Part shown: positions 1 to 64,000 of the stretch, one piece after another | Numbering within the stretch: the stretch's first letter is position 1 | Layout of the letters: each line of letters opens with the position of its first letter | DNA from: Anaerolineae bacterium | Lineage (GTDB): Bacteria > Chloroflexota > Anaerolineae > Epilineales > Epilineaceae | Direction: 5' to 3' | Assembly (NCBI GenBank): GCA_034432155.1 | Contig: DAOUCP010000098.1 | Coordinates: 583 to 64,582 of the forward strand | DNA: 64,000 nucleotides | Made by a program: the position numbers and the translations under genes | The notes under the pieces: generated by a model | What the model was told of the DNA's origin: nothing | Databases searched by the model: none | The model's input: the letters and a program-made list of their open reading frames with translations, nothing else

Positions 1-608
1 GCTTCCGTCTGGGGGTCGGCTTGGAAGCGAGCCAACAGCTCCACGAACCCCGTGCCCGGCAATGCGTCGCCGCCCATCCCGACGGCGGTGGACTGGCCGA
101 TGCCGCGCGCAGTCAATGCGTAGAGCACCTCGTAGGTCAGGGTGCCGCTGCGGCTGGCGACGCCCACCGGGCCGGGCTTCACGATCTCGCCGGGTATGAT
201 CCCCACTTTGGCTTCTCCCGGCGTGATGAGGCCAGGCGAGTTGGGCCCGATGAGGGTGATGTCCCGCGGGCCCAGGTAGCTTAGCACGCGCGTCATGTCG
301 CGGGCCGGCACGCCCTCCGTGATGATCACCAGCAAGCGGATGCCGGCCTCCGCTGCCTCCAGGATGGAATCGGCGCAGTGGGCGGCGGGCACGAAGACCA
401 CGCTGGCATTGGCTCCGGTAGCTGCGACGGCGTCGCGCACGGTGTCGTAAACCGGGACACCGGCCACCGCTTCGCCGCCTTTCCCGGGCGTAACCCCGGC
501 CACCACGTTGGTGCCGTACTGGACCATCTGCGCGGTGTGGAAGGCCCCCTCGCGACCGGTGATCCCCTGCACCAAGAGCCGCGTGTCGCGGCCGACCAAG
601 ATGCTCAT
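1..608 (-). CDS. sucD: Succinyl-CoA synthetase alpha subunit, 3' end truncated by the window edge
   Basis: Reverse-strand translation from the ATG at 608-606 reads [46 protein letters not shown]...[20 protein letters not shown]. This is the classic CoA-binding SucD N-terminus. It lies directly downstream of sucC. Confidence 0.9.
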
Positions 609-678
609 GCTGGGCTCCTCTGGGCCGGGTCTAGGACGGCGGCGACCTCGCGAAACAGCGCCTGGCCGACCAAGACGC

Positions 679-1842
679 TCATGTCGGACTCCTCTGCGCT
701 TGGGCCCGGTCGTCGCCGGCGGCGGCAATCGCCAGCCGGGCTGCCTCGGTGAGGGTCTGGGCGGTCTGCATATGCGCTCCCGACAGGATGGATCGTCCTG
801 CGGCAGCATTGGTCCCCTCGAGCCGTACCACGAACGGCACATCGGTCCCGATGGCTGCCAGTGCGGCCACGATGCCGCGGGCGACTTCGTCACAGCGGGT
901 GATACCGCCGAAGATGTTGATGAGCACGCTGCGCACGCGGCCATCGTCCAAGAGCAGACGCATCGCCAGCTCTACCTGATCGGCCCGAGCGCCACCGCCG
1001 ATGTCCAAGAAGTTGGCGGGCTCGCCACCCAAGAGCTTGATGACGTCCATGGTCGCCATGGCCAGGCCAGCGCCATTGACCAGGCAGCCGATGGTGCCGG
1101 CGAGCGAGACGTAGCTCAGCCCGGCGGACCGCGCCGCCCGTTCCGCCGGCGTCTCCGCGGTTTCATCCCGCAGGGCGGCCAGGTCCGGATGGCGGAAGAG
1201 GGCGTTGTCGTCGAGATTGATCTTAGCGTCCAGGGCGACCAGCGTGCCATCCTCGAGGATGGCCAGCCGATTGACCTCCACCAGCGTGGCATCGAGGGCA
1301 TCGTAGACAGCGTAGAGACGGGTTGCGATGTCGGCTAGCGCGCGCGCTTGGGTTCCGGCAAGACCAAGATCGAGTGCCAGGCGGCGCGTCTGGTAGGCCT
1401 GGAGCCCCAATAGCGGCTCCACTGTCTCGCGGCGGATGGCCGCCGGATCTCGGGCGGCCACTTCTTCGATGTCGATGCCGCCCTGCCGGCAGCCGATGAG
1501 CACCGGCCGACGGGCGGCGCGATCCAGAACGACGCCCAGATAGAGCTCGCGCTGGATAGCGGTGGCCCGCTCCACCAGTACCGAGCGCACGGTGTAGCCG
1601 CGGATGTCCATGCCCAGGATGTCCGCTGCCGCCTGGGCAGCGTCATCGGGCGTCGCCGCCAAGCGAATGCCACCTGCTTTACCGCGGCCACCGGTGAGCA
1701 CCTGGGCCTTGACGGCCACGGGTCCTCCGAGTCGCCAGGCGTGCTCCCGGGCCTCGGCCGCGTCCGCGGCCACGGCGCCTTCGGGGACGGGCAGGCCCTG
1801 CGCGCGGAGCCGCTCTTTGGCCTGATACTCGTGCAAGTTCAT
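679..1842 (-). CDS. sucC: Succinyl-CoA synthetase beta subunit (ADP-forming)
   Basis: 387-aa ORF starting [12 protein letters not shown], with the ATP-grasp and ligase-CoA domains typical of SucC. Co-oriented with sucD with a 70-nt gap. Confidence 0.93.
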
Positions 1843-1869
1843 CGAAGCCGCCTTTCCGTCGGCCGGCGA

Positions 1870-3369
1870 TCAAGCCGGAATGCCGAGTACTTCCTGGGTC
1901 CGGGCTCGGACGCGCTCGTAGAGCTCGCCGTCCTTGGCCAGCGAGTGACCGTAGCCAGGGATCATCGTCGCCAGTTTGCGCTGGCCCTCGGCGCTCGAAG
2001 CCAGCTCCGGGAAGCACCGGCCGATCAACTCCAGCATCGTCGCCACGCATGTCGATGCACCCGGCGAGGCGCCCAGCAGGGCGGCCATCGAGCCGTCGGC
2101 GGCAGCGACCACCTCCGTCCCGAATTCCAGCTTGCCGCGACGCTTCGGATCGGGCTTGATGATCTGCACTCGTTGGCCGGCGATGGCCAACTGCCAGTCC
2201 ACTTGCCGGGCCGTCGGGAGAAAGTTGCGCAGGGCGGCCAGTCGGTCATCGGGCGACTGCAGAACCTGGCCGATCAAGTAGCCGGCGAGGTCCAGGTTGC
2301 TGGCACAGGCCGCCACCATCGGCACCAGGTTGCTCGGCTTCCATGAGCGCGGCCAATCGAGGTAGGAGCCCATCTTGAGGAACTTGGTGGAGAAGCCGGC
2401 GTACGGGCCAAACAGGACAGACTTTCGGCCCTCAATGATCCGGCTGTCCAAGTGAGGAACGCTCATGGGCGGCGCACCCACGGCCGCCTTGCCGTAGACC
2501 TTGCAGTCGTGGGTCGCGATCAGCGACGGGTTCGTGCAGACCAGCCACTGGCCGCTCACCGGAAAGCCGCCATAGCCTCGACCCTCGGCGATGCGTGATC
2601 CCATGAGCAACGGCAGCGAGCCGCCGCCCGCCCCCAGGAACACAAAGCGGGCACGCAGCTCGCCCCGACTCTGGCTTGCGAGGTCCCGGAAGGCCACCCG
2701 CCACCGGCCATCCGGGGCGCGCGCCAGGCCAGTCACGGGATGCCGCAACAGCAATCGGAAGTCGGCTCGCCGAGCCAGGTCCTCGAACAGGAAGCGGGTG
2801 ACGGCCCCGAAAGCCACGTCCGTGCCCCGCGCCATGTGGGTCGCCGCCAGCTTCTGGCTGGGATCTCGCTCCATCATGACCAGCGGCATCCACTCCCGCA
2901 TTCGGCCATGGTCCTCGGTGTATTCCATGGCCGCAAAGTACGGATGGCTCCGTATGGCCTCGTAGCGCCGGCGCAGGAAGCCGACGTCCTCGTCCCCCCA
3001 GACGAAGCTGAGGTGCGGACAGACGTGGAGGAAGCGTCGTGGCTCAGGCAGTGCTCCTTCGGCGACAAGGTAGCTCCAGTACTGGAGCGTGGTCTCGTAA
3101 CCCTCGTTGACGGTCACCGCTTTGGCGATGTCGATCTGGCCGTCGGCCTTCTCCGGCGTGTAGTTGAGCTCGCAGTAGCCGGCGTGGCCCGTGCCGGCGT
3201 TGTTCGTGGCGTCGGTGCTCTCCAGGGCAATGCCGTCGAGTCGTTCGAGGGCCACAATCCGAAGGTGCGGGGCGAGCGCGTGGAGCAGCGACCCTAGGGT
3301 GGCACTCATGATACCGGCGCCGACAAGGACGACATCGGCATCGCTTTCTCGTACGGTGGTGCTTGGCAT
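1870..3369 (-). CDS. mqo: Malate:quinone oxidoreductase (FAD-dependent)
   Basis: 499-aa ORF with an N-terminal FAD-binding VVLVGAGIMSATLG motif and MQO-family length and sequence character. Part of the minus-strand TCA operon. Confidence 0.85.
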   Translation of the reverse strand: MPSTTVRESDADVVLVGAGIMSATLGSLLHALAPHLRIVALERLDGIALESTDATNNAGTGHAGYCELNYTPEKADGQIDIAKAVTVNEGYETTLQYWSYLVAEGALPEPRRFLHVCPHLSFVWGDEDVGFLRRRYEAIRSHPYFAAMEYTEDHGRMREWMPLVMMERDPSQKLAATHMARGTDVAFGAVTRFLFEDLARRADFRLLLRHPVTGLARAPDGRWRVAFRDLASQSRGELRARFVFLGAGGGSLPLLMGSRIAEGRGYGGFPVSGQWLVCTNPSLIATHDCKVYGKAAVGAPPMSVPHLDSRIIEGRKSVLFGPYAGFSTKFLKMGSYLDWPRSWKPSNLVPMVAACASNLDLAGYLIGQVLQSPDDRLAALRNFLPTARQVDWQLAIAGQRVQIIKPDPKRRGKLEFGTEVVAAADGSMAALLGASPGASTCVATMLELIGRCFPELASSAEGQRKLATMIPGYGHSLAKDGELYERVRARTQEVLGIPA

Positions 3370-3388
3370 CTGCGTTGCTCTCCCGTGT

Positions 3389-3979
3389 CTAGGCGGTGGC
3401 GCGAATTCGTTCGTGAATGACCGCCATGTTATCGTTGACCTGCCTTGTCACTTCCGCATACAGCGACTGGCGATGGCTGTCCATCGCGACGACCAAGGGG
3501 CCGAAGGACCTCACCTCGAACACCCAGATCGCCTCGGCCATGCCGAGATCGTCGAGCCAACGCACGTCCGCGACACGCTCGATGGCCTGGGCAGCCAGCG
3601 CGCCGGCGCCGCCCGTGAAATGCGCATACGCGGCGCCGACCTCGGCGAGGGCCTCCAGCGTCGTATTGCCCATGCCGCCCTTGCCAACGATCAGCCGTGG
3701 CCGAAAGCGCCGCAGGACCTCGCCTTCCCAGAGTTCCAGACGGGCCGAGGTCGTAGGGCCGGCGGCCAGCACCAGCCAGCTAGCGTCTTGGCGCTGCACG
3801 ACGGGTCCGCAGTGAAACAGCGCTAGGCCGGCCAGCTCGAAGGGGGCACCGTGTTCCAACAGCCGGGCATGCGCTTCGTCACGGGCGGTGAATACGGTTC
3901 CCGTGAGGTAGACCACATCGCCGACGCGCAGCTCGCGCGCCTGGTGCTCGGCAATGGGGGTGGTCAGATGTCGCTCCAT
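3389..3979 (-). CDS. Fumarate hydratase class I, beta (C-terminal domain) subunit
   Basis: Only the C-terminal 196 aa of the 458-aa maximal ORF look like a protein (MERHLTTPIAEHQARELRVGDVVYLTGTVFTARDEAHARLLE...GKGGMGNTTLEAL). An AGGAGG RBS sits upstream of the ATG at 3979. Matches the TtdB/FumB beta-subunit family. Confidence 0.82.
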   Translation of the reverse strand: MERHLTTPIAEHQARELRVGDVVYLTGTVFTARDEAHARLLEHGAPFELAGLALFHCGPVVQRQDASWLVLAAGPTTSARLELWEGEVLRRFRPRLIVGKGGMGNTTLEALAEVGAAYAHFTGGAGALAAQAIERVADVRWLDDLGMAEAIWVFEVRSFGPLVVAMDSHRQSLYAEVTRQVNDNMAVIHERIRATA

Positions 3980-4086
3980 TCGTCCTCCTGGTGGTCCTTC
4001 TCGGGCGAGGGGTGGCCAGGCGGCGCTATCGGCCGACGCTCGCGCACGGGACAGCTCGGCAGGCTGTGCCATGGCCGTGCACGAAG

Positions 4087-4977
4087 CTAGGCAACCTCCA
4101 CTGCGCCGTCGGCCGCAATCCGTACCGTGCCGTGCCGATGGGCCCAGCATTGGACGACGATCCCGAGAGGCAACGAGGCCGGATGGCGATGCGCCACCTC
4201 GACGTGCACGGCCAAGACCGTTGTCTTGCCGCCGAGGCCCATCGGTCCGACCCCGGACATGTTGATCAGTTGCTCCAACTCCGACTCCAAGGCCGCGACC
4301 TGGGGATCGTCGTGGCGTTGGCCGAGCGGGCGCAAGAGCGCGAGCTTGCCGAGCTTGAGGGCCAGGTCCGCGCCGCCGCCAAGGCCGACGCCGACCACGG
4401 TGGGAGGGCAGGGGCGACCGCCACAACCGACCACGTGATCGACCACGGCTTTCTTGACGCCGCGCAGGCCAGCTCCGGGAGTCAGCATCATGAGCGCACT
4501 GCAGTTTTCCGAGCCGCCCCCCTTCGGCAAGATGGTGACAACTGCGGTTTCTCCGCTCATCGGTTCCCAGGTGATCGAAGGAACGTGAAGGCCGGTATTG
4601 TCCCCCGGATTGCGGCCGTCCAACGGGTGGACGGTGTTTGGGCGCAGCGGAATGTCTCGGGTTGCGAGTCGAGCCGCCGCAGTCAGGGCTTCCCGGAGTG
4701 CGGCCAGATGGGGAAAGCCGGTGCCGAACCGCACATAGTAAGTCAGGGTGCCGGTGTCCTGGCACATGGGGACGCCTTGGGAGCGGGCAATGGCCACGTT
4801 CTGGAGGATCGCCTCCAGCTGAACGCGTGCCAGGCCCAACTCGCGGTCGCGCGCGGCCTCGAGGGCTGCCACCACGTCGTCGGGGAGCGTGGTGACCGCC
4901 CGGCCGATGGCAGCACGGATGACGGAAGCCACGGACTCCACGCCCGGCCGGGACGATGCACTGGTCTCTTCCGCCAC
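4087..4977 (-). CDS. Fumarate hydratase class I, alpha (catalytic Fe-S) subunit
   Basis: 296-aa ORF with the CQDTGT motif and the Cys ligands characteristic of the class I fumarase/tartrate dehydratase alpha subunit. Immediately upstream of the beta subunit. Confidence 0.85.
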   Translation of the reverse strand: MAEETSASSRPGVESVASVIRAAIGRAVTTLPDDVVAALEAARDRELGLARVQLEAILQNVAIARSQGVPMCQDTGTLTYYVRFGTGFPHLAALREALTAAARLATRDIPLRPNTVHPLDGRNPGDNTGLHVPSITWEPMSGETAVVTILPKGGGSENCSALMMLTPGAGLRGVKKAVVDHVVGCGGRPCPPTVVGVGLGGGADLALKLGKLALLRPLGQRHDDPQVAALESELEQLINMSGVGPMGLGGKTTVLAVHVEVAHRHPASLPLGIVVQCWAHRHGTVRIAADGAVEVA

Positions 4978-5059
4978 GCTGGCCTCCCCCCTTGGTTCCT
5001 GTCCCCCCTGCCGGCAGCGCGCGGCATCATAGTCGGCGACCCGCTGCCTGTCCAGTGAC

Positions 5060-5095
5060 TTCGGCGCACCAGGCGACTTGGATATAATTGCGGCC
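5060..5095 (+). promoter_or_regulatory. Candidate sigma-70-like -10 element (ttggatataat) in the divergent fumA/hdrC intergenic region
   Basis: A TATAAT hexamer at about 5083-5088 sits in an otherwise GC-rich 220-nt divergent gap. No convincing -35 element was found. Confidence 0.2.
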
Positions 5096-5198
5096 CAACG
5101 TGCCAGTAACCCACCCTTCGGGCGGGAGCGAGAACGGCGGCCGAGAGGGCGCGTGGCTTAGAGCTCCCGATTCGCCAGCAGGGGACCGAGCATTGCGT

Positions 5199-5600
5199 GT
5201 GACGCTAACGCGCCAGCGAGCGCGTTCGGAATTCGTTGCCAGGGTGGAGGCCATCAGCGGTCAGGATGTTCTGGCCTGCTATCAGTGTGGCAAGTGCTCG
5301 GCTGGCTGTCCGGCTGTGCCGCAAGCAGACCTCCTGCCCAACCAAGTGCTGCGCTTCATCCAGCTGGGCCTGGAGGATGAGCTGCGTCGGGCGCGGACCC
5401 CTTGGCTGTGCGCGACCTGCCTCGTGTGCAACGTCCGCTGTCCCAAGGGCATCCGCATTGCCGAGGTGATGGAGGCGGTACGGCTTCTGCAGTTGCGCGG
5501 GAACCAGGATCGACTCCTCGTCTCCGCGCTGGCAGAGGAGGATCGGGAATCCGTGCCCACCATCGCCCTGGTCAGCAGCCTTCGCAAGTACACCGCGTGA
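5199..5600 (+). CDS. hdrC: Heterodisulfide reductase subunit C-like 4Fe-4S protein
   Basis: Two CxxCxxCxxxCP ferredoxin motifs (CYQCGKCSAGCP and CATCLVCNVRCP). The start is set at the GTG at 5199 behind a GGGGA RBS, although the frame is open from 5088, so the start is uncertain. Confidence 0.75.
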   Translation: MTLTRQRARSEFVARVEAISGQDVLACYQCGKCSAGCPAVPQADLLPNQVLRFIQLGLEDELRRARTPWLCATCLVCNVRCPKGIRIAEVMEAVRLLQLRGNQDRLLVSALAEEDRESVPTIALVSSLRKYTA

Positions 5601-5649
5601 TCCCGTCCGCCTTTTTCGAGGGCTGGTGCGCGCGGAGCAAGGCAGTCAC

Positions 5650-6531
5650 ATGGCGACGAGCTACTATCCCGGCTGCACCCTGAAGACGCAGGCGCGCAAC
5701 TTCGAGCAGTCGCTGTTGTTTGCCCTTCGGGCGCTCGGTCTGGAAGCGACGGAGATCGCCCGCTGGAACTGCTGCGGGACGGTGTTCTCCCTGGCGACCG
5801 ACGATCTCATCCATCACGTGGCGCCCGTTCGCAACCTCATTCGCGCTGCCGAGGCCGGCTCCGACTCGCTGCTTGTGCCCTGTGCAATGTGCTTCAACAC
5901 CCTGAAGCGTGCCAACGCCAAGGTCCGCGCCGAGCCGGAGGCGCTCGAGACCATCAACGCGTTCATCGATGCCGAGGGCATCGCCTACGATGGTGGCGTC
6001 GAGGTGGTGCATCCCTTGGAGTGGCTGCGGGACGAGGTGACCTTCGACCGTCTGGCAGCCCAAATCGTTCGGCCGCTGTCCGGGCTCCGCGTGGCCAGCT
6101 ACTATGGCTGCCTTCTGGTCCGTCCGACCGGCATCGGGATCGACGACTCCGAGTCTCCCAGCGTCATGGAGGACCTGGCGGCAGCGCTGGGTGCGACAGG
6201 CGTGTCCTTTCCGCAACGTACCGAGTGCTGCGGCGCCTACGAGACGGTCGACCATCCGGAAATCGTGGCCGAACGAACGATCGCCATCGTGGGTTCGGCC
6301 CGACGGAGGGGCGCCGAGGTGTTGGCGGTGAGCTGTCCGCTGTGCGCCTTCAACTTGGATCATCGACAGACGCAGGCGGTGGCGATGGAGCCGCAGTTCC
6401 AGGGACTTCCCGTCCTGTATTTCAGTCAGCTCTTGGCGATCGCCCTGGGCTGCCCGGAGTCGACCCTGGAGCTTAGCGCGCACCACATGGATCCGCGACC
6501 GGTTCTGGTCGAAAAAGGTGTTCTACCATGA
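5650..6531 (+). CDS. hdrB: Heterodisulfide reductase subunit B-like (two CCG cysteine-rich domains)
   Basis: Begins MATSYYPGCTL. Carries CCG-domain signatures (WNCCGT..., CAMC, ECCGAY..., CPLC). The stop overlaps the korD start as ATGA. Confidence 0.85.
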   Translation: MATSYYPGCTLKTQARNFEQSLLFALRALGLEATEIARWNCCGTVFSLATDDLIHHVAPVRNLIRAAEAGSDSLLVPCAMCFNTLKRANAKVRAEPEALETINAFIDAEGIAYDGGVEVVHPLEWLRDEVTFDRLAAQIVRPLSGLRVASYYGCLLVRPTGIGIDDSESPSVMEDLAAALGATGVSFPQRTECCGAYETVDHPEIVAERTIAIVGSARRRGAEVLAVSCPLCAFNLDHRQTQAVAMEPQFQGLPVLYFSQLLAIALGCPESTLELSAHHMDPRPVLVEKGVLP

Positions 6532-6812
6532 CCAACGGATCGAAAATCTACTTTGGCGACCTCAAGCCAAAACGGGGCGTCATCCATATAGAAATAGATC
6601 GATGTAAGGGTTGCGGTTTTTGCGTCGAATATTGCCCTAGAGATGTGCTTGCCATATCCGAGATCTTCAATGCGAAAGGGTACCATCCGCCAGAGGTAAG
6701 AGACATGGCGAACTGCTGCTACTGTCAGCTCTGCGAGGCGATCTGTCCTGAGTTTGCCTTGTTTGTCACGTGCGCGGAGGAGGAAGCAGAGGTTGGAGAC
6801 CGTAACGGCTGA
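6528..6812 (+). CDS. korD: 2-oxoacid:ferredoxin oxidoreductase delta subunit (2x[4Fe-4S] ferredoxin)
   Basis: 94-aa ORF with CKGCGFCVEYCP and CCYCQLCEAICP motifs. Notably AT-rich compared with its flanks. Confidence 0.8.
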   Translation: MTNGSKIYFGDLKPKRGVIHIEIDRCKGCGFCVEYCPRDVLAISEIFNAKGYHPPEVRDMANCCYCQLCEAICPEFALFVTCAEEEAEVGDRNG

Positions 6813-7959
6813 TCCGAAGGGGGTACTGACGGGCGAGCACTATCTGGATGGCGACTACGCAATCGCGGAGGGCGCTCTGGCGGCCGGCTGTCGGTTCTTT
6901 GCCGGCTATCCGATCACGCCGTCCACCGAGACGGCCGAGCGCTTCGCCGAGCGCATCCCGCGGGTGGGCGGCGTCTTCATCCAGATGGAGGACGAGATGG
7001 CATCGGTCGCCGCCCTGATTGGCGCCGTGTGGGCTGGCCAGAAGGCGATGACGGTCACCTCGGGGCCCGGCTTCTCGCTGATGATGGAGAACATTGGGCT
7101 CGCGGCGATGATGGAAGTACCGCTCGTGATCGCCAACGTGCAACGTGGCGGCCCCTCCACCGGGCTGCCGACGCTGACGGCACAAGGTGACATGATGCAG
7201 GTGCGCTGGGGGTCGCACGGCGACTACCAGATCATTGCCCTGTCACCGGACTCGCCGCAGGAGTGCTTCGACCTCACGGTGCATGCGTTCAACCTGGCGG
7301 AGACCTACCGCGTCCCCGTGTTCCTCATGACCGACGAGTGCGTGGGCCACATGCATGAGAAGGTGGTCATCCCACCGGCAGACCAGATCGCCCTTGTGCC
7401 GCGCAAGTGGTACCAGGGCCCCCGTGAGCAGTACGCGCCCTACGAGCCGGATGAGGATCTGGTGCCTTTCATGGCCAAGGCAGGAGATGGCTACCGGTTC
7501 CACACCACCGGGCTGACGCACGACCAGCGCGGCTACCCGGTCATCAATGCCGAGTGCCAGGACTGGGTAGTGCGCCACCTGCGGGACAAGATCGTCCGGA
7601 ATGCGTCTAAGATCGTTCGCTTCGAGGAGGATGCTTGTGATAATGCCGAGGTGGTGGTGGTGTCCTACGGCATCACCTCGCGTGTCGCTTACCGCGCCGT
7701 GCAGCTGGCGCGGCAGCAAGGGGTGCGCGTGGGCACCTTCCGGCTGGTCACGGTCTGGCCCTTTCCCGCCCCTCGGCTCACCGAGCTGGCGCAAACCGTC
7801 AAGGCCTTTGTGGTGCCGGAGATCAACCTCGGTCAGATGGTCCTCGAGGTCGAGCGAGCGGCTGGGGGGCGCGCTCCGGCCATCCCGGTCAGCCATGCGG
7901 GTGGCTGGGTCCACGATCCACAGGACATCGTCAAGGCAATCCTGGAGGCGGTGCGATGA
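6793..7959 (+). CDS. korA: 2-oxoacid:ferredoxin oxidoreductase alpha subunit
   Basis: Reads ...YAIAEGALAAGCRFFAGYPITPSTE... of the POR/KOR alpha family. A TTG start at 6793 sits behind a GGAGGAGG RBS. The ORF is open from 6754. Confidence 0.85.
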   Translation: METVTADPKGVLTGEHYLDGDYAIAEGALAAGCRFFAGYPITPSTETAERFAERIPRVGGVFIQMEDEMASVAALIGAVWAGQKAMTVTSGPGFSLMMENIGLAAMMEVPLVIANVQRGGPSTGLPTLTAQGDMMQVRWGSHGDYQIIALSPDSPQECFDLTVHAFNLAETYRVPVFLMTDECVGHMHEKVVIPPADQIALVPRKWYQGPREQYAPYEPDEDLVPFMAKAGDGYRFHTTGLTHDQRGYPVINAECQDWVVRHLRDKIVRNASKIVRFEEDACDNAEVVVVSYGITSRVAYRAVQLARQQGVRVGTFRLVTVWPFPAPRLTELAQTVKAFVVPEINLGQMVLEVERAAGGRAPAIPVSHAGGWVHDPQDIVKAILEAVR

Positions 7960-8837
7960 GCGAGATGGAAGCGCCGACCAAAGAGGCGAAGGTGCGAAAC
8001 CCCCTGGAGGGCTTCCTCCGGATGGACCGTATGCCGCACATCTGGTGCTCGGGTTGCGGTATCGGCATCGTCGTCACCGCCTTCGCGGACGCCCTGCGCA
8101 AGAGCGGCGTGGATCTGGACAAGGTGGCGGTCGTATCCGGGATTGGCTGCACGGGTCGCGTCGCTGGCTACATCCGGCTGGACTCGTTCCACACCACGCA
8201 TGGCCGGGCTGTTCCGTTCGCCACCGGGCTGAAGCTGGGCAATCCCGAATTACAGGTGGTGGTCTTCAGTGGCGACGGCGACATTGTGGGCATCGGTGGC
8301 AACCATCTCATCCATGCCGCGCGTCGCAACATGGACATCCTGGTGATCTGCGTCAACAACTTCAACTACGCCATGACCGGCGGGCAAGTGGCCGCGACGT
8401 CGCCCATTGGCGCGAACCTGTCCACCGCGCCGTTTGGCAACTTCGAGTATCCCTTCAACTTGCCGTACCTAGCCGACGCCTGCGGGGCCAGCTACGTCGC
8501 CCGCTGGACGTGCCTCCACATTCGCCGGCTGACGCACACCATCCGCGAAGCGTTGGGCAAGCGAGGGTTTCGCTTCATCGAGGTCATCACGCCTTGCGTC
8601 ACGGTGTATGCGCGCCGCAATCGCCTGGGGCAAGGGCTGGATCTCCTCAAGTACTATTACAACGAATCCGAAATTAAGCATCACGCAGATACAAGAGATG
8701 TCGCAATCGGTTACCAGAGTAAGATTATTTGCGGCAAATTTGTTGACCGAGAAAAGCCAACGTTTTTAGATTGCATGAATAGTTATCTTACCAGCAAACT
8801 CGGCGATAAGTACGTGCCTTATGGAGTCCAGGAATGA
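7956..8837 (+). CDS. korB: 2-oxoacid:ferredoxin oxidoreductase beta subunit (TPP-binding)
   Basis: Carries the GCxGR...GDGD TPP motif (SGIGCTGRVAGY...FSGDGD). The start overlaps the korA stop. The 3' ~190 nt are AT- and Lys-rich. Confidence 0.85.
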   Translation: MSEMEAPTKEAKVRNPLEGFLRMDRMPHIWCSGCGIGIVVTAFADALRKSGVDLDKVAVVSGIGCTGRVAGYIRLDSFHTTHGRAVPFATGLKLGNPELQVVVFSGDGDIVGIGGNHLIHAARRNMDILVICVNNFNYAMTGGQVAATSPIGANLSTAPFGNFEYPFNLPYLADACGASYVARWTCLHIRRLTHTIREALGKRGFRFIEVITPCVTVYARRNRLGQGLDLLKYYYNESEIKHHADTRDVAIGYQSKIICGKFVDREKPTFLDCMNSYLTSKLGDKYVPYGVQE

Positions 8838-9400
8838 CCGAGATCCGATTCTCCGGGTTCGGTGGCCAGGGGATCATCCGCTGTGGTCTCATCACGGGCA
8901 AGGCAATCTCGCTGTTCGGGGGCAAGTACGCCACGATGACCCAGAGCTTTGGACCCGAGGCGCGAGGCAGCACCTGCAGCTCGCAACTCGTCGTTTCCGA
9001 GGAGCGCGTTCTATATCCCTACGTCGATCGGCCGGAGATCCTGGTCGCCATGTCCCAGGATGCCTGCGACAAGTATGAGCCGGAGCTGCGGGACGGCGGC
9101 CTGCTTCTGGTGGACGCGGACCTGGTGAAGGCCGATCGGGCCGCCGGACGCGTTCGCGTGTTCGCCGTCCCGGCGACGCGGATGGCGGAGGAGATGGGCA
9201 ACCGCATCTTCGCCAACCTGGTGATGCTGGGGTTCTTCACCGCGGTCACGCAAGTGGTCTCGGCCGAGGCGATGAAACGGGCGCTGCCGGGCTTGGTTCC
9301 CAGTCGCTCGCTGGACCGGAACATCGAGGCCTTCGACCGTGGCTACGAGTATGCCCTGACGTTGCTGGCTTCCCAGGCCGCGAAGGAGGGGCCGGCGTGA
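8834..9400 (+). CDS. korG: 2-oxoacid:ferredoxin oxidoreductase gamma subunit
   Basis: Begins MTEIRFSGFGGQGI, as in POR/KOR gamma. Its stop overlaps the GTG start of hdrA. Confidence 0.85.
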   Translation: MTEIRFSGFGGQGIIRCGLITGKAISLFGGKYATMTQSFGPEARGSTCSSQLVVSEERVLYPYVDRPEILVAMSQDACDKYEPELRDGGLLLVDADLVKADRAAGRVRVFAVPATRMAEEMGNRIFANLVMLGFFTAVTQVVSAEAMKRALPGLVPSRSLDRNIEAFDRGYEYALTLLASQAAKEGPA

Positions 9401-11352
9401 AGCGCGTGGGTGTGTTCGTCTGTCACTGCGGCGTGAACATTGCCGGCACGGTGGACGTCCGGTGGTTGGCGGCGGAATTGGCAAAGCAGCCCGGTGTCGT
9501 CCATGCCGAAGACTACCTGTACATGTGCTCCGATCCCGGCCAGAACCGGATCATCGAGGCTATTCGGCAGAAAGGCCTGGATAGCATCGTGGTGGCTTGC
9601 TGTTCCCCCAATCTCCACGAAAGCACCTTTCGCCGGGCGGCGCAGGCGGCGGGACGGAACGCCTACGAGTGCGAGATTGCCAACATCCGTGAGCAGTGCA
9701 GCTGGGTGCACCGGGACAGGGCGCTTGCTACGGCCAAGGCTCTGCGGATCAGCCAGATTGCGATCGAGCGCGTGCGTGGCAATGAGCCACTGGAGCCGCT
9801 GAGCGTGAGCGTGACACGGCGTGCCCTGGTCGTCGGAGGCGGGATCGCCGGCATCCAGGCAGCGCTGGACCTGGCCAATGCAGGCTACGAAGTGGTGTTG
9901 GTGGAGCGCTCGCCCTCCATTGGTGGGCACATGGCGCAGCTATCGGAGACGTTTCCCACGTTGGACTGCTCGCAATGCATTCTGACACCCAAGATGGTGG
10001 AGGCCGCCAAGCACCCGAACATCCGGTTGATGACCTACAGCGAGGTGCAGTCGGTCTCGGGTTATGTCGGGAACTTCCGGGTGAAGATCCTTCGCAAGCC
10101 GACGTACGTCGATGCCGACAAGTGTACCCTCTGTGACGAGTGCACGAAGGTGTGTCCGATTGTCGTTCCGAACGAGTTCGACCATGGACTGACCGGGCGA
10201 CGCGCCATCTACATGGCGTTCCCCCAGGCGGTTCCGGCCACCTACGTGCTCGATGACAAGGCCTGTCCGGACCCCATCGTAACCATCGCTTGTGGCAAGT
10301 GCATCGAAGTCTGTGAGCCGAAAGCAATCAGCTTCGATGATCGGCCGCAAATCGTCGAGGAGGAGGTCGGCGCGATCATCGTTGCCACCGGTTACGACCT
10401 CTACGGCAAGCAGCACATGGCCGAGTACGGTTACGGTGCGTACCCCGATGTCCTGGATGGACTGCAATTCGAGCGCCTGTGCTCCGCTTCGGGGCCCACC
10501 ATGGGACGGATCCTCCGCCCTTCGGACCACCAAGAGCCCAAGGAGGTGGTCTTCATCCAGTGTTCGGGTGCGCGCTATCCCGAGCTGCACCGCCCCTACT
10601 GCTCGAAGATATGCTGCATGTACACTGCGAAACATGCGATGCTGTACAAGCATCATGTCCCGGATGGTCAAGCTTATGTTTTCTATATTGACATCCGATC
10701 GGGCGGGAAGGGCTACGAGGAGTTCGTGCAGCGAGCGGTCGAGGAGGATGGGGTGATCTACCTGCGCGGCAAGGTGGCGCGGGTCTTTGAAGAGGATGGC
10801 AAGCTGGTCGTGATGGGCGTGGATACGCTTTCTGGCCGAACGGTCGAGATTCGGGCCGACATGGTGGTGCTGGCACAAGCGATGGTGCCAGCGGAGGATG
10901 CAGCTGGACTTGCCAAGCGGCTCAAGATCGGACTGGACAAGGACGGCTTCATGGCGGAGGCTCATCCGAAGCTGCGTCCGCTGGAAAGCGTGACCAGCGG
11001 CGTATTCCTCGCTGGCGCCGGACAGGCGCCCAAGGACATTCCTGAGGCTGTGGCGCAAGCCAGCGGTGCCGCGAGCAAGGCGGTAGCCATCCTTGCCCAA
11101 GAGCGGCTGTGGCATGCGCCGACGGTGGCCCAAGTGAGAGAGGCGTTGTGCACCGCCTGTGGCATGTGTGTCGCAGTATGTCCGTACGACGCTATCTCGC
11201 TCGTGGGTGGGCGCGTGGAAGTGAACGAGATGCTTTGCGAGGGCTGCGGGACATGCGCCGCCACCTGTCTGCGGGCGGCGATCGAGGTCCGCAATGCCAC
11301 CGGACACCAGATCGAGAAGATGCTCTTCGCCTCCTTGGCTGGCCGGCTATGA
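9397..11352 (+). CDS. hdrA: Heterodisulfide reductase subunit A-like (FAD plus multiple 4Fe-4S clusters)
   Basis: 651-aa ORF with an N-terminal VFVCHCGVNIAG Cys cluster, a GGGIAG FAD dinucleotide-binding motif, and inserted and C-terminal ferredoxin motifs (CTLCDECTKVCP, CTACGMCVAVCP). Confidence 0.9.
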   Translation: MKRVGVFVCHCGVNIAGTVDVRWLAAELAKQPGVVHAEDYLYMCSDPGQNRIIEAIRQKGLDSIVVACCSPNLHESTFRRAAQAAGRNAYECEIANIREQCSWVHRDRALATAKALRISQIAIERVRGNEPLEPLSVSVTRRALVVGGGIAGIQAALDLANAGYEVVLVERSPSIGGHMAQLSETFPTLDCSQCILTPKMVEAAKHPNIRLMTYSEVQSVSGYVGNFRVKILRKPTYVDADKCTLCDECTKVCPIVVPNEFDHGLTGRRAIYMAFPQAVPATYVLDDKACPDPIVTIACGKCIEVCEPKAISFDDRPQIVEEEVGAIIVATGYDLYGKQHMAEYGYGAYPDVLDGLQFERLCSASGPTMGRILRPSDHQEPKEVVFIQCSGARYPELHRPYCSKICCMYTAKHAMLYKHHVPDGQAYVFYIDIRSGGKGYEEFVQRAVEEDGVIYLRGKVARVFEEDGKLVVMGVDTLSGRTVEIRADMVVLAQAMVPAEDAAGLAKRLKIGLDKDGFMAEAHPKLRPLESVTSGVFLAGAGQAPKDIPEAVAQASGAASKAVAILAQERLWHAPTVAQVREALCTACGMCVAVCPYDAISLVGGRVEVNEMLCEGCGTCAATCLRAAIEVRNATGHQIEKMLFASLAGRL

Positions 11353-11771
11353 GCGACGACTTCGAGCCGGTCATCGTCGCCTTCTTGTGCAAGTGGTGCT
11401 CCTCGGCGGGGAGCGATCTGGCGGGCGTATCCCGAATGCAGTATCCGCCGAATGTGATCCCCATTCAGGTCATGTGCTCGGGCAGCGTCTCGCCCCTGTA
11501 CGTGCTCGCCGCGTTCAAGCGGGGTGCGGACGGTGTGCTCGTGTCGGGCTGCCACCCGGGCGATTGTCACTACACGAGCGGGAACCTTCACGCGCGGCGG
11601 CGATTGGCCCTGACGAAGAGACTCCTCGAGTACGTTGGCTTGGAGCCCGAACGGTTCCAGGTCTCGTGGGTCTCGGCGGCCGAGGGCAAGAAGTTCACGG
11701 AGATCATCCAGGCCCTGACCGCCGAGCTGAAGCCGCTCGGACCGCAGACCAAGCTGAGGCGAACGCCATGA
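11349..11771 (+). CDS. mvhD: MvhD/FlxD-like [2Fe-2S] electron-transfer subunit
   Basis: Begins MSDDFEPVIVAFLCKWCS...GCHPGDCHY. Both junctions are ATGA overlaps: with hdrA upstream and with the next gene downstream. Confidence 0.85.
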   Translation: MSDDFEPVIVAFLCKWCSSAGSDLAGVSRMQYPPNVIPIQVMCSGSVSPLYVLAAFKRGADGVLVSGCHPGDCHYTSGNLHARRRLALTKRLLEYVGLEPERFQVSWVSAAEGKKFTEIIQALTAELKPLGPQTKLRRTP

Positions 11772-12970
11772 CTCACCCCTCGTTGCGGACGGATTCTGCT
11801 GGCCGGACGGATCCCTCTGCTGGGAGCGATTCGTCGGCCGTGGCCGAGTCGCCTGCTCTGGCTGGCCCGGCCACGGCGGCCGTGCCCGAGTCGTCTGCCC
11901 GGGCTGGGCTGCCCACCGCGGCCGATTCGTCGGCCGTGACCGGACCTGCGGCCGAGCTCATCGCCACCGTTGGGCAGCTCTTGTTGGATGCGACGGTGGC
12001 GTCTGTGCTGGCCTACGAGCGCGATGTGCGAACCGGTGGAGCGCGACCGGTCCGCATCCGGGATGTCGACGAGGCCAGACGCCTCGTCTGGGACCCCACC
12101 TGTGTCCACAACCTCGCCCGCTTTTTCCTTGCCGAGCGAAAGCGGCAGGCGACCGGCGGCGTGGCTGAGGGTCGGCCGACGGGGATCGTGGTGAAGGGTT
12201 GTGACAGCCGAGCGATCGCCGTGCTGCTGCAGGAACGGCTCATCCGACGCGAGGAGGTCTATCTGATCGGTGTCTCGTGCGGCCGTGGGGGTGTGGTGGA
12301 CGAGCGACGTCTGCACGCCCTGGTGGCGGGGCAGAGCCCGACGCGCGTGGCGTACGAGGAGGGGGATGCATTCCTCGTGCACACACCGGGCGGGGCGCTG
12401 CGGGTGCCTTTCTCGGAGCTCATGGCCGACCGCTGCCTCGATTGCCGCATGCCGTCGCCCCGACTCTACGATGTCCTGATCGGCGAGCCAGCAAGCCGTG
12501 CGGTGCAGAACCCATATCGCTCGCTGGAGGCCATCGAGTCGCTGTCGCCTTCCGAACGGTGGGCCTTTTGGCAACGCGAATTCGACCGCTGCCTGCGTTG
12601 TTACGCCTGTCGTTCGGTCTGCCCGATGTGTTACTGTGAGGAGTGCGTGGCTGACCCGACCCAGTACGCCGTCACGGCCCAGACGACGGCCGAGGAGAAG
12701 GCGCAGCGGGTGCGATGGGTCGAGAAGTCAACGGTGACTGCCGAGAATGCCTTCTACCACCTGGTGCGGGCCATCCACATGGCCGGGCGCTGCATCGACT
12801 GCCAGGAGTGTGAGCGCGTCTGTCCGGTGAACATCCCCTTGCGCCTCTTGTACAAGGCCATGGAGAAGGAAGCCGAGGCCTTGTTCGGTTATACCGCTGG
12901 CGCCGATCCCGATGCTCCGGCCCTCGTCGCCTCGTTCCGGATGGAGGATCCCAGTGACTTCATCCGCTGA
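11768..12970 (+). CDS. HydB/AsrA-like iron-sulfur subunit (FlxC-like)
   Basis: The C-terminal 2x CxxCxxCxxxCP motifs and the region from ELIATVGQLLL onward are collinear with the 53229-54110 paralog. The ATG at 11768 has a GAGG RBS. The first 56 aa form an S/A/P-rich low-complexity stretch containing DNA direct repeats. A GTG at 11936 is an alternative start. Confidence 0.7.
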   Translation: MTHPSLRTDSAGRTDPSAGSDSSAVAESPALAGPATAAVPESSARAGLPTAADSSAVTGPAAELIATVGQLLLDATVASVLAYERDVRTGGARPVRIRDVDEARRLVWDPTCVHNLARFFLAERKRQATGGVAEGRPTGIVVKGCDSRAIAVLLQERLIRREEVYLIGVSCGRGGVVDERRLHALVAGQSPTRVAYEEGDAFLVHTPGGALRVPFSELMADRCLDCRMPSPRLYDVLIGEPASRAVQNPYRSLEAIESLSPSERWAFWQREFDRCLRCYACRSVCPMCYCEECVADPTQYAVTAQTTAEEKAQRVRWVEKSTVTAENAFYHLVRAIHMAGRCIDCQECERVCPVNIPLRLLYKAMEKEAEALFGYTAGADPDAPALVASFRMEDPSDFIR

Positions 12971-12986
12971 ACCGAGGTGTCAGACG

Positions 12987-14015
12987 GTGCCCAAGGCGAG
13001 CCTTGGCGCGTGGCTGGCTCGTCTCGAGGGTTACCAGATCTACCTTCCGCAGTGCGAAGCGGGGGTCTGGAACTATGCTCTGTGGCGCGGTGCGTCCGAC
13101 GTCTGTCTCGACTACCCGATGACAGTGATCCCAGCCAAGGCGTTCGTGTTTCGGCAGAGCGAGCCCCTGCTGGCTTTCCGGCAAGGAGAGGATGGTGGCT
13201 ACGAGGTCGAGGAGACGACGCTCGAGGTGCAGCCCGCCGTCATCGTCGGGCTCCGCCCTTGCGAGGGGCGGGCCATGGTCCTCCTGGACGAGGTCATGGA
13301 GCGGCCACCGGCGGACGTATTCTACCGCCAACGGCGACGAGCAACGGCCCTCGTTGGTCTGGCGTGCAACGTGCCGCCATCGCCGGACTGCTTCTGCGAT
13401 TCGGTGGGCGGATCGCCCTACGGAGAATCTGGGCTCGACGTCCTTCTCACCGACCTTGGCGACCGCTACTTCGTCCAGGCGCTGACCGAGCAGGGCGAGG
13501 CACTGGTGGCCGCCGGGGAAGGTGAAATGGCACCCGTCGATCCGGCCGACCGATCGGCGGTCGAAGAACGCCACCGGGCTTCGCTGGCACAGATGCCGCG
13601 GCGTCTTGGCAGCCTCGAGGACATCCACCGCAAGCTGGCCGATGCCTTCGATGCGCCCCTGTGGCGTGAGGAGTCGATGAGCTGCATTGGCTGCGGCATC
13701 TGTACCTACCTATGTCCTACGTGCCACTGCTTCGACATCAACGACGAGGTCATGAGCATCACGCCGCTCCGTGGCCTCCGGATTCGCACCTGGGATACGT
13801 GCCAGTTTGCGGATTTCACGATGCATTCCTCGGGGCACAATCCGCGCCCGGATGCGGCGGCGCGCCTGAGGCAACGCGTGAGTCATAAGTTCCGCTACGG
13901 AGTCGAGGCCGGGCTAGGCATCCTGTGCGTCGGCTGCGGCCGCTGCATCTCGCAGTGTCCGATGGGCATCGACCTCGTCCGCATTCTCGAGGAGGTCAGG
14001 AATCGTCTCGGCTAA
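12987..14015 (+). CDS. HydB/AsrA-like iron-sulfur subunit (FlxB-like)
   Basis: Carries CIGCGICTYLCPTCHC and CVGCGRCISQCP motifs and is collinear with the 54165-55412 paralog. The ORF is open from 12912, overlapping the upstream gene. The start is set at the GTG at 12987 and is uncertain. Confidence 0.7.
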   Translation: MPKASLGAWLARLEGYQIYLPQCEAGVWNYALWRGASDVCLDYPMTVIPAKAFVFRQSEPLLAFRQGEDGGYEVEETTLEVQPAVIVGLRPCEGRAMVLLDEVMERPPADVFYRQRRRATALVGLACNVPPSPDCFCDSVGGSPYGESGLDVLLTDLGDRYFVQALTEQGEALVAAGEGEMAPVDPADRSAVEERHRASLAQMPRRLGSLEDIHRKLADAFDAPLWREESMSCIGCGICTYLCPTCHCFDINDEVMSITPLRGLRIRTWDTCQFADFTMHSSGHNPRPDAAARLRQRVSHKFRYGVEAGLGILCVGCGRCISQCPMGIDLVRILEEVRNRLG

Positions 14016-14061
14016 TCCGTACCTGCCCCGTCTCGGGCGGGTTCGCTCCATCCGACAAGAG

Positions 14062-14829
14062 GTGGGTGGGCTCCGCCCTATCAAGACGCTCCAGGTCGAG
14101 CTGCTCGACGGGGAGCCGTTCGTCTTTCGCTGCGGTCAGTGTGCCATGCTGTCGGTCTTCGGCCGCGGCGAGTCGATGATCTCCGTCTCATCCTCACCGC
14201 TTGTCACCGACCACTTGCAGTTCAGCGTCCTCAAGACGGGGCGCGTGACCACGGCCATCCATGATCTCGAGGTCGGCGATGTGCTCGGCATTCGGGGGCC
14301 CTACGGCAATGGCTTCCCCCTCGAGGACTGGCGAGGCCACAAGTTGGTCTTCGTGGCCGGTGGCATTGGCCTGGCGCCGATCTGGTCGGTCCTGCAGACG
14401 GCGCTGCTGCGTCGAGCAGAGTTCGGGGCATTGACGCTGTTCTACGGTGCCCGGAGCTCGGCCGACCTGATCTATCGCGACGAGCTGGAGGCGTTGCGCT
14501 CCGACATCGCACTGTTCCGGTCGATCGATCAGGCGGAGCCTGACTGGCCAGAGTTCGTGGGCTTTGTGGCCCAGAATGTGGCCGACAAGAAGCCTGCCGC
14601 GGATGGCGCTACGGCTGTGGTCTGTGGCCCGCCGGTGATGATCCGGACCGTCGTCCAGGCCCTATCCGGCCTTGGGTTTGCCGATGAGCAGGTCTATACC
14701 ACCCTGGAAAACAAGATGAAGTGCGGCATTGGCAAGTGCGGCCGTTGTGGCATCGGGCACCATCTCATCTGCCGCGATGGCCCGGTGTACTCCTGGGCGC
14801 AGCTACGGCGCCTGCCGCCAGAGTACTGA
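14062..14829 (+). CDS. FAD/NAD(P)H-binding oxidoreductase with a C-terminal [2Fe-2S] (HydG/AsrB/FlxA-like)
   Basis: Contains a ferredoxin-NADP reductase-like fold motif (GIRGPYGNGFPL, VAGGIGLAP) and a C-terminal CGIGKCGRC. Confidence 0.8.
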   Translation: MGGLRPIKTLQVELLDGEPFVFRCGQCAMLSVFGRGESMISVSSSPLVTDHLQFSVLKTGRVTTAIHDLEVGDVLGIRGPYGNGFPLEDWRGHKLVFVAGGIGLAPIWSVLQTALLRRAEFGALTLFYGARSSADLIYRDELEALRSDIALFRSIDQAEPDWPEFVGFVAQNVADKKPAADGATAVVCGPPVMIRTVVQALSGLGFADEQVYTTLENKMKCGIGKCGRCGIGHHLICRDGPVYSWAQLRRLPPEY

Positions 14830-14845
14830 CTTGGAGAGGCTCGCG

Positions 14846-15523
14846 ATGCCAGAGGCTGAGAAGGTGACCGTCTACATCATGGGTCGGCCCTACCGGGTCC
14901 CGGCGGACGCCACCATCATGGGGGCCATCGAGTACGCTGGCTACCAGATCAAGCGGGGTGCTGGCTGTCGAGAAGGCTTCTGCGGCGCCTGCGCCACCGT
15001 CTATCGCCTGCGGGGGGACTACAAGATCTACACCGGAATGGCGTGCATGACCTTGGTCAAGGAGGGCATGTGGCTGGCACAGCTCCCGGCCATTCCGGCC
15101 CAGAAGCCAAGCTACGACATCGAACAGCTCGCCCCCACCGTGGCGGCCTTCCAGCGCCTCTATCCAGAGATCTTCCGCTGCGTGGCCTGCAACACCTGCA
15201 CCAAGGCCTGTCCCCAGGGACTGCAGGTGATGGACTACATCCAGGCGGCCAAGCGTGGCGACATCGCTACCGTCATGGACCTATCCTTCGATTGCCTGGC
15301 CTGTGGTCTGTGCGCCATCCGCTGTCCGGCAGAGATCGTGCACTACCACGTCGCCATCCTGGCGCGGCGGCTGTACGGCCGCTACCTGGCCCCGCGCAGC
15401 GAGCACCTCGACCGGCGGATCGAGCAGGTGCGCTCGGGGTGTTACAACGGCCAGTACGCCGAGCTGATGGGCCTCTCCAAGGAAGAGCTGAACCAGCGAT
15501 ACTACGCGCGAGACATTGAGTAG
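14846..15523 (+). CDS. frdB: Succinate dehydrogenase/fumarate reductase iron-sulfur subunit-like
   Basis: The CREGFCGACA...GMAC [2Fe-2S] motif is diagnostic of SdhB/FrdB. It also has CVACNTCTKACP and CLACGLCAIRCP motifs. The ATG sits behind a GGAGAGG RBS. Confidence 0.75.
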   Translation: MPEAEKVTVYIMGRPYRVPADATIMGAIEYAGYQIKRGAGCREGFCGACATVYRLRGDYKIYTGMACMTLVKEGMWLAQLPAIPAQKPSYDIEQLAPTVAAFQRLYPEIFRCVACNTCTKACPQGLQVMDYIQAAKRGDIATVMDLSFDCLACGLCAIRCPAEIVHYHVAILARRLYGRYLAPRSEHLDRRIEQVRSGCYNGQYAELMGLSKEELNQRYYARDIE

Positions 15524-15600
15524 CCTTTTCCCCCGGCTGCAGGCTGGGGTACGTGGGGATGGTGGGCTGCCACTGTCCCGTCTAGGAGCAGGAGCAAAGG

Positions 15601-17268
15601 ATGTACCCGGAGTACATGCAGGCCTCGCTTCGCAAGGTCGAAGAGACACGCCCGCGCCGCTTGGCGCTGGAGCGATCGGGCAAGCCGGTCTTTCCGCCCA
15701 TGACGGCCAAGGAGCGTCAGGCGGTCTTGGACCGGTTCCACCCCGACTACCAGCCGGATGCGCGACGAGCCGTTCGCGTTGGGCCCAACCAGGGCGAGCT
15801 CTTGACCACGGAGGTGGCCGATCTGCTCGAGTCGCATAGTCGCATCACTCCCGACCTCTTCGATCTCCGTGTCCCCGACTACGAGACGGACATCCTGATC
15901 ATCGGCGGCGGAGGAGCCGGTTGCGCGGCGGCCATCGTCGCGCGCCAACACGGTGCCTCCTCGATCATCGCCACCAAGCTGCGGCTCGGCGATGCGAACT
16001 CCATGATGTCCCAGGGCGGGATGCAGGCGGCGGTTGCCGAGCATGACGCGCCGCCGATCCATTACCTGGACGCCATGGGGGGCGGACACTTCGACAACAA
16101 GCCAGAGCTGGTGCGCGCCTTGACCGAGGATGCGCCCGAGGTGGTTCGGTGGCTCGAGGAACTGGGGGTGGTGTGGGACAAGAACCCGGATGGCTCACTG
16201 TACGTGCTTCACGGCGGCGGGACGTCGCGCAAGCGCATGCTCTCCTGCCGCGACTACACGGGCGCCATCATCATGCGAACCCTCATGGACGAGGTCCGCA
16301 ACCATCCCGACACCATCGCGGTGCTGGAGTTCATGCCGGTGGTCGAGCTGCTGCTCGACGAGCAGGGGCGATGCGCCGGTGGCGTGTTGTACAACCTGGA
16401 AACCGAGGAATACTTCACCGTGAAGGCCCGGGCCGTGATTCTGGCCACCGGTGGCTACGGCCGGCTGCACATCCGGAGCTTTGACACCACGAACCACTAT
16501 GGCGCCACGGGGGACGGGCTGGTCTTGGCCTATCGCGCCGGAGCCAAGCTCCTGTACATGGACTCCGTCCAATACCATCCAACCGGCGCTGCCTTCCCCG
16601 AACAGATCGCCGGCTTCCTCATCACCGAGAAGATGCGAGCCGCCGGCGGTCATCCCGTCAATCGGCACGGTGAGCTGTTCGTCTGGCCGCGCGAGCCGCG
16701 CGACGTCGAGAGTGCCGCCTTCATCCGGGAGTGCGTCGAGCGATCAAACGGCATCGAGACGCCCAGCGGGCGCTGGGGGGTCTGGCTAGACTCCCCCATG
16801 ATTGAGACGATTCAGGGCGAGGGCTACATCAAGCGCAGCTTTCCGGCCATGTATCGCCAGTTCAGTCGCTACGGCATCGACATCACCCTCGAGCCCATGC
16901 TGGTGTACCCCTGCCTCCACTACCAGAACGGGGGCGTGGAGATCAACGAGCGCTGTGAGACGAGCGTCCCGGGTCTGTACGTAGCAGGCGAGGCTTCCGG
17001 CGGGGTGCACGGCCGCAACCGGCTGATGGGCAACTCGGTCCTCGACTATAACGTGTTTGGCCGGCGCGCTGGGCGCTTCGCCGCCGAGTATGCCCGGCAG
17101 GCGACGATCGGCCGACTGTCCTTGGACCACGTGCGCGCCCACGAGGACGGGTTGCGCCAGGCCGGCATCGAGACCGACCGCCTGGCGCCGGTGCTGCTGC
17201 CGTCCTACACACCGGAAGATGTGCGCAAGCGGCAGCTCACCGCCCGCTACGAGGGCACGTTGCGCTAG
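15601..17268 (+). CDS. frdA: Succinate dehydrogenase/fumarate reductase flavoprotein-like subunit
   Basis: Carries a DILIIGGGGAGCAAA FAD motif, an HYxxGG-type motif and RLMGNSVLD of the SdhA/FrdA/NadB family. There is a ~90-aa N-terminal extension. Paired with the frdB-like gene, and no sdhCD-type anchor genes are adjacent. Confidence 0.8.
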   Translation: MYPEYMQASLRKVEETRPRRLALERSGKPVFPPMTAKERQAVLDRFHPDYQPDARRAVRVGPNQGELLTTEVADLLESHSRITPDLFDLRVPDYETDILIIGGGGAGCAAAIVARQHGASSIIATKLRLGDANSMMSQGGMQAAVAEHDAPPIHYLDAMGGGHFDNKPELVRALTEDAPEVVRWLEELGVVWDKNPDGSLYVLHGGGTSRKRMLSCRDYTGAIIMRTLMDEVRNHPDTIAVLEFMPVVELLLDEQGRCAGGVLYNLETEEYFTVKARAVILATGGYGRLHIRSFDTTNHYGATGDGLVLAYRAGAKLLYMDSVQYHPTGAAFPEQIAGFLITEKMRAAGGHPVNRHGELFVWPREPRDVESAAFIRECVERSNGIETPSGRWGVWLDSPMIETIQGEGYIKRSFPAMYRQFSRYGIDITLEPMLVYPCLHYQNGGVEINERCETSVPGLYVAGEASGGVHGRNRLMGNSVLDYNVFGRRAGRFAAEYARQATIGRLSLDHVRAHEDGLRQAGIETDRLAPVLLPSYTPEDVRKRQLTARYEGTLR

Positions 17269-17394
17269 CCGCGGCGGTCGTTCGGCTCCCGACCGACGTT
17301 GCGGCGGCTGCGCGCTCTCCCCGCCTTCCCCTGCCCTCCGCGTCGCCGTATCATCGAGCATCGCCGCGCAGATGGCGCGGTTCGAGAGAGGGCC

Positions 17395-18291
17395 ATGCGA
17401 CCAGGGGGCAAGGTGATGCGCGAACGACTCCGCAAGCTTGAACCGACGGTCGACGTGCTTGCCACCGGCGGCGCCCTGGCCGTGGTAGCGGTGATCTTCG
17501 TGGAGTCGACGGCCACCGACACCCGCTGGCTGCAAGGCGCTGCCGCAGCCAACTGGATGATTTGGTGGCTCTTCGTCGCCGATGCCCTGATCAAGGCATT
17601 GGCCCACGGCTGCCGGTGGCTCCGCACGCGGATGGCTTGGTTCGATTTCTTCGTGATCGCCGTCAGCTACCCTGGCCTCGGAAGCTTGTTGGCCTTCGCC
17701 CGGCTGGCCCGACTTCTCCGGCTCGGAAGACTGTCTCGAACCGCCCGGCTTGCCCGGCTGTCGCGGCTGCTACGGGCGGTGCGCCTCCTGCGCCTCGGTG
17801 CGGTGGCCGCCCGGGGCCTGGTGGGTCTTCACCGCGTGCTCGATCCGCGGGCCTTTCCCTTCGTCACCCTCGTCGTGATTCTGGTCGTGGCCGCTGGCGG
17901 TGGGGCCCTGTATCTCGTCGAGTCCGGCCTAGAGCCGCTGCGCATCGAGGATGCCCTGTGGTGGGCCGTGACCACCGTCACCACCGTTGGTTACGGCGAT
18001 CTGGTGCCGCACACCGGCCTCGGTCGCTGCATTGCCGTCGCTGTCATGCTTATTGGCATCACCTTCACCAGCCTCTTGACGGCCAACATCGCTGCGTACT
18101 TGACGCGGCGCGGCGACGAACGGGCCCAGGATGACGTCCTGGCTCGCCTAGACGCTCTGACGGCCAAGGTGGATCAGCTGGGGGCGGAGCTGGCGCGGTT
18201 GCGGTCTGCTGCGCGCTGCGTCGATGCGCTGCGCGACAGGGCGCTCGCCGATGCGGGATCCGAATCCGCCGGTGAATCCGGGGCCGGCTGA
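17395..18291 (+). CDS. Voltage-gated potassium channel (Kv/KvAP-like)
   Basis: The S4 helix has Arg at every third position (RLARLLRLGRLSRTARLARLSRLLR). The TVGYGD selectivity filter is present. The start is ambiguous between the ATGs at 17395 and 17416. Confidence 0.85.
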   Translation: MRPGGKVMRERLRKLEPTVDVLATGGALAVVAVIFVESTATDTRWLQGAAAANWMIWWLFVADALIKALAHGCRWLRTRMAWFDFFVIAVSYPGLGSLLAFARLARLLRLGRLSRTARLARLSRLLRAVRLLRLGAVAARGLVGLHRVLDPRAFPFVTLVVILVVAAGGGALYLVESGLEPLRIEDALWWAVTTVTTVGYGDLVPHTGLGRCIAVAVMLIGITFTSLLTANIAAYLTRRGDERAQDDVLARLDALTAKVDQLGAELARLRSAARCVDALRDRALADAGSESAGESGAG

Positions 18292-18333
18292 TGGCGGATC
18301 CCACAATCCGCCGGTGAATCCGGGGCCGGCTGA
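18262..18333. repeat. Two copies of a 29-nt direct repeat (aatccgccggtgaatccggggccggctga) spaced 43 nt apart
   Basis: Read directly from the sequence. The first copy supplies the channel stop codon. Confidence 0.6.
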
Positions 18334-18575
18334 GGGTTGCCAGCCGGTAGCCGGTCGTGCTTCCCGGCGCCTCGCTGTCCCAGGCCGGTCAGCCCGCGCC
18401 ACGTGGTGTTGCGTCACCCTTGGAATCCTGGCCCCGACTGCCCAGTGGCTTGGCTTTGGGTTTGGGGTGGTCGAAGGCGGGCACGCGCGTCGGACGCGAC
18501 CAGCGCCAGCCTAGCAGCCAATGGATGACTCGAGGGGGCGAGCGCCGCAGGCGCGAGATCTCAAGAAGCGGCCAC

Positions 18576-19004
18576 TCATGTGAGTGGATTGGTGTAACGG
18601 ACTCCAGCGAATCGTCCGAAGTCGGGATCACTGGAGCAGATCTCCGCGCCGTGCTCGAGGGCGATCGCCGCTAGATGGGCATCGCTGGTGAGGTTGCCCG
18701 CAGTTCCCAACGGCGCCAGGAGGCCCCGGAGAATGGCGAAGTGGCGGGGCGTTGGATTCAGAATGGTCGCGCACGGTCGAGCGAGCCAGGCCTCGAGCAC
18801 CTCGAAGGCCTCGTCCGGCTCGAGTGGATGGGGGAAGATCGCCGGTCGTGTGCTGAGGCGCAAGAACGCCAGTAGGACAACCCACGTGAAGGCGACCGTC
18901 TCGGAGCCGGACAGAGCCTGCTCCAACCAGGACCTCGCGGCTGCGTGGCAGGGCGCATCCTCGTTGACGGCATAGAGCAGGAGGTTAGCGTCGACCAGCT
19001 TCAC
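18576..19004 (-). CDS. vapC: PIN-domain ribonuclease toxin VapC
   Basis: Begins MKLVDANLLLYA and ends TSDAHLAAIALEHGAEICSSDPDFGRF, which is PIN-domain architecture. Confidence 0.85.
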   Translation of the reverse strand: MKLVDANLLLYAVNEDAPCHAAARSWLEQALSGSETVAFTWVVLLAFLRLSTRPAIFPHPLEPDEAFEVLEAWLARPCATILNPTPRHFAILRGLLAPLGTAGNLTSDAHLAAIALEHGAEICSSDPDFGRFAGVRYTNPLT

Positions 19005-19264
19005 TTGCCCACGCTCAGCCTGCGCGCGATCTCGTGGTCTTCGAGAGCTGCCGCCAGCGACAGCGCCCGATCCAGCGACGCCTCCGGGCGGAAGCCCATG
19101 CGGAACGTGCGCTGCACGAACCTTTCCTGGGGGCTGCTCGCGCCAACCAACAGTGCTGATCTCAGGGCCTGGTTCAGCGCCTCCTTGAACGAGATACCCT
19201 GCTCGCGCATACGATTGCGGATCAGGGCCTCCACATCTGGGTCTAGGGTCACGGTGGTTCGCAT
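19001..19264 (-). CDS. vapB: VapB-type antitoxin
   Basis: 87-aa ORF overlapping the vapC start by 4 nt. It is in the usual position for a type II toxin-antitoxin antitoxin. Confidence 0.75.
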   Translation of the reverse strand: MRTTVTLDPDVEALIRNRMREQGISFKEALNQALRSALLVGASSPQERFVQRTFRMGFRPEASLDRALSLAAALEDHEIARRLSVGK

Positions 19265-19320
19265 GCCAACATCATAGCATCAGCCTGGTAGCTGTCAAGA
19301 TGATGCCGCGACAGGCCTCC

Positions 19321-19388
19321 GGGATGGCGCCCAGCCCTCGGCAGTGCTTGAGGCCCGGGATGGCGCCGAGCCCTCGGCAGTGCTCCAG
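19321..19388. repeat. Tandem 34-bp direct repeat (x2) in the vapBC upstream region, a candidate autoregulatory operator
   Basis: The two copies are gggatggcgcccagccctcggcagtgcttgagg and gggatggcgccgagccctcggcagtgctccagg, about 60-120 nt upstream of the vapB start. Confidence 0.4.
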
Positions 19389-19586
19389 GCACGGGAGGCG
19401 TTCACCGCGTGATCGCGTGCCTGCCATCGGGTTGGGGATTGGATGCCTGCGCTTGTCGGCAGTCGCGGCCTATCCGGACGCCCGGCCGCGCTCGGTAAGC
19501 GCATCCCCGACGTGAGAGGGACGCATTGGTACCGAAGTCCTCTGGGCGATCCAGGCCGCTGGCCGCCGAAGCGCTACGCCACGCCG

Positions 19587-20423
19587 TCAGGATTGGCGCG
19601 GTCGCCCGACTGCCAGGACGGCCAGGAAGATCAGCGTCGCCGTGAGCACGATGGCCGCGCCGGAGGCCACACCAAGGTAGTATGACGCGTACAGCCCGAT
19701 CACGCCCGAGGCAGCGGCCACAAAAGCCGAGAGCGCCATCATGGCCGGCAACCGACGGGTGACGAGCGAAGCGGTAGCTGCCGGCGTGACCAACATGGCT
19801 ACCATCAGGGCCACGCCGACGGTCTGGAGGGAGATGGCGACCGTCACGGCAACGAGTACGAGCAGGAGGTTGTCGAAGAGTGCTGCTGGCAGGCGCAGCG
19901 TCGATGCCAGGACCGGATCGAAGGAGATGACCAAGAACTCCTTGTAGAAGGCGACGATGACCAGGAGGACCAAGGCACCGAAACCGCCGATCCAGACCAG
20001 CGACCGCGGGCCGACTCCCAGCACGTCGCCGAATAAGAAGTGACTCAAGTCCACCGCGTAGCTTCGCACCGTCGAGATGATGGCGATGCCAAGGGCGAAC
20101 ATCCCGGCGAAGATGACACCGATCGCCGTGTCCTCTTTGATGCGCCCTGTCCGGCGAACCGCGCCGATGCCCAACGATGCCACCACCGCGGTACCCAACG
20201 CCCACCAGAAGAGTGGCTCGCGGCTTCCGCCGCCCACCAGGTAGCCCACCGCCACGCCCGGCAGCACGCTGTGCGCCAACGCATCGCCGAAGAAGGCCAT
20301 GCCGCGGAGGACGACGTAGGTCCCCACCACCGCGCACACTGTGCCCGCCATGAGAACGGCCACCAGGCCCCGCTGCATGAACCCGTAGCGCAAAGGGTCG
20401 GCCAGCCAATCAGTGAGCGGCAT
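19587..20423 (-). CDS. znuB: Metal (Zn/Mn) ABC transporter permease
   Basis: 278-aa polytopic membrane protein of the ZnuB/MntB/TroC family. Confidence 0.85.
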   Translation of the reverse strand: MPLTDWLADPLRYGFMQRGLVAVLMAGTVCAVVGTYVVLRGMAFFGDALAHSVLPGVAVGYLVGGGSREPLFWWALGTAVVASLGIGAVRRTGRIKEDTAIGVIFAGMFALGIAIISTVRSYAVDLSHFLFGDVLGVGPRSLVWIGGFGALVLLVIVAFYKEFLVISFDPVLASTLRLPAALFDNLLLVLVAVTVAISLQTVGVALMVAMLVTPAATASLVTRRLPAMMALSAFVAAASGVIGLYASYYLGVASGAAIVLTATLIFLAVLAVGRPRQS

Positions 20424-21276
20424 GCCGGTCGCCCTCGCAACACGTATCCGCCACCACGTGATCGTCGACGATGGTCAACGCGGGGCCGTACGCTTCTCGC
20501 AAGAATGCCGACCGCATGACCACCTCGGCGGTGCCGAAGGCCACGAGCCGACGGTTAAGGAGCAGGATCCGGTCAAAGTAGCGTGCCGCCTGCTCGAGGT
20601 CGTGGGTGGCCACCATCACCGTCACCTTGGCGTGGCGCAGACGCTCCAGAAGTGCCAGCAGGCCCTCCTGAGCCGGTGCGTCCAGACCGGCGAGCGGCTC
20701 GTCCATTAGGAGCAGCTCCGATTCTTGGGCCAGGGCGCGAGCGATGAACATCCGCTGCTGCTGCCCGCCAGAAAGCTCCGCGATGTGGCGATCCGCCAGG
20801 TCGGCAATGCCGACCGTCGCCAGCGTCGTACGGACGAATTCCCAGTCTCGCTTCTTCGGCCAGCCGAAGAGACCCAGCTTGGCGATCCGCCCCATCATGA
20901 CGACATCGGCCACCGACACTGGGAAATGCCAATCGACCTGGTTGCGCTGCGGAACGTAGGCGATGCACACGTGCCCACTGGGCCCCGAGCCGTAGACCGT
21001 CACCTCACCTTCGTCCGGGCGCAGGACGCCGGCGATGACTTTGAAGAGGGTGCTCTTGCCTGCGCCGTTCGGACCCACCACGGCGATCCGCTCGCCAGGG
21101 TGGAGGTGGAAGCTCACCCCTTCGAGTGCGGCGAGGCCGTGGTACCGAACCGTCAGGCCACGCACGTCGAGAATGCGTTGGTCCGGTTTGTGGACCGAGT
21201 GGCGGTACACGGCGAGGGTCCGCCTGGTCCGATTCCGCCTTCTGCCGAACGAGCGAGCAAGAGAGAGTCTCGTCAC
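20410..21276 (-). CDS. znuC: Metal ABC transporter ATP-binding protein
   Basis: Walker A (GPNGAGKST), the LSGGQQQR signature and Walker B (LLLMDEP). The start codon is uncertain. Confidence 0.85.
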   Translation of the reverse strand: MTRLSLARSFGRRRNRTRRTLAVYRHSVHKPDQRILDVRGLTVRYHGLAALEGVSFHLHPGERIAVVGPNGAGKSTLFKVIAGVLRPDEGEVTVYGSGPSGHVCIAYVPQRNQVDWHFPVSVADVVMMGRIAKLGLFGWPKKRDWEFVRTTLATVGIADLADRHIAELSGGQQQRMFIARALAQESELLLMDEPLAGLDAPAQEGLLALLERLRHAKVTVMVATHDLEQAARYFDRILLLNRRLVAFGTAEVVMRSAFLREAYGPALTIVDDHVVADTCCEGDRHAAH

Positions 21277-22274
21277 TTCAATCCTTCTGCGATGGCCGTG
21301 ACATTGTACTGCATGTATTTCAGGTAGGTATCAGCCTTCCCACCCGGTTCACTCAGCGAACCCGTGTAAATGCGCACCACCTGGATCCCCGTGTCGTTGG
21401 CCACTTGTTCGGCCAGAGTTGGATTGGCGCTCATGCCAACGAAAATTGCCGGGACCCGCGCGGCGCGGATCCGCTCCTCGAGTTGGGCGAGCTCTCGCGC
21501 CGAGGGCGATGCGTTGCTGCTGAACGAGCCGATGAGCGCGCCGACCTGTTGAAAGCCATACTCCTGGGCGAAGTAGCCGAACACGAGATGATCGCTGACC
21601 AGTCTGCGTCGCTCGGGCGGGATCGGGGCCACCCGCACGCGGATCCAGGCATCGAGTTCGCGCAAACGTCCGGCGTAGGCCTCCGCGTTGGCCCGGTATG
21701 CCGCGGCGTGCGCGGGGTCGGCCTCGGAGAGGGCAGCAGCGATGTTCTCTGTCCAGACGATCACGTTGTTGGGATCGGTCCAGGTGTGGGGATCGCCACC
21801 CTCGTGATGGTGGTCGGCCGCCGTGGGGCCGCGCTCGTCCTCGGGTTCGCCTTCTTGGGGTTCCTCGCCTTGGCTGCCGTGTTGGCCGTCGCCGAGCTGC
21901 AGCGGTGGAATGCCCTCCGAGGCATGGACAACGGTGCCCCGGGCGTTGGATTCCAGTACGGGAGCGAGCGCCTCCTCCAGGCCTAGACCGTTGATGACGA
22001 TGACATCGGCGGCACCGATGACCGCCACGTCCTCGGGTCTGGGCTGAAAGGTGTGGGGGTCGCTGCCGGGCGGGAACAGAACCGTGCAGTCGATCCCGTC
22101 GCCGCCAACTTGGGCCACAACGTCCCCGACGATGGTTGTCGAAGCGACCACCCTGAGAGGACTCGGCCCGCCACCCAGCTCGCCGCGGCAGGCCGCGGGC
22201 AAGAAGGTGCCGATGATCCCGACGATGGCCGCGAGGCCGACGAGAAGAAGTCTGTGTCCGTGCGCGGTCACCAT
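21273..22274 (-). CDS. znuA: Metal ABC transporter substrate-binding protein (ZnuA/TroA family) with a His-rich loop
   Basis: Signal peptide plus a His/acidic loop (DHHHEGGDPH) typical of zinc-binding ZnuA. Confidence 0.85.
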   Translation of the reverse strand: MVTAHGHRLLLVGLAAIVGIIGTFLPAACRGELGGGPSPLRVVASTTIVGDVVAQVGGDGIDCTVLFPPGSDPHTFQPRPEDVAVIGAADVIVINGLGLEEALAPVLESNARGTVVHASEGIPPLQLGDGQHGSQGEEPQEGEPEDERGPTAADHHHEGGDPHTWTDPNNVIVWTENIAAALSEADPAHAAAYRANAEAYAGRLRELDAWIRVRVAPIPPERRRLVSDHLVFGYFAQEYGFQQVGALIGSFSSNASPSARELAQLEERIRAARVPAIFVGMSANPTLAEQVANDTGIQVVRIYTGSLSEPGGKADTYLKYMQYNVTAIAEGLK

Positions 22275-22295
22275 CGTTTCCTTCCCTCGAAGTGC

Positions 22296-22733
22296 TCAGC
22301 AGTCCGTCCGGCCATCCGTCTGACAAGCCTCGCAGACGCCGGAGACCTGCAACCAATGGTCGCGGATGTCGAAACCCGTCTCCTGACCGATGCGACGAAA
22401 GAGTGCCTCCAGGCGGTCGCCCTCGAACAGCACCGCCCGTCCGCAGCCTTCGCAAAGCAAGATGTGCTGGTGTCCCTGTCCGGCTCGCAGGAAGGCCTGA
22501 CAGCTCCGGGCTTGATGGACCCGCTGCACCAGACCCAGCGCCTCGAGCTTGTCGAGGGTACGGTATACCGTCACCAGGCCCAGGCGCGGATTGATCCGGC
22601 GACCCAAGTCAAAGACCTCGAGCGGCGTCAGTGGCCGCTCGGCAGACTGCATCACCTGGACCACGGCGCGCCGCGGCCCGGTCAAGCGACAGCCCGAGGT
22701 CCTGAGGCGGACCAGCCACGGTTCGAGGGTCAT
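22296..22733 (-). CDS. zur: Fur-family metalloregulator (Zur)
   Basis: Fur-family fold with CxxC...CxxC (CEGCG...CEAC). The ATG at 22733 is preferred over the TTG at 22763 because a palindromic box overlaps the TTG. Confidence 0.8.
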   Translation of the reverse strand: MTLEPWLVRLRTSGCRLTGPRRAVVQVMQSAERPLTPLEVFDLGRRINPRLGLVTVYRTLDKLEALGLVQRVHQARSCQAFLRAGQGHQHILLCEGCGRAVLFEGDRLEALFRRIGQETGFDIRDHWLQVSGVCEACQTDGRTDC

Positions 22734-22744
22734 GGTCGTGCCCT

Positions 22745-22762
22745 TACTGAAGTCCGTTTTCA
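22745..22762 (-). promoter_or_regulatory. Candidate Zur/Fur box (TGAA-N7-TTCA AT-rich palindrome)
   Basis: tgaagtccgttttca lies immediately upstream of the zur-znuABC operon start. It stands out as AT-rich in GC-rich DNA. Confidence 0.4.
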
Positions 22763-22804
22763 ACTATAGCGGCGCCGGAAGCCAAGATCAAGGCTCGGCC
22801 GCCA

Positions 22805-23068
22805 TGGGCGGCGCCGCCCGACGATCTGACAGCCATCGAGGGCATCGGACCGGTGATCCAGGACATCCTGCGCGACGCCGGCATTGCCACTTTCGAGGCG
22901 CTGGCGGCTACGTCGGCCGAGCGACTGGCGACCATCCTCGCTGATGCGGACTTCCGGGCTCCGGTGGACCCCGCCACCTGGCCCGAGCAGGCTGCTCTGG
23001 CCGCTGCTGGCCGCTGGGCGGAGCTGTCTGAGCTGCAGCGGCGACTGAGGGGCGGACGCGGCGAGTAG
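22805..23068 (+). CDS. Small helix-hairpin-helix (DUF4332-like) protein, paralogous to the C-terminus of the 25902-26411 gene
   Basis: 88-aa ORF reading MGGAAPDDLTAIEGIGPVIQDILRDAGIATFEAL.... It shares ~93% nucleotide identity with 26163-26411. Confidence 0.5.
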   Translation, partial: WAAPPDDLTAIEGIGPVIQDILRDAGIATFEALAATSAERLATILADADFRAPVDPATWPEQAALAAAGRWAELSELQRRLRGGRGE

Positions 23069-23159
23069 GGGCGGGCTGTCCGAGCTGCAGCCGCGGTCTA
23101 GGCCTGAATCAAGCGGTGCGCCATCGCGATCGCCTTGCAGGGGTCTCGGAGGCCGTGTC

Positions 23160-23600
23160 TGTCAAGGCGGTGCAAATGCGAGGGTGCTCCCCTTCGGGTA
23201 TGCGGTTAGCGGATGGGCGCGAAGGGGAACGGCGGGGCGGCTTCAAGACGGTCCGTTGCGGTCGGATCCGAGAGCGCCATCGACTCGTGGCTGAAATACC
23301 GTCGGTCGAGCTGCCACTCGTCGTCGATCTCCTGCAGGATCGTGCCGACCAGGCGAATCACGGACTCGTCGTCAGGGAAGATGCCGACGACGTTCGTCCG
23401 TCGCCGGACCTCCTTGTTGACTCTCTCCAGCGGGTTGGTCCAGTCGATCCTCGACCCGTGCGTTGGCGGGAAGGCCATGGTTGCCAGTACGCCGTTGCCT
23501 CCCTTTCGTCTGGAACGGACATTCGCCGAAAGGAAGTACACGGTGGCTCTCCTTGTCCACTCCGCCCAAGTACACCACTCCCTGAGACACTAGCCAATAC
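23160..23600 (-). mobile_element. 3' remnant of an IS256-family insertion sequence
   Basis: Encodes a transposase C-terminus (TNPLERVNKEVRRRTNVVGIFPDDESVIRLVGTILQEIDDEW). The terminal ~75 nt recur at 35018-35100. Confidence 0.6.
23206..23541 (-). pseudogene. IS256-family transposase, C-terminal 111-aa fragment
   Basis: Only the C-terminal domain is present. Upstream there is no continuation in any frame. Confidence 0.6.
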
Positions 23601-23761
23601 AGGCAAGACTGTACCTTTCGATCGCATGCCGTATGGCAATAAACCACAGGTTCGCATAACAACTGCTCTGGCGAGCCACCCCTTCCACCTTGCCGTCGGC
23701 CGGACTGTCCTTAGCGTAGCTGTTTGGAATCGGCGGGCAATGGCCGCCAAGGAGGTTCACG

Positions 23762-25087
23762 ATGCCCCGCGCAAGCGTAGGGCGCAAAGTCCTCCTCCTG
23801 GCCCTGGCTTCGATCGCCTCGTGGCTCGGGAGCGAAGCAGTCCTGGTGTCCGCCGGCTGCAACGTGTGGACGAGCCACGGACCAGAGGGCGGCGGCATTT
23901 CCGCCCTGGCAATCGACCCGGCGACGCCAACAACCTTGTACGCCGCGGCAGGCGGCGGCATCTTCAAGAGCACCGACGGCGGTCGGAGCTGGAGGGCGAT
24001 CAACAAGGGCCTGGGCTCAGGGAGAGTCTGGGCCCTGGCCATAGACCCGAAGACGCGAAGCATCCTGTACGCGGCGGCAGTCGTCGGCGGCGTGTTCAAG
24101 AGCACAAACGGTGGCGACAGCTCGAGTGCCGCCTTCACCGGTCTGAGCGGTTGGGCATTCGGCGCCCTGGCCATAGACCCCGCACAGCCAAGCACGGTCT
24201 ATGTTGGCACAGACTCGGGCGTTTACAAGAGCATAGACGGCGGCGCCAGTCGGACCACCGCCAACACCGGCCTGAAGACGTCCCCGCGCGAGTATCGCTT
24301 TGTCGGCGCCCTAACGATCGATCCGACGCAGCCAAGCATACTCTATGCTGGCACAGACCTGGGCGTCTTCAAGAGCACGAACGGTGGTGGGAACTGGCGT
24401 GCGGCCAACACCTGGCTGGCTGCCCCGCTTGTCACGGCGCTGGCGATCGATCCGGTAACACCAAGCATCGTCTAAGCCGGGACAGACGGCCGCGGCGTGC
24501 ACAAAAGCACAAATGGGGGCACGGATTGGACGGCGATCAACAACGGCCTGACCGCCACGCATGTCCTGGCGCTGGCAATAGACCCGGCCGCGCCGATCAC
24601 CCTCTATGCGGGGACGCGCTACGACGGGGGCCTGTTCAAGAGCACCGACGGCGGCGCTAGCTGGCGGCTGGCCAGAACCGGCCTGGCTGGCGGCTACGTC
24701 GTGGCGCTGGCAATCGACCCGACGACGCCAACGACCGTCTACGCGGTGGAATACAGCGCGGGTGGAGTGTATAAGAGTACGAATGGCGCTGAGAGTTGGT
24801 GGCGCACTGCGTCTACGCCCGGCACGGAATACCGTTTGGCGATCGACCCGGCGACGCCAAGCACCCTCTATGCCGGGACATCCAGCGGTGGTGTCTTCTT
24901 GAGCGGCAACGGCGCCGAGGAGTGGATGGATTTCAACGCCGGTTTGATGAAACTGAGCGTTTGTGCCCTCGCGATCGACCCGGTGACGCCGGCGATCGTC
25001 TATGCCGGGACCTATGGCGGCGGTGTGGCGTCTATTCGGCAAGTATCACAACAATTCTTCCTCCCACTTGCTTTGCGCGGCCATTAG
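23762..25087 (+). pseudogene. Secreted BNR/Asp-box-like repeat beta-propeller protein interrupted by an in-frame TAA
   Basis: Signal peptide followed by about ten repeats of LAIDPxxPxTLYAGTxxGVFKSTNGGxSW. The stop at 24473-24475 falls exactly where the repeat consensus expects Tyr (SIV*AGTDG). The two ORFs are in the same frame. Confidence 0.7.
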
Positions 25088-25901
25088 GCATTTGTGGCAA
25101 TAGATTTAGCAGAATCTGCTTGGGCTTTGCAAAAGCAAATATAAGGCAACCGCACACAGATGATATAGTGATTCACCCACGCTAATGCTAGGCTTCGAAA
25201 CACTACTTCTTGACCGTAAAGTCGTCACAGTAACACTGCGCTCAAGTCTTTGTGATGCATCATTTGAACCGATCCCTGATGGCGCGAGTGCATTCGCTCA
25301 GATATGTGCTTTTGCCCAGTGTGCAGAGAGACCGCGTAGATACGCCCCAGCCGAGTCCCGCATGCTGTTGTTCCGCCGCGGCGGCCAATGCGGGCGGGGG
25401 CCCGCGCGTCACTCTGACGACGGCCGCCAGGTGGGCCGCCATCGCCCCGGACTGCCGGTGCACGGCCTTCGCCACGCAAGCTGTGCTCGGGCGACTGCCG
25501 AGCCCGCAGAGAGGACTGGCAGCCCCAGGATTGACGGATCTGCCGCCGCAGGCCCGCCGCCGGCAGCCTTTGGCGGGCGGCGTGTAGGGCCACCATGCCC
25601 AGGCCGGGACGGATCCGGCGGCCCGCGCGGAACAGCGCCGCCGGCGCAGGCGGCCACCCGACAGACTGTCGCATCGCGACCGCACCGCCTGGCGGCCGAG
25701 CACGATGCCGCACGGCCTGCCTTCGTGCCACCGCCGACGGTGGTCTGGCCGCACGGCTCAGTAGTGGCTATCCTTGCGGACGGTTGACACGCAGTGCTTC
25801 GCGCTGGCGCGTCCGACGCCCTGGTCCGCTGCGACGGAGACGCTTCCGGCGACGGCGCGCATCGCTGCCCGAACGTCACGGAGGATGGGAGGAGGAAAAC
25901 C

Positions 25902-26411
25902 ATGACGCAGAAGACGGGAGCTGTGTTCCTGCTGATCGCCGGCCTAATTCTGGCGATCGTTTCGCTGTTCGCCGACAGCCTCGGCATCGGCACCAAGGTT
26001 GGCACGTTTGGCTGGGCTCAGACGGCCGGGACCATCGTCGGCGTTGTGGCCGTCGTCGCCGCTCTGTACCTGCTCGCGCGAGCCCGTGCGGCTGAGAGCG
26101 CGACCGCCCAGCCCGAGACGCAGGGAGCCGGCGAGCCGATCGGGCCGGCCCCGGTGGCGCCGGACGATCTGACGGCCATTGAGGGCATCGGACCGGTGAT
26201 CCAGGGCATCCTGCGAGACGCCGGCATTGCCACCTTCGGGGCGCTGGCAGCCACCTCGGCGGAGCGACTGGCGACCATCCTCGCTGATGCGGACTTCCGG
26301 GCTCCGGTGGACCCTGCCACCTGGCCCGACCAGGCTGCCCTGGCCGCTGCTGGCCGCTGGGCGGAGCTGTCTGAGCTGCAGCAGCGACTGAGGGGCGGAC
26401 GCGGCGAATAG
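25902..26411 (+). CDS. Membrane-anchored protein with a C-terminal helix-hairpin-helix (DUF4332-like) domain
   Basis: GGAGG RBS. Two N-terminal transmembrane helices, an A/P-rich linker, then the IEGIGPVIQGILRDAGIATF module. Confidence 0.65.
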   Translation: MTQKTGAVFLLIAGLILAIVSLFADSLGIGTKVGTFGWAQTAGTIVGVVAVVAALYLLARARAAESATAQPETQGAGEPIGPAPVAPDDLTAIEGIGPVIQGILRDAGIATFGALAATSAERLATILADADFRAPVDPATWPDQAALAAAGRWAELSELQQRLRGGRGE

Positions 26412-26992
26412 GCGGGAGCCGCCCGATGGCATCAGCGGCTGACGGCCGTGCGGTGCGAATGGGGCGAGCCGAGCCCCTGCAGCAGGCACGGAGGGGCGGA
26501 CGCGGTGAATCAGGGCGAACCGGCAGCGTACGGCACCCACGGCTCTGCGGAAGGCGAACTGTCTCTTGGTGCCGTGGAAAGGGCGAGGCATCCCCGGCGC
26601 CGCCCTCGCGCGACCGCGGGGGGATCGGATTGCCCGTCGGCGGTCTCTTGCCATGGCCATGGCTTGGACACGTACCGCGTCCCGAAACGGCACTGTTCCA
26701 AGCCGTCGTCACGCCGCAACGGCCAGAAGCTCGTCGATTCGGCCCCTGCCGTGTCGTGCCCGTGGTTGCCAGCGTGAGCCCCGGATTGGCTCTCCGTGAC
26801 CGTGCGCGTTGGCCGATGCCAGGGCTAGCCTCCTTCCTCCGGGCGGAGCGCCCAGTGTGGTCGAACATAGTTGCTACTCCGGCAGAACTCGGCGAAGGAG
26901 TATGGGCATGCCCGGGTCCGTTAGCGAGGCGCCGCGACGCAACAGCTGGGTCGAATGCCGTGGAGCGGGGTGCTGACGGCTGAGGGGGGCGC

Positions 26993-29800
26993 GTGGTGTC
27001 CGATTCAGAGTTCCTCCCGCCATACCTTACGGAAGAGCAGCGGGAAGCCATCCTCCACCGCGGCGGACCGCTGCTCATTATCGCCGGTCCGGGCTCCGGC
27101 AAGACGGAAGTCATCGCCTGGCGAGTCGCCCACTTGATTCAGAGTGGTCAAGCGCGCCCGGATGAGTGTGTGGTGACGACGTTCACCAACAAGGCGGCGC
27201 TGGAGCTTAAGGACCGAATCCACGACAAGCTGCCCGGCGTCAATGTCGAGCTCATGCAGGTCTCGACCATTCACGCATTCTGTGCCGAGTTGCTGCGCCG
27301 CTACCAGCCGGGCGGCTACAGGATCCTGGATGCCGAGGGGCAGTTCCTGTTCGTCTATGCGCGCCGGCGAGATCTAGGCCTAGGCGACTTTGTCAAGGGA
27401 CGGCCATATGACTTCTTCGCCGAGGTCATCGCCACCTTCAACCAGGCCACCGAGGAACTCGTTGAGCCAGACGTCCTGCTCGCCCACTGCGAACAGGGGC
27501 TGGGCACCTGTTGCGAAAAGGAAAGCGACCTGTGGCGTGCGCGTGCGGCCGTAGCGGAGGCCTACCGCCGGTACCGCCACCTGCTTCAGGAGCGGCGGCT
27601 GACCGATTTCGCGTTCTTGCAGCGCCACGCCTTGGACTTGCTTACCGAGCGAGCCGATGTGCTGGCTGCGTTGCGGGAGCGCTGCCGCGAGATCCTGGTG
27701 GACGAATACCAGGACACCAACGCGCTGCAGGACCGGCTGCTGGAGCTGATCGCCGGGAACGATGGCCATCTCACGGTGGTGGGCGACGATGACCAGAGCA
27801 TCTACCGTTTCCGAGGCGCAACCGTCAAGAACATTCTGACGTTCCCGACGCACTTTCCTAAAGCACGAGTTGTTCACCTCAGTCAGAACTTCCGCAGTCG
27901 GGAGCCGATCCTGGACCATTCCCTGCGCGTCATCGTCCACAACCCAGCGCGCTATCCGAAAGAGCTCTTCACGCGACGCGGGCCGGGTAGTGACGTCGTC
28001 CTGATCTACCGGCGAACGGCCGAGGAGGAGGCCGCTGCCGTCACCGCTCTACTGCAACGATTGCGGCAAGCGGGCAAGATCCGCCGCTGGAGCGACGTGG
28101 CAGTCCTCCTGCGGAGCGTCCGGTCTTACGCTGATCCGTACGTGCAGGCCATGGCAGCTGCCGGGATTCCCTGCCTGGTCACCGGCGACGCCACCTTCTT
28201 CGAACGGGACGAAATCGCCCAGCTCTATCGGCTGCTCAGCTTCCTGGCTGCCTCCAAGCCCTGGGGTGACATCTACGTGCGCCAGAGCGTGGTGGGACTT
28301 AGCGCCGAGACCTGCGAGGCTTTGGCGCAGTATGATGGTGATCTGCGCGCCGTCGCCGACGATGACAGCCTGTGTCGGATTGGCGTGCGAAATCCCGACG
28401 ATCGCCAGCGCCTTCTGGCTTTGCTGCGGCTGAAAGAGCGAGTACTGGCTGGCCGGCACCGGAGCCTAATCTGGGTATTCCACCGCCTCCTTGCAGCGAC
28501 CGGCTACTTTGCTCGCTGCGAGCGCGAGGGTCGGGCGGAGTGCCTACAGAACCTCGGCGTGCTGAGCCGCCTGGTGGCCGCCTTCGACGAGCACGGGGGC
28601 ACGACCAACTTCTACCCGTTCCTGGACTACCTGAAGCTACTGCGAGAGGGTGGCGTAGACCCGGTGGCTGTGCCGCCGCCGGATGCCGTGCAGGTCATGA
28701 CGGTTCACCAGGCCAAGGGCCTGGAGTTCCCGGTGGTGGTGGTCGGCGCTGTCATGGAAGGCCGCTTCCCGTGCCAAGGACGTAAGGGGCGCTTCGAAAT
28801 CCCCGACGACATGAAGGCGAGTGGGCCGCCGGAGGTAGATGATCCGCATCTCGTGGATGAGCGCAAGCTCTTCTACGTAGCGGTGACCCGCGCCCGTGAC
28901 CTGCTCATCCTGGCTACAGCCGATGTCGTCAGCAAGCGTGGCGGCGGACCCAGCCGTTTCCTACGCGAGATGCTGGGTGACGACCTGCAGGCGGTGGCCG
29001 ATCTCGAGCGCGCCACCATTGCCGAAATCGAGAGCCGCGGCGAGCGAACCTGGGGTCCACGCCAGCGGCACAGTTACAGTCAGTTGGCCTACTTCTTGCA
29101 GTGTCCATTGCGCTACAAGTATGCCGTAGTCTACGGTCTGGCAAGCCCCTTTCCGGACCCGGTAGGCTTTGGAGCCAATGTCCACCGCGCGCTACTGGAG
29201 CTCCACCGTCGGGTCCTTGGGGGGCAGACGGTCACGGAAGCCGAGGCAGCGCCCATCGTCGCCCAGAATTGGCTGCCCGCCCCAGGGGCTCTCCCTGAGA
29301 GGGAGCAGGCTTTGCAGGCGGCTGCTGTCCAACAGATCCAGGTCTACCTCCGTCGGCAGGCGCAGGCGTTCCCTCGGATCCAAGAAGCGGAGGTGCACTT
29401 CTCGTTTACGCTGGGAACGGAGATCCTGATCGGTAGGGTGGACCTGATCCGGCGAGCTGATGCGACATCGGTCGAGATCGTCGACTTCAAGACGGGCAAG
29501 ATGTCTGACCCGAGTGCGAGCGGCATCGACGCCCAGCTCGACCTGTACGCGCTCGGTGTGGAGATGGACCTGCGAGAGAGGGTCAGCCGACAGGCCGTAT
29601 ACTTCCTCGGCGATGGCCAGGAGGCGGTCCGGGAATGGTCGACGGCACGAGCGGACGAGGCCCGCGCCCGCTTTGCAGCCATTCTCGCACAGATCGACCG
29701 TGGCGAGTTCGCGCCACGCACCGTCTACTGCCGCTTCTGCCAGGAGTTCGCCGCGATTTGTCCCTATGCTGCCGACAATGGGCATCGAGTGCAGGGGTGA
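26993..29800 (+). CDS. UvrD/PcrA-type SF1 helicase fused to a C-terminal PD-(D/E)XK Cas4/AddB-like nuclease with a Cys cluster
   Basis: Walker A (AGPGSGKT), a DEYQD motif, QNFRS, and a helicase C-terminal domain (TVHQAKGLEFP). The tail carries VDLIRR...EIVDFKTGK plus CRFCQEFAAICPY, the FeS RecB-family nuclease signature. Confidence 0.85.
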   Translation: MVSDSEFLPPYLTEEQREAILHRGGPLLIIAGPGSGKTEVIAWRVAHLIQSGQARPDECVVTTFTNKAALELKDRIHDKLPGVNVELMQVSTIHAFCAELLRRYQPGGYRILDAEGQFLFVYARRRDLGLGDFVKGRPYDFFAEVIATFNQATEELVEPDVLLAHCEQGLGTCCEKESDLWRARAAVAEAYRRYRHLLQERRLTDFAFLQRHALDLLTERADVLAALRERCREILVDEYQDTNALQDRLLELIAGNDGHLTVVGDDDQSIYRFRGATVKNILTFPTHFPKARVVHLSQNFRSREPILDHSLRVIVHNPARYPKELFTRRGPGSDVVLIYRRTAEEEAAAVTALLQRLRQAGKIRRWSDVAVLLRSVRSYADPYVQAMAAAGIPCLVTGDATFFERDEIAQLYRLLSFLAASKPWGDIYVRQSVVGLSAETCEALAQYDGDLRAVADDDSLCRIGVRNPDDRQRLLALLRLKERVLAGRHRSLIWVFHRLLAATGYFARCEREGRAECLQNLGVLSRLVAAFDEHGGTTNFYPFLDYLKLLREGGVDPVAVPPPDAVQVMTVHQAKGLEFPVVVVGAVMEGRFPCQGRKGRFEIPDDMKASGPPEVDDPHLVDERKLFYVAVTRARDLLILATADVVSKRGGGPSRFLREMLGDDLQAVADLERATIAEIESRGERTWGPRQRHSYSQLAYFLQCPLRYKYAVVYGLASPFPDPVGFGANVHRALLELHRRVLGGQTVTEAEAAPIVAQNWLPAPGALPEREQALQAAAVQQIQVYLRRQAQAFPRIQEAEVHFSFTLGTEILIGRVDLIRRADATSVEIVDFKTGKMSDPSASGIDAQLDLYALGVEMDLRERVSRQAVYFLGDGQEAVREWSTARADEARARFAAILAQIDRGEFAPRTVYCRFCQEFAAICPYAADNGHRVQG

Positions 29801-29803
29801 GCC

Positions 29804-30256
29804 ATGGACTTCTACGAGACTCTTAAGCGCGACATTGCCACCTACGAAGGCCGACATGACGATCTAATCTACCTGGCGCCCGAGTTCTACCGCCTACTGG
29901 TGGACCTCCTCGATGACCCGCGTCTCCCCGGGCGGCTTCGGCCGCTAGTTGCGTGCAGCATCGCTTACTTCATCCTACCGGCGGACATCGTGTCCGAGGA
30001 AACGCACGGCCCATATGGCTACGTGGACGACATCTACCTCTGCGCCTTCACTGCCGATCGGGTCCGAACCGACGTTGGCGTCGATGCGATCGTGACGGAA
30101 AACTGGCAAGGAGAGGCGCCGATCCTGCCGTTGCTGGAGGAGATTCTAAGCAGGGAGCAGGAGCTCATCGGCGGAGAGCGGGAGCGAATCCTGGCGTACA
30201 CCGGCTGCACGTGCCTTCTCGGGATGCAGGCTCCAGACCGGGGAGGGTTGGGTTGA
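29804..30256 (+). CDS. DUF1232 (YkvA)-like small protein
   Basis: The motif AYFILPADIVSEETHGPYGYVDD resembles the DUF1232 (D-x-IPD...GxxDD) signature. It starts 4 nt after the helicase stop. Confidence 0.45.
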   Translation: MDFYETLKRDIATYEGRHDDLIYLAPEFYRLLVDLLDDPRLPGRLRPLVACSIAYFILPADIVSEETHGPYGYVDDIYLCAFTADRVRTDVGVDAIVTENWQGEAPILPLLEEILSREQELIGGERERILAYTGCTCLLGMQAPDRGGLG

Positions 30257-30846
30257 GGGGCGCAACGGCCGCGTCGTTTCGGCCGATAGTCGGGGCCATG
30301 CCGACCGTGTGCCCGCCCTCAGACGAGCGCGGGGCAGGTCGCTGACCGCCGCCATCCGATCGTCAAGCATTCGCCGGCGTGCTCGGCGACGACCATCCAC
30401 AGCTTCCGCTGCCGGGCTGGCCGGCGTCTCGCCGATAGCCCCCACCATGGCGAGCTGCACCGAGTCCCCGGCCAGCGCGGCGCAAGGAACAAGCGCGCGG
30501 TTGCATGGAGGCATGGCGAGGCGTTTGACGCGCTGCACCGCTGCCGGAGTATCGAGTGCCGGGCCCGGGCGGCTGTCTCGCACGCGGTGGTGGCTCAAGG
30601 TTTCCGCTCTGGGCAAGATCGGTCTCACCGCGCATCTCTCCACCAACGACTGGCGCCCTGTTGCCGTAGGTGCAACGGGGACGTGGTACACGGAGGAGCA
30701 GTGCCAACCCGACTGGTACCGTCAGTTTGGAGGCAAGATCGTGCCACACGGCTGCAAGGCACGCATCGAGCGCTGACGCTTGGCCACGCCGGTCGCGGCC
30801 CTGCGCTTCGGAGGGACCAGGCGCCGCGCGGGCGCAATTACCTTGG

Positions 30847-31216
30847 GATGATGGCTGAGTATGTCGAGTCCTATGGCCTCTACCATCAGAGCTGCGAGCA
30901 GGTTCCCCAACACGCGGTAGTGAGGGCCCAGCTCTCCCACGCCACGTGGTGGGCGCTTGACGGCATTCCGTCCGTGAAGGAGTCGGCCGCGGTGTACATC
31001 TACGCCGCGGATTGGTGTCCCTGCGACGGTCGGCCGGTCAGCGCCTGCGCTCACGCCTATGGTTTCTGGGACGGGCCCGGAGATCGCACGCCCGGGTCGC
31101 AGCAGACCGACGATGTCGGGTTCTGTCTGACGCTCCCTGCTTTTGCATCCGTCTACGGACGAACCCGGGGGGTTCTTCCCGGCCTTGGTGATTCACGAGA
31201 ACCACATCACGGCTGA
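30847..31216 (+). CDS. Hypothetical Cys-containing small protein
   Basis: ORF with moderately high third-position GC. No recognisable domain and a weak RBS. Confidence 0.2.
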
Positions 31217-31440
31217 AAACCTGGTCGCTTCCAACGATATCCACTTCGATGTGCGTCTCCCTTAGATCGCGTTGCGTCCCGCGCCTGGCTTCAGAGGCAC
31301 GGCGGGACAATAATCCACCATTGAGTCCCATTGGTACCCCGATCACTAGAAGCCGCGGAGTCCGCGGCAGAAAGGAAGGGCGCTGTGTCCAGCTCGCTCC
31401 GTCAGATTCCTGGCTTTCGGTCGGGAGTGCGGTGGAAGCA

Positions 31441-32254
31441 GATGGTGGCCACCATCTGCTACCTCTCGGTGTTCGCCTTCGGACTGACGCACGGATTCTC
31501 TGGGCTCCTGTTCGCCTCACTCACACTCCTCGCCGTCGCTGCCTGGGGCAACATCGGCCATTTGCGATCACGTCTGCCGGGCATCAGCTCGGGAAATGCC
31601 GGCACAAGAATGGTCTCCTGGGCAGTTCTGATCGCTGCGGCAGCCTTGACCGGGCTGATGGCAATTGCCGGTAGCGCCGAGCCCAGTGCAGCACCAAAGG
31701 GCGCAGAGAGTCCACAGCCCCCCGGGCTCGTCGACCAGCCCACAAGCGAGGCGACCGGGTTTCCGACCTCCCCGCCGAGCCCGACTTGGGCTCGCCCAAC
31801 GTGGACGAAGGGCACGCTGCTGCCGCCACCGACCGCTACGGGCGTGCCAGCGACGGCCACACGGACCTCAACGCCCGTACCGCCCACCGAGGCACCGGCA
31901 GTGGATCTAGACCCGTACGCCGACCGCAACTGTGACGAGTTCGACAACTACGGCCAGATGCAGGCGTGGCGTCTCTATTGGCAGCGCCGTGGGGTGCCCA
32001 ATCCGGGCAACTTGGATGGGGATGGCGATGGTTTGGCCTGTGAGGAGGGTGAAGGTGGCCGACCGGCGCCTCCGCCTTCGCCCCTTCCGTTCGCGCAGCC
32101 AGCAGCTCCGGTGGCGCCGCCGCCTGCGGCGCAGCCTCCTGCACGCGGCTGCTGCAGGTACTGTACACCGGGAAAGTCCAAGGCCTGTGGTGACGCCTGT
32201 ATCTCGATCAACAAGGAGTGCCACAAGGAGCCGGGCTGTGCCTGCGACGGCTGA
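31441..32254 (+). CDS. Membrane protein with an Excalibur Ca-binding domain and a Cys-rich, metallothionein-like C-terminal tail
   Basis: Three predicted transmembrane helices and a P/T-rich linker. The Excalibur domain reads DRNCDEFDNYGQMQAW...DGDGDGLACE. The tail is CCRYCTPGKSKACGDACISINKECHKEPGCACDG. Confidence 0.7.
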
Positions 32255-32312
32255 GCGCCAGGCGGCATTGAAGCGATATGCGGGTCACAGCGCAGGGTGG
32301 CAGCGCTGCCCT

Positions 32313-33623
32313 ATGAGTTGGCTCTCCATACCCATCACCGTCGCCAGTCTGGCGGTGTCTCTGGGCGCCTGCTGCCTTGGCCGGCCCCCGCCTGCTGCCG
32401 GCCCCAGCTCGAGGAGATCTGCGGACACGACCGCGGCAACCGCCGAGGCACGAGCAGAGGGGCGCTCCGTCTCGCCCAAAGAGAGGTCGGTCGAGGTGGC
32501 CATCGCGGCCGAAACCCAGCAGGCGGCGATGGCAGGCTGGCCGGACTTCCGCACGTACGTCCATCGGCTCGTGCGGTACCAGCGCCGCGTGCCGTACTCC
32601 GCGCTCGGTCCGGACACCTGGGACGCCATCTCGGAGGCCGATGCAGCTACGAGCACCGACGGCCGCGTGCGCACTCTGTACTGCGACCAATGGCTGCCCG
32701 TTGCCAGCCGGGTCAACCAGTGGTGGGAACGGGAGCACCTGTGGCCCCGCTCCCTGGGCGACTTCGCCGACGAACCGTGCGACTTCGTCTTCACCGACCT
32801 CCACAATTTGTTCGCGACCGAGCCGGGCATCAACGCTGCTCGCGGGAATCTGCCCTTTGGCTATTGCACAATGCCCGATTGTGTGCCGAAGCGCTGCGCG
32901 CCCGATGGGCCCGAGAATCGGATGCGCGGCGGTGTGGATGGCGTCTGGGAAGTGTGGCCTGGCCGGCGAGGCGACGTAGCGCGAACGCTCCTGTACATGG
33001 ACGTCCGATACGAAGGCGGGCTGAATGAACTCACCGGCTGCCCGGAACCGGACCTGGTCCTCACCGATGACCGCTCGCTCATCGTGTCCACGTCCCGTAG
33101 GACGGCATACATGGGGTTGTTGAGCGATCTCGTAGCTTGGCATTGGGAGGACCCGGTGGACGATGCCGAGCGCCGCCGCAATGACGTCATCGAGCGTCAC
33201 CAGGGGAACCGCAACCCCTTCGTCGACCATCCGGATTGGGTCCGCCGGGTATTCCCACCCACCTTGGGCCCGGGGACGCCGAGAGCCGCGAGCCCCGGTG
33301 GCGCCGCGGAGGACAGGGTGCCCCCCGACGCCTGGGGCGCACCGGCCGATGGCTTGCCAAGCGGCTCCCGGGACGCGGCCACGGACAGCATGGCCGTGGA
33401 AGCTGGCCTCGCCCGGCCGGTGCCTTTGCTCGGGACAGCCTTTCCCGAGCCTATGGCAGCTGCAAGCGGGAGCCCCAACCGTGGGCACCAGACCTGTGAG
33501 GGCTACCGCCCGTGTCAGGAGTTCGCAACGCAGGATGAGGCGCAGGCGTACTTCGAGGCGTGCGGCCGACCCAACCGCATGGACGGCGACGGAGACGGCC
33601 GCGCCTGCGAGAACTTGCCGTAA
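32313..33623 (+). CDS. Extracellular endonuclease I family nuclease lipoprotein with a C-terminal Excalibur domain
   Basis: Lipobox (SLGAC), endonuclease I-family motifs (EREHLWPRSLG, DLHNLF, NAARGN), then CQEFATQDEAQAYF...DGDGDGRACE. Confidence 0.8.
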   Translation: MSWLSIPITVASLAVSLGACCLGRPPPAAGPSSRRSADTTAATAEARAEGRSVSPKERSVEVAIAAETQQAAMAGWPDFRTYVHRLVRYQRRVPYSALGPDTWDAISEADAATSTDGRVRTLYCDQWLPVASRVNQWWEREHLWPRSLGDFADEPCDFVFTDLHNLFATEPGINAARGNLPFGYCTMPDCVPKRCAPDGPENRMRGGVDGVWEVWPGRRGDVARTLLYMDVRYEGGLNELTGCPEPDLVLTDDRSLIVSTSRRTAYMGLLSDLVAWHWEDPVDDAERRRNDVIERHQGNRNPFVDHPDWVRRVFPPTLGPGTPRAASPGGAAEDRVPPDAWGAPADGLPSGSRDAATDSMAVEAGLARPVPLLGTAFPEPMAAASGSPNRGHQTCEGYRPCQEFATQDEAQAYFEACGRPNRMDGDGDGRACENLP

Positions 33624-34252
33624 GCGCACTGGCGCGGCTGTGGCCAGGCGTCCTTGGGCGTCCCAGGCAGCTATGGCGCCGCTCGCGTCGGCAGCACCAG
33701 CTCCGACGCAAGAAGCACTGCGGGCGCGCCGTCCACGAAGTCGCCGGCCGGCATGCCGGTGCCGAACGCCTTGATCTGGTCGTTGGGGCGCTTGAAGCCC
33801 ACGAACACAAACCAGCTGTTCTTGCGGAAAACGAGGTGGTTTGCCTCCACCTCGTCGATCCGCCACTCCTTCAGGCGGGTGGGCCACACCTCCGACGCCG
33901 CTCGGATCAGGCCGCCGCGCCGTGGCTTGTGAAGAGAGCGGGCGATGGGAGAAGCGCCGCATCTCGCCGAATACTCCCTCGGCGCTGCGCAGCGGTCAGC
34001 CGCAGCTGTGCGTCTCCAATGGCAGTCGCGCCACCACGTCGGTTTCGCTCCTCAGGAAGGCAATCCGGCGCGACCAGCAGGGCTCGGGGGTTGCTCGCGC
34101 CTTCTGGCGTGAGGGTGGCTTGCGCCACTGTTTCCAAAGCAGTCTGGCAACGACACCGTGCAAGAAAACTGGCGTCGGTCCACCCGGAACGCCACATTCT
34201 AAGTTGTATGCCAACCAGCGAACCAATCAGTGACCACAGGAAGGATATGCAC

Positions 34253-34576
34253 TCAATGTCCAATGACACTATCGATCCACTTGATGTAATCAGGCGATCC
34301 GCGTCCAACAAGTAGCTCAAGAATCTCAGGTGTCGTATATGCGTGATGCCTGCTTATGAAAGCCTGAAGAGCCTCGTAGTGATCTGCGCGTGTCTTGATC
34401 AATAGCAAGTACTCTGGCTCTATGCACATCTCACCCTGCCACATATAGATGCTCCGTATGGGGATGAGTTGTACACAGGCAGCCAGTCGCTCTGTGATGA
34501 TCTTCTTTGCTAGCTCGATGGCGGTCTCCTCGTTCGAAGTCGTTGTCAAGACAACAGAGTACTCCATCTTCGGCTC
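34253..34576 (-). CDS. cutA: Divalent-cation tolerance protein CutA
   Basis: The sequence MEYSVVLTTTSNEETAIELAKKIITERLAACVQLIPIRSIYMWQGEMCIEPEYLLLIKT is typical of CutA1. It lies in a ~48% GC islet. The ORF is open to 34720, but the conserved part starts near 34576. Confidence 0.8.
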   Translation of the reverse strand, partial: EPKMEYSVVLTTTSNEETAIELAKKIITERLAACVQLIPIRSIYMWQGEMCIEPEYLLLIKTRADHYEALQAFISRHHAYTTPEILELLVGRGSPDYIKWIDSVIGH

Positions 34577-35017
34577 CATGATCACCTCCGCGGATTCATG
34601 CCAATCGGTAGAGGCACTATGATTGTCGGAGAACTTTATACCCTCGAGAACCATGGTGCCACCGTCGAGTGATAATGACAAGAAGGAGGAGGTAGCGTCA
34701 TCAATGTATCGCCTAAGCACCTGTCGCGCAAGCCCTCGATGGTGATGAGGGAGGGTTTCTCATGCCCGGGGCGGCCAGTCGTCCGTGTCACGCACGGCCG
34801 CGGCTGCGCCCTTGCGGACCCTGGGCCCGGTGTCCGCCTCGTTCTTAGGCGGCAGAGCAGCCAGTGCCTATGCCGTCGCCAGGGTTCGTTCAGCCCGCGA
34901 AGACGGGCGACGGCGGCCCTCGAGCGGTCGGCTGTCATTCGGTCCGATACGTCAGCGTGGTGTTAGTGGGATCGCCCGGCCAGTCGCGAGGGCCCGCAAC
35001 CTTCTGGGCCGTGTTTG

Positions 35018-35100
35018 TCAAGCTGGCGTAAATGCGAGTGCGCTCCCCTTCGGGTATGTGGCTAGCGGATGGGCGCCAAGGTGAACCGCGCGGATGCTTC
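35018..35100. mobile_element. Second copy of the IS256-family terminal segment (end remnant only)
   Basis: About 75 nt align to 23160-23245 (aaatgcgagtgcgctccccttcgggtatgtggctagcggatgggcgc...). Confidence 0.5.
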
Positions 35101-35939
35101 TGGACGCCGTGAGCACAAGACGAGCGGATTGACAGGGTCGCAAGCGCCCGCGCGCATTGGATGGTCCATCGCCTTGGCACTATGGCTGCCACGACTCCAC
35201 CAGCTGTGGCTAGCTGCCGGCGGTGACGGCGCGACGATGGCGGCCATGGCAACGCCGCCGACGTCTGCTGCCGCCGGGTGCATGGGGAGACCTAGCGCAA
35301 CGCAGCATGCCGACCAGCAAGGATCGGTAGCCCCGAGCCGATCATGAGATCCTCGGACGGCGGAATCGGAAGGCACCGGTTGACCGATCGCCGGAGGGCC
35401 TACGGCCAGCCAGCCGACCAGCGGAGGGTCTCCAGCCCGCCAGCGATTCGAGGGCACACAGCGTACACGTACTTGGCGGGGGTGGACGGGGCGTGGCCGA
35501 AGCCGTCTCCCGCCGTTGGACTCCTATCCACGACAACGGGCGGCGTGGTCGCGGGTCAAGGCTCCTCGGACCAGGCGTATCCCCCGCGTCGCGCAGCCGA
35601 TTCGGGCCCAGTTCGCCACGCCGGACTCAGACCGCAACCACAAGCCCCGTTCGCCGGCTCAAACTTGTGCGAGCACTAGTGTTGGCGCTGCAACGCCGCA
35701 CCGCGGTTCAGCGGCGACCGCTGCATCCCCGATGCGGGTCGTCGCGTCCGAGTCGCCGGTGGCGGCGTGCTGGTCCGCATGCCGAGCTCGCTGCCCGCGC
35801 GCATTGAGGCTACCTTAGCTGGCGGGGTCCCCCAAAGGCAAGGCCTGCGCGCGACGCCAAGGCAACCCAGAAGCTGCAGGCAAGCCCGGTCAGACTCGCG
35901 CCGCGAGGGTGCCGGCTCGAGATTGCGGCGGCGGCAGTC

Positions 35940-36182
35940 TCACGGCGACCGGTAGCCACTGCCCGGGCCGCTCTCGAACGTGCCCGGCGAGGGTGCCAGG
36001 GTAACATCCAAGAGCGTGCCGTACCTGCGCAAGACCGGCGCTCTGTATCGCTTCTTGCCGTGGCTTCCGCTTTTCGGGTTACCGTGGGCGCTCGGAACCT
36101 GAATCTTGCCCTCGTTGTGCCTCAACTCCAGACTCCCACCACCTAACTCGTCCCGTGGTCGCACCGCCGCATCCGTTAGCAC
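35940..36182 (-). CDS. Lasso peptide precursor (A peptide)
   Basis: The leader ends ...KKRYRAPVLRRYGTLLDVTL, an exact match to the YxxPxLx3Gx5Tx lasso leader motif with Thr at -2. The predicted core is APSPGTFESGPGSGYRSP (Ala1, Glu8). The GTG start abuts the cyclase stop. A TTG at 36125 is an alternative start. Confidence 0.55.
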   Translation of the reverse strand: MLTDAAVRPRDELGGGSLELRHNEGKIQVPSAHGNPKSGSHGKKRYRAPVLRRYGTLLDVTLAPSPGTFESGPGSGYRSP

Positions 36183-38051
36183 TTACCAGTGGCGGCGCAG
36201 CCACAGCTCCAAGCAGCAGCACAGCCAGAACCAATGCTCCGTTCGACGAGTGAGTGTACCATCTGCCAGCGCGGCCGCCAAGTAGTCGGGCCGAATCATC
36301 GACCGCGCCACAATCTGCGGCTCCGTCATGAGGGCCTCCACTGCCGCCCGTTCCCTCTCCATTCCGCGCTGAAAGAGCGGCAGAAAGCTGGTGCGCTCCC
36401 GCCTGGCCAGTACCGCCTCGGGGAGCCATCCCTTAAGAGCTTGCCGATGCAACCAGCGGTCCCAGCCAGGTCGGGCTAGTTGATCGGCCGGCAAAGCCAT
36501 CATGAACTCGACCAGTCGCCGGTCCCAGTACGGCATGACCAGCTCCAGGCCGTGCCGGTTGTAAGCCTTGCGTGTCGCCGCAACACCGGCGGCGAACCAG
36601 CCATGCATCAGGCTGCGATAGCGCGGCCACTGGCCCGGTCGCGGAAAGTCGTTCCAACGCTGGCGGGCCTCGATCCGCTCCACCAAACGCGTCCGCCGAA
36701 CGAAATCAGGGTGGAGGGCAGGGTTCTGCGGCGCTGCCGGCCGCGGCCGCAAGCGCCGGTAAGCCCTGGCCGCCCGCCGCGGGATCAGCGGCCGTAGTCC
36801 GCAGTCCAGCATGTCGCGCTGCCAGCGGACGGCGCCCCTGTGGTCCCAGAGCAGCCGCGCGAGCGCGCCGAGGCGGCCCTCGCGGACCATGTCGAGGGCC
36901 CAGTAGGCGCCGCCTGTGAACAGGACGTCGCCGTAATAGCCGGCCAAGAGGACGCGGCAGCCAGCTGCCTCGGCGGCTTCCATGACCGCCTCCGGCAGCC
37001 ATGCGTAGGGATCCCGCAGGACAGTGGCGCGCTCGACGGGCCATGCCTCCAGGTTGCGCAAGGTCCAGCGATCGTCGCACGGGATGTACGTTGCCGCGAT
37101 CTCACTCCGCTTCACGACCGGTTCGATGTAGCGACGCTCGTCGCAGCTCACAAGCTCATCAAACACGTAGGAAAAGGAGCAGAGCTGCGGCTGGTCGAGC
37201 CCGGACTGGGGGAGAAGGGCCGCGGTCAGCGCGGCAAGGGCCGTGGAATCCAGGCCGCCACTCAGCGAAACGCCGACCGGGCCGATGGTGCGAAGTCGGC
37301 AGCGAATTGCCCCCGCCAGCAGGACACTGTAATGCTCGGCGTAGTCCTGGTCGCTGCGATAGCGAATGCGCTGCTCCGGATTCACGTCCCAGTATCGCCA
37401 CTTGCGCACGCCGTTGGCCGTGATGGCGAGGCAATGCGCTGGCGGCAGGAAGCAGATACCTTGGTAGAACGTCGCCTCGTGCTCTTCGCCGACGACCGCC
37501 AGCATGTCCGCCACCGACTCCTCGTTCAGTCTGGGCTGGACAGCCGGGTGAGCCAGAAGCTGGTCGATTTCGGAAGCGACGAGAACGAGTCTGCCCTGCA
37601 CACAGTAGCACAGATCGCGGACGCCCAGGGGGTCGCGAGTCACGAACAGCTGGCGCTGCCGGCGATCCCAGATGGCCACGGCGAAGTCGCCGAGTAGCCT
37701 CTCGACACAAGCCGTTCCCCACTTGCGGTAGGCCCAGAGAATGAGCTGGGCATCGGTTGGGGACCGGTCCTGCTGGATCCAATCGCCCAGGCTTGCCAGG
37801 AGTTCGGTTCGATTGTCGAGCCGCGCGTCGCACACCAGAGCGCACTGGGCCGGACCGTCGAAGAGAGGCTGCCTCTCGCCGACCTCTTCGGGAGTGAGCC
37901 AGAAGTGCTGATGAGCCAACGCCACGCCATCACCGAGCCACACTTCCTGGCCGTCGGGGCCACGATGGCGACTGGCAGCCAGTATGTGCTCCACTACGGC
38001 CCGCTCGACAGGCGCACCATCGAGGTGGACCACTGCCAGGATGCCGCTCAT
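36183..38051 (-). CDS. Lasso peptide cyclase (asparagine synthetase B homolog without the N-terminal Cys nucleophile)
   Basis: 622-aa AsnB-family protein starting MSGILAV (Ser, not Cys, at position 2) with an SGGLDS PP-loop ATP-binding motif. Followed directly by the precursor ORF. Confidence 0.8.
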   Translation of the reverse strand: MSGILAVVHLDGAPVERAVVEHILAASRHRGPDGQEVWLGDGVALAHQHFWLTPEEVGERQPLFDGPAQCALVCDARLDNRTELLASLGDWIQQDRSPTDAQLILWAYRKWGTACVERLLGDFAVAIWDRRQRQLFVTRDPLGVRDLCYCVQGRLVLVASEIDQLLAHPAVQPRLNEESVADMLAVVGEEHEATFYQGICFLPPAHCLAITANGVRKWRYWDVNPEQRIRYRSDQDYAEHYSVLLAGAIRCRLRTIGPVGVSLSGGLDSTALAALTAALLPQSGLDQPQLCSFSYVFDELVSCDERRYIEPVVKRSEIAATYIPCDDRWTLRNLEAWPVERATVLRDPYAWLPEAVMEAAEAAGCRVLLAGYYGDVLFTGGAYWALDMVREGRLGALARLLWDHRGAVRWQRDMLDCGLRPLIPRRAARAYRRLRPRPAAPQNPALHPDFVRRTRLVERIEARQRWNDFPRPGQWPRYRSLMHGWFAAGVAATRKAYNRHGLELVMPYWDRRLVEFMMALPADQLARPGWDRWLHRQALKGWLPEAVLARRERTSFLPLFQRGMERERAAVEALMTEPQIVARSMIRPDYLAAALADGTLTRRTEHWFWLCCCLELWLRRHW

Positions 38052-38177
38052 GGCGAAGGTCGCGCCCTATCGATCGAGTGCCGCTCTTGGTGGGCGCCGC
38101 TCAGGAGTACCAGGCCCCCGCTGAGTGGCCGCTCTCGGCTCAGGCGGTGGCTGTCGCCACCAGGGCATGGACCTGGC

Positions 38178-41100
38178 TTAGGGACGCCCCGGTTCCACCA
38201 CCAGAGCTGGATCGCCCAGGAGCGTCCAGCCCATTTGGACGTCGATCAGGCCGGGCAGCTCACGCGCCAGCTCCCGCTTGGCGTCGCGAATGGCCGCTCC
38301 GATAGTCATGCCAGGTCGGGCCAGCTTCGGCATCAGGCGCACCGCCAACGCTCGCTCGGCCGACTCGGTGGCGAGCGATGTCGGGCCCATCGTGGCCACG
38401 GCAGCGTTGGTGCCCCCCAGCAACAGAAGGTCGTTCAGGGTGTCGAACTTTGGCTGGAGATAGTAGGTATTGTAGCATCCCCACTGAGTGACGACGGTCG
38501 GCTTGCCGAAGTTTGTAAGCAACTTCGCTTGTTCACTTGTCAGCAGGTAGTTGAATGACCAGACAGCGGAACTCGAGTGCCCCACGTAGTTGGTGAGTGC
38601 CATTCCGCTATTGACGGATTCCTGCAGTGCTGTCTGGGCCTGCGACACAGTCAGTTCGTCGAGATGGACCCGCTGGCAGGTCCAGTCCTCGGGCAGCCCT
38701 GCCCTCATGATCTCGCTCGTGTCCCTGAAGGACCGATCGGCAGCGAACACGGCCCGCCGACGGTAGGTCTTGGTCTCATACGCCCGCATCTTCTCAACCA
38801 GGTTGGCCAGTTCGGCCGAGGTGCGCACTGGCAGGCGTCCAACGGCCAAGTCCGGCACACCATCGTCGTCCACGTCGGCGTACCATGGGTCGGCCGGCAA
38901 GAACAGGGTCCTGTCACTCGGGACGAAGGGGGTCGGGAGGAAGCTGATGCCGCCGTGGCCGGGAGTCCCCAAGTAGTCGTACGTGTCATCTCCAACCAAA
39001 AGGACGTATTCGGTCCCCATGTTGCGCGAGGCATAGCGAATGTAGTCTCGCAACGGCTCCGGACCGAAAATGCCATCTCCGAACTGATTGTATACGTCGC
39101 GCACGTCGACGATCTTGACGGTAAAGCCCTGTGCCTGGCGCGCCGCCACCAAAGGCGCCAAGCCGTCAATGAAGTCAGGATGGCTGACGATCAGGTACTG
39201 CGCCACCCCGGACGTGAGGTCGACGATGGGCCGTACGGAGTTGATCCGCGGGGCGAGAAACCCCGGTCCGGAAGCGAGCACGTAGCTGGCCCGATCCGGA
39301 CTGCCGCGAAACGTCACGCTGTACGAACCGCCGGCTGCGGCCACGGTAGGGGAAGCCAGGAACGTCGGCTGGCCGTCCACCAGGCGATAGACGGCGACAT
39401 CTGGGCTCGGCAAGTTCGTGACGCGGAATGCCGAACCGACGCCGGTGAACATCAAACGGCCATCGCGGGCGACAAACGCCCGCGGATAGGTGAGGCTGTA
39501 CCGATCCAACGCCAGCATGTCCCACTTGGCGCCGCGATCGGCCGGCAGTGCGATGGCCATCGTGTTGGTGCCGTCGTGGACCAAACCGCGGGGCAGGGTG
39601 ACCTCCACCACCTCCACCTCGAAGGCGTCGAACACGACGTCGGCCACTGGCGTGCCATTGAGCGCGATCTGCACGTGATGGTCGGGCCCAGGCAGCATAT
39701 CGCTGAGCCCCCACAACTCGACTCTGAGGACAGGCGGCTCGCCTTCGGGCACCAGGTGGTCCACTTCAATGGTGAAGCCGTCCCACGTCTTCGGTTGGCG
39801 ATAAACCAGCAGCATCGTGTCGTACCATGGGTCGCCATTCGGCGACACATCGGCGTAGTCGCGGTCACGGTTGACCTGGGATGTCTCCAGGTAATACGTC
39901 GGAATTGTGACGCTGCGGCCAGGCTTCGCGGCGTCGCGGTCCATCCGCTTCGCTCCCGGTCCGGCCACCTCGAGGCGGTACACGTTTGTATGGCTGTACA
40001 GCGTGTTCAGCCGGACACCGTAAAACTCCAGGAAGCTCCCAGGCCCCATCAACTCTGGGCCGCCGAACCGAAGGGGCACCGGCCGGCCGCGATTGCTCAA
40101 GGCCAAAAGCGATCGGGGTACCCCGGTGAGATCCAACCCGGCGGCCTGCAGCATCTCGTTGGTCACGCGGTACACGCCGTCCGTTTCCACCAAGAACTCG
40201 CATGCCGGATAGCCCAGAAGTCCGCTCACCGCTTTGCGTGCCACCGTCACGGCCGCCAGGCGGCGCCGCTCAACCGCTGCACGTTGCAGCGACTTTCGTT
40301 CGTGCTCAGCCCACACTGCTGACCAGTTTGTCGGCTCGATCCACAGGCGCCCGCCATAGGTTTGGCCTAGGGCAAATGGGCCGTGTAGGCGCGTGCGGCC
40401 CTGCGTGTCGACGTCTTCCAAATAGAAGATCTCTCCGGCCACGCCGGCGACGCGGAACGAGTACTCTTGGGGCACCGCGGAGTTCACCACCTTCGATGGA
40501 ATGATCTCCGCGTTCAGTCTCCGCGGTTGCCGATTGGCTTCGACGTACAGATTGAAACCAGCGTTGAGCTCCTCCGTTGCTGTCTGCCAGTCAAAGCGAA
40601 CATGCCCGTCCTCACGGCTGGCTTGGAAGAACGCCAATGTGACCGGTGCCGTCACCGACACGCTCCCGCAGTTGTTGGCTCGGTTGGGCTCTTCCTGTTT
40701 GGCCTGCGGCGTCGGCGCCACGCAGGCCGTGTTCTGCAAAACGCCGGTGCCCGGGTCGTCCGGATGCAGGCGCACCCAGATGCGGAAGGTGATGCTGTTG
40801 CCGCTGCCCACCCCCAGGGCCGCTATCTCGCACGTGACCAGGCCGCCATACGTTGTGCCCGGCGTTCCGCTGTACGTACAGCCTGCGGGCAGTGCGTGAT
40901 CCGGATCGACGGTGAGGTTAGCGGGAAGACCGTCGGTGACCAGAGCCGCCGGCTGGCCGGGAGACGTGGAGGTCAGGCTGTCGGGTCCGTAGTTCGTGAC
41001 GGTGATGTCGTAGTAAAACGGCAACGGCACACACGGGCCGCTGCTGCAATCCCACTGGACACTCGTGACACTGGACGTTTTGGTCGTGGCCAGGTCGACG

Positions 41101-42065
41101 AGATCATGGTGGTTGCCGAAGTTGTAGGCCGAGTAGGTCCCACCGGCTGAGACCGTAACCTGATGATAGCCGACCACCGGATAGGTCTGCGTCCAGTAGG
41201 CCTGTTGGACTTCGCGGATGTAGTGCGTCCCCGGATAGGCGTAGAGAGTATACGATCCGTCCGCTGCAGTGGTTGTGGAGGCGATGACGGTGCTGCACGC
41301 CGAGTCTGCGCAGAGCTGCACGGTCCAGCCGGAGAGGGCTGACTCATCGCCATCCCACACCCTGTCACTGTCCTTGTCTTCCCACTTGTAGCCGCTGATC
41401 ATTGCCCGTGCGATTGCCGTGGTCATGATCGAGAGCGTGCCACCACCGGTGACGCCGGTCAGGCTTGTCTGAAGAGACGCACCGGGCCATTGACTCGCTC
41501 CGCGACATCCGGGAATGGTGTCCGGCGGCGCGATGTACAGCCCCCAGTACAAATAGGCCGTGGTCGCCAAGGCGGTAAACGTTACCTCGAGGTACCGCTG
41601 GACTCCATCGCCGACGTCGAAAGGTCCCGAGACCTGCGTGATGTTCGCGCCACTCGTGTAGAAGTTTCCATAACCACCCGGGATGGGATCGTCGATCTGC
41701 AGCGGAGCTCCAGGAGTTGGAAACCCTTGCCGAGTCTGATCATATGTTGCGAGATGATCGAATCCGCATGTATTTGTAGAAGCGTAATAGTAGTCGTAGT
41801 AAATCTGAAAAGTGTAAGAATTGCCGACGGTGATCCTCGAGATCTCTACGTAGTGTGGAACAACATCGGTCTCGAAGTAATCTGAGTTGGTATTGTTGAG
41901 AGCACCTTTTGTCCAACTGAAACTAGGCTTCGTCGCCAGATGGTAGAAGTTCGCAGCCTGTGCCGATGCCACCGTCGGGATCAGGAAGACTGCCACCATC
42001 AGGGCGAAGGCTATCTTTCGCGTCGCTGGTCGCCTCCAGCCCCCGCCCAAGCTTGTCCATGACAT
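38178..42065 (-). CDS. Large secreted multi-domain protein (SdrD/CnaB-type and DUF11-like repeats) with a C-terminal peptidase C25 (gingipain-like) domain
   Basis: Strong AGGAGG RBS and a signal peptide (MSWTSLGGGWRRPATRKIAFALMVAVFLIPTVASAQA). An ISGYKWEDKDSDRVWDGDE motif is present. The C-terminal region (VLLVGDDTYDYLG...DVDDDGVPDLAVGRLPVRT...YVGHSSS) matches clan CD/C25 topology. Confidence 0.8.
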   Translation of the reverse strand: MSWTSLGGGWRRPATRKIAFALMVAVFLIPTVASAQAANFYHLATKPSFSWTKGALNNTNSDYFETDVVPHYVEISRITVGNSYTFQIYYDYYYASTNTCGFDHLATYDQTRQGFPTPGAPLQIDDPIPGGYGNFYTSGANITQVSGPFDVGDGVQRYLEVTFTALATTAYLYWGLYIAPPDTIPGCRGASQWPGASLQTSLTGVTGGGTLSIMTTAIARAMISGYKWEDKDSDRVWDGDESALSGWTVQLCADSACSTVIASTTTAADGSYTLYAYPGTHYIREVQQAYWTQTYPVVGYHQVTVSAGGTYSAYNFGNHHDLVDLATTKTSSVTSVQWDCSSGPCVPLPFYYDITVTNYGPDSLTSTSPGQPAALVTDGLPANLTVDPDHALPAGCTYSGTPGTTYGGLVTCEIAALGVGSGNSITFRIWVRLHPDDPGTGVLQNTACVAPTPQAKQEEPNRANNCGSVSVTAPVTLAFFQASREDGHVRFDWQTATEELNAGFNLYVEANRQPRRLNAEIIPSKVVNSAVPQEYSFRVAGVAGEIFYLEDVDTQGRTRLHGPFALGQTYGGRLWIEPTNWSAVWAEHERKSLQRAAVERRRLAAVTVARKAVSGLLGYPACEFLVETDGVYRVTNEMLQAAGLDLTGVPRSLLALSNRGRPVPLRFGGPELMGPGSFLEFYGVRLNTLYSHTNVYRLEVAGPGAKRMDRDAAKPGRSVTIPTYYLETSQVNRDRDYADVSPNGDPWYDTMLLVYRQPKTWDGFTIEVDHLVPEGEPPVLRVELWGLSDMLPGPDHHVQIALNGTPVADVVFDAFEVEVVEVTLPRGLVHDGTNTMAIALPADRGAKWDMLALDRYSLTYPRAFVARDGRLMFTGVGSAFRVTNLPSPDVAVYRLVDGQPTFLASPTVAAAGGSYSVTFRGSPDRASYVLASGPGFLAPRINSVRPIVDLTSGVAQYLIVSHPDFIDGLAPLVAARQAQGFTVKIVDVRDVYNQFGDGIFGPEPLRDYIRYASRNMGTEYVLLVGDDTYDYLGTPGHGGISFLPTPFVPSDRTLFLPADPWYADVDDDGVPDLAVGRLPVRTSAELANLVEKMRAYETKTYRRRAVFAADRSFRDTSEIMRAGLPEDWTCQRVHLDELTVSQAQTALQESVNSGMALTNYVGHSSSAVWSFNYLLTSEQAKLLTNFGKPTVVTQWGCYNTYYLQPKFDTLNDLLLLGGTNAAVATMGPTSLATESAERALAVRLMPKLARPGMTIGAAIRDAKRELARELPGLIDVQMGWTLLGDPALVVEPGRP

Positions 42066-42537
42066 GGTCTCTACCTCCTCTTTCGTGCCTGGCAGACAGC
42101 CTCCGGAGCATGCGCCGCCACGGGCCAGGGGGAGCCGCAAGTCACCTTTGCGACCACCTTCGTCTCCCACCAATTCGGCTCCCGCTCGCCGATCACGGGC
42201 CGCAGGCACCGTCTGGCCACCACGCCCCTGGCCGGCACTGCATTCGGCGTCACGGCGCACACTTTGGGAGCGTCGCCGAAGGACCGGTGGTCCAGGCCGT
42301 TCGTGGTCTCTCTGCCGGTTGCCAGGATACGGTTCCGCCTGACGGTGCCCAGCAGCACAGCTTCCACGCTCGACCGACCTTCCAAGTTGTCCCGGATCTC
42401 CGTGCCCGAGGCGACGTGGGCCCGATTCGACCTCCGGCTGGTGCGAGTCACGGTGAACATCGGGCTAGCGCCGTGGCTTCCGACCCGAGACCCTCACGTG
42501 CCCCACATGCAAGAGTCCCGTGATCGCCGCAGCCGCA

Positions 42538-43280
42538 TCAAGTATATAATCTCGCACCCGTGATGCGCCAACCGGTCCGAGCGCAAGGATGGCGCCGGCC
42601 TGGTCCATGCGCCTGCGACGGTTGATGGCCAGCGAAGAAGGCCACGACTGGCTTGATCATGCAGTGGCGGATGAAGGCTCCGGCGCGCTTCTCCTCGGCT
42701 CCGTCGATCTCGCCGATCAGCGCGACACGCATGGTCGCCGGACCGGTCTCCTGGAGGGCCAAAGGATGTCCGCGAAGATTGTGCCCGGCACTGTATCGCC
42801 TCCCATGACCGCAGCGGTGGCCTAGCCGATGCCACGCCGGCTGAGGGCAATGAGCGTATCGTAGGTCAATGTGCCACTGTGGCTGGCCATATCAACTGGG
42901 CCGAGCTGCACGATGCTGCCGGAATGGATCCCCAGCTCGGCCTCGCCCGGAGTGATAACGCTCCGCGAAACCAGGCCGACGAGGACCAGCTCACGACCGG
43001 CCGGAAGGCCATCCTCAGGCCATGTGCCGGGCCGGAACGCCCTCAGTGATAGGCACCATGACCGAACGCCGGCGTCGGCTGCCTCCGAGATCGAGTTCGC
43101 GCCATAGGGACCGGGGACGAAGATCACCCTTGCCTTGGCCAACGTGGCGCGGACCGCGTGCCACACGATGTCGAAGGCGGCAACGCCGGCCACCGTCCTA
43201 CGGGCCTTGGCCGGCGTCACTCCGGCAATCACTGCCGCTAGTCCGGCAGCAACAGGAACTCTTCGACTGGACACTCGCAC
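42538..43280 (-). pseudogene. Degraded succinyl-CoA synthetase alpha-like paralog (frameshifted)
   Basis: Two frames carry SucD-like segments (VIAGVTPAK...ITPGEAELGIHSGSIVQLGPVDMASHSGTLTYDTLIALSRRGIG and ALIGEIDGAEEKRAGAFIRHCMIKPVVAFFAGHQ). It is about 45% identical to the intact sucD at 1-608. Confidence 0.6.
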
Positions 43281-43794
43281 AGGGGCCCTTGTGTGCTAGC
43301 CGAGACCCGCCGCTGCTGCGCCAACGGCGCGCTTCCTCCGACCGAACACCGGGCGGCAGGGCCTTGGTGGACGGCCCCGTCTGGCCTTGGACGCGTCACG
43401 TGGGAGGAAGGCCCAGTGCCGCAACGGAAAGAGCGACGACCCCCATGAGCGCCATACTGGGGCACCGCCAGGAAGCGACACTTGGGAGCGCACGGGCGTC
43501 CGGTTCATGGAACGCGATGCGGCTGGGAGCCGGTCTCTGACGACCTCCTAGCCCGCTGCGCGGGTGCTTCTGGACGTCACTAGCACATGATCGCAGCTTG
43601 GCGGGTTCTCTGCTGGGCGACGCTGGTTGGCAACCATCGCGGCAACATGGCCCGCCGCGCGCCGCCCACGCGGCCCTAGCTCGCCGCGTAACGAGCCAGC
43701 GCCTCCTGCCAGTACTCGCGCCGGCCATTCTGCAAGACAAGAACCGCATCGCGCACCGCAGCCTCGCGGCCGCCGCGCGTGATCCTCTCGCCGG

Positions 43795-44562
43795 CTACCA
43801 CCGGTATGGCGCGCAGTCCGGCGCGGCGAAGGTGCCCCGCGCGGCGCACCGCCCTCGCCACGTCCTCGGCATCGACCACCGCCGACACCTCCACTGCCAA
43901 CAGACCTCCGGAGCCTCGGCGGCATCTCGTAGCGTCCCCTTTACCAGGGCATCGATCTGCAGCACATCGGCAAAGTCGGCGGTAGCGAGGTGCGACTCCA
44001 GGACATCTTCGAGAAAGACCGGTGATTCGGTGCGCACCCGTCGCAGGATCTCCCCAAAGTAGGCGCCGGCCTTCTCCCGGTACTCGGCCTCGAGCCACCG
44101 CCCCGACCGCCGGTTGAGGACCTCGAGATTGGCCGCCATCCGTTGCACCTGCCGTTCCGTGCGCACCTGCGCCTCGGCGAGCCGCTGCACCGTTTCCTCG
44201 AGGCGCGTCAGCCGCTCTTCGGTACGCGCCTGCGCCTCGGCGAGCCGCTCCACTGCTGCCTCGAGGCGGGCGACCGCTCCTTCCACCCGCGTCAGCCGCT
44301 CCTCCGCGGCCGCCTGCGCCTCGGCGAGCCGCTCGACCGTTGCCTCGAGGCGTGTCAGGCGCTCTTCGGCACGCGCATGTGCTGCCGCCAGCGCGGCGAG
44401 CTGTTCGTCCGTGCGCCGCCCGATGCTCGCCGTCTCGGCGAGGACCTCCTTGACCTCCCGCAGCAAGTCGGTCGCCATCATGCCGGCTAGTTCGAGTCGC
44501 AGCCTCGGCTCGGCAGCTAGTACCTGCAGCAGGGCTTCCACGTCTTGTGGTGTCAGAGCCAT
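43795..44562 (-). CDS. Coiled-coil tandem-repeat protein (21-aa repeat EERLTRLEATVERLAEAQAAA x ~4), C-terminus possibly frameshifted
   Basis: 63-bp DNA tandem repeats at 44158-44420. Past the globular region the C-terminal tail becomes Arg/Trp-rich and looks out of frame. Confidence 0.55.
   Translation of the reverse strand: MALTPQDVEALLQVLAAEPRLRLELAGMMATDLLREVKEVLAETASIGRRTDEQLAALAAAHARAEERLTRLEATVERLAEAQAAAEERLTRVEGAVARLEAAVERLAEAQARTEERLTRLEETVQRLAEAQVRTERQVQRMAANLEVLNRRSGRWLEAEYREKAGAYFGEILRRVRTESPVFLEDVLESHLATADFADVLQIDALVKGTLRDAAEAPEVCWQWRCRRWSMPRTWRGRCAARGTFAAPDCAPYRW
44158..44420. repeat. 63-bp tandem repeat x ~4 inside the coiled-coil gene
   Basis: The cctgcgcctcggcgagccgctc... 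units are read directly from the sequence. Confidence 0.6.
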
Positions 44563-44884
44563 TCCTCGACCTCACCGCCATGTGCCAGACAGCATGCGTG
44601 CGCCTAGAACATCTGTCCCAATCCTAGCATCCGCAAACGCCGAGGGCAAACGCTGCCCGCTGACGCGGTGGCTCCGTCCGACAGGCGCAGATAACGGACT
44701 CCCGCCCATGCAGCCGAGCGCAATCGCCGGCGGCCATGTCCGTCACGTGACGCCAGACAGCCGTCGTGGTATACCCTCTCCCGCGAGCGGTCATCGGCAC
44801 CGGAGACGGTCCATCGGTCGTCGACGCCGACCCTCGCCTGCCCGTGAGCGGGCATCGGTGGAGTGGCCTCGAAAGGGGACAGCC

Positions 44885-45883
44885 ATGGAACAAGCAACCG
44901 CTTCCAGCAGCGTAGCCGCGTGGCTTACCGCCGGACTGCTGATGACGATCTTGCTCGGCCCGGCCGTGGCGCTGGATTCGCCCATCGGAAGGTCGGCGCC
45001 GGCTGCCTCCGCGATCGTGATCGACCACACCTGCACCGATCTCGCCCGCATACCGACGGACTGGATCGGAAGAGCGAAACGGCTCACCTTGCACTACGCG
45101 CACACATCGCATGGCTCCCAGCTGATCAGTGGGCTAGAGGACCTAGAGCGCATCGACCCCCAATATGACGTCGCGGTGCACACCAGCGCCACCGTCGGCC
45201 TGCCCTCGGCACCGGATGCATTGCGGATCTACGACGGCAATCCCGGCGCCACCTATATTACTCCCGAGCTCTACTGGGCATCGGCCGACGGCATCGCTCG
45301 TACGCGCGCGGTCGCCGACACCGGCCTGTTCGGCTTTTCGATGTGGGCATGGTGTGGCCAGCAGTCCTCCAACTCCGAGGGGCAGGTCCGGCAGTACCTC
45401 GACCAGTTGGACGAGTTCGAGCGGCTTTATCCCGCGATGCGCTTCATCTACATGACTGGCCACACCGACGGCGGCTCGGCCACGCTGACGCGCAACAACC
45501 AGTTGGTCCGGGACTACGTTCGGGCGCACGGCAAGGTCCTGTTCGACTTCGCCGATATCGAGAGCTACGACCCCGCCGGCAACTACCACCCTGAGACCAC
45601 CGACGCCTGCGACTGGTGCGAGGACTGGTGCCGGGTTCATCCCGAGGACTGTCGAAACCTGCCTTCGTCCTGCGCCCACTCGCACCCCTTGAACTGTCGC
45701 CGCAAAGGCTATGCCGTCTGGTGGCTGATGTCGCGCCTCGCTGGCTGGCCCGGGCCATCAGCCACCCCAGGCACTCCGCAGCCCACCGTCCAGCCTCTGC
45801 CAAGCAGGACCGTCGAACCACATCCGCTGACCGACTCGGCGATCTATCTGCCGGCCGTCTGGCACAGCGGCCCATCCAGCTGA
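44885..45883 (+). CDS. Secreted hypothetical protein with a Cys-rich C-terminal region
   Basis: Signal peptide (MEQATASSSVAAWLTAGLLMTILLGPAVA). The long 44114 ORF N-terminus was rejected. The protein ends ...AIYLPAVWHSGPSS. Confidence 0.6.
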   Translation: MEQATASSSVAAWLTAGLLMTILLGPAVALDSPIGRSAPAASAIVIDHTCTDLARIPTDWIGRAKRLTLHYAHTSHGSQLISGLEDLERIDPQYDVAVHTSATVGLPSAPDALRIYDGNPGATYITPELYWASADGIARTRAVADTGLFGFSMWAWCGQQSSNSEGQVRQYLDQLDEFERLYPAMRFIYMTGHTDGGSATLTRNNQLVRDYVRAHGKVLFDFADIESYDPAGNYHPETTDACDWCEDWCRVHPEDCRNLPSSCAHSHPLNCRRKGYAVWWLMSRLAGWPGPSATPGTPQPTVQPLPSRTVEPHPLTDSAIYLPAVWHSGPSS

Positions 45884-46086
45884 TTGCCCGGTCTGCCAGG
45901 GGCAGCGCCACTGAGGCGCACGGCACCCGCCACGCTTTCGGGGCGCCCGGCGAACCGGGTAGAATGGCTCAGACCGCCTTGTACTGTGGCCGGGCTATCC
46001 GAGAAGCGGCGTGTCTGCCAGGACGGCGGTGGGGCAAGCCCTCGCGAGGCTGAGGGATGCCAGGGCGGCGCATAGCATTCCATCCG

Positions 46087-46165
46087 AACGTGGACAACCG
46101 GAGGGAGCCGACGTTGCCGGGATCCCGCGGCTCAGCGGAGGGCCGTCCAGCCACGGAGAAGCGGT
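46087..46165 (+). repeat. ~80-nt element (aacgtggacaaccggagggagcc...ccagccacggaga) with an inverted copy at 57068-57148
   Basis: About 88% identity over the 52-nt core. It lies upstream of ndh here. The other copy sits in opposite orientation ahead of a minus-strand ORF. Confidence 0.45.
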
Positions 46166-46253
46166 GGTCCAGGGAGCAGCTGGGGGCTGGGGCCACCAAT
46201 CCGGCGGGCCAAGCGCTGTCGAACGAGCCGCGGGCGGGCCCAAAGGAGCCAGC

Positions 46254-47510
46254 ATGAGCGGAAGTCAGCGACCGCGAGTGGTGATCGTCGGCGCCGGGTT
46301 TGCCGGCCTGCGTGCAGCTCGCACCCTGATGGCGGCACCGGTCGACGTCCTGGTGCTGGATCGCAACAACTACCACACCTTCCTGCCGTTGCTTTACCAG
46401 GTGGCGGCGGCCGAACTGGAGCCGGAAGGGATTGTCTACCCGGTCCGAGGCATTCTGCGGCGGTGCTCCAACGTCAGCTTCGGCATGGCCGATGTCCGGG
46501 CCATCGATCTGGCGGCCCATGTCCTCGATACCGGCCAGCGATTCGTGGGCTACGACTTCCTGGTCGTAGCGATGGGGAGCACGTCCCACTTCTGCGGCGT
46601 AGCCGGGGCAGGGGAGCACGCCTTCCCCCTAAAGACCCTGGAGGACGGCATTGCGCTACGCAACCACATCCTCTGCTGCTTCGAGCGAGCGGTCGACGAG
46701 CCCGACGCCAGCCGTCGCCGTTCGCTACTGACCTTCGCCGTTGTTGGCGGCGGCGCCACGGGCGTCGAGTTCGCGGGCGCCTTGGCCGAGCTGATTCGTG
46801 GCCCTATCGTGCACGACTACCCGACCCTCAATCTAGATGAGGCACGCATCGTCCTAGTGGAATCCTCCGAGCATCTTCTGGCCGGTCTACCGATGCGGCT
46901 GGGCGACTACGCGGCGGCACGGCTGCGCGGCATGGGTGTCGAAGTCCGCCTCCGCTGCGCCGCCAGCGAGGTCACGCCCACGGCCCTGAGCTTACAGGAT
47001 GGCAGCCTGCTGGCCACCCATACCGTGGTGTGGATGGCCGGCGTGCAAGGCGACCCTCGGGTCAGTGCTTGGGGATTGCCGACCATCCGAAACGGCCGGG
47101 TGGCAGTCCAGCCCACTCTGCAGGTGCCGGATCATCCTGAAGTCTACGTCGTGGGAGATCTCGCCTACGCCGAAGAAGCCGGCGCACCACTGCCGATGAT
47201 TGCGCCAGTAGCCCTCCAGCAGGGAGCCCTGGCAGCCCGAAACATCGCCCGGCAGCTCAGCGGCCAACCTCTCCTACCGTTTCGCTACCGCGACCGGGGT
47301 GCCATGGTGACCATCGGGCGCAATGCCGCTGCTGTGCGCATGGGCGGGAGGGCCTTCACAGGCTTTCCGGCGTGGGCTCTGTGGCTCGGCGTGCACATCT
47401 TCCATCTCATCGGCTTTCGCAACCGACTGTTGGTGTTGACTAACTGGGCTTGGGATTACTTCGTCCACGAGCGGGCCGTCCGCCTGATTCTCCCGTCGAA
47501 GGGCGGCTAG
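46254..47510 (+). CDS. ndh: Type II NADH:quinone oxidoreductase (NDH-2)
   Basis: Two GxGxxG dinucleotide-binding motifs ([17 protein letters not shown]) and NDH-2 family length. Confidence 0.88.
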
Positions 47511-47770
47511 CTGCGGCGAAGGACCGCCTGGGCGCGCTGGCTGGCCGTTCTACGGCCTCGGCGGGAGGCAGCCAGTTGACCTGGCTGATGGGCGGGGGTA
47601 TGATGTTTGCCGCAGGGTTGGTCCGGCGACGGCGCGGCGCACCGCCACCACGGGAGGCCGAGGCACGGCAGGGCGTTGGACACGAGAGCACGGAGCCGGT
47701 GGATCCGCAGCGGTGAGCTAACCTTAGGGCCGAACTATCGGGTCATCCCCAATCGCCGTGCCGCCCAGCC

Positions 47771-49021
47771 ATGGACGCTAGAGCCCGAATCCTGGTGATC
47801 GACGACGACCAGGATATGTGTGCCGCCTGCCAGCGCATTTTGAGCCGGCAGGGGCTCCTTGTCGACACCGCCACCCGGGGCGAGGAGGGGCTGCGCCGCA
47901 TCGAGTCCGACGGCTACGACGTAGTCCTTCTGGACGTCATGATGCCAGACGCCAACGGCATCGATCTCTTGGCGCCGATCCGAGCCCGCGACCCCCACCT
48001 TGTCTGCGTCGTCGTCACCTGCTTGGCGACGACCGATGTCGCGGTACGCGCGATCAAGGAAGGGGCCTACGACTTCATTACCAAGCCGTTCACGCCAGAC
48101 GATCTGCTGCTCGTCGTTCGGCAGGCGCTGGAGCGGCGGCACCTGGCGAAGGAGGCCGAACGGCTGGCGCGGATCGAGGAGGAGGCCAAGCGCCTGGCTG
48201 AGGAGAAGGCCAGGCTGGAGGCTGTGGACCACACCCGCATCGAGTGCATCCGGCTCATCACCCATGAGCTGCGAGCGCCCATTGCCGCCATCCAGAGCTA
48301 CCTGAACCTCATCCTGGAGGGCATCGTGCCGCAAGAGCAGCTCATGACGGTGATTGCCAAGGCCGAGTTACGCGCTCGGCAGCAGCTTGAGCTGATTGCT
48401 GACCTCCTGGAATGGAGCCGCGTCAAAGAGGCGCCGATGCCCAAGGAGGCCGGCTTGTCGCGGCTGGACACGGCGCTCGAGGATGTAGTGGAGCAGTTTG
48501 AGGCCCAGGCGGCGGAGAAGCACTTGCAGCTCGGGGTCGAAGTCTCCGGCGACATCCCACCAGTGAGGGCCGGGCCCGAGGCCCTCAAAAGCGTCTGGAC
48601 GAATCTGGTCGGCAACGCCATCAAGTACACCCCCGATGGCGGCTCGGTGCAGATTCGTCTGGCCTGCCACGATGGCCACGTCGTGGGCCAGGTCAGCGAT
48701 TCGGGCATCGGCATTCCGGAAGAAGCCCGTCCCAGGCTCTTTACCGAGTTCTTCCGCGCCAAGAACGCCAAAGCATTCTGCAAGCAGGGCACGGGGCTCG
48801 GGCTGGCCATCGTCCGGCAGATCATCGAAGGTGCAGGGGGTCGCATCGAGGTCGACTCCGAGGTCGGTCGCGGTACGGTAGTCACCTTCACTCTGCCGTT
48901 GGCCGACGCCGAACCGTTGGCCGAGCGGCCGGCCGATGGCTGTCCCAAGTGTTTTGCCTTAGGGCGTGCGGTGGCTAGGGCGCAACGGCGTGCCGGCCGC
49001 GCCGATCCGGCTCGGAGGTGA
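47771..49021 (+). CDS. Hybrid response regulator receiver / histidine kinase (REC-HisKA-HATPase)
   Basis: REC domain (VIDDD...DVVLLDVMMPD...ITKPF), H-box (ITHELRAPI), and N and G boxes (GNAIKYT, GTGLGLAIV). There is no sensor domain. It overlaps the hdrC2 start. Confidence 0.85.
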   Translation: MDARARILVIDDDQDMCAACQRILSRQGLLVDTATRGEEGLRRIESDGYDVVLLDVMMPDANGIDLLAPIRARDPHLVCVVVTCLATTDVAVRAIKEGAYDFITKPFTPDDLLLVVRQALERRHLAKEAERLARIEEEAKRLAEEKARLEAVDHTRIECIRLITHELRAPIAAIQSYLNLILEGIVPQEQLMTVIAKAELRARQQLELIADLLEWSRVKEAPMPKEAGLSRLDTALEDVVEQFEAQAAEKHLQLGVEVSGDIPPVRAGPEALKSVWTNLVGNAIKYTPDGGSVQIRLACHDGHVVGQVSDSGIGIPEEARPRLFTEFFRAKNAKAFCKQGTGLGLAIVRQIIEGAGGRIEVDSEVGRGTVVTFTLPLADAEPLAERPADGCPKCFALGRAVARAQRRAGRADPARR

Positions 49022-49024
49022 GTC

Positions 49025-49612
49025 TTGCTGGTATTCCAGGCTGAGGAACGGGTCGCTGGCAACCTTCTGCTGAGGGAGGTTTCGTCGCTCAGCGGCGTTC
49101 GGGTCCAGGACTGCTACCAATGCGGCAAGTGCACGGCTGGCTGTCCGGTGGCCACCTACATGGACTTGACACCTCGGCAGGTCATGCGCGCCGTGCAGCT
49201 GGGCCGTGCCGAGTTGGTGCTCACCTCGTCGGCTATCTGGTTGTGTGCCAGTTGCCAGACGTGCTCTGCCCGGTGCCCCATGGAGATCGACGTGGCCCAT
49301 GTCATGGACACTCTACGCCACCTCGCTCGGCAGCGCGGCGTGCCGCCCGCCGAGCGAGGCGTGGTGCTGACCCACCGCTTGTTTCTGCAGTCGGTCCAGT
49401 ACCTGGGGAGGGTGCACGAGCTCGGGCTGGTGGCCGGTCTGAATCTGCTGACCGGTCGGCCGCTGGCCAACGTGAGGAGCCTTGGTGTGCCTCTGTTCCT
49501 CCGGGGCAAGCTGCATCTCTTGCCCCGACGAGCCGGCGGCGCAGCTATGCGCCGTCTCTTCGCCAGCGCTCGGGCCGCTGAATCGGCTGCTCGAACGCAG
49601 CCTACGGCTTAG
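49025..49612 (+). CDS. hdrC: Heterodisulfide reductase subunit C-like (second copy)
   Basis: CYQCGKCTAGCP and CASCQTCSARCP motifs. TTG start. Confidence 0.72.
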   Translation: MLVFQAEERVAGNLLLREVSSLSGVRVQDCYQCGKCTAGCPVATYMDLTPRQVMRAVQLGRAELVLTSSAIWLCASCQTCSARCPMEIDVAHVMDTLRHLARQRGVPPAERGVVLTHRLFLQSVQYLGRVHELGLVAGLNLLTGRPLANVRSLGVPLFLRGKLHLLPRRAGGAAMRRLFASARAAESAARTQPTA

Positions 49613-49651
49613 CCGAGTGGCCCCGTCTTGCGGCCTAGGGAGCTCTGGTCC

Positions 49652-50569
49652 ATGCCCAACCTAAGCTACTATCCCGGCTGCTCGCTGCACGGCACGGCTC
49701 AGGAGTATGACCGGTCGCTTCGGCGTGTCGCCGGGCGCCTGGGCGTCGAGCTCACGGAAATCGCGGGCTGGACGTGCTGCGGCGCGACGGCCGCGCACAG
49801 CACCGACGAGCTGCTGGCCATCGCTCTGCCGGCCCGTAACCTGGCGTTGGCAGCGGCTTCGGACAGCGCTCGGCCCGTGCTGGCACCGTGTGCCATGTGC
49901 TTCAACCGCCTGCGGGTGGCCCAACAGGCGCTGTGCGACGAGGAAACGCGGCAAGAGGTCGGCCGGATGCTGGACGAACCCTTGCGCGAGCACCTGGAGG
50001 CTGTCGGCCGCCTAGAGGTGCCATCCGTGCTCGAGGTGTTCGCTGAGCCGGAGATGGCCGAGCGCATCGAGGCGGCAGTGGTTCGGCCGCTGCGTGGCCT
50101 GCGGCTGGTGTGCTACTACGGCTGCCTGCTCGTTCGTCCGCGCGAGATTGTGAGGCCGGACAGCGTCGAGAACCCCCAGCGGATGGACGAGCTGGTGCGC
50201 CGCCTGGGTGCCGAGGCCATCGACTGGCCGTTCAAGGGGGAGTGCTGTGGGGGCAGTCTGGCGCTGGCGCGTTCGGACATCGTGGTTGGCCTGGTGCGAC
50301 GCCTGCTGCAAGTGGCGAAAGCTAGCGGCGCCGACGCCGTCGTGACCGCCTGCCCGATGTGCCATTCGAACCTGGACACTCGCCAGGGGCAAGTGCGGGC
50401 GGCCTTCGGCGAGGCGCTGAACATGCCCATTCTCTACATCACTGAGCTGATGGGGTTGGCTTTCGGTCTGTCACCCGAGGAGCTAGGGCTGGACAGGCAC
50501 CTCACACGGGCAACCGACGTTCTTGCGGGCTTGCCAGCCGTTGCCGGGGAGGCCAACTCGATCGTCTGA
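49652..50569 (+). CDS. hdrB: Heterodisulfide reductase subunit B-like (second copy)
   Basis: Begins MPNLSYYPGCSL and carries CCG-domain motifs (WTCCGAT, CAMC, ECCGGS, CPMC). Confidence 0.85.
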   Translation: MPNLSYYPGCSLHGTAQEYDRSLRRVAGRLGVELTEIAGWTCCGATAAHSTDELLAIALPARNLALAAASDSARPVLAPCAMCFNRLRVAQQALCDEETRQEVGRMLDEPLREHLEAVGRLEVPSVLEVFAEPEMAERIEAAVVRPLRGLRLVCYYGCLLVRPREIVRPDSVENPQRMDELVRRLGAEAIDWPFKGECCGGSLALARSDIVVGLVRRLLQVAKASGADAVVTACPMCHSNLDTRQGQVRAAFGEALNMPILYITELMGLAFGLSPEELGLDRHLTRATDVLAGLPAVAGEANSIV

Positions 50570-50589
50570 CCGTGAGGCACGGAGCATCC

Positions 50590-52587
50590 ATGGCGCGCAT
50601 CGGGGTCTTTGTCTGTCACTGCGGATCGAACATCGCCGGCACCGTCGACGTGAAGCGGGTTGCCGAAGCCTTAGGTTATCTCCCGGAGGTCGTGTACGCC
50701 ACTGACTACATGTTCATGTGCTCCGAGCCGGGCCAGAAGCTTGTGGAGGACGCCGTCCGCGACCATGGGCTGGATCGCGTGGTGGTGGCGGCCTGCTCAC
50801 CGACGATGCACTTCCGGACGTTCTCGGCGGCCGTCGGGCGGGCGGGTCTGAATGCGTACATGTTGGAGCTGGCCAACATTCGTGAGCAGTGCTCCTGGGT
50901 GCACACGGACAAGGCGGTGGGTACCGAGAAGGCCGTCGACATCGTCGAGATGGCGGTGGCCAAGAGCCGCTGGTTCGAGCCGCTGTTTCCGCGCGAGATC
51001 GGCGTCACCCGACGGGCGCTGGTGATCGGCGGCGGCATCGCCGGGATCCAAGCGGCGCTGGACATCGCCGAGGGCGGCGTGGAGGTCGTCCTCGTGGAGC
51101 GCAGTCCTTCGATCGGTGGCCGCATGGCCCAGCTGGACAAGACCTTTCCGACGCTCGATTGCTCCGGCTGCATCCTCACGCCGCGCATGACCGAGGCAGC
51201 CCAGCACCCGCGGATCAGCATCCACACCTGGTCCGAAGTCCAGGCCGTGCGAGGCTTCGTCGGCAACTTCGAGGTCGACGTTCTCCACAAGCCACGGTAC
51301 GTGGATGCCGCGCGCTGTACCGGCTGCGGGGAATGCCTGACCCGCTGTCCGTGGAAGGACTTCCCAGCCGAGTTTGACGAAGGCATGGGCAGGCGAGCCG
51401 CCATCTACCGTCCCTTCCCACAGGCTGTGCCGAACGTACCGGTCATCGACGAGCAGCGGTGCGTCGCCTTGCGCTCGTTGCGCGAGGAGCCAGACCGCGC
51501 CAGGCCGAAGTGCGGCGCCTGCCAGAAGTTCTGTCCGCGTGAGGCCATCGATTTCCGTCAGCAGCCCAGCGTGGCCACCGAGAAGGTCGGCGCCATCGTC
51601 CTGGCCAACGGCTATAGCCTCTTCGACCCGACCGTCTACGAGGAGTACGGATACGGCCGCTACCCCGATGTCATCACCGCAGTGCAAATGGAGCGGCTGA
51701 TGAACGCCGCTGGCCCCACGGGCGGCGAGATCCGACGGCCGTCGGACGGCAAGCATCCTCGCAATGTCGTCTTCCTAGCCTGTGTCGGCTCGCGCGACGA
51801 CCGCGTCGGGCGGCCGTACTGCTCAAAGATCTGCTGCATGTATATTGCCAAGCACGCCATCATGCTGAAGGAGCACGACCCCAATATCCAGACGTACGTC
51901 TTCTACATGGATGTGCGTGCCGGCGGAAAGGGCTACGAGGAGTTCATCCGACGCGCCCAGGAAGAGTATGGCGCCTGCTACGTGCGGGGACGGGTCTCGA
52001 AGATCTACCCCGAAGGCGACCATCTGGTGGTGATGGGCGAGGACACCCTCATGGGCATGCCGGTGCAGGTCGAGGCGGACCTGGTGGTGCTCGCCACCGG
52101 CGTCCAGCCGCAGCCCGATGCCGACCGCATGGCTCGCCTGCTGGGGATTTCCTATGACATGTACGGCTTCATCAACGAATCGCACCCCAAGCTCAATCCG
52201 GTGGAGAGCAACACGGCGGGCATCTTCCTGGCTGGTGCGACCGTCGGGCCGAAGGACATCCCGGACAGTGTAGCGCAGGCCAGCGCCGCTGCCGCCAAGG
52301 TGCTGGGTCTGCTCAGTCGGTCCACCCTGCTCGGGGAAGCCACCGTGGCAGCGGTCAACCAGGCCAATTGTTCGGGCTGCTTCACCTGTGAGGCGGTCTG
52401 CCCGTATTCGGCGATCGAGCGGGTGGAGCGGCGGAATGGCCGCCTGGCGGCCCAGGTGAACGAAGGGCTGTGCAAGGGCTGTGGTCTGTGCGCCAGCGCC
52501 TGCCCGGGGCGGGCGATTACCCTCCGCGGCTTCAGCGATCAGGCGCTTCTGGCGCAGATGGCCGCTCTGCTGCTGGCCGAAGGGTGA
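50590..52587 (+). CDS. hdrA: Heterodisulfide reductase subunit A-like (second copy)
   Basis: Begins MARIGVFVCHCGSNIAG. Has the FAD motif GGGIAG and ferredoxin motifs. About 55% identical to the 9397-11352 copy by eye. Confidence 0.9.
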   Translation: MARIGVFVCHCGSNIAGTVDVKRVAEALGYLPEVVYATDYMFMCSEPGQKLVEDAVRDHGLDRVVVAACSPTMHFRTFSAAVGRAGLNAYMLELANIREQCSWVHTDKAVGTEKAVDIVEMAVAKSRWFEPLFPREIGVTRRALVIGGGIAGIQAALDIAEGGVEVVLVERSPSIGGRMAQLDKTFPTLDCSGCILTPRMTEAAQHPRISIHTWSEVQAVRGFVGNFEVDVLHKPRYVDAARCTGCGECLTRCPWKDFPAEFDEGMGRRAAIYRPFPQAVPNVPVIDEQRCVALRSLREEPDRARPKCGACQKFCPREAIDFRQQPSVATEKVGAIVLANGYSLFDPTVYEEYGYGRYPDVITAVQMERLMNAAGPTGGEIRRPSDGKHPRNVVFLACVGSRDDRVGRPYCSKICCMYIAKHAIMLKEHDPNIQTYVFYMDVRAGGKGYEEFIRRAQEEYGACYVRGRVSKIYPEGDHLVVMGEDTLMGMPVQVEADLVVLATGVQPQPDADRMARLLGISYDMYGFINESHPKLNPVESNTAGIFLAGATVGPKDIPDSVAQASAAAAKVLGLLSRSTLLGEATVAAVNQANCSGCFTCEAVCPYSAIERVERRNGRLAAQVNEGLCKGCGLCASACPGRAITLRGFSDQALLAQMAALLLAEG

Positions 52588-52711
52588 GCCATCATGGTCG
52601 ACGGCCAAGGCTGGCATCGGCTCGTCATGGGCGATGAAACCCTCCTGCGGCGGTGGGCGTTGCGGGCTCTGTGCTGCCGGATGGTCGACATAGTGTCGGA
52701 CGAGGAACGAA

Positions 52712-53164
52712 ATGCCTGAGGACTTCGAGCCGCGCATCGTCGGCTTTCTGTGCAATTGGTGCAGCTACGCCGGTGCCAACCTGGCCGGGACAAGCCGGAT
52801 CCCTTACGCCGCCAACGTGCGGATTATCCGTGTGCCATGCAGTGGTAGGGTCGATCCGCTCTTCGTAGTCAAGGCCTTTCAGGAGGGCGCCGACGGCGTG
52901 CTGGTCCTGGGCTGCCATCCGGGCGACTGCCACTACCGGGACGGCAATTACTATGCCCGCCGGCGCTACCATGTCATGCATCGCTTCTTGGACTTCTTGG
53001 GCATCGATGCTCGGCGGCTGCGGGTTGACTGGGTATCCGCGGCGGAGGGCCAACGTTTCGCCGACGTGGTCAATCGCTTCACCGATCAGGTCCGGGCGCT
53101 GGGGCCGATCGCAGTCCGGCCATCGAGCGAGGTGCCGACATCGACCGACGTGCCGACGCGGTGA
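52712..53164 (+). CDS. mvhD: MvhD/FlxD-like subunit (second copy)
   Basis: Begins MPEDFEPRIVGFLCNWCS...GCHPGDCHY. Confidence 0.85.
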   Translation: MPEDFEPRIVGFLCNWCSYAGANLAGTSRIPYAANVRIIRVPCSGRVDPLFVVKAFQEGADGVLVLGCHPGDCHYRDGNYYARRRYHVMHRFLDFLGIDARRLRVDWVSAAEGQRFADVVNRFTDQVRALGPIAVRPSSEVPTSTDVPTR

Positions 53165-53228
53165 CCCGGACGAGCTGGCCACGACGTAAGCCCTTGGGCT
53201 CTGGCGGCGGCATGGGGGAGGCGCCACA

Positions 53229-54110
53229 ATGATCGACGAGCTGCGCACCAGGGCGCGCCAAATCCTGGAAGACAACCTCGTAGAAGTGGTGATCGGCTAC
53301 GAGTCGGGTCCCCGCGGGGCGGTCCGACCGGCATTCATCACCTCGCCGGACGAGGCGGACCGCCTGGTGTGGAACGAAGCATGCACCCACAACCTGGTGA
53401 GGTACCTGCGTGACCAGACGGCGCCGGTCACGGCAGGCGGCTCGCGGCGCCGCATCGGGATTGTCCTCAAGCCTTGTGACGCCCGGTCCCTGAACGTGCT
53501 TTTGGGCGAGAATCAGATTCGGCGGGAGGACCTGTACCTGATCGGCGTGGTCTGCCGCGGGGTGCGCGAGAACGCCGGCTTTGCCCATCGCGAGTTGGGC
53601 GATCTGCAATCTCGCTGCCGGGCTTGCGATGAGCGCGCACCGTTGATTTACGACGTGCTGGTCGGCGAGGAAGCGACCGGCGACCGGGCGACGGTGTCGC
53701 CGCTGTGGCAGGAACTGGAGCGCCTGGAAGCCATGACGGCCGTGGAGCGGGAGGCCTACTGGGACCGTGAGTTTGCGCGCTGCCTGCGGTGTTATGCCTG
53801 CCGCCAGGCATGCCCGGCATGCTATTGCGTGGAGTGCATGGCCGAGCAGCTGGAGCCGCAGTGGGTGGGCATTGCCATCCGGACTGCCGAGAACCGCTTC
53901 TTCCACACCATGCGCGCGTATCACCTGGCCGGGCGATGCGTGGGCTGCGATGAGTGCGCCCGCGTGTGCCCGGTCGGGATCCGACTGGATTTGCTCAATG
54001 CCTGGTTGCGCCGCGAGATGGAGCGGTCGTTCGGCGCGCGGGCCGGGAGCGAGGACACTGCCGTTTCGCCGCTGGCCAGCTTTGTAGCCAGCGAGAACCT
54101 GGAGCTGTGA
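53229..54110 (+). CDS. HydB/AsrA-like FeS subunit (FlxC-like, second copy)
   Basis: CLRCYACRQACPACYC and CVGCDECARVCP motifs. Collinear with the 11768-12970 gene. Confidence 0.75.
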   Translation: MIDELRTRARQILEDNLVEVVIGYESGPRGAVRPAFITSPDEADRLVWNEACTHNLVRYLRDQTAPVTAGGSRRRIGIVLKPCDARSLNVLLGENQIRREDLYLIGVVCRGVRENAGFAHRELGDLQSRCRACDERAPLIYDVLVGEEATGDRATVSPLWQELERLEAMTAVEREAYWDREFARCLRCYACRQACPACYCVECMAEQLEPQWVGIAIRTAENRFFHTMRAYHLAGRCVGCDECARVCPVGIRLDLLNAWLRREMERSFGARAGSEDTAVSPLASFVASENLEL

Positions 54111-54164
54111 CGGGAGAGGCGCCCGTTGCAGTTCGGGCGAGCCAGCGCGATAAAGGATGTGGTC

Positions 54165-55412
54165 ATGTACGTTATCAGCCATGAGCTGCTGTGCCAGTGG
54201 TTGACGGGCTTGCTGGCGGATTGGGAGCTGATCGCGCCGACGAAGGACGAGGCCGGCATGGCGCGCTACCAGCCGGTGGCTGGGGTAAATGACATCGATT
54301 TTGCCTTCGAGCGGACGGTGCTGTCACCCAAGCAGTTTTTCCTGCCGGCCACCGAGAAGTTGCTCACCATCGAGCGCACGTGCCAGCCGGCGAGTAAGTC
54401 GGTGGTCGAAGCGGCAACCCTTCCGGCAGCCGTGACGGCGGTCGCGGCCGCCGCAGCCGTCGCGTCGGCTGCTGATTGCCCCGTTCCGACAGCTGGCTCC
54501 TCGGCGTCTGCCGAGCCTGCTGCCAAGCCTGGCGGCGAGACCGCTGGCGAGGCCGGAGACCAGACCGCCGCAAAGACCGCGGGTCCGTTGCCGCCAGCGG
54601 TGAGCGTGCGGACCGGTATCGAGGTGACGCTCCGCGAGCCCGAATGGCAGCGCCAGCAGGTCCTCTTCGGCATCCGGCCGTGTGATGCCCGGGCGTTGCT
54701 CTCCCTCGACGCGCTCCTGCTGGCAGAGCCGGTCGACAGCTACTATGCGCGGCGCCGCGAGGCCACCGTGCTGATTGGGCTGGCCTGCGACCAGATGGCA
54801 CCGAGCTGCTTCTGCACCAGCCTGGGCTCTTCGCCCGATGACCCGACCGGGTTGGATATCCTGCTGTCCCGACAGGCCGACGGCTACGTCATGACCGTTT
54901 TGACCGACAAGGGTCGGGGCTTGACCGGCGGCCTGGAGCTGGAGCCCTACGAAGGACCAAGCCCGCAGCGGGAGTGGGCGGCACCGGAGTTCGCGGTCGC
55001 CCCCCATGCCGTGTGGACGGCACGATTCGAGGATTCCTTCTGGAACCGGCTAGCCGACCGTTGCTTGAGCTGCAGGCTATGCGCCTACGTTTGCCCGACC
55101 TGCCGCTGTTTCGACGTCCGCGACTACACCGTGGCACGCGGGCCGGGACGGGAGAAGATCGAGCGGCTACGATGCTGGGACTCGTGCCTCTCCGAAGGTT
55201 ACCGCTGCGCAGCAGGCGGTCACAACCCGCGACCGACCAAGGCCCAGCGTCTGCGCAATCGCTTCTATTGCAAGTTCGTGTACTATCCGGCGGATTTCGG
55301 TCCGCTGGCCTGTGTGGGCTGCGGCCGTTGCATCGACCTCTGTCCGACGAACATCGACATCACCGAGGTGCTTGCCGCCGTCCAGGCGGCGAGCGAGGCC
55401 CCGGAAAGCTAA
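54165..55412 (+). CDS. HydB/AsrA-like FeS subunit (FlxB-like, second copy) with an Ala-rich insertion
   Basis: CLSCRLCAYVCPTCRC and CVGCGRCIDLCP motifs. The ATG sits behind an AAGGA RBS. A ~70-aa A/P/T low-complexity linker is present. Confidence 0.75.
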   Translation: MYVISHELLCQWLTGLLADWELIAPTKDEAGMARYQPVAGVNDIDFAFERTVLSPKQFFLPATEKLLTIERTCQPASKSVVEAATLPAAVTAVAAAAAVASAADCPVPTAGSSASAEPAAKPGGETAGEAGDQTAAKTAGPLPPAVSVRTGIEVTLREPEWQRQQVLFGIRPCDARALLSLDALLLAEPVDSYYARRREATVLIGLACDQMAPSCFCTSLGSSPDDPTGLDILLSRQADGYVMTVLTDKGRGLTGGLELEPYEGPSPQREWAAPEFAVAPHAVWTARFEDSFWNRLADRCLSCRLCAYVCPTCRCFDVRDYTVARGPGREKIERLRCWDSCLSEGYRCAAGGHNPRPTKAQRLRNRFYCKFVYYPADFGPLACVGCGRCIDLCPTNIDITEVLAAVQAASEAPES

Positions 55413-55574
55413 GCGGCGGTTGTAGATGGCCAGGGGCTGGCGCATGGGCTGGGGTGGCGGCGAGCTTGCCGACGCGCAGGTTCCCGGTGGTAGGGGGCTG
55501 GCGCGTCCGGTGCGCTCGGGCCTGGTGGGTGCTCTCTCGCCGGCCTGGCGTTCGGTGTGGATGAGGAAGCGAGT

Positions 55575-56405
55575 ATGAAGAACCCGTACCTGCCTCATCT
55601 CGGCCGACTGGTGGCCATCGAACCGCTCGGGACGGGCATCAAGCTGTTCCGGGTGGCGTTCGAGGACCCTTCGGCGGCCAGCGGATTTCACTATCGCCCC
55701 GGTCAGTTTGCCTTCCTGAGTGGTTTCGGCGTTGGCGAGGCACCCTTCGGCATCACGTCGGTGGATGGCCTGGATCCGACAGTCGACTTTGCGGTCGCTG
55801 CCGTGGGGACGGTCACCCGGGCCCTCCACGGAATGAGCGTCGGCGACGTCGTCGGCGTCCGCGGCCCGATGGGCAACTGGTTCCCTCTCGAGGACCTCAA
55901 GGGCCGGAACGTGCTGTTCCTTGGCGGCGGCATCGGCGGTGCTCCCCTGCGGCCGGTGATCACCTCCATCCTGCACGACCGCTCGCAATATGGCGATATG
56001 ACGATTCTTTGGGCAGCGCGGCATCCGGGTTTGCTGGTCTTCCGGCAGGAGTATGATCGCTGGCGCCAGGCGCCGCGTACCGAACTGCATCTGACGGTCG
56101 ATGAGGGCGACGCGAGCTGGACCGGTCATGTCGGACTGATCACCCAGCTGCTGCAAAGGGTCGGTCCATCGCCCGACAACACGGTGGCGATTCTGTGCGG
56201 ACCGCCGATCATGATTCACTTCGCCATCCTCGAGCTGCTGAAGCTGGGCTTTGTTTCCGACCAGATTCTCACGACCCTGGAGGCCAAGATGAAGTGCGGG
56301 GTCGGCAAGTGTGGCCGGTGCAACATGGGCGAGAAGTACGTGTGTCTTCACGGCCCAGTTTTCAGCCACGCCGAGATCAAGGACTTCCTGGAGAGCTTCG
56401 TCTAG
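55575..56405 (+). CDS. FAD/NAD(P)H-binding oxidoreductase with a C-terminal [2Fe-2S] (FlxA-like, second copy)
   Basis: GVRGPMGNWFPL, LGGGIGGAP and CGVGKCGRC motifs. GAGGAAG RBS. Confidence 0.8.
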   Translation: MKNPYLPHLGRLVAIEPLGTGIKLFRVAFEDPSAASGFHYRPGQFAFLSGFGVGEAPFGITSVDGLDPTVDFAVAAVGTVTRALHGMSVGDVVGVRGPMGNWFPLEDLKGRNVLFLGGGIGGAPLRPVITSILHDRSQYGDMTILWAARHPGLLVFRQEYDRWRQAPRTELHLTVDEGDASWTGHVGLITQLLQRVGPSPDNTVAILCGPPIMIHFAILELLKLGFVSDQILTTLEAKMKCGVGKCGRCNMGEKYVCLHGPVFSHAEIKDFLESFV

Positions 56406-56452
56406 GCCGGGGGAGTCCGAGAACCGCTGACCGAAGCCTGCGGGCACCGACG

Positions 56453-58130
56453 TCACTGTCCGTGCGGCGGGACCATCCGCGAGTGCCGAGCGACAGGAAA
56501 CTCTGGCTCTTGTGGTGACGGGCGTGTTGCCGGCGGTCGAGCCCGAGGTCGGCGCAACAAACAATAGAACCGGTGCCTTGGCTGTGGCGGTGACTTCGTT
56601 GAGAGCGACGGCGGGACATCGCGCACGTATGCACCCGCGGGACCGTTGACCGCTTCAGGTGCCGGCCAGTGCAACTCCAGGCCGGCGCCGGGCCTATCGG
56701 TGGTGACCCACGCCGAACGACTGCCGCTGTCTGCCCGTCGGAGGTCCTTGGACCAGGAGGAGGACGTGTAGAGCGGGCCGCGGGCTGACGATGCTGTTAG
56801 CGAGGCAATGCGAGCCAGATTGGCCTGGGTGGCATCGATCCTGTGGCCGCGGTGGCACCCGGTACACACGAAGTGGCCGTTGGGCCGCAGACAGCCGTAT
56901 CCGAAGTAGTGGATGAGCGAGCTGGTTGCCGAAAAGGTGCTTGTTGGCAACAGGGCCGTCGGCGGGGCCACGCCACTGTGCTTCACCAGAATGTGCGTGA
57001 CCGCCCGGTCCGTCGGCACTGTGGCAGTGAACGCCCCCGAGCATCGACCGGCAAACTGGCCAAGAAGCGAGGGATCTCCGTAGCTGGACACACGGCCGCT
57101 CAGCCGTGGGATTCCGGGAGCGTGGGCTCCCTCCGGTTGTCCACGTTAGGAGAGATGGAAAGGTACCTGGGCTCGGTGTTGAACACCCGCGAGTCTTCAT
57201 AGACATCCACGCGGGCGCCGGCACCGACCCTGGCCGAAGGCACGTCGACGACGTGTGGCGGCAAGTCGGCATACAGCTTGACATTGATCAGACGGGCAGT
57301 GAGGCCGAAGTCGACTGGGGTGAGAGCCAGCACGCCCACGAGATCCACCCAAAACGCGTGGCCGATGGTGCCGCTCCGCAGGACGGTGGGATCGATCGCC
57401 CCGGATCGCAATGTTGGCAAGCGCCCGTAGCGGCCGGTCTTGCGGGTCCAGGACGTACAGGTTGAGGCCGCGCCGGCCGCACGACGCCGACACGGTCGCG
57501 TAGCGCGTCGAGACGAACATGACGCGGCTGTCGGGCAGATAGGTCGGGCCGAAGTCGCCGAAGCGACCGAAGACGCTCTCGTTGCGGCCGGGTTCCTTGG
57601 GGTCGGCCGGCCAGGTGAAGCCGCGGTCTGGCCCCGCCAGCTGACGCATACCGGAGCCGTCGAGGCCAATCGCGCGCAGGTACCACTGCGCCTTGTTCTT
57701 CTCCGCCCTGGAGAAAACGACCCGTGTGCCGTCGAGGGATGCATCCCGTTGCTGTGCGTCTTAGAGGCCAGTGCCGGCAATGACGTTCACAAGTCGCCCG
57801 TCGGGATACCAGGCGATGAGCCGGCCGCCCAGCGTGGACTCACGTCCCGTGATATCGAGCGGTGCCCCTACGGAGTGACCATCGAGCGTCGGCAGCCGGT
57901 TTCGCGAAACAAAGAGAAGCGGTACATCGGGCAGCGGCACACCGTCGTCGGGCTTTGGCACGACGTACTCGGCGACGGTTGCTGGCGCGGAATCCCGCCC
58001 TCGGGCTTGCGCCAGAGAGCTCGCAATGGCGCGGCGCGCCAGGGCGCGTAAGGCCGGCCCGGTGGACGTTGGTCGCGGGGCGGTGTAGCATCCGGCAGCC
58101 TGATCCTGCTGCCTGCGCCATGGCGGCAAG
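56453..58130 (-). pseudogene. Degraded TolB/PD40-type beta-propeller region followed by a CxxCH-containing segment
   Basis: PD40-like repeats (GGRLIAWYPDGRLVNV, FTWPADPKEPGRNESVFGRFGDFGPTYLPDSRVMFVSTRY) are spread over three frames. The 56453-57091 ORF has CTGCH, but its N-terminus is a translation of the repeat element. Confidence 0.35.
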
Positions 58131-58162
58131 CAGGCAGCCGGCGGAACCCTTCGATCCAGCCC

Positions 58163-59938
58163 ATGACGATCGCCATCGCATCCCTACTGGTCATCGTTCT
58201 CGCGGTCGTGATCCTCTTGTCGCGCGAGTGGATTCCGGCGGACGTGGTGGCGCTGGGTCTCATGGTGGTTCTGGTTGGTTCGGGCCTCCTGCCTGCCGAG
58301 AGAGCGTTCGCCGGGTTCGGCAGCGAGCCAGTGATGGCGTTGCTCGGGCTGCTGATACTGACCGCGGCCCTCCTGCGCACCGGTGCCGTGGAAGCGATCG
58401 GTCAATCGATTCTCGACCGGCTCGGCAAGCACCGCGAGCTGATGGTGCCCACCGTCATGGTGGCCGCGGCGAGCTTGAGCTCGTTCATCAGCAACACGGC
58501 CACCACCGCCTTCCTACTGCCCCTCGTGATCACGCTTTCGGGCCGCTTGCGTCTGCCGTCCTCGCGTTTGCTTATGCCGCTCGCCTTTGCCTCGATCCTG
58601 GCCAGCTCCGTGAGCCTGGTGGCCAGCTCGACGAACATCGTCGTGAGTGGGCTGATCCAGCAACAAGGCCTAGAGCCGTTGGCGATGTTCGAGCTAACGC
58701 CCGTGGGCGTCCCCATCGTCCTGGTTGGCCTGATCTACATGGCGCTCATCGGGCAGCGCTTCATCCCCGATCGGCTACCACGCCCTTCGCTGACCGAGCA
58801 GTTTGGCCTGCAGCCGTACTTGGCCGAACTCAAGGTTCACCCGGACTCGCCGCTGGTCGGTCAGACCCTCGCCCAGGCGGAACTGGGCCGGCGACTCGAT
58901 CTGACGGTTCTAAGCATCGTCCGCCACAAGGAGGAGCATCTGGTCCCCCGCTCCGACACCACGCTCGCGGCAGGAGACCGGTTGCTGGTGGAGGGTCGAC
59001 GCGAGGATATCCTTCGGGTCCGCAACGTGGTCGGTATCGACCTGGAAGCGGACAGTCACCTCTCGGACCGCGACCTGGCGAGCGGGGGGCTGGAGTTGGC
59101 CGAAGTCATTCTATTGCCCAGATCACCGCTTCTCTGGAATACCCTGGCCAGCCTGCGCTTGCGGGAGCGGTACGGACTGCAGGTTCTGGCGATCCAGCGA
59201 CAGGGGGGTACGATCCGCCGCCGTATCGGCGAAGTGCCCATGCACTTGGGCGACGTGTTACTGGTGCAGGCGACCCCGGCAAGCATTGCCGTGTTGCAGG
59301 ACCAAGGCGCCTTTCGGGTGCTTCACGTGCTGGAGGCGATGCCATACCGCCCACGCCATGCGCGGCTTGTGGTGGCCGTGTTCGCCGCCGCGCTGACTGC
59401 CGCGGCCCTCGAATGGGTGCCGCTGCCGGTGGCCGTGCTCGCCGGTTCAGTGGTCGCCTTCCTGACCGGTGCGATCACGCCGCAGGAAGCGTACCGGGAG
59501 GTCGAGTGGAAGCTCCTGATCCTCGTGGCCGGCATGCTGAGTTTGGGGGCGGCAATGGAGTCGACGGGTGCGGCGCGGTTCCTGGCCGGCCACCTCATCG
59601 ACTGGCTCGGCAACGCTTCCCCGCTCTGCCTGTTGACGGCGTTCTTCGCGCTCACGATGCTCCTGACTCAGCCGATGTCAAACCAGGCAGCGGCAACGGT
59701 CGTCCTCCCCATCGCCCTGCAGGCGGCGTGGCAGCTCGGTCTCAATCCGCGCACCTTTGCCGCCATGATCGCCGTTGCGGCCAGCTGCTCTTTCATCACG
59801 CCCCTCGAGCCTTCTTGCCTGCTGGTGTTCGGAGCGGGCCACTACCGCTTTCTTGACTTCTTCCGGGTCGGCCTGCCGCTGACACTTCTGATCTACCTGG
59901 TGGCCATCCTCCTTGTGCCCCTGGTATGGCCGCTCTAA
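58163..59938 (+). CDS. DASS/SLC13-family anion transporter with two central TrkA-C regulatory domains
   Basis: 591-aa protein with transmembrane blocks flanking two TrkA-C-like soluble repeats (VLSIVRHKEEHLVPRSDTTLAAGDRLLV and VLAIQRQGGTIRRRIGEVPMHLGDVLLV). Confidence 0.85.
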   Translation: MTIAIASLLVIVLAVVILLSREWIPADVVALGLMVVLVGSGLLPAERAFAGFGSEPVMALLGLLILTAALLRTGAVEAIGQSILDRLGKHRELMVPTVMVAAASLSSFISNTATTAFLLPLVITLSGRLRLPSSRLLMPLAFASILASSVSLVASSTNIVVSGLIQQQGLEPLAMFELTPVGVPIVLVGLIYMALIGQRFIPDRLPRPSLTEQFGLQPYLAELKVHPDSPLVGQTLAQAELGRRLDLTVLSIVRHKEEHLVPRSDTTLAAGDRLLVEGRREDILRVRNVVGIDLEADSHLSDRDLASGGLELAEVILLPRSPLLWNTLASLRLRERYGLQVLAIQRQGGTIRRRIGEVPMHLGDVLLVQATPASIAVLQDQGAFRVLHVLEAMPYRPRHARLVVAVFAAALTAAALEWVPLPVAVLAGSVVAFLTGAITPQEAYREVEWKLLILVAGMLSLGAAMESTGAARFLAGHLIDWLGNASPLCLLTAFFALTMLLTQPMSNQAAATVVLPIALQAAWQLGLNPRTFAAMIAVAASCSFITPLEPSCLLVFGAGHYRFLDFFRVGLPLTLLIYLVAILLVPLVWPL

Positions 59939-60312
59939 GGCTGCCGGGCGAACCTTGGCCCGTCTCGGCGCGGTCGAGCGATGCCGGCGCTCGGTCATCC
60001 TCGCCTCATTGAGGGATCGACTGCCACCTGCTATGATGGCCTCCTCTTGGCGGGTTCGCCGAGAGGCGGTTTGCCAGCCACCGTGGCAGGGAGTTAGCCG
60101 TGCCGCACCCGTTCGGGGTGTCGAGCCAGGGCAGAGGTCTCTTCCCCTGGCCGACGGAGCCGCGCGCGGTCATGGCCGCGCACCGAGCCTTGCCGGGCCA
60201 TGGCCCAGCGTTACGTGCGGTTGGTTTTCCATCGGGCAGCCGGCCGCATCATGCCTTGCGGCTGCTGGGCGGGTTCCGCGACCCGTTCGGGCAGCTTTTG
60301 GCCTCGGCCCCT

Positions 60313-62199
60313 GTGACCCGTCAGGCGGTCCGGTTACTGTGCGGTCTGGCCCTGACGACCGCTCTCGGCGTGGCGAGTGCCGGAGTCGGTGGCACAGGGC
60401 CGACGACGGCGAACGGGCGCACTGCCTCGCTGGGCGATGGAGCGGCGCCGATCGTCTACGGCCACCGGTTGCGCTACCGGTGGGTGTACCTGCCAGACAA
60501 CTACCAGGCGGCCGGCAATGTCGAGCGCATGATGGCCCTCTTGGATCGAGCGAAGGCTGCCGGCTACAACGGCGCGCTGCTGGCCGATGTGAAGTTCGGG
60601 CGGCTTGACGATGGCAGTCTGGTTCCAGCGTACTACACCAATCTGCGGACGGTCTTGGAGCACGCCCGCAAGCTGGGGATGGACATGATCCCTGCCACCG
60701 CGGATTTCGGCTATTCGGAGTCGATCCTGTGGCACGACCCCAACCTGGCCGAGGGTCTGCCCGTCCGCGGCGCCCTCTTCCAGGCGAGCGACGGCGCGTT
60801 GGTGCCCCTCAATGACCCACCGGTGACGCTGGTGAACGGCGACTTCGAGCAGCTGCCAGCCGATGGACACCAGTTTCCGGGCTGGGCATGGCAGGACCAA
60901 CCGGGTGTGACGACCTTCGTCGACACCGAAGTCAAGCATGGTGGGCGGGCGTCCCTGCGCATGACCGATATCGGCCTCACCAATCCGCCCCACGGGCACG
61001 GCCGCATTCACCAGCGCGTCCGAGTGCAGCCGTTTCACTACTACCATGTCTCAGTGTGGCTCAAGACCGAGGAGTTCCACGGCGGCGACGTCTGGGTCAT
61101 GATCCTCGGTCAGAAGCCGCAGCGCACCCTGCAGTACAACCCCATCCCGATCGAGCCGACGCGGGACTGGTGGCGCTTCGATGTGACCTTCAACAGCCTC
61201 ACACACGATGAGATCCTGTTCTACTTTGGTGTCTGGGGTGGGGGCCGGGGCACCATCTGGTGGGACGATGGCGCCATGGAACCGGCGGGCTTCGTCAACG
61301 TCGTGCGGCGTGCCGGCGCACCCTTGCGGATGACCAGCGCCGATGGCCTGACCGTCTATGAGGAAGGCCGCGACTACGAAGCCGTGGTCGATCTGCAGCT
61401 GGGTCGAGTGCCATGGCGCGGCCTGTATGACTTGTGGCATGACCCACCCCGAATCGGTCTGCCGGCAGGCTCCCGGATTGCCGATGGCCAAGTGGTTCGG
61501 GCGAGTTACTATCACATGGCCACGATCTACGGCCACCAGGTCCCGGCGAGCCTCACCGAGCCGCGGAGCTTCGAGATCTGCCGGGGCCAGCTCAGCAGTT
61601 TGCAGCGCGAGTTCAGCCAGGCAGGCGCCTTCGCTGGCTGGCTGTTCGGACACGACGAGATCCGAGTCCACGGTTGGGACGAAGCGCCGCGCGCCGGCGC
61701 CGGCTCACCTGGTGAGGACCTGGCGTACAACTTCCGCACGCTCTACGACATGGCCAAGGCGATGCAGCCGGGGGCGGTCATTCTGACGTGGTCGGATATG
61801 TTCGATCCGTACCACAACGCGACAGACTCGGAGGACCCGTACTACTTGGTCAATGGGAGTTGGGCGGGTAGCTGGTTGGGCCTGCCGGCGGACGTGATCG
61901 TTCTGAACTGGCACCATCACCGCGATCGACGGCTGGCCGCGGAGTTCTTCGCCGAACGTGGGCATCGGCAGATCCTAGCCGGTTACTACGATGCCTCGCC
62001 CGACCAGTTCGGCGACCGGGACTGGCTGCGCGAGCTTGAAGGTGTTCCGCGGATCGAGGGCGTAATGTACACCGCCTGGGGGTCTGGCTACGACAATCTA
62101 GAGGCCTGGGCGCACCACGCCTGGGGTGACGCTCCTTGGACGACAACCGGTCCGGCCCGCGATGTCTACCTGCCGGTCCTATGCCGCGGGATGTGGTAA
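60313..62199 (+). CDS. Secreted protein with a CBM4/9-like carbohydrate-binding module (probable glycoside hydrolase)
   Basis: A GTG start gives the signal peptide MTRQAVRLLCGLALTTALGVASA. Contains VNGDFEQLPADGHQFPGWAW...GGRASLRM. Ends ...DVYLPVLCRGMW. Confidence 0.65.
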   Translation: MTRQAVRLLCGLALTTALGVASAGVGGTGPTTANGRTASLGDGAAPIVYGHRLRYRWVYLPDNYQAAGNVERMMALLDRAKAAGYNGALLADVKFGRLDDGSLVPAYYTNLRTVLEHARKLGMDMIPATADFGYSESILWHDPNLAEGLPVRGALFQASDGALVPLNDPPVTLVNGDFEQLPADGHQFPGWAWQDQPGVTTFVDTEVKHGGRASLRMTDIGLTNPPHGHGRIHQRVRVQPFHYYHVSVWLKTEEFHGGDVWVMILGQKPQRTLQYNPIPIEPTRDWWRFDVTFNSLTHDEILFYFGVWGGGRGTIWWDDGAMEPAGFVNVVRRAGAPLRMTSADGLTVYEEGRDYEAVVDLQLGRVPWRGLYDLWHDPPRIGLPAGSRIADGQVVRASYYHMATIYGHQVPASLTEPRSFEICRGQLSSLQREFSQAGAFAGWLFGHDEIRVHGWDEAPRAGAGSPGEDLAYNFRTLYDMAKAMQPGAVILTWSDMFDPYHNATDSEDPYYLVNGSWAGSWLGLPADVIVLNWHHHRDRRLAAEFFAERGHRQILAGYYDASPDQFGDRDWLRELEGVPRIEGVMYTAWGSGYDNLEAWAHHAWGDAPWTTTGPARDVYLPVLCRGMW

Positions 62200-62426
62200 C
62201 CCAGCGGGAGGCCGCACCGGTCGTAGGACCGACTGCCACCCATTGGCCGTCGCACCTCGCCCAGCGGCCCGCACTTGCGGCGAGCCTGCCCATCGCCCGG
62301 CCGCTAGCACTTGCGGCGAGCTTGCCCATCGCTTTTCAGGATCGATGGGCGATCGTTCGTTCGGGTGGCACTCGTCTGCCGCGCAGGCCGGCGGTACTTC
62401 CAGGCAGGGATGCCTCCCCGATTTCC

Positions 62427-63953
62427 TCAGGGCCGAACGGCCATCGGCAGGTAGACACGGGAGCCCGCCGCTTCCGGCGGCGTTGCTACACCGGTTGTCG
62501 TGGCCACCGCGGTGAGGGGCGGCGTACCCGTCGAAACGACACTCGCCGTTCCAGTGGCTGCGACGGCCGTGGCCGTCCCGCTCTCGGTGGGCGTCTCTAA
62601 GGGTGCCGGGGTCTCGCTGGTGGGCAGCGTGCCGCTGGCGAGAGCGGTGGCTGTGACGACGGCAGTCGCTGTCTCTGTTCCGAGCGGTGTGGCCACGGCA
62701 GTGGCCGTCTCCGTTTCGCCCGCTGTGGACGAGGGCGGCGGCACCAGGCCGGTGCAGTCCAGGTAGTGCAGCGTGCCCCTGAGATCGCGCGGACCACGCA
62801 CCGCCCCAGCGATGAGGATTGGCGTCTGGTGCTGCGAGTCGTACACCATGGTCGCGCCGTAACGCTCACCTATCCAGGCGCCATTTAGCTTGGCCCAGGT
62901 CGCGGTGGTGGTGTCGAACACCCACGTATAGTTCTCCGTGATGGGTAGTTCGTTACTGCCCAGGCCACCGTAGACGAGAAACCAGCGCCGCGCTGGGTCG
63001 TACACCGAGGCGTGGTAGGAACGGGCCGGCGGGCGATCGCCACGCGGCCGGATGGTCGTCGCCTGCGGTCGGGTCGGGCTCTGCTGGAGGTCAAGTTGCC
63101 ACAAGAGGTCGCTGGCTCCCTGGTCGCCTTTGCTGCCGCCGAACAGCAGGATCCGCGGAACCGCCGGATCGTAGCCCAGCGCAGCGCCGTACAACCGGTC
63201 AGGAGCGGTGAAGGCACTCACCCGTGAGACGCGGAGGTCAATGCTGTGCCACCGGCTGAGCGGGCTCTGACTGCTGTTCGACTCGCGGCCGCCAACGACG
63301 AGAATGACCTTCTCCTCCGGCTGGATGGCCGAGACGTGATCCTGCAGCCGGCTGAGCACGCCGGTGGCGAAATCCTCGGTGGCCCAAAGCTTCTGCCGGG
63401 GCACATAGCGGAATACCGCGCGTTCGGCGTCTCGCTCCTCGGCCAAACTGGCCAAGCATGAGCCTGGTCAGGTAGGCCGCGGCGTGGGCGTCCTGGTCCG
63501 AGCCGGCATGGGTGTGATCGGCGTGGCCGTTGGTTCGAAGCGGCCGCCCTGCTGCCCGGCGATCCAGTAGACGATCGGATCGCCGTCCGTCGGCAGGAAC
63601 ACACCCGAGTGGCCCCAGCGCGGAAGGGGCTGCTGGCCTTCGATCGGCAGCGGCACGAGGTGGGCCTTCTCGATGTCGGGATCGCTGAAGTCGACGCCCA
63701 CTACAGCCGCGCTGGGCGAGCCGCCAGCGTCGAGACCGCCGTAGTAGTACGCGCGCTGGTCGACGGAGTCGAAGACGGCAGCGCCGTGGACACGCGGCGG
63801 GATCTGGACCGCCAGCTCGCGCCACACGCACCCGGGAGCTGGCTGCGCATCGGCAAGCCGAGTCACCGACGCTGGCCGACCGTCACGCGCCGCGGTGGCG
63901 AGCGCCAGACTCAACGCCAGGAGGGCGCCGAAAACGCGGTGCTGCCTCTTCAC
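62427..63953 (-). pseudogene. Secreted Kelch-repeat beta-propeller protein split by an in-frame TGA at 63468-63470 (alternatively two genes)
   Basis: Signal peptide plus two Kelch-like repeats and a T/P linker in the upstream ORF. Four more Kelch-like repeats and a T/A/P tail in the downstream ORF. Both ORFs are in the same frame. Ends ...RVYLPMAVRP. Confidence 0.55.
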
Positions 63954-64000
63954 GGGCCACCTCCGTTCGACCGGCCGCCAAGGCTTCTCCCTGGCCGGAG

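Follow-up and report, generated by a model that had tools for sequence, protein, structure and literature searches.

A second Flx–Hdr gene cluster in a Chloroflexota genome, headed by an LvrB-type receiver-controlled histidine kinase

FlxABCD-HdrABC complexes of Desulfovibrio vulgaris and other anaerobes have been proposed to oxidize NAD(P)H and pass the electrons to HdrABC, as stated in PMC4287179 and in the work of Ramos et al. (2015) to which PMC6315080 and PMC7382037 refer. The adh-hdr/flx operon of D. vulgaris is regulated by a two-component system encoded nearby, DVU2394 (PMC3333781), and a layout in which flx-hdr genes are interspersed with kor/tfr genes is proposed to supply the reductive TCA cycle (PMC6315080). 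Histidine kinases controlled by a receiver (Rec) domain are also known, with LvrB of Leptospira as the prototype, whose mechanism has been described and which is activated by the upstream kinase LvrA (PMC13269768). CheS3 of Rhodospirillum centenum and ExsG of Rhizobium NT-26 each carry an N-terminal receiver that accepts a phosphoryl group from another kinase and modulates the kinase core; phosphorylated CheS3 in turn phosphorylates the stand-alone receiver CheY3 (PMC3868531, PMC3899027).

We examined a 64-kb stretch of Chloroflexota DNA, referred to here as the window. Eight genes lie on the same strand at positions 47771–56405: REC-HisKA-HATPase, hdrC, hdrB, hdrA, mvhD/flxD, flxC, flxB and flxA. 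These coordinates are exact, 47771 being the ATG of the first open reading frame and 56405 the end of the flxA stop codon. The initial annotation had described these genes as a second and simpler hdrCBA-mvhD-flxCBA cluster, without the kor and frd genes, and Pfam domains, gene order and BLASTP against the first cluster of the window bear this out; kor and frd are present only in cluster 1. The best explanation of the whole, which we consider fairly probable, is an eight-gene unit encoding an Flx–Hdr complex and an LvrB-type Rec-controlled histidine kinase left over from a Cache-kinase cassette. The cluster itself is an unremarkable further copy of a known Flx–Hdr operon, and the genome is that of an Anaerolineae/Ardenticatenia-like member of the Chloroflexota; the enzyme complex and the regulator are both of known kinds, and the novel part is the comparative context of the kinase.

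All seven enzyme genes are on the plus strand and together carry every cofactor motif (Cys, FAD and NAD) expected of an Flx–Hdr complex. HdrC (49025..49612) has an HdrC-like 4Fe-4S dicluster domain (Pfam) with CX2CX2CX3C motifs at residues 30–40 and 74–84; it matches TIGR03290 at 1e-21, under that model's cut-off, and is 63–68% identical to its orthologues in the related loci L001, L089, L091 and L093–L095. HdrB (49628..50569, with the true start possibly at ATG 49652) has two CCG domains (Pfam), both with complete CCG motifs, and matches PDB 8rvu_b at 7e-42. HdrA (50572..52587, true start possibly ATG 50590) is HdrA-like by Pfam, matches PDB 5odc_A at 1e-217 over residues 8–663, and contains a GGGIAG FAD site, CxGxRDx8Cx3CC, three CX2CX2CX3C motifs and an N-terminal CHC. 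MvhD/FlxD (52712..53164) matches the FlpD/MvhD Pfam family at 2e-54 and VhuD at 3e-39 and has five Cys residues, and FlxC (53229..54110) is an FeS protein (Pfam) with two CX2CX2CX3C motifs. FlxB (54126..55412) contains Fer4_22 (Pfam, 9e-30), is HydB/AsrA-like and matches PDB 9nez_B at 6e-43; near nt 54390–54620 it has an insertion of some 75 low-complexity residues, which is specific to this sequence and splits the HSPs in all relatives. FlxA (55557..56405) combines NAD_binding_1 and DHODB_Fe-S_bind domains (Pfam) as a HydG/PyrK-like FAD/NAD(P)-binding protein (PDB 9nez_C, 7e-52), with GGGIGGAP and a C-terminal Cys cluster.

The seven genes are thus predicted to encode a soluble, NADH-linked complex of the known Flx–Hdr type. 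The domain and cofactor content is read from this sequence, and the catalytic scheme that follows is borrowed by analogy from Desulfovibrio FlxABCD-HdrABC, where it is proposed, and from methanogen HdrABC, where it is solved. NADH would be oxidized at FlxA, which has the FAD, the NAD(P)H site and an Fe-S cluster, and electrons would pass through FlxB, FlxC and FlxD (MvhD) to the FAD of HdrA, where they would be split, or in reverse merged, between ferredoxin and HdrBC. HdrBC would then reduce a disulfide at its two CCG sites, which hold non-cubane clusters; CoM-S-S-CoB is not an expected substrate in a bacterium.

The first gene (47771..49021, plus strand) encodes Response_reg (6e-29), HisKA (6.5e-08) and HATPase_c (1e-29) domains, and the Pfam search found no domain beyond these three, in agreement with the earlier description of a regulator that has no input domain; the receiver is its sole sensor domain. 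REC spans residues 1–117, the second DHp helix 188–220 and the CA domain 232–377. In the AF2 model (pLDDT 82), REC alpha5 continues into the DHp domain as a single long helix (residues 109–182) that bears His165. The catalytic and phosphorylation residues D11, D12, D55, T83, K105 and H165 are all present and invariant, and an Ala at His+4 is invariant across the family. The tail (residues 381–416) is disordered in the model and not conserved, and these final ~36 codons may be read-through of DNA that is intergenic in L001. The protein has more than 5900 homologues, the best being 50–68% identical over ~90% of the length and named Chloroflexi or Anaerolineales, and the best full-length Foldseek match of the model is LvrB (8vc9, E 1.5e-23, 394 columns). 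The protein is an LvrB-type Rec-controlled histidine kinase, a known kind. Its sole input would be a phosphoryl group on Asp55 of its own receiver, a signal that would reach the DHp domain, with His165, along the long helix linking that domain to the receiver. The kinase has no DNA-binding output, and a response regulator is absent from the window.

The kinase and hdrC had been said to overlap by 4 nt, which is incorrect: the kinase TGA (49019–49021) and the hdrC TTG (49025) are in the same frame and separated by a 3-nt spacer. This TTG is the only possible hdrC start, the aligned start of the L001 orthologue is GTG, and a GGAGG Shine-Dalgarno sequence (49014..49018, plus strand, read from the sequence) lies within the 3′ end of the kinase gene, 6 nt ahead of the TTG. 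No terminator-like site was found between the two genes. A sigma-70-like match (TTGACC-17-TATGAT, 10/12; 47576..47604, plus strand) lies in the 260-nt gap between the kinase and the upstream ndh; it is a consensus match only, although the sole one on the plus strand in 45800–58200, a region with four matches on both strands against a mean of 1.1 in shuffles. The kinase and hdrC are probably co-transcribed and translationally coupled in this sequence, and the kinase would therefore be made whenever the complex is made; the kinase may also feed back on hdr-flx expression. Co-transcription is not general, since in relatives the gap is 76–450 nt and contains a terminator-like hairpin in L089 and a weak one in L091.

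In most Chloroflexota relatives, the Rec-controlled kinase ends a cassette in which a stand-alone REC, an ACT protein and a Cache/HAMP kinase precede it; the cassette has hdrCBA on one side and genes for NAD-linked formate dehydrogenase/NuoEF or hydrogenase on the other. A Cache/HAMP histidine kinase is directly upstream of the orthologue in 27 of the 42 cases with enough upstream DNA, and is therefore the likely phosphodonor. Cache kinase, stand-alone REC and ACT genes are all absent from the window, so the most likely donor, judging from these gene neighbourhoods, is a Cache/HAMP kinase whose gene lies in another part of this genome. The annotated cassettes (L005, L087/88, L089, L090, L092) hold stand-alone REC proteins only, with the ACT protein in all except L005, and neither they nor the window contain a DNA-binding regulator. 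In the reduced layout seen here, the Rec-controlled kinase alone of the cassette would have stayed joined to hdr-flx.

The main alternative is that the kinase is a syntenic leftover functionally untied to Flx–Hdr, which stayed beside hdrC after rearrangement of the island while its relay has another target, for example a global response or the expression of formate dehydrogenase/hydrogenase. Across relatives its linkage to the Cache kinase/REC cassette is far more constant than that to hdr, and it can also be followed by genes for pyruvate formate-lyase, a solute-binding protein or a transposase. In L093–L095, whose orthologous clusters are just as close (HdrA 81–82% identical), hdr-flx directly follows NuoEF/FdhA genes with no signalling gene, and L096, a 62% relative, likewise has no such gene; the kinase is therefore dispensable or optional for this operon type. 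The hairpin in L089 points the same way. However, the kinase directly precedes hdrC in L001/L002, L091 and L089 (HdrC 64–68% identical) and in L008 and L038, where a NiFe hydrogenase replaces Flx after Hdr. This arrangement is thus spread over three clades in the kinase tree and occurs with two kinds of Hdr partner, Flx and the Mvh-type hydrogenase. The 3-nt spacer, and a ribosome-binding site for hdrC that lies within the kinase gene, also argue against a leftover; both here and in the closest relative, L001 (kinase 68%, HdrA 85% identical), the gene is undamaged and retains every catalytic residue. We consider this alternative possible but unlikely. As for the suggestion that a phospho-relay controls the second copy, a relay is plausible given the upstream Cache/HAMP kinases, but specific control of this copy is not supported by the kinase-free orthologues.

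Cluster 1 (hdrC-hdrB-korDABG-hdrA-mvhD-flxC-flxB-flxA-frdB-frdA; 5088..17268, plus strand) is paralogous gene by gene, as first noted: the seven enzyme genes are collinear at 38–55% identity, with E-values of 1e-25 to 0, far too low for a chance resemblance. The range 5199–14829 given for it was too short, as the frdB/frdA-like genes (14729–17268) after flxA fall outside. BLASTP identities are 54% for HdrA, 48% for HdrC, 38% for HdrB, 41% for FlxC, 39% for FlxB and 41% for FlxA, and MvhD is 55% identical by tblastn; a long cluster 1 reading frame (11294–12970) conceals mvhD (~11358–11771, FlpD 5e-52) and flxC, the FlxC match being its C-terminal part. The same seven genes in the same order could mean redundant duplicates with one function, but we find this improbable at such low identities. 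HdrA of cluster 2 shares 85% identity with its L001 orthologue and 54% with HdrA of cluster 1, and the copies must therefore have diverged long before these species; moreover, korDABG is inserted and frdBA appended in cluster 1 only, a layout described as a distinct variant (PMC6315080). Functional specialization of the two copies is a reasonable suggestion by analogy.

It is about as doubtful that cluster 2 is specialized for a DsrC/TusA-like thiol acceptor or pairs with type II NADH:quinone oxidoreductase (NDH-2) in redox balancing, both of which the initial annotation had raised. The ndh gene (46011..47510, plus strand; PDB 9mqy, 2e-77) is indeed the immediate upstream neighbour on the same strand, and DsrC has been put forward as the acceptor of the Desulfovibrio complex. 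However, ndh lies outside the unit, across the gap with the promoter-like site, and a functional link is not borne out by conservation: none of L001, L089, L091 and L093–96 has ndh at this place, and in L001 glycosyltransferase and aminotransferase genes lie upstream instead. All frames of the window are free of the TusA CPxP motif and of the C-terminal motif of DsrC, and no Dsr genes were seen among the neighbouring loci examined. That FlxA and FlxB are really AsrA/AsrB sulfite reductase or sulfhydrogenase beta/gamma subunits of a sulfur- or H2-metabolizing enzyme is very improbable despite their matches to ShyB/HydB, AsrA, HydG and AsrB (NCBIfam, PDB): Flx proteins have a familiar resemblance to AsrA/AsrB and HydB/HydG-type subunits, the NCBIfam matches are all far under curated cut-offs (AsrA 150 bits vs 323), and 47771–58160 lacks AsrC, a siroheme subunit and a hydrogenase large or small subunit.

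Compared with known systems, cluster 2 shares with FlxABCD-HdrABC (Hdr/Flox) the seven subunit types, their cofactor motifs and a contiguous arrangement on one strand. It differs in its Chloroflexota host, the order hdrC-B-A-flxD-C-B-A, the kinase gene heading the unit and the FlxB insertion, and it has no adjacent alcohol dehydrogenase genes and no DsrC in the window. HdrA, HdrB, HdrC and MvhD are clear homologues of those of methanogen MvhAGD-HdrABC (PDB 5odc, 8rvu), with all cluster-binding cysteines, whereas MvhA/MvhG are missing and FlxABC forms the electron-input module instead. The kor/tfr-interspersed clusters of tubeworm symbionts and Thioflavicoccus have the layout of cluster 1 rather than of cluster 2, which is without kor and frd, and the published cases are Gammaproteobacteria (PMC6315080). 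Like LvrB (PDB 8vc9), the kinase is REC-alphaS-DHp-CA with no further sensor domain; Asp55 and His165 correspond to D56 and H161, and the continuous receiver–DHp helix is common to both. Sequence identity is only ~20%, however, the upstream kinase in relatives is a Cache/HAMP kinase and not of the LvrA type, and an LvrC-like REC/anti-sigma partner was not found. CheS3 belongs to a Che-like cluster, ExsG is a hexameric kinase with an HWE core, and neither is linked to redox-enzyme operons, but the CheS3/CheY3 arrangement resembles the relatives' cassette in having two kinases and a stand-alone REC. DVU2394 is a DNA-binding response regulator, whereas the window and the relatives' annotated cassettes encode no DNA-binding regulator; DVU2394 is nevertheless a precedent for local two-component control of an hdr/flx operon.

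By its domain content and cofactor motifs, cluster 2 (forward strand) is a Flx–Hdr operon of a known kind. The range of 47771-56405 given for it in the initial annotation was exact and holds eight forward-strand ORFs, the histidine kinase Rec-HK (47771-49021) followed by seven enzyme genes. HdrC (49025-49612) is an HdrC-type dicluster protein by Pfam with two [4Fe-4S] motifs, CYQCGKCTAGC and CASCQTCSARC. HdrB (49628-50569) has two CCG domains (Pfam, 9e-24), seen in the motif scan as CX31-39CCX35-36CX2C at residues 18-91 and 166-245, and matched solved structures at 7e-42. HdrA2, encoded at 50572-52587 and assigned to the Pfam HdrA family, carries a GGGIAG FAD site at residues 153-158, CVGSRDDRVGRPYCSKICC at 404-422 (CxGxRDx8Cx3CC), three CX2CX2CX3C ferredoxin motifs and an N-terminal CHC, and aligned with methanogen HdrA (PDB 5odc_A) over residues 8-663 (1e-217). 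The product of mvhD/flxD (52712-53164) matches FlpD/MvhD over its full length (2e-54) and has five cysteines, while FlxC (53229-54110) is an FeS protein with two CX2CX2CX3C motifs despite weak Fer4 matches in Pfam. FlxB2 (54126-55412) belongs to Fer4_22 (9e-30), and FlxA (55557-56405) combines NAD_binding_1 (4e-14) with DHODB_Fe-S_bind (7e-08) and contains GGGIGGAP. FlxB2 resembles the beta subunit of Pyrococcus sulfhydrogenase I (PDB 9nez_B, 6e-43) and FlxA its gamma subunit (9nez_C, 7e-52), a likeness expected for Flx proteins. G+C is about 66% along the whole window. FlxB2 also contains an insertion, rich in Ala, Pro, Gly and Ser and about 75 amino acids long (residues ~90-165, window 54390-54620), which split the alignments to the orthologues of the closest relative (L001) and of loci L093-L096, where it is missing.

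Other known systems were considered for this operon. In MvhAGD-HdrABC the NiFe subunits MvhA and MvhG lie beside mvhD, whereas no hydrogenase domain is found in 47771-58160, and we rejected this identity for cluster 2; two relatives, L008 and L038, do carry a hydrogenase, with the order Rec-HK, hdrCBA-mvhD and then a NiFe hydrogenase in place of Flx. The sulfur-oxidising sHdr system has the order hdrC1B1A-hyp-hdrC2B2 with lbpA, dsrE and tusA, whereas cluster 2 has one hdrC and one hdrB with flxDCBA after them, which does not fit an sHdr-like system; a TusA motif was also not found in the window. An AsrABC sulfite reductase or sulfhydrogenase was dismissed, as 47771-58160 has no gene for a catalytic subunit and the scores were under the NCBIfam cut-offs for AsrA (150 bits against 323) and AsrB (175 against 289). 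All NCBIfam matches to the CoB-CoM reductase, AsrAB and sulfhydrogenase models fell under their curated cut-offs, so the cluster 2 proteins are relatives of those enzymes and not members.

The seven hdr-flx genes are contiguous on one strand with gaps of at most 144 nt, and no credible terminator-like site was found inside the 47771-56405 unit. The kinase and hdrC had been described as overlapping by 4 nt, which is impossible because they share one frame: Rec-HK stops at TGA 49019-49021 and hdrC starts 3 nt later at TTG 49025, the sole start codon preceding the first of its cluster motifs, with GGAGG at 49014-49018 six bases upstream. A GTG occupies the aligned position in L001. The overlap is thus a 3-nt spacer, but the part of the claim that matters for transcription held, as the spacer is too short to accommodate either a terminator or a promoter. 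A terminator before hdrC, which the initial annotation had set against its own reading, was looked for in the window and none was found. Co-transcription of the kinase and hdrC is therefore likely here, judging from the sequence, though it is not general among relatives, where the gap is 76-450 nt and contains a terminator-like hairpin in L089 and a weak one in L091; none was found in this gap in L001, L008 or L038. The last ~36 codons of the kinase are not conserved, are modelled as disordered and correspond to intergenic DNA in L001. At the other end, no intact ORF is present in the 1.75 kb 3′ of flxA (56405-58160) and a CitMHS/TrkA_C transporter gene comes next, so the unit ends at flxA. 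Judging from its codon-position G+C and its translations (WYPDGRLV, LYVLDPQDRPLRAL), this stretch may hold a disrupted PD40/TolB-like gene on the minus strand. Minus-strand ORFs at 56453-57780 were considered as thiol carriers and rejected, having no Pfam match and frames that resemble this PD40/TolB-like pseudogene.

Upstream of the kinase, the gene at 46011-47510 (ndh) is a true NDH-2, and the 260-nt gap 3′ of it holds a sigma-70-like match (TTGACC-17-TATGAT, 47576-47604). The suggestion that cluster 2 is linked to NDH-2 found no support, given this promoter-like gap and the fact that ndh is upstream of none of the related clusters examined. Likewise, the 64-kb window gave no support for the suggested DsrC/TusA-like thiol acceptors, as a scan of all six frames returned no TusA or DsrC motif. 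In the same region, a 589-aa ORF at 44114-45883 (+) has no Pfam match and atypical codon-position G+C, overlaps minus-strand ORFs where GC skew is strongly negative, and is a predicted gene only. Further upstream, a 1428-aa protein is encoded at 38178-42464 (-), with a C-terminal Peptidase_C25 (gingipain-like) domain and DUF11 and SdrD_B repeats.

Rec-HK had been called a sensor-less hybrid, and Pfam indeed found only Response_reg, HisKA and HATPase_c, with the receiver itself being the input. The receiver has all of its catalytic residues (D11, D12, D55, T83 and K105), the HisKA H-box THELRAP contains His165 and E166, and the N, G1, F and G2 boxes are complete; the residues of the receiver, the H-box and these boxes are invariant across 24 aligned relatives. 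In an AlphaFold2 model (pLDDT 82), receiver alpha5 runs into the DHp domain as one 74-residue helix (109-182). The best full-length Foldseek match was LvrB of Leptospira (8vc9; E 1.5e-23, 394 columns, ~20% identity), the remaining top matches covering the kinase core only. In LvrB, an upstream kinase phosphorylates the receiver, after which its linker helices adopt a coiled coil and its catalytic domains are set free (PMC13269768), and other receiver-controlled kinases, CheS3 and ExsG, have also been characterised (PMC3868531, PMC3899027), which places this apparent hybrid in a known class. We therefore assign the window kinase, on its residues and predicted fold, to the Rec-controlled histidine kinases of LvrB type, with its own receiver as input. 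The residue at His+4 is Ala169 (window 48275-48277), invariant across the kinase family alignment. HisKA kinases have Thr or Asn at His+4, which is needed for phosphatase and not kinase activity (PMC3510030), and from the Ala in its place we infer that the Rec-HK family is kinase-only. Cys79 (window 48005-48007), at the start of receiver strand beta4, is likewise invariant in the family.

Homologues of Rec-HK number in the thousands, the best being 50-68% identical over ~90% of the length, and those that are named come from Chloroflexi or Anaerolineales. Kinase neighbourhoods were examined in the surroundings of the closest homologues and in 80 loci fetched from reference genomes and annotated by tblastn. 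Approximately 35 deltaproteobacterial loci (~30% identity) were set aside as different proteins that match the kinase core or an NtrC-type receiver only. Many such ~30% relatives of different architecture, in Desulfobacterota MAGs (L050-L086), lie within a few kb of mvhD/hdrA, which may be a separate association of two-component systems with Hdr. In Chloroflexota a cassette recurs, consisting of a stand-alone REC, often an ACT protein, a Cache_3-Cache_2/HAMP histidine kinase and Rec-HK, as in L089 (1-12040), L087 (3090-10138), L005 (1-11224), L007, L008, L011 and L042. Usually 5′ of it are NuoE/NuoF-like and formate-dehydrogenase genes, or a Hox-type NiFe hydrogenase. The Cache/HAMP kinase is immediately upstream of Rec-HK in 27 of the 42 relatives with enough upstream DNA, and at least one of the probe redox genes lies within 10 kb at 25 of 45 loci. 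The other signalling proteins of six annotated cassettes are stand-alone receivers and ACT proteins (no ACT in L005), and no DNA-binding regulator is present in these six. Within the 64-kb window, no Cache kinase, stand-alone receiver, ACT protein or other REC domain was found.

Directly 3′ of Rec-HK, hdrC is found in L001/L002 (kinase 68% identical), L091 (64%) and L089 (57%), the last with a full cassette upstream of Rec-HK and an HdrC 64% identical to that of the window. Together with L008 and L038, these kinase-then-hdrC cases fall in three separate clades of a neighbour-joining tree of 48 kinases. Viewed from the enzyme, HdrA2 orthologues form a tight group of 79-85% identity, the named ones being Ardenticatenia or Anaerolineae, with the next relatives at 62% or less. 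Two of these orthologues (L093-L095, HdrA 81-82%) sit with Hox hydrogenase, NuoE, NuoF, FdhA, hdrCBA-flxDCBA and an Nfn-like pair, and no signalling genes at all are found at these loci. These genes form an island of soluble redox modules spanning 16-18 kb (L093 141-18216, L095 913-16183). A 62% relative from a Chloroflexi MAG (L096) has no signalling gene either. There, the cluster is beside cytochrome c oxidase (cox) genes and dnaA, with a catalase gene (5877-7370) between mvhD and flxC; hdrCBA-flxDCBA is interrupted by this catalase in L096 and contiguous, as in the window, in L001 and L093-L095.

Three layouts of one orthologous operon are thus seen: FDH/NuoEF followed by hdr-flx (L093-L095); FDH/NuoEF, cassette, Rec-HK and hdrC (L089); and Rec-HK followed by hdr-flx (the window, L001/L002 and L091). 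This makes the kinase an optional partner. In the simplest history, the third layout is the second minus a separated upstream part. It is conceivable, though we think it rather unlikely, that the cassette is an undescribed Anaerolineae/Ardenticatenia signalling system dedicated to soluble NAD(H)/ferredoxin/H2/formate redox modules, these being NAD-linked formate dehydrogenase, Hox- and Mvh-type hydrogenases, Hdr–Flx and pyruvate formate-lyase. If so, three features would set the system apart: the annotated cassettes lack a DNA-binding output; the terminal kinase family, with its invariant Ala, would be kinase-only; and the signal could leave through a stand-alone receiver that acts directly on the enzymes or, alternatively, through an unlinked partner of anti-sigma type, as in Lvr. 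In that case, the window would carry a reduced form of the system, fused to the operon.

The proposed gene-by-gene paralogy of cluster 2 with cluster 1 (5088-17268, +) was borne out. In BLASTP against 5088-14829, HdrA is 54% identical, HdrC 48%, HdrB 38%, FlxC 41%, FlxB 39% and FlxA 41%, and MvhD is 55% identical by tblastn, so that identities span 38-55% in the same gene order. In cluster 1, korD-A-B-G also lies between hdrB and hdrA, and frdB-/frdA-like genes follow 3′ of flxA (14729-17268), so cluster 2, which has neither kor nor frd, was correctly called the simpler copy. A plain ORF list misses the mvhD of cluster 1 (~11358-11771; FlpD, 5e-52), which is covered by ORF 11294-12970; this ORF is over-long and has flxC as its C-terminal part. 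FlxC1 appears to have a low-complexity N-terminal extension. Upstream of cluster 1, on the opposite strand, are genes for fumarase, malate:quinone oxidoreductase (Mqo) and succinyl-CoA synthetase (SucC). HdrA2 shares 85% identity with the L001 orthologue but only 54% with HdrA1, so the two copies are old, and it is plausible from these sequences that clusters 1 and 2 are specialised.

Based on the protein families, NADH would enter at FlxA, and FlxB, FlxC and FlxD would carry electrons on to the HdrA flavin, where they would be split between ferredoxin and a disulfide at HdrBC, or flow in the reverse direction. A Cache/HAMP kinase would phosphorylate Asp55 and so switch Rec-HK on in the manner of LvrB, and the Cache/HAMP kinase of the conserved cassette is the candidate class for this step. 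A search for Rex control using TTGTGAANNNNTTCACAA with up to three mismatches gave one match, at 27171, which lies far from the cluster and does not exceed chance expectation, and no Rfam family reached its gathering score anywhere in the window, leaving no riboswitch or other RNA element.

Flx–Hdr complexes occur widely but are poorly defined biochemically, and to our knowledge their disulfide substrate in non-sulfate-reducers is not known. They have been called an "uncharacterized syntroph-associated redox complex" (PMC7382037). The window extends these cases with a Chloroflexota genome in which two diverged copies occur, cluster 1 wired to 2-oxoglutarate and fumarate enzymes and cluster 2 plain and kinase-fused. 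Existing knowledge of Hdr and of two-component signalling is unchanged by cluster 2; what is new here is comparative, namely the cassette, the redox genes around it and the occurrence of one operon in three layouts, for which we found no description in the literature. Nor did we find a paper linking Chloroflexota with Flx–Hdr, or Anaerolinea with an Hdr-adjacent kinase. Operons with no cassette, a full cassette or the kinase only offer a natural comparison for how an electron-bifurcating module is regulated in uncultured Anaerolineae. Two-component control of an hdr/flx operon has a precedent in D. vulgaris, DVU2394 (PMC3333781), which is a DNA-binding regulator, unlike anything in the annotated cassettes of the relatives. 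For cluster 1, the kor/tfr-interspersed flx-hdr layout is known from gammaproteobacterial tubeworm symbionts and Thioflavicoccus, where a role in supplying electrons to the reductive TCA cycle has been proposed (PMC6315080), and the same arrangement is seen here in a Chloroflexota genome.

Follow-up and report, generated by a model that had tools for sequence, protein, structure and literature searches.

The four secreted proteins that share a C-terminal ending within the 64,000-nucleotide stretch of Anaerolineae bacterium DNA analysed here (hereafter the window) are, as judged from their sequences, new and divergent members of the YLP-box, an already curated and putative sorting motif. The explanation that we consider probable is that these tails are divergent copies of a linear motif of approximately 10 residues on exported proteins, which would be recognized in trans and serve for docking. 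As we propose it, the YLP-box consensus reads (R)-hydrophobic-(Y/F/W/L)-L-P-x-hydrophobic-x-(R/K). The initial annotation of this DNA had taken the shared ending as a sign of a possibly undescribed system, an expectation overtaken by the existence of two curated NCBIfam models, NF050076.1 (sort_motif_YLP, with 11 positions and a cutoff of 15 bits) and NF053834.1 (ultrashort_CTERM, with 10 positions and a cutoff of 10 bits), each of which bears the description "YLP-box putative sorting motif-containing protein". The motif itself is mostly a rediscovery of one that was already curated.

All four endings are present in the window sequence as they had been described. The CBM_4_9-containing secreted enzyme (60100-62199, plus strand; Pfam CBM_4_9, 311 homologues) is an ORF of 699 aa with a hydrophobic leader near residues 76-95 and an uncertain start codon, and its tail consists of the core VYLPVLCR (62164-62187, plus strand) and, behind it, GMW and a TAA stop that ends at 62199. 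The interval first assigned to this tail (62168-62199) does locate it, but in a frame one base off the codon boundary, with 62167-62199 being the stretch that reads YLPVLCRGMW and stop. The Kelch beta-propeller gene on the minus strand (62427-63953) comprises a signal-peptide part (63471-63953) and a part holding the propeller and the tail (62427-63455), both in one frame that is interrupted by an in-frame TGA at 63468-63470; its core, VYLPMAVR (62433-62456, minus strand), has P and a TGA stop (62427-62429) after it and a Thr/Ala/Pro-rich linker of approximately 110 aa before it. The gene for a BNR/Sortilin-type propeller (23762-25087, plus strand) includes a signal peptide, ends in FFLPLALR (25055-25078), GH and a TAG stop (to 25087), and has an in-frame TAA at 24473-24475, at the Tyr position of the repeat consensus. 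Given these in-frame stops, two of the four window genes (BNR and Kelch) may not be expressed intact. The fourth host is a secreted protein with a Cys-rich alpha/beta domain (44888-45883, plus strand), a member of a large family for which the Pfam and NCBIfam scan gave no model match, and it terminates with IYLPAVWH (45842-45865, plus strand), SGPSS and a TGA stop (to 45883). Signal-peptide-like leaders are seen in the BNR, Cys-rich and CBM proteins and in the upstream part of the Kelch gene. The low-complexity linker that had been reported ahead of each tail is clear only in the Kelch and Cys-rich proteins; in the CBM enzyme it is short, and the BNR protein has none. The ...ENLP ending of an endonuclease I, which had been grouped with the same motif, proves to be the end of an Excalibur calcium-binding domain and is unrelated.

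An ending of the form (V/I/F)(Y/F)LP-x-hydrophobic-x-(R/H) occurs in exactly 4 of the 47 called genes of the window, with the motif starting 9-13 residues before the stop and the core closing on R in three cases and on H in one (IYLPAVWH). The same four are the only ones to carry [VIFLM][YFW]LP in their last 25 residues among 343 six-frame stop-to-stop ORFs of at least 100 aa, and they make up 4 of the 6 occurrences of a stricter pattern in 69.7 kaa of six-frame ORFs. When the tails of the 47 called genes are shuffled, 0.10 genes are expected for the loose pattern and 0.02 genes for the strict pattern, compared with the 4 observed in each case (Poisson P = 4e-6 and P = 7e-9, respectively). An off-frame ORF of the window that ends at 59856 also matches the stricter pattern.

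Membership of the window tails in the YLP-box rests on the shared core, the position and the family context, since the curated models leave these tails unscored. The four window proteins and their tails, as well as the CBM-orthologue tails that were tested, gave no match to NF050076 or NF053834 even at E ≤ 10, although weak matches may be hidden by the speed filters of HMMER. In all four window cores, a hydrophobic residue and Y or F precede L-P and a basic residue lies four positions later, and the window proteins are exported proteins of Chloroflexota. This is also the makeup of the curated motif, in which a hydrophobic-(Y/F)-L-P core is followed by hydrophobics and R/K over 10-11 positions on exported Chloroflexota proteins. 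The window tails differ in having x-hydrophobic-x in place of the canonical L-(V/I)-(V/L/M), and in that one of them ends in H. The canonical form, x-[VI]-Y-L-P-L-[VI]-[VLM]-[RK], passes the NCBIfam YLP-box models and has members within the family of the window Cys-rich protein itself. Matches to the models were obtained when isolated tails of relatives were scanned, with whole window proteins giving no NCBIfam sorting-domain match: the tail of P0361 (...RQVYLPLVLRGAS) scores 16.6 bits with NF050076 and 15.3 bits with NF053834, and that of P0266 (...FQLYLPLIVRGQP) scores 18.2 and 15.7 bits, both proteins being homologues of the window Cys-rich protein (E = 1e-63 and 7e-100, respectively). Both models also match an N-terminal copy (P0370) and a copy that precedes a VWA domain (P0133); the name ultrashort_CTERM stresses the C-terminus, yet the motif is found at N-terminal and internal sites as well. 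Literature searches with the peptide strings, the YLP-box and Chloroflexota sorting signals as subjects turned up no relevant paper.

It is clear that the tail is selected at the protein level. Among 43 close orthologues of the CBM enzyme (52-76% identity), of which those that are labelled belong to Ardenticatenales, Anaerolineae or Chloroflexi, an equivalent tail is kept in 39, behind hypervariable Pro/Thr linkers. The protein ends exactly at R or K in 14 of these 39, and the residues that come after the final R/K usually number 0-8 and are variable. More distant homologues (approximately 570 aa, from Planctomycetota, Armatimonadota and Verrucomicrobiota) end directly after the catalytic domain and have neither linker nor tail. 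Taken together, 33 orthologue tails and 41 instances from other families give the consensus (R)-[VLI]-[YFLW]-L-P-x-[LAVG]-x-[RK], with Pro present in 74 of 74 instances and Leu before it in 67 of 74, and the composition of the window core columns agrees with these related instances. At the level of DNA, the four 24-nt cores have only 12-17 of their 24 bases in common, with codons (CTC CCA vs. CTG CCG) and stop codons that differ, and no similarity exists among the sequences 3' of them; a DNA repeat or terminator as the source of the shared ending is thereby ruled out.

The motif is also confined to a lineage of Chloroflexota, namely Ardenticatenales/Anaerolineae and their relatives, in a lineage sample that is small (approximately 275 kb) and was gathered around one gene family. 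As a negative control we used loci of other phyla, which made up most of what a genome scan with the orthologue alignment gave and where a strict tail match is found in 3 of 4408 ORFs over 1.12 Mb, all three short and off-frame, as compared with 8 of 757 in the Chloroflexota loci. These counts speak against the idea, raised in the initial annotation, that the pattern might be common at random in high-GC proteomes. Internal match rates are equal between the Chloroflexota loci and those of other phyla. A scan of metagenomes with the protein alone yielded one short locus.

Within this lineage the tail is found on exported proteins that are otherwise unrelated. A 10-column scoring matrix, for which the CBM-orthologue tails alone served as training set and which was applied to 93 called genes on seven related contigs (L001, L083-L089), finds high-scoring tails in flanking genes for CotH/LTD, two LVIVD-repeat proteins, a Reg_prop protein and a peptidase S8, as well as in those for three proteins of approximately 1000 aa in a row, one protein of 166 aa and one of 412 aa. 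In six-frame ORFs the matrix gives tail matches for 26 of 1280 in Chloroflexota loci vs. 9 of 4408 in the 1.12 Mb from other phyla, and all 9 of the latter are short Arg-rich off-frame ORFs. The motif is associated with signal-peptide proteins in the related loci, being present in 11 of 25 leader-bearing proteins vs. 2 of 48 leaderless ones (P = 6e-5 by Fisher test, for non-CBM proteins no shorter than 100 aa). One of the 2 motif-bearing proteins counted as leaderless has an obvious leader that the strict leader rule missed. The original observation of a tag shared by unrelated exoproteins is thus upheld and can be extended, as the tag is selected, lineage-restricted and present on further unrelated proteins of related contigs.

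The position of the motif is more variable than the window alone would indicate. Most often it is at the extreme C-terminus, and a Pro/Thr-rich spacer usually leads up to it. In two flanking proteins a Pro/Thr linker precedes it and a terminal VWA domain follows (...ATGEP-GRAYLPLAMK-HVC... and ...TVVP-RPIFLPLCAK-C...), and the succession of linker, x-YLP-hydrophobic(3)-[RK]-[ED]-x-C and VWA domain recurs in 7 of the 9 closest homologues of this module (P0130-P0135 and P0137), one of the seven being labelled Anaerolineae. In one further protein the motif lies ahead of a Pro-rich linker and a CAP domain. Among 150 representatives of the Cys-rich family, it is C-terminal in 9 and located 10-25 residues past the signal peptide, immediately before the domain, in 5, with at least 2 more (P0337 and P0399) in which it stands directly before the Cys-rich domain and behind an upstream repeat domain. 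A strictly C-terminal signal, as the initial annotation had it, is not compatible with copies that closely follow a signal peptide or that separate a linker from a terminal VWA or CAP domain.

All of this sequence context goes along with structural predictions that place the motif in flexible segments. At the motif, AlphaFold2 assigns pLDDT values under 50 in the VWA module and of 41-51 in the window Cys-rich protein, as against more than 90 in adjacent domains. We considered whether the motif might belong to the VWA or Cys-rich fold as an integral strand and rejected this on account of the low pLDDT and the start of the Pfam VWA domain approximately 12 residues past the motif. With its low AlphaFold2 confidence and varied positions, it thus has the character of a short linear motif that is flexibly tethered and lies outside any fold.

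These properties seem reasonable for a docking tag. In such a mechanism the exposed peptide would be recognized in trans by a component of the envelope, most likely by docking through strand or groove binding, and docking would keep the exoprotein on the surface of the cell or on the sheath, or route it there, with the Pro/Thr linker acting as a spacer arm. The varying position of the motif speaks for a docking or retention tag over sortase-type C-terminal cleavage, and such a tag is further favored because many of the proteins end exactly at R/K, where nothing is left to cleave. The earlier reading as a sorting or processing signal can therefore be kept in part: the NCBI curators also speak of a putative sorting motif, but the varied position agrees poorly with sortase-type cleavage at the C-terminus. 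In its most specific form, which we offer tentatively and as possible rather than probable, the YLP-box would be a position-independent docking peptide (N-terminal, inter-domain or C-terminal) that is always held on a flexible Pro/Thr tether and caught by an envelope receptor.

A comparison with known sorting systems is informative for the choice of mechanism. With the tripartite signals (LPXTG/sortase, PEP-CTERM/exosortase, GlyGly-CTERM/rhombosortase and MYXO-CTERM/myxosortase) the YLP motif shares a short Pro-containing signature found on many unrelated exported proteins of one lineage, often behind a Pro-rich spacer. It differs from them in that the transmembrane helix of approximately 20 residues and the basic cluster are absent, with usually 0-8 trailing residues, and in that it also occurs away from the C-terminus. 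The lack of a transmembrane helix had been pointed out from the start and is confirmed here, as only 1-5 residues and no hydrophobic helix follow the 8-residue core in the window. NCBIfam sorting-domain models gave no match to the window proteins or tails and did detect the PEP-CTERM-like tail of locus L084, which served as a positive control. At that locus two Reg_prop paralogues lie side by side (28% identity, E = 2e-18). Both have a Pro-rich linker, after which one ends in a PEP-CTERM-like domain (TIGR02595, 15.6 bits with a cutoff of 16) and the other in a YLP tail, so that the YLP motif fills the slot of a known anchor.

The main rival to docking is a proteolytic processing site, a reading we regard as unlikely. 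A dedicated endopeptidase would here cut at or beside the motif, e.g., after the conserved R/K, and would trim C-terminal extensions, remove N-terminal pro-segments or free the terminal VWA or CAP domain, with sortase- or PorU-like transfer as a further possibility. Several features would suit such a cut. The variable extension of 0-8 residues past R/K looks dispensable and its removal would leave uniform ...LPxxxR ends, the internal copies lie exactly at the junction of linker and domain, the substrate cleft of a protease would accommodate a conserved core of four residues with an alternating pattern behind it, and the slot is that of the PEP-CTERM-like signal in the L084 paralogue. Against this, cleavage after R/K would achieve nothing in the 14 of 39 orthologues that have no residue beyond it, and in the case of N-terminal copies the anchor would be placed on a discarded peptide.

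The search for an enzyme also counts against processing, as no co-distributed protease was found. The sole candidate in the window is a PorU-like peptidase C25 with SdrD_B and DUF11 domains (38178-42464, minus strand), which was attractive as a sorting enzyme since clan CD includes transpeptidases. It reaches 138 bits with NF033707 (PorU) for a cutoff of 420, and its closest homologues (41-46% identity) are, where labelled, from Acidobacteriota, Thermoanaerobaculia or Contendobacter (Gammaproteobacteria), with none from the Ardenticatenales relatives. With its nearest homologues in other phyla the C25 peptidase does not track the motif, and we therefore reject it as a partner and do not count it as part of the system. 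In L088 one YLP gene has a CPBP protease beside it, which is no more than a generic member of its family, and an NCBIfam scan of the membrane and unknown proteins encoded beside YLP genes revealed no curated partner other than this one. Among the Pfam-scanned genes of the window there is no sortase, exosortase, rhombosortase or CPBP protease. The processing or attachment enzyme that had been envisaged at the outset was thus not identified in these scans. The type IX secretion system (T9SS) with its C-terminal domain (CTD) and PorU offers a parallel in that secreted proteins are tagged at the C-terminus there, too, and lack a membrane anchor; the PorU-like C25 peptidase of the window is a second parallel. 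In the T9SS the signal folds into a domain of approximately 80 aa, whereas the window tails have 10-15 residues and are predicted to be disordered, and the C25 peptidase is below the PorU cutoff and has its relatives in other phyla.

A weaker rival, and in our estimation an improbable one, is a peripheral anchor that dispenses with a protein receptor, its peptide being one that would either partition into the cytoplasmic membrane at the outer face or attach to an anionic polymer of the wall. The order of a basic residue, six or seven hydrophobic or aromatic residues and a second basic residue (Arg/Lys) resembles what such an anchor might require, as does the presence of the motif at any position but always on a flexible tether, and Pro/Thr spacers resemble wall-spanning regions. 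The strict conservation of Pro and the near-strict conservation of the preceding Leu nonetheless point to specific recognition rather than general hydrophobicity, R, Q, S and H are tolerated after Pro, and the hydrophobic stretch is probably too short for stable partitioning.

Chance, composition or a DNA-level feature (a high-GC codon artefact, a repeat or terminator at the 3' ends of genes, or a strand of a fold) can be dismissed with near certainty even though the motif is short, the genome has 66% G+C and an off-frame ORF matches too, as the four tails far exceed the 0.02-0.10 expected by shuffling, the tail is absent from high-GC loci of other phyla, the cores differ in DNA, the motif is kept beside hypervariable linkers, and its hosts have unrelated folds with disorder predicted by AlphaFold2.

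Docking of a YLP-box peptide, as the preferred explanation, would bear on how these bacteria handle a considerable part of what they export. Chloroflexota, which are reported as monoderm, abound in sludge, soils and sediments, and the enzymes that they secrete include many that degrade polymers. The share of exported proteins with a YLP-box is sizeable, amounting to approximately 4 of the 47 window genes and to roughly 40% of the leader-bearing proteins in the related loci. Since the divergent, lineage-specific variant is missed by the curated models, annotation pipelines will under-call such proteins. The N-terminal and inter-domain copies narrow the possible mechanisms. If the docking peptide is real, it would constitute a new mode of surface display in Chloroflexota that is free of a membrane anchor, and the divergent LP-x-hydrophobic-x-R form would mark an Ardenticatenales-specific version of it.

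The YLP tail, a short (V/I/F)(Y/F)LP-type motif found at the C-terminus of four exported proteins of the window, also occurs in related Chloroflexota contigs that carry orthologues of the YLP-tailed CBM enzyme. In L083, three genes in a row (12079–21632, plus strand) lie immediately downstream of the CBM-enzyme orthologue, and all three of their products, each approximately 1000 residues long and without a match in Pfam, have both a signal peptide and a YLP tail (ERLFLPQLLRQPQP, ERLFLPRLLRQPRP and GPIYLPYGYSGRRR). In L084, adjacent Reg_prop paralogues (13515–16178 and 16306–18843, minus strand) have a linker of the same kind but differ in their endings, with a PEP-CTERM-like domain on one and, on the other, a YLP tail that 15 further residues extend. 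The initial annotation had listed the ...ENLP ending of endonuclease I beside the YLP tails; this ending is accounted for by an Excalibur calcium-binding domain, which is present on each of two neighboring secreted or membrane proteins (31331–32254 and 32598–33623, plus strand), the second ending at 33623 being endonuclease I itself.

Two of the four YLP-tailed window genes contain an in-frame stop codon. The BNR propeller gene (plus strand) has TAA at 24473–24475, where the BNR repeat consensus has Tyr, and the Kelch propeller gene (minus strand) has TGA at 63468–63470, between the signal-peptide part and the propeller with its tail; pseudogenes, variation between strains and errors in the assembly are all possible explanations. 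The BNR gene is flanked on both sides by a 275-nt direct repeat (22809–23083 and 26152–26426, 92% identity), both copies of which form the 3' ends of ORFs, with the encoded ending ...AAGRWAELSELQ(R/Q)RLRGGRGE. The codons of the BNR tail and the 60 nt 3' of the stop are AT-rich, compared with 66% G+C for the contig.

An Asn-synthase-like protein (35940–38051, minus strand) matches the lasso-peptide cyclase model NF033535 but, at 469 bits, does not reach its cutoff of 525. Immediately downstream is a small ORF with the C-terminal end ...DVTLAPSPGTFESGPGSGYRSP, which would fit a lasso-peptide precursor (Thr at −2, core A1 to E9); no B protein was seen in the vicinity. The large, secreted PorU-like peptidase C25 (38178–42464, minus strand), with SdrD_B and DUF11 domains, has its closest relatives in Acidobacteriota and Gammaproteobacteria, which suggests that the gene reached this Chloroflexota contig by horizontal transfer.

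The Cys-rich domain protein (44888–45883, plus strand) is covered by no Pfam or NCBIfam model. Its domain is modeled by AlphaFold2 with a pLDDT of 96–98, and the only structural neighbors of this model, SGNH-type esterases and peptidoglycan O-acetyl enzymes, match it weakly (TM-score 0.3–0.45). With 2623 representative homologues, the domain appears to represent a large uncharacterized secreted family.
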